Below are positions 1 through 32,557 of a stretch of DNA of 32,557 nucleotides, piece by piece. Origin of the DNA: a virus (taxonomy: Duplodnaviria; Caudoviricetes); IMG/VR virus record IMGVR_UViG_3300018073_000016, positions 1-32,557 of that record; one strand, 5' to 3'. Position 1 is the stretch's first letter. Every line of letters begins with the position of its first letter. The position numbers and the translations under genes were made by a program. The notes beneath the pieces were generated by a model. It saw only the letters and a program-made list of their open reading frames with translations, made no database searches and was not told where the DNA came from.

Positions 1-380
1 CCAAAGCGGGTGGCGCTGTTGGCCTCCGGCATCACCGTCCAGTTGCCCGCTACACGCCGACTGCGCCAGATGCGCGCCTGCGCTGTGGCATGGTCGGTCT
101 GTTGCGATTTGCTAAAGGTGGCGCCGTCGGCCTCAAAGTCGAAGTTGGCAGCCAGCGCCGCCGCCTTCTCTTCCCAGATTTCGGCCGCCGCCAGCGCCAG
201 GTCATAGGAGGGTATCCAGCCGGATTCGTCGGGGTAGACATCCTCCGGGTCAGCGACGGGATGGCGCTCGATGGCATCGACCAGCAGTGGATCGCTATAG
301 GTCGTCGTGCTTGGCTCGGCCACCATACGCCGCAAGCGCGCAATGTCAGCGGCGGATGTGCCGCCTACATAGCCGCTCAC
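1..380 (-). CDS. Putative head-tail adaptor/connector (runs off the left edge)
   Basis: Not in the ORF track. GTG at 380 overlaps the TGA of the upstream gene (GTGA). Hand translation MSGYVGGTSAADIARLRRMVAEPSTTTYSD...YDLALAAAEIWEEKAA...FDFEADGATFSKSQQ. Position after capsid genes and the YDLxxAAAxxW pattern fit adaptor proteins. Confidence 0.6.
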   Translation of the reverse strand, partial: MSGYVGGTSAADIARLRRMVAEPSTTTYSDPLLVDAIERHPVADPEDVYPDESGWIPSYDLALAAAEIWEEKAAALAANFDFEADGATFSKSQQTDHATAQARIWRSRRVAGNWTVMPEANSATRF

Positions 381-772
381 GGGTTCACCCGAATGTACGA
401 AATGTATAATCGGCCCCGAAAGCCGGTTGAATCGGCGCTGCCGGTCGCCGTGATATAGTCAGCCGCCGGCCATACCTGCACCGCACCTTTGGCGACGACC
501 GCCGCCATGCCATGATAGGCAGTAGCGGCAATGGCGCCGTTGATCGCCAATGCGGAAATCAGGTCGGCGTCGCTGGCGGTCGGGCTGGGGTTGACGCCGA
601 CATTGATATTGGCGGCGCCTGTGCTGGCGGTCTCGACGTAAAGCTTGACATCGGTGATGATCAGCGGCACGCCTTCCGGGTTGCGGACGAAACCGATTTC
701 ACCGCCGGCAAAAAGAGCAGCGCCGACCAGCGGAATCTCCAGATGACCACTGGCAAAGACCGGCGTTGTCAT
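377..772 (-). CDS. Virion structural protein, possible capsid decoration/cement protein
   Basis: 131 aa, beta-rich, ATGA-coupled directly downstream of the major capsid gene. Confidence 0.5.
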   Translation of the reverse strand: MTTPVFASGHLEIPLVGAALFAGGEIGFVRNPEGVPLIITDVKLYVETASTGAANINVGVNPSPTASDADLISALAINGAIAATAYHGMAAVVAKGAVQVWPAADYITATGSADSTGFRGRLYISYIRVNP

Positions 773-1734
773 GGTTGGAGCGCGGCAAAGGCCAGCCGCG
801 TGGACGGGGTCTGGTTGACGCGGTTGATTGGGTTGGGTAGCGCAAAGCCGAGGCGAATCACGGCGCGCAGGGCAACCATGTCCTGCTGCGGCAGGTTGTA
901 GATGACCAGCCCGCCGGCGTCGGTGATCACCGCCTGGTCAAGAATCTTAAAGGTGATATCCTGGCGCATCGCCCACACCAGTTGATCCCACTGCCCGCTG
1001 AAGAGCAGCGCCACCGTCGGGTCAATGCTGCCGTCGGTCGGGAAGAGGATCGGCGCGCCGTCCAAAGCGTAGCGGGTGTTTTCCTGCATCGTATTGACAA
1101 AGATCGGCTGGCCGGTGGCCGACTCACGCAGACCGCGCAGTTGTCCGCGCAGGGCGAGGGCGGCGATGTGACCATCGACCATATAGCCGTCTTCCTCAAC
1201 CTTGGCGATGACGCCGGTCGCCCCCATGATCTCGTCGTAGAGGTCGCCGGTATGCACCGACTGATCGACGATGTTGCCGGCGGCGGTAATCACGGCGAGT
1301 AAGCCGGCGCCGCCGAGGTTGGTTGTCCACGAAGCGGGAATGCCGGTGCCGAACAAAACGGCGCGGTTGATGGCGAAGTTGATGGCATCGACAATCGAAG
1401 GGCGAATCTCGGCCCAGATGTCATAGCCGGCATCGTCCAGCACCGCTTCGGGAATCGGCACGATAGCGGCGATTTCCTCAGCGTCGATGTATTTGTTGGC
1501 CCATTGCACTTCGGTCGTCTGCTTGAGGCCGGTGTCGCCGCTGACAAAGTAAGCGGTCGCTAAGGCGCTCATCACCGGCATCCGGGTACGGGAGGTCGGC
1601 ATGTCGGGTAGTCGCCGCGCCAGTTGCATCAGCGGGTTGGTTTGGGCGACCGTTTTCATAATCTCACGCGCCTCGCCCACCGGGATGAGCGCGGCAGCGT
1701 CGGTCGTGCGGTCGATGACAGAGTTATATGGCAC
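769..1734 (-). CDS. Major capsid protein (HK97 fold)
   Basis: 321 aa. Motifs LIP..AREIM, AYFVSG..GLKQTT, EEIAAIVPIPEAVLDDA, NLPQQDMVALRA. Follows the scaffold gene. Confidence 0.92.
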   Translation of the reverse strand: MPYNSVIDRTTDAAALIPVGEAREIMKTVAQTNPLMQLARRLPDMPTSRTRMPVMSALATAYFVSGDTGLKQTTEVQWANKYIDAEEIAAIVPIPEAVLDDAGYDIWAEIRPSIVDAINFAINRAVLFGTGIPASWTTNLGGAGLLAVITAAGNIVDQSVHTGDLYDEIMGATGVIAKVEEDGYMVDGHIAALALRGQLRGLRESATGQPIFVNTMQENTRYALDGAPILFPTDGSIDPTVALLFSGQWDQLVWAMRQDITFKILDQAVITDAGGLVIYNLPQQDMVALRAVIRLGFALPNPINRVNQTPSTRLAFAALQP

Positions 1735-1746
1735 TTGAAGCTATCC

Positions 1747-2283
1747 TTATCTGCGCCCACTTGCGGCGCGTATGAAGTCGTTCATGGATGGGCCGGCGGG
1801 CGGCGAGTTGCTGCCTACGCCGGCGTTGCCGTTGGGAATCGTCTTGCGCCCAAAGAGTTCAGGCGCCGCCGCTTTGATCGCCGGCCAGTCGGGGTCGCCG
1901 CGTTTGGTAAACAATCCTTCGGCGCTCGCCACCAGGAAAGCGGCGCGTGGATTGCTGCAGGCGATCTCGGCGCGGCCAGCTTCTTCGTAGAAGGCGGCTC
2001 GTTGCTCGGCCTGCTCAAGCCGGCTGGACATCTCGCCCAGCGTCTTTTCGGCCTCGCTGCCCTTTTCGGCTTTGGCCGTCAGGTCACGCAGTTGCTTGGA
2101 GAATTCCTTGCGCTGGCTGCGCTCTGACTCCAGAGCGTTCTTGAGCGCGGCGGTATGGGCATCTAGCCCGCTGCGAACCTGGTCGGGCTGCTCGCCTAGC
2201 CAGGAATCAAAGTCAAAGGGTGCTTGTTGTTCTGTTTGGGGTTGTTGTTGCGCCGCATCTTGCGGAGTTGATTCGTCCGGCAT
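1747..2283 (-). CDS. Capsid scaffolding protein
   Basis: 178 aa with a Q-rich N-terminus, coiled coil (LKNALESERSQRKE) and C-terminal MNDFIRAASGR, immediately upstream of the capsid gene. Confidence 0.8.
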   Translation of the reverse strand: MPDESTPQDAAQQQPQTEQQAPFDFDSWLGEQPDQVRSGLDAHTAALKNALESERSQRKEFSKQLRDLTAKAEKGSEAEKTLGEMSSRLEQAEQRAAFYEEAGRAEIACSNPRAAFLVASAEGLFTKRGDPDWPAIKAAAPELFGRKTIPNGNAGVGSNSPPAGPSMNDFIRAASGRR

Positions 2284-2300
2284 CTCGCCTCGCTTGTGGC

Positions 2301-2341
2301 AAATAAAAAACGCCCACCGGCCATTGCTGGCTCGTGGGCGT
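2301..2341 (-). terminator. Hairpin plus U-tract in the scaffold/capsid leader
   Basis: Minus strand ACGCCCAC...GTGGGCGT followed by TTTTTATTT, ending about 18 nt before the scaffold ATG. Confidence 0.65.
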
Positions 2342-2377
2342 CGTGCGCTCTAGGAATATTTAATTTCTGTTGCGTAT

Positions 2378-2406
2378 ATCCTACTCTATATCCACTGCGA
2401 TTTCAA
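2378..2406 (-). promoter_or_regulatory. Sigma70-like promoter for the capsid operon
   Basis: Minus strand TTGAAA (2406-2401), 17 bp spacer, TAGGAT (2383-2378), then an AT-rich stretch. Confidence 0.5.
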
Positions 2407-2602
2407 GACTGGAGAGTTTGACCACATACTCACGCAGATCAAAGATGGCCGTCTCACCGTTGCGCCGCACTTCCAGCAGCAGCAGCCGCCCGTCGATGCG
2501 CGCACAGAGCTTGCCGCGCTCGTCACGCAACTCCGTCCAGACGACGGTCGTGGATGCGGCGACAATGGCCGGTTGGGCTCCGCCCCGTATCCGATCGGTC
2601 AC
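2381..2602 (-). CDS. Small protein, possible degenerate Com-like regulator
   Basis: Likely start GTG 2602 (GTGA overlap with the minor head gene), 73 aa. WTELRDERGKLCARID...LEVRR resembles the Com-type ELRCxxCGKLL...EIKC pattern without most cysteines. Confidence 0.45.
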   Translation of the reverse strand: MTDRIRGGAQPAIVAASTTVVWTELRDERGKLCARIDGRLLLLEVRRNGETAIFDLREYVVKLSSLEIAVDIE

Positions 2603-3582
2603 GGCGCCAACTCCCGAAGCGGCACGCTCCGCAAGGTCGGCCCCCATGTGGCATTGGGCACAATCTGCACGCTGTCCTGTAGCTCAAACTGGCCCAGCCG
2701 CCACGCCTCATATTTGCCCTTGCCCATAATCGACTCCTGCGTGGCGCTATCCTGGCTACGTAGCCAGTCCTCGCCGCGCTGCCACTCAGGTTCAGGTTGG
2801 CCGCGTACAATCGGGATCAGCGCGCATCGGCAATTGGGATGGCTCGGCATTAGCTCGTCGGTCGCATACTTGGTGCCTTCTAGGAGTATGCAGTTGAGGC
2901 ACGTCCGCCGGTCGTGGGCGGCGATGCGCGTATAGCTGGTGACGATGCCGGATGCGATGTACTGCTGGCGGTTCGACTCGTTGTAAACACGGAGCTGCTC
3001 CGTGCGGGCTATCGTCAGCATCCGGTCGAGGCTGCCGGTCATGCCCTCGGCCATCAGCTTGGCGGTCTTGCGCGGCCCCCAACCCAGCGCCACGCCATCG
3101 ACAAGCGCCTGTGTTAAGCCTTGCGCGCTCAAAGGCCATGACTGTACCAAGATGCTATTTAATGGCGTGCCTGCGCCCGTCAGGCCGACCATGTGCTGTA
3201 CGGCGCTGACGGGCAGGCGGTTGAAGGTCGTGGCAACCTGGGCGCTGATGGCCTGGGCGCCGTGGCTGATGCCGGCTGTCGCCATTGCCTGCTGGCCGTC
3301 GCTGATCGTGCTGTTGGCGTAGGCGGTGTATGTCCTTAGCTCGTCGTGGAGTTGCACCAGCAGTTGTTGGTAGCGCACCTCGCCCAGCAGCAGGTTGGGC
3401 GTGACCACGCCGCCGCTCGCCGTAATCTCGGCCATGCGAAAGGCCAACGCCTCGATCTGGCCCATCAGGCGCCGCTCGACGCCAAGCCAACGGCGCGCCA
3501 TCTCGGCCTGTTGGGCGCTGCCGGCGCGGGCGATGCCGGCTTTGAACTGGCGCATAAGGCTGACTACGGTTGACTCAGGCAT
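2599..3582 (-). CDS. Minor head morphogenesis protein (SPP1 gp7 / Mu gpF family)
   Basis: 327 aa with IARTE, D.RTC..C..L.G and HPNCRC motifs, downstream of portal. Confidence 0.88.
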   Translation of the reverse strand: MPESTVVSLMRQFKAGIARAGSAQQAEMARRWLGVERRLMGQIEALAFRMAEITASGGVVTPNLLLGEVRYQQLLVQLHDELRTYTAYANSTISDGQQAMATAGISHGAQAISAQVATTFNRLPVSAVQHMVGLTGAGTPLNSILVQSWPLSAQGLTQALVDGVALGWGPRKTAKLMAEGMTGSLDRMLTIARTEQLRVYNESNRQQYIASGIVTSYTRIAAHDRRTCLNCILLEGTKYATDELMPSHPNCRCALIPIVRGQPEPEWQRGEDWLRSQDSATQESIMGKGKYEAWRLGQFELQDSVQIVPNATWGPTLRSVPLRELAP

Positions 3583-3830
3583 TATTTCTTGGCGTCCACG
3601 GCTCTCGCCCGCTTCGCTGCCGCCGGCGCATACTTCGCCGCCCGGTTGATGATGTTCCTACGCGCTGCGCTACTCTTGGCATGGCCGCGCAGCTTGATGG
3701 CGGAGACGGCGCTCTTACGGTCGAAGACAGGAAACTTCTTGCCCTTGCCCACGCCATGCTTGCGCCGCGCCGCTGCCGAGACGCCGCCCGAACGGGTGCG
3801 ATTCGCTTTGGTTCCTCTACGCTTCGCCAT
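3582..3830 (-). CDS. Small, very basic hypothetical protein (DUF6582-like KFPV core)
   Basis: 82 aa, K/R/A-rich, KKFPVFDRKSAVSAIKL. Overlaps the portal stop and abuts the minor head ATG. Confidence 0.65.
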   Translation of the reverse strand: MAKRRGTKANRTRSGGVSAAARRKHGVGKGKKFPVFDRKSAVSAIKLRGHAKSSAARRNIINRAAKYAPAAAKRARAVDAKK

Positions 3831-5223
3831 TGCCGTTCACCGCTATTGCGGCCCCATTCTGTTGTGCTGTCGCACCATTCTGGTCGAAGTTTCTCTGAGC
3901 ATTCGTCAGCGCCGTCGCCAAGTTCTGCTGCTGCGCGCCCTGTTCCTCGCCAATCGCATCCTCCAGCTCGGCCAGCTCCTGCTCGGTATAGCCTTCCTGT
4001 TGCATCTGCCACAGCAGCGGGATACCGGCCGCCACGCTCTCCTTGCGGATCAGCGCCTGCGTGTAGGGCTGTACCGTCTCCGGCTCGTCAAAGATCGGGA
4101 TGATGGCGTTGTCGTCAACAAGACCCATGCCGGCCACGAGCATCATAAACTGTGCCACCTCGCTCCAGTTGGCAATCCAGCGCGTGATGTACTTTTGCGC
4201 CTTGTGATTGAGCGGCGCTTCCATCGCAATCAGGGCTTCGCCCGACGGGTCGCCGCCCTGCCCGAAGAAGTAGTGTTTGGGCGTCCTCGATATGATGGCA
4301 ATCGCCGTCGTCCACTTGTCGATGGCTTGCAAATAGTTGCTCAGTTCGGTGGAAGCAAACTGGCCGACGCTTGTCGGCTGCTCTTCCTTGCCGGAAGCGC
4401 CGGGTATATCCCAGATGGCATTCGGAGAATTCTTGAACTTGCCCGGCTCGGCCAGACTGATGATGTATCGCTGCGGGAAGGCGCCAAACTCAGCGGCGAT
4501 CATCATATCGGCCAGAATCTTGTTGACGGCATCCTGTGGCCCCAGTACGTTCTGGAGTTCGCTGGTAATCACGCGCCGCTCCCGCCGGAAGTGAAAGACG
4601 GGGATGGTACCGTAGGGATTCGGTTCACTGTCAACACGCACAAAGCTCTTGCCGTTGGATACCTCGTTCCACAGGCCGTTATGGTCGTCAGAACGTATAG
4701 CATTGGTGCTGCGGTAATACTCCAGCCGGTCGGCATAGTAGAGCGTCAGCAGCCGGTGGTCGTCATCGCCGACCCACCACTTGACGGCAAAGCGTTTGCG
4801 GCGCGGCTTGTCGGCCTCATAGAAGAGATGCACGTTGCGGCTGTCGTTGTAATAGGCTTCAGGCTGAGCCGTCTCTTCATCCGGCCAGACCAGCACATAC
4901 GATTCGCCGGTGACGAGCGAGGCCAGATGCACGTCCTCTGATTCGAGGATCAGCTCAGACGAGCCGAGCAGCAGCGCCAGGGCGTCGGTCGCCGCCTCGT
5001 CATCAGCGACCAGGATGCGCTGAAGCTGGATGCGGTCGGCCACGCTATCGACGACGACCGCGCACCAGTTCTGCTGGAAGGTGGCGCTCAGATTCTGGAA
5101 TAGCTCGTTGAGTTGGCGGCTGGCATAGACCAGCGGCTGGTAGCCCTGGTAATAGTTCCAAAGCCGTGTATAGCGCGGCGCTTTATAGAGCAGCGTGGCG
5201 ACGGCCAGTTCGATGTCATCCAT
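3817..5223 (-). CDS. Portal protein (SPP1 gp6-like)
   Basis: 468 aa with YYQGYQ, NWCAVVVDSVADR, NPYGTIPVFHF, QDAVNK, AFPQRY and SGEAL motifs. Follows TerL. Confidence 0.92.
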   Translation of the reverse strand: MDDIELAVATLLYKAPRYTRLWNYYQGYQPLVYASRQLNELFQNLSATFQQNWCAVVVDSVADRIQLQRILVADDEAATDALALLLGSSELILESEDVHLASLVTGESYVLVWPDEETAQPEAYYNDSRNVHLFYEADKPRRKRFAVKWWVGDDDHRLLTLYYADRLEYYRSTNAIRSDDHNGLWNEVSNGKSFVRVDSEPNPYGTIPVFHFRRERRVITSELQNVLGPQDAVNKILADMMIAAEFGAFPQRYIISLAEPGKFKNSPNAIWDIPGASGKEEQPTSVGQFASTELSNYLQAIDKWTTAIAIISRTPKHYFFGQGGDPSGEALIAMEAPLNHKAQKYITRWIANWSEVAQFMMLVAGMGLVDDNAIIPIFDEPETVQPYTQALIRKESVAAGIPLLWQMQQEGYTEQELAELEDAIGEEQGAQQQNLATALTNAQRNFDQNGATAQQNGAAIAVNGNGEA

Positions 5224-6511
5224 TATAGACTCCTCCTGTGCGGCGTGGTGGCTTGCCGTCTAAGTACATTACAGCGTATCTGAGCGCATCGACCCCGTGG
5301 TCATTCAGCTTGAGCGGTTCCTCTTTGTCGGGCCGGCCGTCGGGCGTCGTCTGCCAAACATAGCCCGGCAGCTCCTGCTCGGTGCAGGTCGGCTTGTGCG
5401 CATCGGATAGCGAACCGTCCCGTTCGACCAGTGCGCTCTTGAGCAGGAAGAGGCGCGGCCTGTCATCATGCCCGCGTGCCAAGCGTGCCTGCACCGCCTG
5501 GATGCCGCGTGACACGTCCTTAATCGCCGGCACGCTAGATATACCGCATTGCCTCAGCGTGGCCCTGTCCTCGGCGTCGTGGTCGCAGACAGTCGCCTCG
5601 TAGGATTCGCCCTGCGACAAGAGATTGATTTTGGCGGCATGTTCGGTCACGGTACGTTTGGTCATGTAGATTTCCCGGTAGCGATACGCTCTGCCGTCGC
5701 CGTCAATCGCCCACCATTGGCAGACAAAAGCGTTGACATAGCCGAAGTCGATCACGCGCAGCTTGCGCCAGTTCTGCCAACCGTCGGGCATCCTGTCAAT
5801 CATGTGCAGCGCATCGCTCCAGGTGTCATAGACCACGCCCTCGGCCTGCACCCACATCCCTTCCCGCAGCCGCATCCCCAAGACGCCGGTGATACTTTGA
5901 AGAGTAGCGATATACTCTGGTGGCAAGTAGGGATTGTCACGGGCGGCGCTGTAATGCACACTGGCCTCGCCGCCGTCGATGAGGCGTGTCTTAATCCAGT
6001 GCAGCGGGCTATCCGGGTTGGTCGTATAAAGGATTTGCCGCCAAGAGGCTGCATTGCCGCGTAGCCGTCCCAACAGTTCGTTGTGGTCATCCTCGGTCAA
6101 GGCGTTGGCTTCCTCACCCCAGATCATATCAGCAGCGCCGTCGCCGTTGATGCTGCGTAGCGCCTGCCGTTGGCCTTCATCCTTCATGCCGGCGATAAAG
6201 ATGCGGCTGCCGTTGGCGTAGTGGAATACGAGGTCGGCGGCGTTGTAGCGCACGGACGGGTCATCGCCTATCGCCGTCTTGAGCGCATAGACGACCGATT
6301 TGCTGGCGAACTCACGCGCCTTGCGTAAGGCGATGCCGGTCGAGGATGGATATTTCAACATAAAGCCATGTATTTTCTCAGCCGCTGCCCGGCTCTTGCC
6401 GCCACCGGCAGAGCCGCCATAGACGCAGACCTGCGCCTTGTCCCGCCAGGCGGTCACTTGCCAGGGCATCGGGCTATAGGTCGCTGTCAGTTGTATCTTC
6501 GTTCCATTCAT
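5216..6511 (-). CDS. terL: Terminase large subunit (PBSX-like)
   Basis: Walker A GGSAGGGKS, Walker B WGEEA, coupling motif TTNP, nuclease DFG and DHGVDALRY. Confidence 0.95.
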   Translation of the reverse strand: MNGTKIQLTATYSPMPWQVTAWRDKAQVCVYGGSAGGGKSRAAAEKIHGFMLKYPSSTGIALRKAREFASKSVVYALKTAIGDDPSVRYNAADLVFHYANGSRIFIAGMKDEGQRQALRSINGDGAADMIWGEEANALTEDDHNELLGRLRGNAASWRQILYTTNPDSPLHWIKTRLIDGGEASVHYSAARDNPYLPPEYIATLQSITGVLGMRLREGMWVQAEGVVYDTWSDALHMIDRMPDGWQNWRKLRVIDFGYVNAFVCQWWAIDGDGRAYRYREIYMTKRTVTEHAAKINLLSQGESYEATVCDHDAEDRATLRQCGISSVPAIKDVSRGIQAVQARLARGHDDRPRLFLLKSALVERDGSLSDAHKPTCTEQELPGYVWQTTPDGRPDKEEPLKLNDHGVDALRYAVMYLDGKPPRRTGGVYNG

Positions 6512-6866
6512 CCGGCGTTACCTGTACATATCCTTTGACAATCGCCACATTGATCGGCCCGCCCTCCGGCCCGCTGATTTCCGTCCCCGTCGTATAGCCG
6601 CGTTTCTTGCCGCGTGTGCTGAGCAGGTACTTGACCATGCCCTCGTTGCCGTCCATCACCGCCTGGTACAATTTGAGTTCGCCGATGTCAACTAGCTTCT
6701 CACGCTGCGTTTCGATTTCGTCACGCACCGACTTATAGCGCTCGGCATAGTTGAGAACGGTTTCGGGATGGCAGCCGATGCGGTCAGCGGCCAGATAGAC
6801 CATGCCCTTCGTCTCCTTGAGCGCGGCGATCATCTGCGCCGCTGTGTACTTTTCCTTACGTGCCAT
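6474..6866 (-). CDS. terS: Terminase small subunit (HTH)
   Basis: 130 aa. ALKETKGMVYLAADRIGC HTH, YLLSTRGKKRGY, EISGPEGGPI. Overlaps the TerL start. Confidence 0.75.
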   Translation of the reverse strand: MARKEKYTAAQMIAALKETKGMVYLAADRIGCHPETVLNYAERYKSVRDEIETQREKLVDIGELKLYQAVMDGNEGMVKYLLSTRGKKRGYTTGTEISGPEGGPINVAIVKGYVQVTPDEWNEDTTDSDL

Positions 6867-6926
6867 GTTCTAGGAACCGCTTTGCAAGATGCTGTCGCGG
6901 AAAATCGAATAATTGATCATCTCCGT

Positions 6927-6965
6927 TTGACAGTATATACAGACGACGTTATACTGTATATACAG
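6927..6965 (+). promoter_or_regulatory. Near-consensus sigma70 promoter with paired operator-like palindromes
   Basis: TTGACA (6927-6932), 17 bp, TATACT (6950-6955). CAGTATATACAG at 6931-6942 and the perfect palindrome CTGTATATACAG at 6954-6965. Confidence 0.75.
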
Positions 6966-7068
6966 AGGCGAACGTGAACCGGTGAAGCATAGGAACCTGA
7001 CGGGAATCGCTGCAAGCCGCATCTTATTGACACTCAATCATTAATTGCTCACATGAAAGGTAATACCC

Positions 7069-7482
7069 ATGTACTCTACCCGCAGCAAGAAGGACATTAT
7101 CAAAGACGCACGCGCCACCCTCAAGAAGGCGCTGCCCGGCTGGACATTCAGCCTCACGCAACCTCATTACGGCAGCTTCGACCTCAATCTGATGAGCGGC
7201 CCCGTTGACGCTCTTTTGCCTAGCGAAGGCTGGAAAGACGGCGGCTATGCCCAACTCAATCACTATAGCCTCATGGATGATTCCCGCAGCGTCGAAGATC
7301 GCTGCCATTGCAACGGCGCACAGTTGACGAGAGAAGCGTTTACAGCCGTCTACATGGCAACCAAGATTGTCAACGCCGAGAACTGGGACGAGTCCGATAG
7401 TCAAACTGACTATTTTCATTGCAACTATTACCTGCATGTCTCGGTCGGTAAATGGGATCGCCCGTACAAGGTGAGTGCCTAA
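7069..7482 (+). CDS. LPD29-like (large polyvalent protein-associated domain 29) protein
   Basis: RBS GAAAGG. LKKALPGWTFSL...SGP and NWDESDSQTDYFHCNYYLHVSVGKWDRPY match the LPD29 pattern as I recall it. Confidence 0.65.
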   Translation: MYSTRSKKDIIKDARATLKKALPGWTFSLTQPHYGSFDLNLMSGPVDALLPSEGWKDGGYAQLNHYSLMDDSRSVEDRCHCNGAQLTREAFTAVYMATKIVNAENWDESDSQTDYFHCNYYLHVSVGKWDRPYKVSA

Positions 7483-7678
7483 TATGCCACCGACCAAGCA
7501 CCACATCATTCGCCTATCTGATGAGAACTGGATACTACTCGCCGCGGTGTTTCGGCGAGTAGTACCGATTGAACGATTACCCGCCCACGTCAACCCTGAT
7601 AGTGATTGGCAGATCACCGAAGGGTTGCGCATGATCGCAAGTGGTGAGTTAATCATTCATCTCTCCACGTTTGACTAG
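7475..7678 (+). CDS. Small putative DNA-binding protein (RHH-like N-terminus)
   Basis: TKHHIIRLSDENW strand-then-helix pattern, coupled to the LPD29-like gene. The start may be the ATG at 7484. Confidence 0.45.
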   Translation: MPNMPPTKHHIIRLSDENWILLAAVFRRVVPIERLPAHVNPDSDWQITEGLRMIASGELIIHLSTFD

Positions 7679-8497
7679 CATCATTCCGTATTCATTCGCC
7701 CCTTTAGGAATAACAAGACCTGGCTTGAGCAGGAGTCTATTTTTCTTGAAGGGGCGATAATCTACCTGGTGTTGCCAACGCCCCCATTTGAAAGTGATAG
7801 TTGTAACGTCTGGGTGCTTCTGCCTCAATTCCTCAGCCATCTTCCAACGGCCATCGCCCTGATAATGGGGCGTCATACCGCCTTTGACGGTCATAGTCAC
7901 CGCCTTTTCAATCAGAAAAGTATTAAACAGTATCGTACAGAGTCCATTCTTGAGAACACGCAGACGCAAATCGGTATCGTCGTTATAGAACCCCTCATTG
8001 CGAAATGGCTTGCCGTTGCGGTCGCGGGCATCAGTTTCGATAAGCATATTCGAGTAGACGCGTGTATTGAGATAAAATGGCGGCCGCTTTGACCTTGCGG
8101 GCATAAAAAACCTGTAGTGCATGCCCGCAATAGGAACGTTGCTATAACGTTCGACAAAATCCTCCATAGCGCAGAGTGACGTTCCCGACGCTATCGGTAC
8201 TCTTAGACCACGATTCCAGCGATAGATGCCCTTTATGTTATCGTCCATCGTCCAGAAGCGCGGCGTACCCGAAGCGAGTGCATAATCCCAAATATAGTTG
8301 CGTGTCACTACTAGACCTTTGTCACTATGAGGCAATGTGATGATTTTTCTCTCGTCTATCACGGCTGCATAGTTGTCAAACTCTTGAGGCTCAACAAAAA
8401 CCGTATAAGGAACATTGATTCTATCAAGCTCCTTGACCGTTAGACGGCTATCCCATCTTCCCTTGCTAGGTATGTAAATCGGGTATCTAGGATTCAT
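7649..8497 (-). CDS. GREB1-like / TET-associated-type (TAGT) GT-A glycosyltransferase
   Basis: YPIYIPSKGR, VEPQEFDNY, RNYIWD, FWTMDDNI, RVYSNMLI, YNDDTDL, KGGMT and RWQHQVDY motifs. Lower GC than the flanks. Confidence 0.8.
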   Translation of the reverse strand: MNPRYPIYIPSKGRWDSRLTVKELDRINVPYTVFVEPQEFDNYAAVIDERKIITLPHSDKGLVVTRNYIWDYALASGTPRFWTMDDNIKGIYRWNRGLRVPIASGTSLCAMEDFVERYSNVPIAGMHYRFFMPARSKRPPFYLNTRVYSNMLIETDARDRNGKPFRNEGFYNDDTDLRLRVLKNGLCTILFNTFLIEKAVTMTVKGGMTPHYQGDGRWKMAEELRQKHPDVTTITFKWGRWQHQVDYRPFKKNRLLLKPGLVIPKGANEYGMMLVKRGEMND

Positions 8498-9128
8498 CTA
8501 TCCATCTCTTATCCGCGTGTGGTGTTCCTTCGCGTTCCGGATACCAAACATACTTGGTTTTATCGGTAATTGTCTGCTCTATCAATTTTGCAAATCTAGA
8601 CACATCTTCCTTTGTCGCAAAGTGAACGTGTATTGATTGAAATGTCGATTCTGCACTAGGCGCAAACTCCGGCATCCCTACCCATTCGGCGTTGGGGTCA
8701 TTCGGCGCAAAGCCGCTTGCTACCTGTGCCAATAACTGCTCAAGCTCCATACTGCTATACCCCGCCGCCTCGACCAATAGCGGCTCCCGCGCTTGCAGCT
8801 CTTCCAGAATAGCCGCTAGTTGCGCCTGGTCAGGGTCAGACTGGCGCGCCAGTTCGTTGTCGGCGACGACGTAGGCCAAACTTTCCGATTCGCTGAGATG
8901 GTCAACCACATCGGCGCGGATGGTGTCCCAGCCAAGCGTATGCGCCGCCAGGACGACGCCATGCCCTGCCAAGATGGTGTTGTTGCGTACAACGATGCTC
9001 CGCACCTGTCCGAACGTGGACAGGCTCTTGGCGATGCGTGCGATTTGGGCGTCGCTGTGGCGGTTATAGTTGCGCTCGTGGCCGTGAAGGTCGGCCAGGT
9101 TGATGATTTGATTCTTGACAGCTTGCAT
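8487..9128 (-). CDS. ParB/Srx-like N-terminal domain fused to a small GT-partner domain
   Basis: Likely start ATG 9128 (track uses TTG 9143). RNYNRHS..QI..I..SL..FG, ILAGHG, ADN motifs. C-terminal EWVGMPEF...VHFAT.ED..FAKLIEQ.ITDKTK..WYP. Confidence 0.8.
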   Translation of the reverse strand: MQAVKNQIINLADLHGHERNYNRHSDAQIARIAKSLSTFGQVRSIVVRNNTILAGHGVVLAAHTLGWDTIRADVVDHLSESESLAYVVADNELARQSDPDQAQLAAILEELQAREPLLVEAAGYSSMELEQLLAQVASGFAPNDPNAEWVGMPEFAPSAESTFQSIHVHFATKEDVSRFAKLIEQTITDKTKYVWYPEREGTPHADKRWIDES

Positions 9129-9213
9129 AGCCGTACCTGTCAAAATGTAGTCCCGTCTACTTGTGTACCTGTCAACATTCGTGCTATATACCTAGCAGAT
9201 AAGGAGATATACA

Positions 9214-9447
9214 ATGCCACAAATCACAGAAGCCGCTGAAGAGTTGGAGGAGCGGCGCCAGGAATACGAGCGTAAGCTAGACCAGCAGCGTGATGCTACT
9301 CTTCACCGCTGTCATATTCCTCAGACGGCGGCAGGAAAATATGCGCCGGCATCCAGGCCGGTGCTGCCCCTAGCTCATCCTCACGCTGCCGAACCTTCTC
9401 TTTGTACTTCGCCAACTCTGCTTCCAGCCATTTGCGCTCCCGATTGA
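9214..9447 (+). pseudogene. Possible truncated plus-strand gene
   Basis: Strong RBS AAGGAGATATACA-ATG and a charged helical first 28 codons, after which the frame runs antisense into the 9296-9601 gene. Confidence 0.35.
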
Positions 9448-9601
9448 GCGTGCGGATGTAGGTTCGCATCCCGGCCAGCTCAGCGGCATGGCCGCGCTTG
9501 AGTTCGCTGATGTGGGCGCGGTGGGCGCCGTCGAGCAGCAGCAGGCCCACGAAATAAACTCCCAGGTAGACGATGGCGGCGAACCAATTATCCATGCTCA
9601 T
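9296..9601 (-). CDS. Membrane-anchored coiled-coil hypothetical protein
   Basis: N-terminal TM helix then a charged coiled coil. ATGA-coupled to QueT. Confidence 0.7.
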   Translation of the reverse strand: MSMDNWFAAIVYLGVYFVGLLLLDGAHRAHISELKRGHAAELAGMRTYIRTLNRERKWLEAELAKYKEKVRQREDELGAAPAWMPAHIFLPPSEEYDSGEE

Positions 9602-10086
9602 GGCTCAATCTCCAGTAAGGGCGTCTTGCGTAGCACGGCATAACCTATCAGATAGAGTGTCGCCTCGCTGGCAAAGACCAGCGCCACCGTAGGCCACATC
9701 GGAATGCCGCCGCCCAAGTACAGCGGAAAGAGCGCCACGCCGACCGCCACAAGCGCCGCCTGCACGACCATAGCCAGCCAGGGACGGCGCCGCAACCGGT
9801 ACGCAATCAGGGCGGCGCCGTAGCTCACAATCGGCATGGCGACAAAATCCCACGGGCCGAAAGGCGACGTGATATTGGCAAGTGCCACGCCGACCGCCAG
9901 CCCTAAGCCGATGACCGGCGAGACCAACGCCAATGGCTTGAGCAGCCCGGCGAGGCGCAGTTGTAGCGGGCCAAAGCTGATCGGCGCCAGCGCAATCGTG
10001 ATCACCGCATAGGCGGCAGCCACCAGCCCCGCATACACAATCAACCTAACTTTAGTAGTGGCTCTTGGTTCTCGTACTGCTTCCAT
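9598..10086 (-). CDS. queT: QueT-family transporter (queuosine precursor S-component)
   Basis: AGLVAAAYAVITIALAPISFGPLQLRLA, G..LANITSPFGPWD, about 5 TM helices, 162 aa. Confidence 0.85.
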   Translation of the reverse strand: MEAVREPRATTKVRLIVYAGLVAAAYAVITIALAPISFGPLQLRLAGLLKPLALVSPVIGLGLAVGVALANITSPFGPWDFVAMPIVSYGAALIAYRLRRRPWLAMVVQAALVAVGVALFPLYLGGGIPMWPTVALVFASEATLYLIGYAVLRKTPLLEIEP

Positions 10087-10640
10087 GCCGCTAATGTCTT
10101 TTCAATGCCCTCAAAACGTTGGCGAGTGCCATCACAGGTAAAGCGTTCGCTGCCGGGTAAAAGTCTAAACATCTGATAGCGCCGGCGCCAGTTGACGCGT
10201 CCAATGTGGATATGTAGCCCCATCTCTTGCCCACGCTGGATCATCAGGGTGGCGGCGACGCTTTCCTTCCATGCCGTTGTGCCACCAATGAAGAGCGCCG
10301 CCGCGCTGGACGGTATATTATGCGCCTCGCTGCCATCCTGCGCCACGTAGGCCAGCGGCCAGCCATTCATTTGCGGCGCCCATTCAGCATAACGGGCCAA
10401 CGTAGCGACGGCATCGCCGACCACATCCGGCACCGCCACGAATAGACAGGTTGGGCAATAGGCGGTCATGCCGTCCAGCCATGCGCTAAAGCGTGCGCCG
10501 TCAAAGCCGGTAAAGGCGCAATTGTCGCCCGCCCACGGCAGCCCGCCGGCGATGCCGCTTGGTACGCCTTTGTGTTTGTAGCTGCCCAGGATGCCATAGA
10601 CGCCCTCACTGATGCCGCCAACTGATACCAGGAATCTCAT
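10041..10640 (-). CDS. Small TGT/DpdA-like transglycosylase-fold protein
   Basis: Ordered motifs DNCAF, PDVVGD, VAQDG, FIGG, HIGRVN, DGT parallel the TGT-family DSGxF / D / QG / GG / HxxG / catalytic D series. Overlaps queT. Confidence 0.6.
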   Translation of the reverse strand: MRFLVSVGGISEGVYGILGSYKHKGVPSGIAGGLPWAGDNCAFTGFDGARFSAWLDGMTAYCPTCLFVAVPDVVGDAVATLARYAEWAPQMNGWPLAYVAQDGSEAHNIPSSAAALFIGGTTAWKESVAATLMIQRGQEMGLHIHIGRVNWRRRYQMFRLLPGSERFTCDGTRQRFEGIEKTLAAWKQYENQEPLLKLG

Positions 10641-10799
10641 TTATCCGTAAGCCGCCCAAATCAGCATGGCGCAGACGATAATCCACAGCAGCGCCAAGCA
10701 CAGCCAACGCGTTGAATATACGCGCTGTACTTGCAGCTCGGCCAGCAGCAGCGCAAATGTAATCACGCCGAGGAAGGCCAGCAGATCGCCGCGTGGCAT
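10641..10799 (-). CDS. Small 2-TM protein (holin candidate)
   Basis: Below the track cutoff. MPRGDLLAFLGVITFALLLAELQVQRVYSTRWLCLALLWIIVCAMLIWAAYG. Its TAA directly abuts the next ATG. Confidence 0.55.
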   Translation of the reverse strand: MPRGDLLAFLGVITFALLLAELQVQRVYSTRWLCLALLWIIVCAMLIWAAYG

Positions 10800-10803
10800 G
10801 GCA

Positions 10804-10953
10804 CTAGTTGCCCGTCAAAATGCCCACATCTGTCAGCAGAATGGCGGCGGCGAACAAGAGCGGCACAAACGCCTCGGCAATATGCGCCAGGCCAAAGATG
10901 GCGCCGACGACGGCCAGCAAAAGTGATACGACAATCAGCGGACGACTCATCAT
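10804..10953 (-). CDS. Small 2-TM protein (holin candidate)
   Basis: RBS AAAGGAG then MMSRPLIVVSLLLAVVGAIFGLAHIAEAFVPLLFAAAILLTDVGILTGN. One gene downstream of the lysin. Confidence 0.6.
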   Translation of the reverse strand: MMSRPLIVVSLLLAVVGAIFGLAHIAEAFVPLLFAAAILLTDVGILTGN

Positions 10954-10963
10954 ATTGACTCCT

Positions 10964-11941
10964 TTAATCTGCCGCCAGCAACATTGGCTGCGTGCGGCGA
11001 ATACGCTCATGCGCCAGTTCGATATAGGCAGGGTTGAGGTCGATGCCCAGGCCGCGCCGCCCATGCTTGAGCGCAACGGCGACGGTTGTGCCGCTGCCGG
11101 CGAACGGGTCAAGTACCGTATCGCCCACCCTGCTACCGGCCAGGATGCAAGGCTCAACTAGCTTGGTCGGCATCGTGGCGAAGTGGGCGCCCTGATAACT
11201 TTCCGGCCCCAATGACCAAACTGACCTGCGATTTCGTGTGCTTGCCGTAACGCTATCCGTCCTGTCAGAACGATGTTGCGCCGCGCTTTGGCCAGGTAGG
11301 ATGTGATCCGAGACAGGCCCGCTACGGGCAAAGGTGGCGGCTTGTCCTGTCCATACTTGCGCCGGTTCAGCGATGGCATCCGCATCGTAGAAATAATTCG
11401 CGCTCTTGGTCAGCAAAAACACTTGCTCATGCGCCTTGGTCGGCCTGTCGGTGACGCTTTCCGGCATCGGTGCTTTCTTTGCCCATATCACCTCGCTGCG
11501 TAGCCACCAGCCATCCGCGCGTAGGGCAAAGGCGACGAGCCAGGGGATGCCAAATAAATCCTTTTGTTTAATACCAGTGGGAATAATCTTCTTTGGTTGT
11601 CCGCCCAAATGCCCGCGCCCCTTGCCGCCATAGCCAACCGTAGACGCGCTAAAGTCTTGCCCCGGATTTCCCGTGTTGGCGTAACTGTCGCCCAAATTCA
11701 GCCACAGAACGCCATCATCCCGCAGCAGCCGCCGCACTTCTCTAAACACGTCAACCAATTTGGCGACGTAGGCGTCGGGCGTTTCCTCCGTGCCAACCTC
11801 AAGCGGCTTATTAGGGTCGGCATTGTCCAAGTACGCCCTCAAGCCGAAATACGGCGGACTCGTCACGCAACATTGCACGCTGCCGGCGGGAAGCGTTCGC
11901 ATCACTTCGATGCAGTCGCCTTGTAGGAGTTGGTAATTCAT
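10964..11941 (-). CDS. DNA methyltransferase, N4C/N6A beta class (SPPY type)
   Basis: Likely start ATG 11941 (ATGA overlap). TSPPY, LWLNLGDSY, WAK..PMPESV.DRPTKAHE, HFATMP, VLDPFAGSGT. Confidence 0.93.
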   Translation of the reverse strand: MNYQLLQGDCIEVMRTLPAGSVQCCVTSPPYFGLRAYLDNADPNKPLEVGTEETPDAYVAKLVDVFREVRRLLRDDGVLWLNLGDSYANTGNPGQDFSASTVGYGGKGRGHLGGQPKKIIPTGIKQKDLFGIPWLVAFALRADGWWLRSEVIWAKKAPMPESVTDRPTKAHEQVFLLTKSANYFYDADAIAEPAQVWTGQAATFARSGPVSDHILPGQSAAQHRSDRTDSVTASTRNRRSVWSLGPESYQGAHFATMPTKLVEPCILAGSRVGDTVLDPFAGSGTTVAVALKHGRRGLGIDLNPAYIELAHERIRRTQPMLLAAD

Positions 11942-13788
11942 AGCTTCAGCCCGAGAAGAATTGCCCACGTCTGCGGGTCAACGCGGCCCTTCGGCATCGG
12001 GCAGTCCTCGCGGTACGTGCCGTCGGCGTTGTGCAGGCGAATCTCCAGGTGCAGATGCACGCCGCTGCTGTTGCCGCTTGTACCGAGCAGCCCGACCGTT
12101 GCGCCCGCCTCTAGCCGTATGCCTTCGAGCGCGCCCGGCTCGTCGAGGTGGCAATACATCGAATAGCAGCCAAGCTGAGGGTGGTCGACGCGCACGTAGT
12201 GACCATACGCCGCGTCAAAATCGGAGTACGCCACGATGCCGGCGGCGAGGCAGCGTACCGGCGTCCGTGAGGGTCTGCCGCCGAGGTCGGTTCCGTTATG
12301 GCCCCAGATGCCAAAGCGGGCATAGTTGGCGGCGTTCTCGCCCCAGTGCTGCGTGATGACCGAGCCTGGCAGGGGATGGGTCAAATCCCCTGCCGGCTCC
12401 GGTCGTGGAGGAAAGGGTGGTACGGGCACTGTAATGCCCTCGGATATTGTCCATTCGTACTCAATCCAGGTGGATGTGTGGATGCCCGGATTGCCGCCCT
12501 TGCCCATGCCGATGCCGTGGGCGGCGTCGCTGGGCGCGCCGTCATCGACCTTGATTGAGAACTCGTTGAGCGAGGCCGACATCGGGAAGTCCCAATTATA
12601 GGTCGCATACGCCTGGTCGGCCTTGCTGATGACGCGGCCGCTGCCGCTGGGCCAACTGACGAGCATCAGCACGCCGGCCACTTCCTGCTGGGCGCGCTTG
12701 ATTGTCCCTAAAATGTGGTGATCCGGCCCGACGGCATCGGCCTCAGCCTCGTCGAGCCAGGTCGCCGAGGTGATGCGCCAGTAGCCTACGCCTTCCGGCG
12801 GCTTGGCAAAGTCGAAATGCACGCCGCGGGCGATCAGGCGCGGGTCGATGTCCCGCGTTGGCTCAGGCGGTGGCGGTGTTGGCCGTGGCGGCTCAGGTTG
12901 TGGGTTGGGTGGCGTCGGGCGTGGCGGCTCCGGCAACTCCGGTAGCGGCGAGATGTAGCCGTGGCGTACAGCGTCGCTAAAATCGTCCTGCACGCCGTCT
13001 TTGTTGTGCAGCTCGTACTTATCGCCGCGCCAGCGGTAGAGCGCCAGGCTGCACACCTTCTGCGTGCCGGGCGTCATGTTGTGTTCGTTGACCGACTGAT
13101 AGGCGTTTTGCACCCAACCCGTATTGCCATCGAGCCAGGCGTCGTCGCCCTGGTCGGTTTCGGTCACATGCACCGGCCGCGTGGCAAACTTGGGCGGGAT
13201 CGCCTGAATCGTCTGGTAGATAACCGGGAAGTGCCAGTACCAGCCGTGCTGCTTCTCCATCGACCAAATCAGATTGGGGTCGGCGCCGTGCGTGTATCCG
13301 TGTACCGCCAGGCCGTCACAATCGACGATGGCGGCCAGCATCTGCTTGTAATAGCTCAGCCAGTCGATGCCGCTGGTATTGTCCCACGGCGCCACAGCGG
13401 CGGTCAGCACCTCGGCATCGGGCCGTTCGTAGGTGATCGCCTGGTAGCACAGGTTGAAGCAGTCGGCGTAATCTTCCGGCTCAATCGTGTCGCCACCAGG
13501 CCATTCCTGGCGATGGTTCGGCTCGTTGGCGACGATAAAGACGTTGACCGCTGGACAGCGGGCGGCGAAGGCGGCGCAGCGTTTGGCAAAGGCCGGATAG
13601 TCGGGGCGCAGTGGGATGGTGCCGTTGGGATACCAGCCGTGATTGAGCCGCACAATCCAGTTGATGTCCGAGCGTATGGCGCCATAGTTGGGCGGTTCGT
13701 CCGTGACCAATACGGCATCGACGCAATAGCCGCCGGCGGGAACGATGGCGTGGCCGTCACGGTCGTGGACGGAGTAGAGCAGCGCCAT
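11938..13788 (-). CDS. Putative endolysin: GH-A-like TIM barrel + Pro linker + unknown domain + M23 peptidase
   Basis: ANEPN, VHGY and VTETD (clan GH-A-like), Pro-rich linker, C-terminal HNGTD, YGHYVRVDH, YCHL and SSGVHLHLE. Confidence 0.8.
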   Translation of the reverse strand: MALLYSVHDRDGHAIVPAGGYCVDAVLVTDEPPNYGAIRSDINWIVRLNHGWYPNGTIPLRPDYPAFAKRCAAFAARCPAVNVFIVANEPNHRQEWPGGDTIEPEDYADCFNLCYQAITYERPDAEVLTAAVAPWDNTSGIDWLSYYKQMLAAIVDCDGLAVHGYTHGADPNLIWSMEKQHGWYWHFPVIYQTIQAIPPKFATRPVHVTETDQGDDAWLDGNTGWVQNAYQSVNEHNMTPGTQKVCSLALYRWRGDKYELHNKDGVQDDFSDAVRHGYISPLPELPEPPRPTPPNPQPEPPRPTPPPPEPTRDIDPRLIARGVHFDFAKPPEGVGYWRITSATWLDEAEADAVGPDHHILGTIKRAQQEVAGVLMLVSWPSGSGRVISKADQAYATYNWDFPMSASLNEFSIKVDDGAPSDAAHGIGMGKGGNPGIHTSTWIEYEWTISEGITVPVPPFPPRPEPAGDLTHPLPGSVITQHWGENAANYARFGIWGHNGTDLGGRPSRTPVRCLAAGIVAYSDFDAAYGHYVRVDHPQLGCYSMYCHLDEPGALEGIRLEAGATVGLLGTSGNSSGVHLHLEIRLHNADGTYREDCPMPKGRVDPQTWAILLGLKL

Positions 13789-14576
13789 TAGGCCGCCCCT
13801 TCCATCTCAAACAAGGGCAATTGCATAGCGGCCTCGTCAATGCGCTTCTGGGCGATGGCGAAATAGGTTGGGTCAAGTTCCACGCCGATAAACCGCCGTC
13901 CCTCTTTGATGGCTGCAACTCCCGTTGTGCCGCTGCCCATCGTGAAATCTAGTACCGTATCGCCCGCGTTGGTGTAGGTGCGGATGAGGTACTCGTAAAG
14001 GGCGACAGGCTTTTGGGTTGGGTGAACGCGCAAAGTGTTATTGCATTCGCCAACCTGAAACGGCAATCGAATTACACTCAGTGGATAGCGGGAATTGCCA
14101 TCGGCTTTGTGCGAAAATTCCTTGGCGTAATCTTGCCGACAACCTATAGCAAACTCACGCGGAGCGGTTCCTCGATTGCCGTTTGGCTTGCCTTTGTCCC
14201 ACATAACAGGGTTGTATTTATGGCCTGTTTGCCCAAAAACCAATATGCTTTCGTGACTTCGCTTTGGCGCAATTCGGGAATGCAAAGGGCTTGACGCGCT
14301 CTGCTTGTCCCACACCCATTCATGCCGAAATTGCTCAACGTTGCTCATAATCAAGCGACTCGCAAACGGTTGACTTGCCGTCGTGACAAATGCGCCTCTT
14401 GGCTTGAGTAGGCGTTTCACCTGCTCCCACATCTCATCAAGCGGAATTATACTGTCCCACTTACACGCCGTTTGACCGTTGCCATAGGGCAAGTCAGTAA
14501 TCACCGCGTCCACGCTTCCCGCCTCAAGCGTCGGCAAGATGTCGAGGCAATCGCCCTGTATCAATTGGTACGCCAT
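13788..14576 (-). CDS. DNA methyltransferase, N6A/N4C beta class (DLPY type)
   Basis: TDLPYG, WDSIIPL, ASQPF, HPTQKPVAL.EYLIRTYTN, VLDFTMGSGTT. Confidence 0.93.
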   Translation of the reverse strand: MAYQLIQGDCLDILPTLEAGSVDAVITDLPYGNGQTACKWDSIIPLDEMWEQVKRLLKPRGAFVTTASQPFASRLIMSNVEQFRHEWVWDKQSASSPLHSRIAPKRSHESILVFGQTGHKYNPVMWDKGKPNGNRGTAPREFAIGCRQDYAKEFSHKADGNSRYPLSVIRLPFQVGECNNTLRVHPTQKPVALYEYLIRTYTNAGDTVLDFTMGSGTTGVAAIKEGRRFIGVELDPTYFAIAQKRIDEAAMQLPLFEMEGAA

Positions 14577-14577
14577 T

Positions 14578-14760
14578 CTAGTTCTGCCTCTTGTTGTAAT
14601 CGACCACAGCCATCTCCTGCCGCTGCTGGGCGAGCTGTTCCAGGATGGCGTCCAGCGTGCGGCGGATCATATACAGCTCATCCTGGATATGCACCAGGCG
14701 ACCGAGGATGTCGGCCTGCGTGATGAGTTCCACGCGCTCCGTGCGTAGGTTGTCCTCCAT
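14578..14760 (-). CDS. Hypothetical coiled-coil protein
   Basis: 60 aa, RBS AGGAGG, tightly packed in the operon. Confidence 0.6.
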   Translation of the reverse strand: MEDNLRTERVELITQADILGRLVHIQDELYMIRRTLDAILEQLAQQRQEMAVVDYNKRQN

Positions 14761-14942
14761 TAGGCCGCCCTCCTAAATCGCTGCTGGCCGTGACAGTGGG
14801 CGCATTTCTCGTCCCGGCAGGTGTGGAAACGATGCCGTCTATCGCCGCGCAATACGCATTGCCCACCACATGGCGCGGCAGAGCGACAGGCCATGTCAAG
14901 CGTGGTCGGATAGGGTGGCGGTGGCAGTTTTTCACGTGTCAT
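14760..14942 (-). CDS. Small Cys/His-rich putative Zn-binding protein
   Basis: C..AAPCGGQC...HRFHTC...CAHCH. ATGA and TAATG couplings on both sides. Confidence 0.6.
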   Translation of the reverse strand: MTREKLPPPPYPTTLDMACRSAAPCGGQCVLRGDRRHRFHTCRDEKCAHCHGQQRFRRAA

Positions 14943-15133
14943 AGTTGGGCCTTCTTGAGCGCATCGAGCGAACGCCTCAATTGCTCAATGATGATCGCCT
15001 GCACTCGGCTTTGCTGGTCGTACATCTCGATCAGCTTGGCGATGGCGCGGGTATGGCTGCGATCCAATAGGTAGAGCGCCAACGCGGCGACAGAGGTGTA
15101 CCCGACGATCCAACCGGCAACATTCCAATCCAT
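14939..15133 (-). CDS. Membrane-anchored coiled-coil protein, first gene of the late arm
   Basis: Likely start ATG 15133 (MDWNVAGWIVG...). One TM helix plus an amphipathic helix. Confidence 0.6.
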   Translation of the reverse strand: MDWNVAGWIVGYTSVAALALYLLDRSHTRAIAKLIEMYDQQSRVQAIIIEQLRRSLDALKKAQL

Positions 15134-15154
15134 GATTTGCGTTTTACGGTGGAG

Positions 15155-15317
15155 AAATAAAAAAACGGCTGGCGGTGTGGATATACCGGGCAACCGTTCA
15201 GCGCAGCCGTATAGAGGCTTTGATGGAGGCGGCGAAGAACAACAGAAGTCGGGCCGCCGCGTAAACGGTTGCCCGACTTCTACCGGCTATGATAGACCCA
15301 TGCGCGCGCTATGTCAA
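15155..15317 (-). promoter_or_regulatory. Putative late promoter plus structured attenuator-like leader
   Basis: TTGACA (15317-15312), 17 bp, TATCAT (15294-15289). The leader has overlapping inverted repeats and ends in a U-tract. Confidence 0.65.
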
Positions 15318-15452
15318 CCAACTGTGAACCATAAACACGCGTAGCCATATTGAGCGCGCCGGCAGACGCCACCGGCCGCCGTTCCCGCCTGGCCCCGCCG
15401 CCCAAACGGGACGGGACGAGGCCGTGACGGGTCGGTTAGTGGCTGGGCTTGG

Positions 15453-16775
15453 TTATGCGAGGTGTGGGTATTCACGGATGCGCCCATCAAAGGCAATCGG
15501 TCTGCCGTCCTGCTGAATGAGGTTCGTTTTCATATAGACGGGCAGGTGGATCGCTTGTGCTTGCTGCCAAAGACTCATCCACCATTCAAGCGGCGGCGCA
15601 AATGCGGGCGTTTGGCTGGACTGGCTTGCGCCACCCATCACCAGCCAATCAAACATATCAAGGCTTGAGAATGTGAGGCGCTCCATCATCGGCTCACATG
15701 ACAACCAGGCCACGCCCTCATAGCCCGATGCCCGAATCTTGCGGAAGGCTTTTTCGGCCCGATCCACCGCGTACTGGTAGTCAACCGTTGTCCCGATCCA
15801 GGTGTTCGGCGGAAAGCGGAACTCGGCCATGCGGATCGGGAACTTGGTAAGCAGGAGGAAAGTCCACTGCGGATTGGCCGCAATCTGGGCGAGAACCGCT
15901 TCAATCCATTCGGTCGGAACCCACTTGCCAAAGAGATCGGCCATTGAGCAGGTAAAGACATTGCGAAGGCCCATCGCCGTAACTGGATCATCGATTCGAG
16001 ATACGTCCGGCGCTTTTGTGTTCTCAGGAAAGGCGAGGCGTTCGGGATAGAAGGCGGGCGAGAAACGTTCGCCATCGGGCAGATGCTTATAGATATGGTT
16101 GGCGATGTCCCTGGCATAGCAGTACGCGCAATTGTGAAGGCATCCGGTGATCGGGTTCCATGTCCAGCGCGCCCACTCTACATTATCGTTGGTGGCGTTG
16201 AACTGGCCAGTCCCGCTCATCTCCAGCAGATAGGTGCGCTCATCGTAGCTTAGGCGCTCCCACTCATCGACCAGATAGGCTTTGATGCCGGATGGCTTGC
16301 GGATAGTCAAGGGCTGCACGCTTGCGTGATTCTCTTGCCGATAGGCTGCGACCGTACTCGTTACATGAGCCGCCGTCACTTTGCCTTCCGGCGCACTCTC
16401 GACCACTCGCCCCCAGACTTCTCGCTGCTCCTGCGGCCGCAATTTAGCTTGCGCTATCGGACGAAGTTGGCTCTCCGAAATTGCATTTTCAACAATTTGT
16501 TGACTCTCGCTGATATTCGCTAAAACCTCTCCCGCATCGGCCAGTTGGTAAATTCTTGCCCCTGTATACTCCGCAAAGACAGGGCATTCTTCGCGGATGC
16601 AATCCGGCAGGTTGTTATAGCCCAAGACGGCAAAGCCGCGCCGGCGCTTGAAGGTAGCGAACTGCAACATCAATGCCTTGCTGGAATCGTTGATATGCTT
16701 GAGATAAAGACGCGCTTCTCCCTCGGTCATCTCGCCATTGCTGACGGCCAGTTCAAAGCCCATTTGGTGATTCAT
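15453..16775 (-). CDS. DUF5131 / phage Gp37Gp68 family (radical-SAM-like) protein with N-terminal extension
   Basis: VEWARWTWNPITGCLHNCAYCYA, FTCSMADLFG, LLTK.P.RM, WIGTTV, WLSCEPM, WLVMGG. Confidence 0.88.
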   Translation of the reverse strand: MNHQMGFELAVSNGEMTEGEARLYLKHINDSSKALMLQFATFKRRRGFAVLGYNNLPDCIREECPVFAEYTGARIYQLADAGEVLANISESQQIVENAISESQLRPIAQAKLRPQEQREVWGRVVESAPEGKVTAAHVTSTVAAYRQENHASVQPLTIRKPSGIKAYLVDEWERLSYDERTYLLEMSGTGQFNATNDNVEWARWTWNPITGCLHNCAYCYARDIANHIYKHLPDGERFSPAFYPERLAFPENTKAPDVSRIDDPVTAMGLRNVFTCSMADLFGKWVPTEWIEAVLAQIAANPQWTFLLLTKFPIRMAEFRFPPNTWIGTTVDYQYAVDRAEKAFRKIRASGYEGVAWLSCEPMMERLTFSSLDMFDWLVMGGASQSSQTPAFAPPLEWWMSLWQQAQAIHLPVYMKTNLIQQDGRPIAFDGRIREYPHLA

Positions 16776-17574
16776 CAAATAGCCCCTTCTGAAAAGGAGA
16801 CACTTTGATGCCCCCGTTTAAATACTTCTCGGCGTTCTTGCGCCATTCCTCATAGTGAACTATGTTCTCAGTACTGCGCTTGAGACTGACTTTAGCCGTG
16901 TTCATGCCATATAACATAATAAACTCCAGTAAGCGGCCTTCTTCACTGCGAATATAGGTCGCCTTCTTTAGTGCGGCAAGATTATCGAGATGCTCGATAA
17001 GGGGAACGGTGAGCCACTCAGGGGGATCATCATGGTACGTTTTCTTGATGACACCTGGTGACTTATGACGTTTATAGGCATTGAGCGAAATATTAAAAAG
17101 TAGGTCGATGCGGTCAAACCGATAGTCAGATTGCAGTTGTTTAAAAAGGTCAACACCCGCGAGCGCGTCAACGATGCCATTGGGATCGCAATAGATCAAA
17201 CCATGAAAGCGGCCCGACCATCTGAGATTACACAGCCACGGCAGGATCACTTGTTGATACTCACCGTGAATAATATCGCAGTTAACAAGAGATTCTTTTG
17301 ATAAGTTCTCAAAATTCGGCTTATCTTTTTCACAACAAAGCTGACGGAAATTGTCGTGAAAATGTTTGGCAAAATGACGGTTGAGGATAAGCGGCGAACC
17401 CGCTGCCCCTTCCTTGCTGTGTCCTGATCCCGCTGTACTATCGATCACGACAAGGAGCGAATCGGGCTTAAGCGTGCAGAGGCTTCGCCATCCATTTGTG
17501 CAGCCATCGCAAATCATTTGTAGGTGTCTTTGTTTGGTCGGTGTATAGTTGCTATCGCCATGCGCCCGTCTCAT
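16753..17574 (-). CDS. Three-Cys-motif partner (TcmP)-like, Rossmann MTase fold
   Basis: YTPTKQ, VIDSTAGSG..GSPL, CEKD, IYCDPNG. About 270 aa, directly upstream of DUF5131, lower GC. Confidence 0.65.
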   Translation of the reverse strand: MRRAHGDSNYTPTKQRHLQMICDGCTNGWRSLCTLKPDSLLVVIDSTAGSGHSKEGAAGSPLILNRHFAKHFHDNFRQLCCEKDKPNFENLSKESLVNCDIIHGEYQQVILPWLCNLRWSGRFHGLIYCDPNGIVDALAGVDLFKQLQSDYRFDRIDLLFNISLNAYKRHKSPGVIKKTYHDDPPEWLTVPLIEHLDNLAALKKATYIRSEEGRLLEFIMLYGMNTAKVSLKRSTENIVHYEEWRKNAEKYLNGGIKVSPFQKGLFDESPNGL

Positions 17575-17759
17575 TTTTGCTCCCTTTCTTCTTTGCCAAT
17601 CGCCATCAATGCCGCCCTCGCCTCGTCCGCCGAGTCATAGTATTCGTGCCATGTCCACCTGGCCCCATGCCGGTTTTCTTTCCGTTCAATCAGAAACGGG
17701 TCACGCGGACAGATGCGGTAGGTAAAGGTACCGCTTTGCCGGCTGATTTCAATGGTCAA
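17571..17759 (-). CDS. Hypothetical protein
   Basis: 62 aa, RBS GGGGAGG, ATGA overlap with the next gene. Confidence 0.55.
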   Translation of the reverse strand: MTIEISRQSGTFTYRICPRDPFLIERKENRHGARWTWHEYYDSADEARAALMAIGKEEREQK

Positions 17760-17760
17760 T

Positions 17761-18567
17761 TTATTCCTCCCCTAATGCCCTTGTCAGCGCAATCAATAGC
17801 TCGTCGTGTTCGTCCGGCGTCAGCAGCGCCTTCATTATGCGATGCACCAGCGCATCCTGTAACTTGCGGCCAAGCTCACGCCCAATGATAGGCGCTATCT
17901 TGTCGGGCGTCATGGCCCGGCTGGGAAAGATGAATTCGTCTTTGGGTAGTACCGTGTATTCGGCGTCAATGCTAGGTAGTTGCGGCTCATCCTGCGGCCA
18001 ATCCTGCGGCCCTCGCAGGCGCTTAGGCTGGCGTGGCTGGAGCGTATCACGGATGGCGCGCACGTCCTTGATCGGCAGCGGTTTGCCGGCGGCGCTGGTC
18101 GCCTCAATCACCGCCTCAATGACCTCATCTGATACCGATGGCGCCGACAAAAGACGGGCGTTACTGATACCCAAATTTCCAAATTTGGAAAAATGATCGG
18201 CACGCAAAGCCATATTGATGAAGTCGTAGGCGCTGCCATTGCTCCAGCCAAACTCTTCTCCAATCCACTTGACAAACTCGCCACGCGGCAAAAGGTCGCG
18301 CACGACGATCAACTCCTGGCCAATAGCTACAAGGTCTTGCATGGCCCGCCGTTCGTGTTGGCGAATCTTGAGCGCCGCATCCTGCACCCGTTCCCGCTTA
18401 TCCTCGTCAATCGTGCCATAGTCGTAGACGAGGCCGGCGTACCTGGTGACCACCTTCTTCGCCTGGCGCTGCTCTTTCGCCTTCTGCCGCTCTTCTAATT
18501 TGCGCGCCATGCGCTCGGCGGGTGCCGGCGCCGGCGGTAGCGGCTTGCGGTACGGGCGCGTCTTCAT
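17761..18567 (-). CDS. DUF3102-domain protein
   Basis: Likely start ATG 18567 (MKTRPYRKPLPP, ATGA overlap). IGQELIVVRDLLPRGEFVKWIGEEFGWS..SAYDFI. Confidence 0.75.
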   Translation of the reverse strand: MKTRPYRKPLPPAPAPAERMARKLEERQKAKEQRQAKKVVTRYAGLVYDYGTIDEDKRERVQDAALKIRQHERRAMQDLVAIGQELIVVRDLLPRGEFVKWIGEEFGWSNGSAYDFINMALRADHFSKFGNLGISNARLLSAPSVSDEVIEAVIEATSAAGKPLPIKDVRAIRDTLQPRQPKRLRGPQDWPQDEPQLPSIDAEYTVLPKDEFIFPSRAMTPDKIAPIIGRELGRKLQDALVHRIMKALLTPDEHDELLIALTRALGEE

Positions 18568-18824
18568 AAAATGGTCGCCCCCGGCGACATAGGCAAATCC
18601 TCCGGGCGGCGGTTCCAGGCGGCGATGGCATCTGCAAGACCGTCCAGACTCGACACCTTTGCGAAGCACGTTTCGCACTCCACGATAATCAGCGGCTTGG
18701 AACTGGTAATCATGGTTGCCTGACCACCGCAGAATGGACACGGCTTGAGATTATCGGTAATGGCCTCCGGCCCGCATGCGATCGGCTCAATCTCATTTAC
18801 CGGCGGTAGCGGCTTGCGGTACGG
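18531..18824. repeat. 25-bp exact direct repeat (18531-18555 and 18800-18824)
   Basis: CCGGCGGTAGCGGCTTGCGGTACGG occurs twice and encodes PYRKPLPP at the N-termini of two consecutive genes. Confidence 0.9.
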
Positions 18825-18836
18825 TTGGCGGGTCAC
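18564..18836 (-). CDS. Lar-family restriction alleviation-like protein
   Basis: Likely start GTG 18836 (GTGA overlap). LKPCPFCGG...VECETC...AIAAWNRR signature. Confidence 0.8.
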   Translation of the reverse strand: MTRQPYRKPLPPVNEIEPIACGPEAITDNLKPCPFCGGQATMITSSKPLIIVECETCFAKVSSLDGLADAIAAWNRRPEDLPMSPGATIL

Positions 18837-19168
18837 AGCGTCACCCCCAGCACCGGCCCCAGCCCAATCTCGCCGCACAGCCACAGCCAGCCGGTCAACT
18901 GCTCGGTCGTCCGCACGCGCAGGATGCTCAGGCGCAAGAGGCGAATCTCATCCGCCGGGAATACCCAGCACGGCGCGTTGATGAAGTGTTCGCAGTATTC
19001 GACAATCAGCCGCAGCTCGTCAGGCGCCGGCTCACGCTCGTACATGGGGTCGCGCATGTGGCAGGCATAGACCACGGCGGCGCGGCGTGTGCTGCCGCCA
19101 TTGTAGGCCCAGACCGTCTGCGGCGTGCCGGCCTCGGTATAGGCGTAGTAGATGTGCGAGGTGGTCAT
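18833..19168 (-). CDS. Hypothetical protein
   Basis: 111 aa, 4-nt overlaps with both neighbours. Confidence 0.65.
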   Translation of the reverse strand: MTTSHIYYAYTEAGTPQTVWAYNGGSTRRAAVVYACHMRDPMYEREPAPDELRLIVEYCEHFINAPCWVFPADEIRLLRLSILRVRTTEQLTGWLWLCGEIGLGPVLGVTL

Positions 19169-20118
19169 GGCTGGGCATCCCGATCCGGCAGCGGCGCCAA
19201 CAGATAATTGTAGTCGCCGTAGCCCGTCTTGTGCTGCTCCTTGCCGGCAGCTTTGGCCGGCGCATGATGGTCTTCAAAGCGCGCCGGGTCAAAGGCCCAA
19301 TCGAGCATCCCCTGGACGTTGGTCGGCCTGTTGCCGGCCATTGCCCAGGCATGGATGGCGCGTATCCAATCGGGCAGCGGCGGATTGAGCCTCACAATTT
19401 CCGCCATCTGCTCTCTGTTCGGGTATCTGTTGTGCTGTTCATAGAATGCTCTTATCAGCGGATGATCTTTCAAGGAAGGCGGGCGGGCGGGCGCTTTAGC
19501 GCCGTTGCTCTCTCCTTCTTCTTCTTTAGTTGGTAGTTGGTAGTTGGGAAGTTGAGAAGTTACTTGGGTACGTGCCTCAGTAGGTGCTTGGGTAGGTACT
19601 AAAGTACGTACTTTAGTAGGTACTTTGTCAGTCGAGTTAGCCGCCCGATTGACGGGCAGCTCCATGACGAAAGGGAACAGTTTCCCCTCCTGATCACAGG
19701 TATCAACCAGCCTATCGCCTTTGGGCGTCGTCCAGTTACTAACCATCATTTGATTGCCCTTGCTGTTAAAGCGCAGGCGATCCTGCCAACCATCCGGGCG
19801 CGGATAGCTGGAGGCGTGGGCGAACTGTAGCGACTGGTAATCCCACCAGTTGAGGAATTGGGCGTACTGTTTGCCGTCTACCGTATACAACTGGATCGTG
19901 CCGTTTTGCTCCATCAGCGCCAGCCATTTGCTAACGTCGCTCGCCTCCATATGATCGTAGGGAAAGATTTCTTTGGCGAGAAAAAGCGGATGCGCCTTGA
20001 GCCGGCCCTGGTCATCGGCAATCGTGATCATGCCTATCTGCAACAGGCGTCCACGCGGCGGCAATGCCGCAAAATTCTCGTTACTCCACAATGAATTGTC
20101 CAACATACGTCTACCCAT
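19165..20118 (-). CDS. Replication initiator (DnaD / lambda O-like)
   Basis: RBS AGGAG. RRMLD..LW.NE.F..L...RLL.IGMI..ADDQGR, Y.VDGKQY.Q..NW..YQ. Central low-complexity repeats. Confidence 0.75.
   Translation of the reverse strand: MGRRMLDNSLWSNENFAALPPRGRLLQIGMITIADDQGRLKAHPLFLAKEIFPYDHMEASDVSKWLALMEQNGTIQLYTVDGKQYAQFLNWWDYQSLQFAHASSYPRPDGWQDRLRFNSKGNQMMVSNWTTPKGDRLVDTCDQEGKLFPFVMELPVNRAANSTDKVPTKVRTLVPTQAPTEARTQVTSQLPNYQLPTKEEEGESNGAKAPARPPSLKDHPLIRAFYEQHNRYPNREQMAEIVRLNPPLPDWIRAIHAWAMAGNRPTNVQGMLDWAFDPARFEDHHAPAKAAGKEQHKTGYGDYNYLLAPLPDRDAQP
19527..19627. repeat. Iteron-like repeats, putative replication origin within the initiator gene
   Basis: TAGTTGG x3 (19527-19547), five 12-bp-period GTA(C/G)GT(A/G)C units (19568-19627) and the 22-bp palindrome TACTAAAGTACGTACTTTAGTA (19597-19618). 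Confidence 0.65.
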
Positions 20119-20228
20119 GCTACACTTCTCCTAGTCATTATTCTTGTTGTGAATGCCCTGGCTGCCGGCCTGAATCGGCGCCGGGGCGTATTATTTACCA
20201 CTCTCGTTTTGCCCAAATCGCGGTCACG

Positions 20229-20372
20229 ATGACCAGCAGCGCCGCCCAGCTCAGAACGGCCAGCTATTCGATGACGGCGGAGTATGCGCTGCTCGATGTC
20301 GATGACATTCGCAAGGATTTAATCTCGCCGGTTTCGCTGGCTTCCGATAGCGTAGTTTGGAGCGTGGATTAG
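20229..20372 (+). pseudogene. Remnant of a tyrosine integrase C-terminus
   Basis: ...ASYSMTAEYALLDVDDIRKDLISPV resembles the (LGH)xxxxMTxxYxxL...SPV tail with the catalytic Tyr. LGH and everything upstream are missing. Adjacent to the attP-like core. Confidence 0.5.
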
Positions 20373-20414
20373 AGTGCTTTGCCTTGACAGGGCAAAGCAT
20401 TTCCCTCTATAGCT

Positions 20415-20458
20415 CTCTCACGGCAAAGACAGGGGTTCGAATCCCCTATGCGCTACTA
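20415..20458 (+). mobile_element. attP-like core: 3' half of tRNA-Glu(CTC)
   Basis: CT-CTC-AC loop, GGCAA, AGAC, T-arm AGGGG-TTCGAAT-CCCCT, acceptor strand ATGCGCT-A-CTA. No proper 5' half or D-arm upstream. Confidence 0.8.
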
Positions 20459-20532
20459 AAGCATATTAATTACGTCATGTTAATGTGCTGGCATCGTGCC
20501 GTGAGTCGCCAAACCAACGGGCAGGATGCACC

Positions 20533-20570
20533 AAACAAAACGCTTCGGCACCGGCTGGAGCGTTTTTGTT
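20533..20570. terminator. Bidirectional intrinsic terminator
   Basis: AAACAAAACGCTTCGGC-ACCG-GCTGGAGCGTTTTTGTT between the att core and the end of the HTH gene. Confidence 0.65.
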
Positions 20571-20600
20571 ACCCCTCGCCGGTGGCCGTATCGTTGTGAT

Positions 20601-20801
20601 TTACGCCGTTGCTCCGATGAGGGTCAACGTTTTTGCAGCTTCTTCGTCCAAATACCGATCCAGTGTCTCCCGACGAAAACGCCAGTGCCGGCCAATCTTC
20701 ACGGCTGGCAACTCGCCGCGCTGCGCCATCCGTGAAATGGTTTGCCGGTTGAGCTGCAAATAGTCTGCCACTTCATCTACGGTCATCAACTGCTGTGTCA
20801 T
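20601..20801 (-). CDS. Excisionase-like HTH_17 DNA-binding protein
   Basis: LMTVDEVADYLQLNRQTISRMAQRGELPAVKIGRHWRFRRETLD. RBS AAGGGAG. Confidence 0.9.
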   Translation of the reverse strand: MTQQLMTVDEVADYLQLNRQTISRMAQRGELPAVKIGRHWRFRRETLDRYLDEEAAKTLTLIGATA

Positions 20802-20846
20802 GCCTCAATCTCCCTTCGTGGTTAACTTCATACTCGGAACAAGTAT

Positions 20847-20914
20847 AGCATACAATCAAATAGTATAAACTGTCAATATTGATAATTGACATATACAATC
20901 AAATACGCTAGAAT
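20847..20914. promoter_or_regulatory. Back-to-back sigma70 promoters sharing a repeated operator
   Basis: Plus: TTGACA (20886), 17 bp, TAGAAT (20909). Minus: TTGACA (20876-20871), 18 bp, TATGCT (20852-20847). ATACAATCAAATA at 20850-20862 and 20893-20905. Confidence 0.75.
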
Positions 20915-20967
20915 ACATTCAACGGCAAGCGCAACGGGCGCAAGCGGAGCAGGAAAGAGGAAATACG

Positions 20968-21204
20968 ATGGGCACATACATTCTGGAAAACATGGTTACT
21001 CAATATGGTCACATTCGCACCGAGGAATACAACGGGCGCAAGTGCAGCAAGGGCCGCCAGACGCTTGAGGTTGTTGAGGCGGTCTTGGTTCCAGCCAACT
21101 GGCCGGGCAACAAGCAAATCGCCGCACAAGCCATCGTGCAAGGCAAGCGCGGCGCCATGTACAACGCCTACATTTACAAAAACGGCTTTATCTCAGTTAT
21201 CTAA
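20968..21204 (+). CDS. Early hypothetical protein
   Basis: RBS GAGG, first gene after the rightward promoter. Confidence 0.7.
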   Translation: MGTYILENMVTQYGHIRTEEYNGRKCSKGRQTLEVVEAVLVPANWPGNKQIAAQAIVQGKRGAMYNAYIYKNGFISVI

Positions 21205-21283
21205 ACGAGGTCGGGCCGGCAAGTGCGTCAACACTCCCGGCCCACGGTCAAAATCCTGTCTCTATCACAAGAAAGGTTCGACA

Positions 21284-21487
21284 ATGCAATACTACAGTAA
21301 AACACAAAGAATGTCACCCGCCCGCAAGCACGAACTTGTCGGCTACGAACTCTATAAGGCCGGCCAGCCCATCACGGCCTGCCAGTCAAACGACCAACGG
21401 CGCGGTTGGAATAACGCCTACATCGGTCACATGGCCGCTGTCACTGCCGAAATCGAATGCACCTTTGACCAAAGCCGAGGCTGGTAA
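21284..21487 (+). CDS. Early hypothetical protein
   Basis: Likely start ATG 21284 after GAAAGG (MQYYSKTQ...). Confidence 0.6.
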   Translation: MQYYSKTQRMSPARKHELVGYELYKAGQPITACQSNDQRRGWNNAYIGHMAAVTAEIECTFDQSRGW

Positions 21488-21488
21488 G

Positions 21489-21680
21489 ATGGCCTCTGAG
21501 CGTATTCTATTAGTTGGTAGAATTGTGGAAGGCGAGATGCACTATAGCATCTCGCCGGTGGCGGCAGAGGAACAGCCCACAGACGGCGCATTACAGGCCA
21601 CAATCGATTATGCCGCCGAGCTGCAAGAGCTGCAGGATGATATAGCCGACCGTGAATTCTGGTCACGGGGAGAATGGTAA
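21489..21680 (+). CDS. Early acidic hypothetical protein
   Basis: Likely start ATG 21489 just after the previous stop (MASERILLVG...). Confidence 0.6.
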   Translation: MASERILLVGRIVEGEMHYSISPVAAEEQPTDGALQATIDYAAELQELQDDIADREFWSRGEW

Positions 21681-21683
21681 ACC

Positions 21684-21920
21684 ATGATTCGACCACTAGA
21701 GGCATCTGACAAGTTTGTCGATAACCTTTGCTATACCGACCCCTGCACCGTTTACGAGCGCGCAGATGGCACGGTGTACAAAATCAAGGCGTCCTATTAT
21801 ACGGGCATCAAGACCGTGACCGAGTTTGCCAACCGCCAGGCTTGGGCCTGCTATAAGTTCGGCAAGGCATACGACCCCGAAGGCAAAGGCCACAAAGGCG
21901 CCAGGAGCGTGCAGCCATGA
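21684..21920 (+). CDS. Early hypothetical protein
   Basis: RBS GGGAG, ATGA overlap with the next gene. Confidence 0.65.
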   Translation: MIRPLEASDKFVDNLCYTDPCTVYERADGTVYKIKASYYTGIKTVTEFANRQAWACYKFGKAYDPEGKGHKGARSVQP

Positions 21921-22645
21921 AAATATCCGAGGTGTTCCCGTCAAAGTACCTGACCGCTGCCGACCTCAACGGCCGCCCCTATACGCTCACGATCAAGACC
22001 GTCACGTTGGAGGAAATGATCACGCATGACAACAAGAAGGTGCAGAAGCCGGTCGCCTGGTTTGAGAAGGCGCAAAAAGGTTTCGTGATGAACAGCACCA
22101 ATGCCCACATCATCGCCGGCCTGTACGGTGACGATACCGACGGCTGGCTGGGCCAGCGCATCACCATCTATGCCACCAAAGTGAAAGCGTTCGGCTCGAT
22201 GCAGGATGCCATCCGCGTCAAGGAAGAGATTCCAGCCATGCCTAAGCCGGTAGCCCAAGCGGCGCAGGTCGCCGAGCAATCCGACCTCGACGACGATGAC
22301 GATGTGGCAGACTACAGTGAGGCCGATTCGCTCAACCTCGTCATCGACCCGGATACCGGCGAAATCATGGATGGCGATGTTCTGTTCACGCCGGCCAGCT
22401 CCGGCAAGGCCAAGACACCTGACGACATCAAGCCGGCCCAACTCCTGCGCCTGACTAAGCAGATGGCGCAATTGTACGGCGCTGAATGGGGCGGGCGTGA
22501 GGCAAAGATGGCTCAAGACGCCTCGACCGGCAGCGTGCGCCAGTTCAGCGAGCTAAAGATCACGGAAGCGCAGGTTCTGATTGGCAAGCTGGATGCGCTT
22601 ATCGAGCAACGACAGCCCGCACGCAATGGCGCAGTGGCGGCCTAG
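21917..22645 (+). CDS. Putative ssDNA-binding/recombination protein
   Basis: FPSKYL.AADL.G...LTI..V...KPV..F...N.TN...I..LYG.DTD.W.G..I is a common phage OB-like family pattern, followed by an acidic tract. Confidence 0.55.
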   Translation: MKISEVFPSKYLTAADLNGRPYTLTIKTVTLEEMITHDNKKVQKPVAWFEKAQKGFVMNSTNAHIIAGLYGDDTDGWLGQRITIYATKVKAFGSMQDAIRVKEEIPAMPKPVAQAAQVAEQSDLDDDDDVADYSEADSLNLVIDPDTGEIMDGDVLFTPASSGKAKTPDDIKPAQLLRLTKQMAQLYGAEWGGREAKMAQDASTGSVRQFSELKITEAQVLIGKLDALIEQRQPARNGAVAA

Positions 22646-22718
22646 CAAAAGTCGCCGCCGGCTCCCTCCCTCCAGAGATGGCCGGCGGCTAATCATTCGA
22701 TATGACAGGACATACCAA

Positions 22719-23117
22719 GTGACTAAGCAGAATCATACCCGATTTGTCGCCCCTGATCCACCAGCCCCGCGCGTCGAGATTATCCGATCCGACCTGCCGC
22801 CGGCCCCGATTGTCGAGCCATATCCCCACGCCAGCCACACCGACAGAGCGCGTGCGTTCACCCTGGCCACCGCGCCATTAGCCGCAACGACTGCCCTGGT
22901 CGTTCTGCTCATCGGCCTTGTTGCCTTCGGCATTCCCATACTGAGCGTTGCCGCTTTGCTGCTGGCACTGGGCGGTTTTGGTTTGGTCTGGGCCATTTCC
23001 TTTATCGTATTCACGTTTGTCAGCCCAGACGGCGCGCTCGTATTGCACACCATTTTCCTGTTCGGCCTGTTGCGCCGGGAACAGAAGGAGCGTATCCGTC
23101 GCTATGGCAAACACTAA
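22719..23117 (+). CDS. Membrane protein (2-3 TM)
   Basis: Likely start GTG 22719 after AGGA. Pro-rich N-terminus then hydrophobic helices. Confidence 0.65.
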   Translation: MTKQNHTRFVAPDPPAPRVEIIRSDLPPAPIVEPYPHASHTDRARAFTLATAPLAATTALVVLLIGLVAFGIPILSVAALLLALGGFGLVWAISFIVFTFVSPDGALVLHTIFLFGLLRREQKERIRRYGKH

Positions 23118-23592
23118 CGGCGTCCTCGCCAACCTTGACCGCAAGCCGGAGATTAGCCACGCCGACCCGGAACGCTTTGTCGGCCTGCGTGGCGCAGCGG
23201 CGGCCTTGTCCCGGCGTGCGGTGGATGCAAGCGTATGTGAACTACTCAATGAGGCGCTCAGCCGCCTTGTCGCCCTTCTGTACGAGTCGGACGGCGGCGG
23301 CCTCGCCAACGTCGATGGACTGACCGGGCGTATTCTGGTGCCATTGCCCCACGGCAAGAACGGCCACGCTCATTGGTCACTCAAACCATCCGAGGCGAAT
23401 ACGCTCAGAGATATTCTGTTTGGCTGGCAAGAAGAAGGGAATTCGCTGCTCTTTTACGAGTGGACGCGCCATAGCTGGTTCCTCAACCTTAGCGGCTATG
23501 GTACGCTCGGCATAGCAAAGGCGTGGTTGCGCTCGCACCAAATCACTGTCGCCCTGTATAGGTCTACGCGTGCCAAGAGAGTGGCGCGCTAG
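23104..23592 (+). CDS. Hypothetical protein
   Basis: Likely start ATG 23104 (MANTNG...) after AAGGAG, overlapping the previous gene. Confidence 0.65.
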   Translation: MANTNGVLANLDRKPEISHADPERFVGLRGAAAALSRRAVDASVCELLNEALSRLVALLYESDGGGLANVDGLTGRILVPLPHGKNGHAHWSLKPSEANTLRDILFGWQEEGNSLLFYEWTRHSWFLNLSGYGTLGIAKAWLRSHQITVALYRSTRAKRVAR

Positions 23593-23629
23593 ATGGTGTC
23601 GCCTAGCAATTTCCAGAGGTACACAAAGA

Positions 23630-23661
23630 CAACGCGCCGGGAAGCCCGTCCCGGCGCGTTG
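23630..23661. terminator. GC-rich hairpin ending the early operon
   Basis: CAACGCGCCGGGA-N6-TCCCGGCGCGTTG, 13-bp perfect stem. Confidence 0.6.
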
Positions 23662-23717
23662 CTGTCTCTAGTCCCCACCTGCTTCCAGGTTGTTATCTAA
23701 TTAAAAAGGAAACTCAA

Positions 23718-23966
23718 ATGAAACGTACTTTGCTCTTTGCCCTGTTGGTCGGCGTCTGCCTATTCGTCTTGCAGACTCATCCGATTGGTACAGGCGCCCA
23801 AGGCGCCATTACGGTTGCTGGCATTACCGATTCGCTCCATGCCACCAACGCCGCCATCAAAGCCTATCCCGCGGCGCAGGTCGGCCATCTGCTGGGCAGC
23901 TACATCGTCATGTTATGGAAGACCGAGGTCGCCAAACTCATGTTCTGGATTCATCTATTTGGCTAG
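23718..23966 (+). CDS. Small exported/membrane protein
   Basis: RBS AAAAGGA. MKRTLLFALLVGVCLFVL signal/TM segment and a hydrophobic C-terminus. Its stop overlaps the convergent gene's stop. Confidence 0.65.
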   Translation: MKRTLLFALLVGVCLFVLQTHPIGTGAQGAITVAGITDSLHATNAAIKAYPAAQVGHLLGSYIVMLWKTEVAKLMFWIHLFG

Positions 23967-24289
23967 GGCGGCGCCGCAACCGGCGGCTGGTAGCCCGTCA
24001 GCTTGTTAAACAACGCCTGCACGTTGGAGAGAATGGCATAGTCGGCCGCCGCCGGGTCAGCCGCCCAGGCGTCATAGGTGACATCCCAAGCAGCATCGGC
24101 CACCATCGCCGCCGGAAAGCCGTAACTCTGCGGGTTGCGAATCACATTGGCGAGTAGGTTGCTGTCGCCCTCGCCTGCCGCCAGTGCCTTGAGCGTGCTG
24201 ACGGCGTTTTCTTTGACCACGCTGTTGACCTGGTTGTTGAAGCCGGGCGAGGCGTTGAATGCCTCCTGTTGTAAGGCGCTGATGCCCAT
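23963..24289 (-). CDS. Tail-associated hypothetical protein
   Basis: 108 aa, RBS GGAGG, last gene of the tail operon. Confidence 0.7.
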   Translation of the reverse strand: MGISALQQEAFNASPGFNNQVNSVVKENAVSTLKALAAGEGDSNLLANVIRNPQSYGFPAAMVADAAWDVTYDAWAADPAAADYAILSNVQALFNKLTGYQPPVAAPP

Positions 24290-24290
24290 G

Positions 24291-24608
24291 CTATCCTCCC
24301 GCCATGCGCTGCAAGACTTCCGGGTCGATCTCGACGATTAGCTGCTCCAGCGCATAGACGGCGCCCTCGGTTCGGCTCTTGCTGACCTTCAAATCTTGCA
24401 ACCGTTGTTCGACGGCTTCAATCTGTGCCGTGACGCTGTTCTTCCCCTGCACCATCTTTTCCCACTTTTCGATCAGCTTGGCAAGGGCGATGCTATCCTC
24501 TTTTGCCGGCTCGAAACTAGGCGCATCCTTCTCAATGCCGTTTGCTGTCGTGTGGACGGTCGCTTCTGCTTCCATGCTTTTGCTCCTCTTTGAATTCCGA
24601 ATAGCCAT
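24291..24608 (-). CDS. Coiled-coil protein, possible tail fibre chaperone
   Basis: Likely start ATG 24608 (MAIRNSK...). The ..RTEGAVYALEQL coiled coil sits right after the fibre gene. Confidence 0.6.
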   Translation of the reverse strand: MAIRNSKRSKSMEAEATVHTTANGIEKDAPSFEPAKEDSIALAKLIEKWEKMVQGKNSVTAQIEAVEQRLQDLKVSKSRTEGAVYALEQLIVEIDPEVLQRMAGG

Positions 24609-24616
24609 TGATGCCT

Positions 24617-27600
24617 CTATAGGAAATAAGTGCCCCAAACGGCGACGGTATGGCCCGCCAGTACATTGGCGATGGTTAAGTCGGCACCGTTGGCACCTGC
24701 GCCAACGGTGCAATCGCTCGTGCGTAAAGTTGCCTTCGTCGTGTTCCAAATCGTGCCGTCAAAGTAGGCGGCGCTGATAATCTGCGTCGTGCCAGCGCGC
24801 GCTGGTTGGCTCGGCGGCAGCGAAACCGTCATGTTGCCCGTACCGCCTGAGCGAGAGGTAACGGGAATGTAGGCGTTGAACATGACCATGTTGCCGATGC
24901 GCGTATAGTTGCCATAGCGAGTCCCATAGCCAACTGTGGGCGCTGTCGTCGTTGCGCTGACCACAGGCGTATAGGCGACGGGCGTCTCAGCGTAGTCGCT
25001 CAGTGTCGTGTTGCCGAGGTTGATGCCCTGAAAGGCTTGCAAGAGACCCGTACTGATCGTCACCGTTCCCGCCGCGCTGATCGCCAGGCGGTCGAGGTTG
25101 TTGGTACGGAGAACAAAATTGTGATTTGTCCATGTTCCTACATAGCCAACGTTAGTGGAATGCAGGAACAATCCACCTTCCGCACCTGAGCTTTTCAGGT
25201 GAAGATTGGCGACGGTCGCATTTGGCGCAATCCAAATGCCGTTGGCATTAGTGTTCAGCGTGGGCGTCAAAGTCCCAAGATGCAAGAGCGCACCAGGAGC
25301 CGAGTTGTTAATGCCCGTAAATCCCGTTGTTTTGACCGTCAAGCCCGTTGCTGTGCTGAGGTCGGTGCTGGGCGAAACCGAGAAGGAATCGCCTAAACTG
25401 CCGTCGATGCCAATCGTCCAATTCGTCGTCTGCTGCGTAAATTGTAGGCGAGCGTCCCCCGCGCCCGCTTGCTGGATCACGATGCCGACTCCGGCAATCG
25501 CCGTGTTGTTTGAATAGACGTGCAAGGTATGGGTGGGCGAAGCAAGACCGCCGATACTGGCGAATCCTGTAGCTGCGTCGAGCCTCATGCGCTCGACGTT
25601 GCCGGTGGCTAAGAGTATGTCCTGGCCCGCGCCAACCGTTCTCAAAACTAAACGAGTCGTGTTGCCTTGCACGTAGGCATCGCCCGCCTGCAAGGCTCCT
25701 GCACCACCCGCAAAGAGGCTGCTGACGATGCCCGCTTCATAGGTGGAAGTACCTAAGTCGTTTTGCGACCGCCACGTTGCTGCCGCCGTCGTGCCCGTGC
25801 TGGTGTTGCGAATCAGGGCAGTTAAGCCGCCGGCGACATTTCGCGATATGTCGAGAATTTGTGCTGGCGACAGATTGCCAATGCCGAGGTTGCCGTTGGC
25901 GTCAAGCACCATCTTGCCGGATTGGACGGTCAAGCCTGTTTGAAACAGAATCTTGCCAGGGATGGCTCCTGCTGCCGGCGTGCCGTCCACTTGAAAGACA
26001 ATGCCTGCTGGAGGAACCCACGCTGCCCCATCCCAGGCGTAGCCCTGCATTGAACCGAAGTAATCGCCATCGGCGACAATGGTCTTGGATGCCCGCGTCC
26101 CCCTGGCCTTTTGCAAGGCGAGTACAGGCGTGAAGGTGTTGTTGCTGACCTGGCTGACCGTCAACCCACGCTCCGCCGCCGCACTGGTCGAGTGAACTTC
26201 CAGGTGGCTGTATGGGTCGCTGGCGCCGATGCCGACGTTGCCGCTCAGGTATTGGATCGCATCCGTAATAAAGCCGCCCGAACTGGGTCGGGCGGCCGAC
26301 GCTGCGCCGGTGCCGAAATAGGCGCCGCTGCTGTCCAGCCACAGGTTGTAGGCGACGGTGGTCGAGTTGATGGCGCGCAGCCGCACCGCCCCCAACGTGT
26401 TGCTGCCGGCGATGCCCTGCGCCACCAGGTCAAGCTCGGTATAGGTCGCCGTGGCGCGCGAGACGCCGACCGTGCCCAGCAGCTTGGCGACCAGCGGCGC
26501 CGTCGGCGGGATACCCAAATCCTCATACCAGCCAATCGTGTTGAAGAGCGCCGTGCCAAACTCAAAGGAAATGCCGTTGACCTTGTCGATGCTGAGAATG
26601 GCGTTGCCGACGTTGTAGAGGTTGAGGGGCGTATTAAAGAGGCGCATACCGTTCACGCGGTCGGCTGTCATGCCGATGAAGGGCGTACTCGGATCATCCG
26701 GCGCTTTCGTCAAATCGTTGCCGGTGGCAAAGCCATAGCGCGTCGAGGAATAATCGACAAAGCTGGTCAGGTTGCCCATCGTCACCGTCGGCACCAGGTC
26801 ATCCCAGTTGGTCGTGGCCGAGCGGCTGTAGATGGTGATGGTCGGGCCGACCTTCTGCACCGTCGGTGAGATCGGCTTGACCGTCTGCACGCTGGCTAGG
26901 TCGATGTAGCCCTCGCTGGTGGTGGCGCCGAGGCTGACCACGGCATCGCCGGCCAGCCATGTCTTTGCCCCGCTCGTATTCAGCCCACGCGTCACCGTAT
27001 AGCGCCAGCCCGCCGGCGGCCCTGTCACCGCCGTTGGCGTGGCGCTCGTAATCTTCATCGCCTCAATCTGCGCCACGCCGCCCGGTGCGCTCTCCAGATA
27101 CAAGTAGGTGCCGGTCGTGAAACTGGCGACGTTGTGCTTGAGGTCGATGGTCGTCTGCCCTGCCGTGATGTCGCTAATCAAACTGCTGGTCGGCGTGACC
27201 ATGATGCGCCCGCCAATCGTCGCCATCACCGAACTGGCAACCAGCGTCTCGACGTAGAGTTCGCGGGCATAGATGGTTGCCCATTTGCGGTTGTAGTCGC
27301 CGAAATCGGTGCGCGTGCCGCCGCCCGGCAAGACGTTGAAGCCGCCAGGGTCGAGGATGAGGTCGCCGCCGGGGATGATGCTCAGATTGGTAGCCGCCGG
27401 CGAGGTAATGCTACGCGTGCTGCCGATAAAGTCGAGGCCGGCGTTGAGCTTGACATTGCTGTCAAACTGGTGCGTGCCCGTCCAGGTGAAGTTATAGGCG
27501 GTATCGACAATCACATTGTCCACGTCAGCGCCGGCGCCAATCTTGACGCCTTTGGCGGCGTTGACGCTCAAGGCTTTGGCTGCGCTCAGCGCCAGACCCG

Positions 27601-30322
27601 CACCGGCAAGCGCCGCATCGATTGCCAGCCCGCTGGTCGTGTTGAGGCCGGATGGCGAGGCCAGCACAATCTGGATGTCGTTGGCGTTGACCTGGATACC
27701 CACGCCCGTGCCAACCGCCAACACACCCGCCGTATAGGTCAGCCCCGCGCCGCCCACCAGCGGGTCGAGCGCCATCGTATCGGCATTGGCGACCAGCCCA
27801 TCACCGGCCCCAACCGCCAGCACACCGGTTGTCAAGGTCAAGCCGGCGCCGGCCAAAGTCGCGGCCAGTGTCACGGCATCAGCACCAGCCACCAGCCCCG
27901 CACCGACGCCGACCGCCAAGACGCCTGCCGTCAAGGTCAGGCCGTCACCGGCGACGCTCGGCGCCAAGCCCAGCCCGCCCGTGATACCCAGCCCGCCCGC
28001 CGGCGCAAGGGTCAAGCCCAGCGTGAGGTCAACGCTCAACTCGCCGCCGCCGGTTAGCGGAGCAGCGGTATCGACGCGGCGCGTGGTCGGCATGGCATAG
28101 CTTGGGTCGATGGCGATGCTGTTGGCGGCGACGACGATACCGGAACCTGCGCCGACGGCCAGGATGCCGCCCGCCGTATAGGTCAAGCCGCCACCGGCCA
28201 AGAGCGGGTCAACGCGTAGCTGCTGGCCTGTAATGAGCAGCCCGTCACCGGCCGTCGCCAGCGCATGATGGGCGGCAGGGTTGGCGGCATGGGCGCTGAT
28301 GTCGATGCCGTCCACGGTGCCGCCGAGCGTGATGTTGCCCTCGACATCCAGCGAGGCTGTGCCGCTGCCCTGATTGGTGACGCTGACAACGGTTGGGGTG
28401 GCGGCGTGGGCGTCGATGATCATGCTGCCCGGATATTCCCACTCAGCGCCCGACAAGGTATCACCGGCAATCGTGCCGCTGACAAAGAGATGGTCAATGT
28501 ACAGATTGCGCCAGCGTTTCGAGGCGCTGCCGAGGTCAAAGGTCACATCGAACTCAGGCAGCACCGCGCCCTCGAAGATGACGCCAAGATCAGCCTCTAC
28601 ATAGATATTGCCCGTACTCACCAGACGGATATTGGTAGAGCCAATCGGCCCGCCGTCATCGGTGGCGTTGAGGCTCAGATAGGAGTAATCGGCGTCATCG
28701 GTCTTTCTCACCTCCAGCTCAAGGCGATTCGAGACCGGCGGCGAACCGGTATCGAGCTGATAGCCGGCAATGCTGGCCGGAGGATTGGCGCTGCGATCCA
28801 GTACATCGAACCACCAGGCAATCTCGGAGTGAATGCCCGGCGCCCAACCACCCGGCAAGGTCGGCATCAGAATCGCCAGCCCGTCATCGTCCAGCACCGT
28901 CTCGGCAGTGCGTAACATGCCGTGTAGATAGGCGTTGTCGCTGTACAAGCCCCAGCCCGTGGGGTTGAGGTCGGCGTCGCCGATGCCGTCGAGCAGGCCG
29001 ATCTGCGTGCGGATGTGGCTGTTGCCCGCCGCGTAAGGGTTGGCGCCCGTCCAGTCGCCAATACGAATCCACGGCCCGTCGGCGCTGTCGAGCGTGCTGA
29101 GGTGGACATAGCCCTGCCCGCTGACGCCAAAGTCCACCGCCAGCCGCCCCTTCTTGACGACGATGCCGGGCGTGCCTGCGCGGTGCGTATACGTCCAGCG
29201 CTGGCGGGTAATGCCGTTGATGTCAGCCGCCAAAGGCACATAGCCGCTGACCTGGCCCCATAGCTGGTTGACCTCAAGCCCGGTGCCGACTTCGACCGAC
29301 GAGATCATGATCCAGTCGCCATTGGCAAAGAGCGCACCGACCAGCGCCACCGAATCCTCAAAGGTGACGGCGACGGTTGCGCCGATGGCAGGCACGGTAA
29401 AGTCCTGGTAGACGATACCCATCGACTTTCCCCAGTACTCTTCACCGACGTCGACGCGCACGGTGTCGGCGATGAAGGTGCGGACGTGCAGCTCGTCGGC
29501 CTTGATGGCGTGCGTCGTCAACTGGCGGAAGCCGCCGCTGTTGATATGTAAGCTATAGCCGTTAATCGGGATGCCGTCGAGGTAATCGGTGCTGCGCTCG
29601 GTCTTGGCCGAGGCCAGCATCAGGTCGCCGCCCAGATTCCAGGTGACGTCGATGCCGGCGCTGCTGGTAAACTGGCGGTCGGCGGCGATAAAGTTGATGT
29701 CAGTATGCATCTGCACAGGGCTGTTAAACTGGTGCGTGCCTGTCCACAAAAAGTCGGCGTCCTCGTCAACGCGCACGGAACCGTCGCCGGCAAACTCGAT
29801 GCCGCCGCCCGCCTCCGTCCGCACATAGATCAGGTTGGAGTTGACGCCAAGCCCTCTGGTCGTGTCGGTGATCTCGGTCGCATCGACGCTGACAAAGTTG
29901 CCCAGCACATCCAATCCGACGCCGGCCCCAATCTTGACGCCCGTACTATCGAGGATGAGGCCGCTGTCGGAGGGCTTCTTGAGATACAACCCGGCGCTCG
30001 TCGCACCTATCCCGCCCACCGTGTCGTGCTTGGTCGAGATCGTCGTGCCGCTGATGTCAATGCCGTTGCCGGCAATGTAGGTCGGCCCGCCACCGCTGCC
30101 GCCGGTCGCATCCTCGTTGCGCCACATCGCCGTCGTGCCGTCATAGGTCAGCACCTGGCCGTCCGTGAGCGTGCCGAGATTGACATCCTGCAAAGTCGCC
30201 AGCCGCCCGCCGCTAACGGCGCTGCCGCCGCCGCCATGCCCGTTGCCAAAGAATCGTTGGAAGCGTTTGAGCAAATAGGGGTAGAGCAGGTCAGCCTGTG
30301 AGGATGCTTTGTTACTCGGCAT
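24617..30322 (-). CDS. Very large tail fibre / receptor-binding protein
   Basis: 1901 aa, G/T/A-rich. LQDV..DGQVLTYD...W, AGxGL repeats, GNVGIG-type repeats, C-terminal GNYTRIGNMV domain. Confidence 0.82.
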   Translation of the reverse strand: MPSNKASSQADLLYPYLLKRFQRFFGNGHGGGGSAVSGGRLATLQDVNLGTLTDGQVLTYDGTTAMWRNEDATGGSGGGPTYIAGNGIDISGTTISTKHDTVGGIGATSAGLYLKKPSDSGLILDSTGVKIGAGVGLDVLGNFVSVDATEITDTTRGLGVNSNLIYVRTEAGGGIEFAGDGSVRVDEDADFLWTGTHQFNSPVQMHTDINFIAADRQFTSSAGIDVTWNLGGDLMLASAKTERSTDYLDGIPINGYSLHINSGGFRQLTTHAIKADELHVRTFIADTVRVDVGEEYWGKSMGIVYQDFTVPAIGATVAVTFEDSVALVGALFANGDWIMISSVEVGTGLEVNQLWGQVSGYVPLAADINGITRQRWTYTHRAGTPGIVVKKGRLAVDFGVSGQGYVHLSTLDSADGPWIRIGDWTGANPYAAGNSHIRTQIGLLDGIGDADLNPTGWGLYSDNAYLHGMLRTAETVLDDDGLAILMPTLPGGWAPGIHSEIAWWFDVLDRSANPPASIAGYQLDTGSPPVSNRLELEVRKTDDADYSYLSLNATDDGGPIGSTNIRLVSTGNIYVEADLGVIFEGAVLPEFDVTFDLGSASKRWRNLYIDHLFVSGTIAGDTLSGAEWEYPGSMIIDAHAATPTVVSVTNQGSGTASLDVEGNITLGGTVDGIDISAHAANPAAHHALATAGDGLLITGQQLRVDPLLAGGGLTYTAGGILAVGAGSGIVVAANSIAIDPSYAMPTTRRVDTAAPLTGGGELSVDLTLGLTLAPAGGLGITGGLGLAPSVAGDGLTLTAGVLAVGVGAGLVAGADAVTLAATLAGAGLTLTTGVLAVGAGDGLVANADTMALDPLVGGAGLTYTAGVLAVGTGVGIQVNANDIQIVLASPSGLNTTSGLAIDAALAGAGLALSAAKALSVNAAKGVKIGAGADVDNVIVDTAYNFTWTGTHQFDSNVKLNAGLDFIGSTRSITSPAATNLSIIPGGDLILDPGGFNVLPGGGTRTDFGDYNRKWATIYARELYVETLVASSVMATIGGRIMVTPTSSLISDITAGQTTIDLKHNVASFTTGTYLYLESAPGGVAQIEAMKITSATPTAVTGPPAGWRYTVTRGLNTSGAKTWLAGDAVVSLGATTSEGYIDLASVQTVKPISPTVQKVGPTITIYSRSATTNWDDLVPTVTMGNLTSFVDYSSTRYGFATGNDLTKAPDDPSTPFIGMTADRVNGMRLFNTPLNLYNVGNAILSIDKVNGISFEFGTALFNTIGWYEDLGIPPTAPLVAKLLGTVGVSRATATYTELDLVAQGIAGSNTLGAVRLRAINSTTVAYNLWLDSSGAYFGTGAASAARPSSGGFITDAIQYLSGNVGIGASDPYSHLEVHSTSAAAERGLTVSQVSNNTFTPVLALQKARGTRASKTIVADGDYFGSMQGYAWDGAAWVPPAGIVFQVDGTPAAGAIPGKILFQTGLTVQSGKMVLDANGNLGIGNLSPAQILDISRNVAGGLTALIRNTSTGTTAAATWRSQNDLGTSTYEAGIVSSLFAGGAGALQAGDAYVQGNTTRLVLRTVGAGQDILLATGNVERMRLDAATGFASIGGLASPTHTLHVYSNNTAIAGVGIVIQQAGAGDARLQFTQQTTNWTIGIDGSLGDSFSVSPSTDLSTATGLTVKTTGFTGINNSAPGALLHLGTLTPTLNTNANGIWIAPNATVANLHLKSSGAEGGLFLHSTNVGYVGTWTNHNFVLRTNNLDRLAISAAGTVTISTGLLQAFQGINLGNTTLSDYAETPVAYTPVVSATTTAPTVGYGTRYGNYTRIGNMVMFNAYIPVTSRSGGTGNMTVSLPPSQPARAGTTQIISAAYFDGTIWNTTKATLRTSDCTVGAGANGADLTIANVLAGHTVAVWGTYFL

Positions 30323-30323
30323 G

Positions 30324-32177
30324 TTACCCCTTCACAATCTTGAGCGCGCTAAACGGGTCAGGCGACCCTTCCGATTGCACGGTCAGCCTGTCGCTTTCGG
30401 CGCTGTAGGTCGATGCTCGGATATAGACGGCAGCCCCGCGCGTCTGGCGGATGCCCAGCCCGTCAAGCAGCAGGATCGAGTCGATGCCGACGCTCTGCCC
30501 GTAGACCAGTTTGCCGGGTAGGATGTTGCTGCCGTTGGGATGGCGCAGGCGGCCATCCATGCCCAGCACATAATCCTCTTCGCTCGATAACGGCGCCAGG
30601 TCAATGACCACGCTGCGGTCACGCGTCACCCAGGCGATCATCCTGTCGCCGGCTGATGTGCCCATCTCCAGCAGCTCGTCGATCACATCCATCACCGTCA
30701 TCTGGCGGTCGTCAAACTGGCGTACCATGATGCCGCTATCGACGTGGATGATCGTGTTGTAGTAGCTCTCGACGCCGGCAATCGCCTTGCGTAGCTGTTC
30801 GGTACTCTTAATCTCGCCGATGATGCGAAAGGGCATGTCGCAGACAGGCGAGCGCGCCACCCAGCCGCCGCCGAGTGCGACCAGCACGTTGAAGAGCGGC
30901 GAGCCGGGCGTCTCAAACTTGGTATAGCCCTGCTCTTCATCGACCGCAATCTCGTAGCCGTCGTCAATGTTGGCGGCGCCGAGGCGATGGATGTGCAGCC
31001 AGTAGGGCGTATTGGCGGCCAGTTCGACCGGCGGCACCGGCGCCTCCGTCCAGTTCAACTCGGTAAAGAGGCTGGCGCCGCTGATATCGACCGCCGTCAA
31101 CATCGTGCTAGGAACGCCCAAAGTGTCGGCGTTGATCTCGACGCGCAAGAGGTCAGTCGGTTCGCCAATCTTGCGCCCGATGAAGCCGACGCGCGTCACC
31201 GTCCACGGCGTGTCGAGCCAGAACTTGGTGGCAATGTTGTCGGCCGCCACCTGTTCGCCAAATGAAATGCGGATCGTTGGCCCCGGCGCTTCGGGGATCA
31301 GGTCATCGCCGACGCCGATCTGGTAGGGGTGATCCATGTTCTCAACGGTGTAGGTGCCGTTGTTGGTCGTGCCCTCCAAGACTTCGACGGCGCCGGAGAC
31401 GGTAAAGGTGTCGTCGCGCTTGAGCGGCAGGAAGTCGCCGCCGCCATAGATTTGCATTTCGTCGGATTCAATGGCGCCCTCGGTATGGTCGGCAGGGTTC
31501 CAGATGCCAAAGCCAATCTGGTTGCTCGTCATATAGACGCCCAGCACCTGCACGCCGCTTTCATCGGTATGCTCTTCTAAGCCATCCAAGTTCTCAAAGT
31601 AGAGCGCATCGGCCTTGTACCATGTGCCCTGCGCCGTCAGCGTGGCGCTATAGCTGCCCTGGTCGCTGGTCGTGACGTTCGGCTGCGGCAGCTTCATCCG
31701 TTTGAGGATGGTCGCCTGCATATAGGCGGCGATGTTGGCGTTGCCACGCGTCGATCCGTAGATGATCTCCCGTTTGCCATAGCGCGCCACGCTGTCGTTG
31801 TCCTGCGCCCAGCCCGTCTCGTTGCTCTGCTCGGTGCCGTCGGGCAGGATGCTCGGATAGGTCACTTTGACGCGGTTGCGTACCTCGTCGAGGCTCATGT
31901 GAATCGAGATGTTGCCCAGATTCAGCTCGATGTCCCACAGGTCGCCCCACCACACGCACTCGCCAAACTCGTTGAAGATTTCTACCTTGTCGCCCAGCCA
32001 GCCGCAGAGCGAGGCCAGGCTTTCGGCGCTGCCGATGGCCGTAATACTCGCCTGTTCGCAGCCGCCGCGGTCATTGGCCGACCAGTGCTGCGGCGCCAGC
32101 ACGAGGTCACGCGGTAGCGTCTGGATACGGTTGCCGTACTGGATGTCCTTTTCGAGCTGGACGCTGAATCGTGGCAT
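30324..32177 (-). CDS. Minor tail / baseplate hub-like protein
   Basis: 617 aa. GGCEQASIT, VWWG, NRVKVTY, DSVARYGKRE motifs typical of tail-tip hub proteins. Upstream of the fibre gene. Confidence 0.65.
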   Translation of the reverse strand: MPRFSVQLEKDIQYGNRIQTLPRDLVLAPQHWSANDRGGCEQASITAIGSAESLASLCGWLGDKVEIFNEFGECVWWGDLWDIELNLGNISIHMSLDEVRNRVKVTYPSILPDGTEQSNETGWAQDNDSVARYGKREIIYGSTRGNANIAAYMQATILKRMKLPQPNVTTSDQGSYSATLTAQGTWYKADALYFENLDGLEEHTDESGVQVLGVYMTSNQIGFGIWNPADHTEGAIESDEMQIYGGGDFLPLKRDDTFTVSGAVEVLEGTTNNGTYTVENMDHPYQIGVGDDLIPEAPGPTIRISFGEQVAADNIATKFWLDTPWTVTRVGFIGRKIGEPTDLLRVEINADTLGVPSTMLTAVDISGASLFTELNWTEAPVPPVELAANTPYWLHIHRLGAANIDDGYEIAVDEEQGYTKFETPGSPLFNVLVALGGGWVARSPVCDMPFRIIGEIKSTEQLRKAIAGVESYYNTIIHVDSGIMVRQFDDRQMTVMDVIDELLEMGTSAGDRMIAWVTRDRSVVIDLAPLSSEEDYVLGMDGRLRHPNGSNILPGKLVYGQSVGIDSILLLDGLGIRQTRGAAVYIRASTYSAESDRLTVQSEGSPDPFSALKIVKG

Positions 32178-32557
32178 TAGATAGAAATCCGCCTGGGCCT
32201 GTAGCTCATCCGCACCTGCCAGGCGCTGCCCGCTTCCATCGTCACGCCGCCGAGGATAAAGCGCAGGCGGTTGATTTTGTTGGGATAGAGGTGGATCGGC
32301 ATAAAGTAGGGGCGATAAATGGGCAATTGCTCCGTCCCGCTCAGCCCGTAGACGCCGCCATTCGCCCCGTCATCGACAATGCTTTCGCCGTCGGCCAACG
32401 AGACGTTGCTAAAGGCGCGCAGCACCCGGTAGCGGCCTGACCCCGACGGAAAGAGCTGCACCCAATCAAAGGCGATGTCGTCTGAGGCGACCGTCGCTTT
32501 GGCCTTGACCGTGACATAGAGGTGCGGGGCGCTGTTGGCATAGTAGCCGCCCGGCGG
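32177..32557 (-). CDS. Tail protein, probably distal-tail-like (5' end outside the window)
   Basis: Frame stays open to the window edge and ends PIHLYPNKINRLRF...YRPRRISI. TAATG coupling to the hub gene. Confidence 0.55.
   Translation of the reverse strand, partial: PPGGYYANSAPHLYVTVKAKATVASDDIAFDWVQLFPSGSGRYRVLRAFSNVSLADGESIVDDGANGGVYGLSGTEQLPIYRPYFMPIHLYPNKINRLRFILGGVTMEAGSAWQVRMSYRPRRISI

Follow-up and report, generated by a model that had tools for sequence, protein, structure and literature searches.

Phages in which a DpdA gene is accompanied by an importer gene have been described before. In Hutinet 2019 (PMC6884629), group 3 has DpdA and YhhQ only, in Clostridium phage CDKM15, eHP-6 and Sinorhizobium phage phiLM21, and the DpdA and YhhQ accessions in these rows are consecutive. 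The same source proposes precursor uptake for DpdA-only phages, reports that of the two assayed Orion showed no modification and Salmonella phage 7-11 a trace (50 dADG per million nt), and leaves open whether phages modify DNA with scavenged 7-deazaguanine. A different arrangement is seen in Streptococcus phage Dp-1, whose DNA is reported to carry dPreQ1 (PMC6884629): its QueT gene (gp6) overlaps its DpdA gene (gp7) and lies inside a full synthesis cluster. Phage CAjan makes its own precursor, and deletion of its yhhQ is reported to have changed nothing (PMC7544227).

Here we analyzed one stretch of viral DNA (the window), which is the entire 32,557-nucleotide IMG/VR record IMGVR_UViG_3300018073_000016, a linear virus fragment of an estimated ~45% completeness that encodes capsid, portal, terminase and tail proteins; a second record (L002), 99.96% identical, spans positions 44-15899. 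In the window a QueT gene overlaps an ORF of 199 aa. The locus resembles the phages with DpdA and YhhQ only in having a DpdA-type gene without synthesis genes in the record, and differs from them in that the importer is QueT. It shares the gene overlap with Dp-1 (the two QueT proteins are 29% identical), but in Dp-1 the synthesis cluster is complete, and its DpdA1, at 311 aa, escapes the profile of the present family. We give a probability of about 0.65 to the reading that the overlapping genes form an import-and-insert cassette, in which QueT imports a 7-deazaguanine and the 199-aa protein swaps it into phage DNA, blunting restriction. The salvage strategy itself is already known from the phages with DpdA and YhhQ only, from the Dp-1 overlap and from GenBank "DpdA-like" labels. 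A preliminary description of this DNA stands as regards a TGT/DpdA-like barrel, the missing Zn motif and the linkage to importers, but what it describes is less new than it implied. What gives the locus its value is a minimal DpdA subfamily, apparently not described before, together with cultured phages in which salvage can be tested directly.

The QueT gene and the overlapping ORF

The 162-aa ORF matches PF06177 (E 1.3e-24; bit score 87.5, cut-off 33.7), in agreement with its earlier designation as a clear QueT-family gene overlapping the enzyme ORF, and both ORFs occupy the minus-strand positions that the preliminary description had assigned to them (Table 1). Measured from the first ATG (10086) the overlap is 46 nt, and from an in-frame TTG at 10044 it is 4 nt, the stop codon included; the PF06177 match begins at QueT residue 16, just past this TTG. 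The adjacency is repeated in three further loci (L087, L088 and L249), and in L087 an ATG stands at the same overlapped place, where it may have arisen as a side effect of a conserved Trp codon. QueT and QrtT are reported to carry preQ1, queuine or Q (PMC11130926).

Table 1. Genes and predicted functional residues of the overlapping pair; fractions refer to the 130 aligned family sequences
Feature	Position	Strand	Conservation or basis
TGT/DpdA-fold protein, 199 aa, predicted 7-deazaguanine transglycosylase	10041..10640	-	ORF, PHROG 15826, AlphaFold2, fold searches, profile alignment
QueT, ECF-type substrate-binding membrane component, 162 aa, predicted preQ1/queuine-type importer	9598..10086	-	PF06177
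D39, predicted general acid/base	10524..10526	-	128/130; aligns to DpdA1 DSGAF; = Z. mobilis TGT D102, Salmonella DpdA D95
F43, four residues past D39			F/Y in 127/130; corresponds to DpdA F99 (stacking aromatic)
D72, predicted base-edge recognition	10425..10427	-	130/130; = TGT D156, DpdA D130
Q101, glutamine not DpdA histidine	10338..10340	-	130/130; at TGT Q203 / DpdA H181; aligns to His of DpdA1 PCFHFGE
G119-G120, glycine loop	10281..10286	-	127 and 130 of 130; = DpdA G206/G207
H145, likely hydrogen-bond partner of D170	10206-10208	-	129/130; aligns to DpdA1 KLHAF
D170, predicted nucleophile	10131..10133	-	129/130; aligns to DpdA1 SCDSS; = TGT D280, DpdA D256

All six TGT-like motifs picked out earlier (DNCAF, PDVVGD, VAQDG, FIGG, HIGRVN and DGT) are present in that order in the 199-aa ORF. 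Pfam gave no match for this protein and the NCBIfam and PDB sequence searches returned nothing useful; PHROG 15826, of unknown function, matched it at E 6.8e-31. The family is large, comprising 1009 proteins, with 2709 clusters at 50% identity at E<=0.001. The AlphaFold2 model (pLDDT 96, pTM 0.92) predicts a (beta/alpha)8 TIM barrel in which the conserved family residues sit at the ends of barrel strands. When this model was compared with 48,161 PDB chains, the top 20 held four TGT-family chains plus Cap10: arcTGT 1iq8 at rank 3 (Z 13.3, rmsd 3.3, 192 residues aligned), bacterial TGT at 7, Cap10 at 8 (Z 12.7), QTRT2 at 14 and DpdA at 20. Because pyruvate kinases tie with arcTGT at the top (Z 13.7 and 13.6 against 13.3), this comparison speaks for the fold without singling out a family. 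In the search of viral models, the top named matches were phage queuine tRNA-ribosyltransferases (rank 2, E 3e-4, and ranks 9, 10, 15, 21 and 22), and a 259-aa phiST protein was a weak match (rank 17, E 6e-3).

The protein had also been described as a small TGT without the Zn-binding part, and the CxCxxC motif was indeed found in none of 130 family members. A structural Zn site (CxCxxC...H) is reported as a feature of bacterial tRNA TGT and bacterial DpdA (PMC10164549), and phage DpdA has already been reported with two of the four Zn ligands lost (PMC5699537).

Predicted catalytic residues and placement among TGT-fold families

We compared an alignment of 130 family sequences (the window protein and 129 of 150 representatives, 21 having been left out for lengths outside 170-260) with an alignment of 13 DpdA1 sequences. 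The profile comparison gave a probability of 95.2 (score 60), against 14.7 for a reversed DpdA1 template and 24.6 for the best of 40 block shuffles; deeper alignments alone worked, since a shallow family alignment gave no match to single DpdA sequences. In this profile alignment, which is not a coordinate superposition, D39, D72 and D170 align with DpdA1. The predicted barrel, the profile match and the retained catalytic aspartates together uphold the TGT/DpdA-like designation. The putative correspondence between phage DpdA1 motifs and Salmonella DpdA numbering (Table 1) rests on motif order; residue roles, including that of DpdA H181, follow PMC10164549 and PMC5699537, and D95A and D256A are reported to abolish exchange in Salmonella DpdA (PMC10164549). 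By its three aspartates, the aromatic residue and the Gly-Gly loop, the family is predicted to belong to the TGT/DpdA superfamily.

Within that superfamily, its relationship to DpdA1 appears through profile-profile comparison alone. The family HMM misses DpdA1, DpdA3 and DpdA4 examples and bacterial TGT, while the DpdA1 HMM detects Dp-1 gp7 (8e-32) and 7-11 gp032 (3e-12) and neither Sonali gp81 nor StevieRay gp54. The phage DpdA1 proteins of 9g/CAjan type (phiG7 gp16, Sonali gp87) resemble the family in the catalytic-core profile match and the three aspartates, but are ~300 aa long with a His where the family is ~200 aa long with a Gln, and the two types stand side by side in Sonali, phiG7, R29Z and L006. 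Salmonella phage 7-11 gp032, a short protein of 234 aa, can be aligned to the family in register, with DNxAF and PDVxG in common, but is not detected by the family profile (E 31; pairwise profile probability 19%) and has His in place of the Gln. DpdA4/DUF6610 (HVTV1_69; PMC10516641) and DpdA3 (phiST CGPG_00065) are likewise described as small TGT-like barrels; taken as single sequences neither gave a significant alignment to the family, and the profile comparison with CGPG_00065, as a single sequence only, gave a probability of 0.2. DUF6610 was the nearest named ESM Atlas cluster (0.91; TM 0.56/0.70). Identity with DpdA4/DUF6610, at which this hinted, was rejected, as PF20314 matched none of 114 family members and HVTV1_69 itself matched at 3e-56; PF01702 (bacterial TGT) likewise matched none of the 114. 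Dag1/Dag2 glycosylases were also considered, and their described Lys-Asp catalytic pair is unlike the residues of this family.

Out of 50,697 GenBank phage records, an identical set of 27 came back from each of three tblastn queries; nt-1 (DpdA2) is absent from them, and none is a phage assayed in the table of Hutinet 2019 (PMC6884629). A search for relatives of Sonali DpdA returned itself alone. The GenBank entries named "DpdA-like tRNA-guanine transglycosylase" (Sonali gp81, Aoka gp40 and StevieRay gp54) belong to the family at 33-42% identity, so the actinobacteriophage members are known by annotation, but their adjoining importers are labelled hypothetical or membrane proteins: StevieRay gp53 and Aoka gp38 are Vut_1, and Aoka gp39 is QueF-like. 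Two further annotations look wrong, namely "ssDNA-binding protein" for the CRP-701 member (L262:4959-6084), which adjoins a VUT gene, and "DarB-like antirestriction protein" for the ZS04 member. Our literature search found no description of the minimal subfamily (reviews beyond that search may mention it), and searching the supplements of Cui 2023 and Hutinet 2019 for the names or accessions of member phages gave no match. A large subfamily of ~200 aa, with Gln for the DpdA His and outside the DpdA1, DpdA3 and DpdA4 examples tested, thus looks new and is apparently undescribed.

Importer linkage and precursor supply

The preliminary description had called for a neighbourhood survey, and this revealed a family-wide linkage to importers. 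The survey covered 253 loci (the best 80 in each of three sets of matches, 565 viral, 563 metagenomic and 143 genomic, plus 3 from a QueT query and 10 GenBank regions), which form 179 clusters at 90% identity; because the loci are the best 80 of each match list, all counts lean to close relatives. Within 1 kb of the enzyme gene in these best-80 loci, Vut_1/YhhQ was found in 66 of the 179 clusters and QueT in 4, one being this phage and another (L249) having been found through QueT; QueC was found in 13, QueF-like proteins in 11, QueD-like in 8 and QueE in 6. On the same basis, 98 of the 179 clusters had at least one 7-deazaguanine gene within 1 kb and 81 had none, including 21 with <600 bases of flank on one side. 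Importer matches numbered 70 within 1 kb (306 kb of near flank) against 2 in 1,398 kb of far flank, a contrast that the nominal p of 1e-49 overstates, since the clusters share ancestry and neighbours went into building the Vut_1 profile, which favours near matches. Pfam confirmed Vut_1 in 11/11 such neighbours, QueT in 3/3 and QueF in 2/3 of the QueF-like proteins tested. On a FastTree phylogeny of 177 of the 179 clusters, of moderate support, QueT-bearing members occupy three positions (L002 with L087, L088, and L249), each beside Vut_1-bearing members. That two unrelated importer families occupy one slot is the best indication of an enzyme dependent on imported 7-deazaguanine. That a generic TIM-barrel gene merely happens to lie beside a transporter would accord with the lack of a Pfam or PDB sequence match and with the fold ties to unrelated barrels, but is hardly credible given the near-to-far contrast, the shared slot and the conservation of TGT residues in order.

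In keeping with the earlier claim, neither tblastn searches using two phage reference sets nor Pfam QueC turned up folE, queD, queE or queC in the window; because the record is ~45% complete, this absence holds for the record and not for the whole phage. The record likewise yielded no second DpdA. Importer and enzyme are both carried by the cultured phages StevieRay, Aoka, ReqiPine5 and CRP-701 and by G006; the importer of G006 is QueT, and this genome has terminal repeats but a completeness estimate of 49%. A genome-wide search of these five for QueC, PTPS/QueD, FolE and QueA found each in 0/5, the positive controls being detected; a DpdA1-like query, which had no positive control, gave no match in them.

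These absences bear on the reading that the enzyme is a DNA insertase but not a salvage-only one, either because synthesis genes lie beyond the sequenced fragment or because the precursor comes from the host, with QueT an accessory like CAjan YhhQ. The incompleteness of the record allows for this, as do the position of QueT within the Dp-1 synthesis cluster, the dispensable yhhQ of CAjan (PMC7544227) and a locus (L006) that has the cassette and a que cluster together. We nevertheless regard it as quite improbable: both contig ends fall within head-tail and tail genes, so the gap most likely holds structural genes; QueC, QueD and FolE are missing from all five related cassette genomes; and full-length QueC was found in 1/101 genomes of the candidate host class (that of G001; host assignment uncertain), the remaining matches being weak and partial. 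Chloroflexota is a hint only as the host: among the best 80 of 143 genome-bin matches, the closest to the enzyme include Anaerolineales and Caldilineaceae bins at 50% but also one of Saccharibacteria at 51%, and for the terminase 2/301 genomes of the G001 class gave matches of 45-48% identity, against 33-42% for the ten best cultured-phage rows. TGT was present in 5/5 and PF02361 in 5/5 genomes of this uncertainly assigned class, PF02361 being a family that spans other ECF transporters as well. Provided the host hint holds, scarce QueC together with TGT and PF02361 fits salvage. A search for tRNA genes found none, Rfam gave no match at 7000-13000, preQ1 riboswitches included, and promoter and terminator counts were at chance level.

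Several neighbourhoods are of interest in their own right. L082:4035-5519 (Aoka gp38-40), L151, L155, L230 and L062 share a cassette of Vut_1, a QueF-like protein (~105 aa, PF14489) and the minimal DpdA; the NADPH motif of QueF seems to be missing from these QueF-like proteins, which may thus convert imported preQ0 to archaeosine or preQ1. Short divergent QueD-like proteins adjoin the enzyme in L180:8691-9026, L175, L025, L063, L059, L039, L067 and L086, several of them keeping HGH and missing the QueD cysteine, reminiscent of the DpdL decarboxylase as described in PMC10516641. In L267:15-2768, QueT (E 6e-41) immediately precedes a TGT-like protein that is more distantly related (profile probability 85%), and ahead of this pair are two genes that by eye resemble Cas7/Cas5 but have no Pfam match. 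Members in many Solirubrobacterales bins (L178-L220) have no nearby importer or que gene and share a common gene context, which may be an integrative element. In phiG7, which has DpdA1 and a que cluster, the family gene is broken into two ORFs immediately ahead of the DNA polymerase (L085:7714-8306), and Vibrio phage R29Z has it intact at the same site.

Target of the enzyme and neighbouring window genes

In the import-and-insert reading, QueT would supply the infected cell with a 7-deazaguanine base from outside, probably preQ1 or preQ0, presumably using the EcfAA'T module of the host, and the enzyme would exchange it for guanine by the TGT route, with D170 as nucleophile and D39 as acid/base. 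The target would probably be phage DNA, its modification would blunt host restriction enzymes, and the phage itself would have no precursor synthesis genes. DNA is the likelier target, since the nearest relatives are phage DpdA and not bacterial TGT, the partners are those of phage DNA pathways, no GUN-anticodon tRNA gene occurs in the 253 loci (2.56 Mb), and in L075 the enzyme gene, which follows queC-queE-queD, is the sole DpdA-like match of the locus.

Q101, in place of the DpdA histidine, counts against the import-and-insert reading. As the glutamine of TGT, it would suit a minimal TGT that inserts the imported base in host tRNA, tuning translation during infection, and QueT and YhhQ are reported as bacterial tRNA-queuosine salvage importers, some carrying queuine (PMC11130926). 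A tRNA target would also leave the short protein non-redundant in the four clusters (Sonali, phiG7, R29Z and L006) where a canonical DpdA1 is co-present. We consider such a tRNA enzyme unlikely, however, as the profile probability is 0.7 against six bacterial TGT-type sequences and 95 against DpdA1, the missing Zn motif belongs to a domain that is reported to mediate TGT dimerisation (PMC5699537), and neither GUN tRNA genes in the 253 loci nor QueA in the five cassette genomes were found. Moreover, phiST DpdA3, proposed as the DNA insertase of a fully modified phage (PMC10516641), likewise has a Gln in its equivalent motif (CPQGE).

The target cannot be read from residue conservation, because in Cap10 these catalytic residues are retained by a protein that binds a modified protein. 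As described (type IV CBASS; bioRxiv 10.1101/2025.04.06.647259), Cap10 shares with the present protein the TGT fold, the His/Asp pair and the base-reading aspartates, but it belongs to host defence, has 325 residues and is bound to a modified CD-NTase, and no such operon is found here. A Cap10-like barrel that binds or transfers 7-deazaguanine bases or deazaguanylated proteins could serve in counter-defence, hampering type IV CBASS or Qat. The rank of Cap10 in the fold search and its catalytic pair like H145/D170 would suit this role, as would the many members without any supply gene and 12 clusters with QueC alone. It is nonetheless very unlikely, in that importing extra precursor is ill-suited to a sink, free bases are what the QueF-like, QueD-like and QueE partners produce or convert, and no CD-NTase-like partner stood out among 51 recurring neighbour clusters, part of which were scanned against Pfam.

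Returning to the import-and-insert reading, an anti-restriction benefit is plausible and is its weakest step, given the Gln for His, the coexistence with DpdA1, Cap10, the absent or trace modification in Orion and 7-11, and the dispensable yhhQ of CAjan. The coexistence implies that the short protein is redundant unless its motif or target differs, and the target may thus differ from that of DpdA1. As a tentative and rather doubtful proposal, the family could form a fifth, minimal DpdA subfamily of thousands of clusters that depends on scavenged precursor and has interchangeable importers, YhhQ having been replaced by QueT at least three times, its target being a DNA motif not seen before, the tRNA of the host or defence proteins that carry deazaguanine.

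The family offers a clean test of the question that Hutinet 2019 left open. StevieRay, with importer and enzyme and no QueC, QueD or FolE matches, grows on M. smegmatis, which is reported to have no queuosine genes (PMC6884629), so modification should appear only with fed precursor. If the reading is true, the 199-aa protein, exchanging bases without Zn, would rank with the smallest insertases of TGT fold and might find use in DNA labelling, and the DpdA marker would extend to a large set of phages now annotated hypothetical.

At 7649-9143 of the window (minus strand), 450 bases downstream of QueT, a ParB-like gene is followed by a TAGT glycosyltransferase (PF20691, E 1e-35), the pair being a candidate second DNA-modification module; TAGT recurs in L024, L036 and L241. 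Two N6/N4 DNA methyltransferases (10964-11968 and 13788-14576, minus strand) flank the lysin, and among the other recurring neighbours of the family methyltransferases turn up most often (12/165 representatives). Finally, at 15453-17574 (minus strand), a DUF5131 radical-SAM-like protein adjoins a weak match to TcmP-like three-Cys-motif partner proteins.
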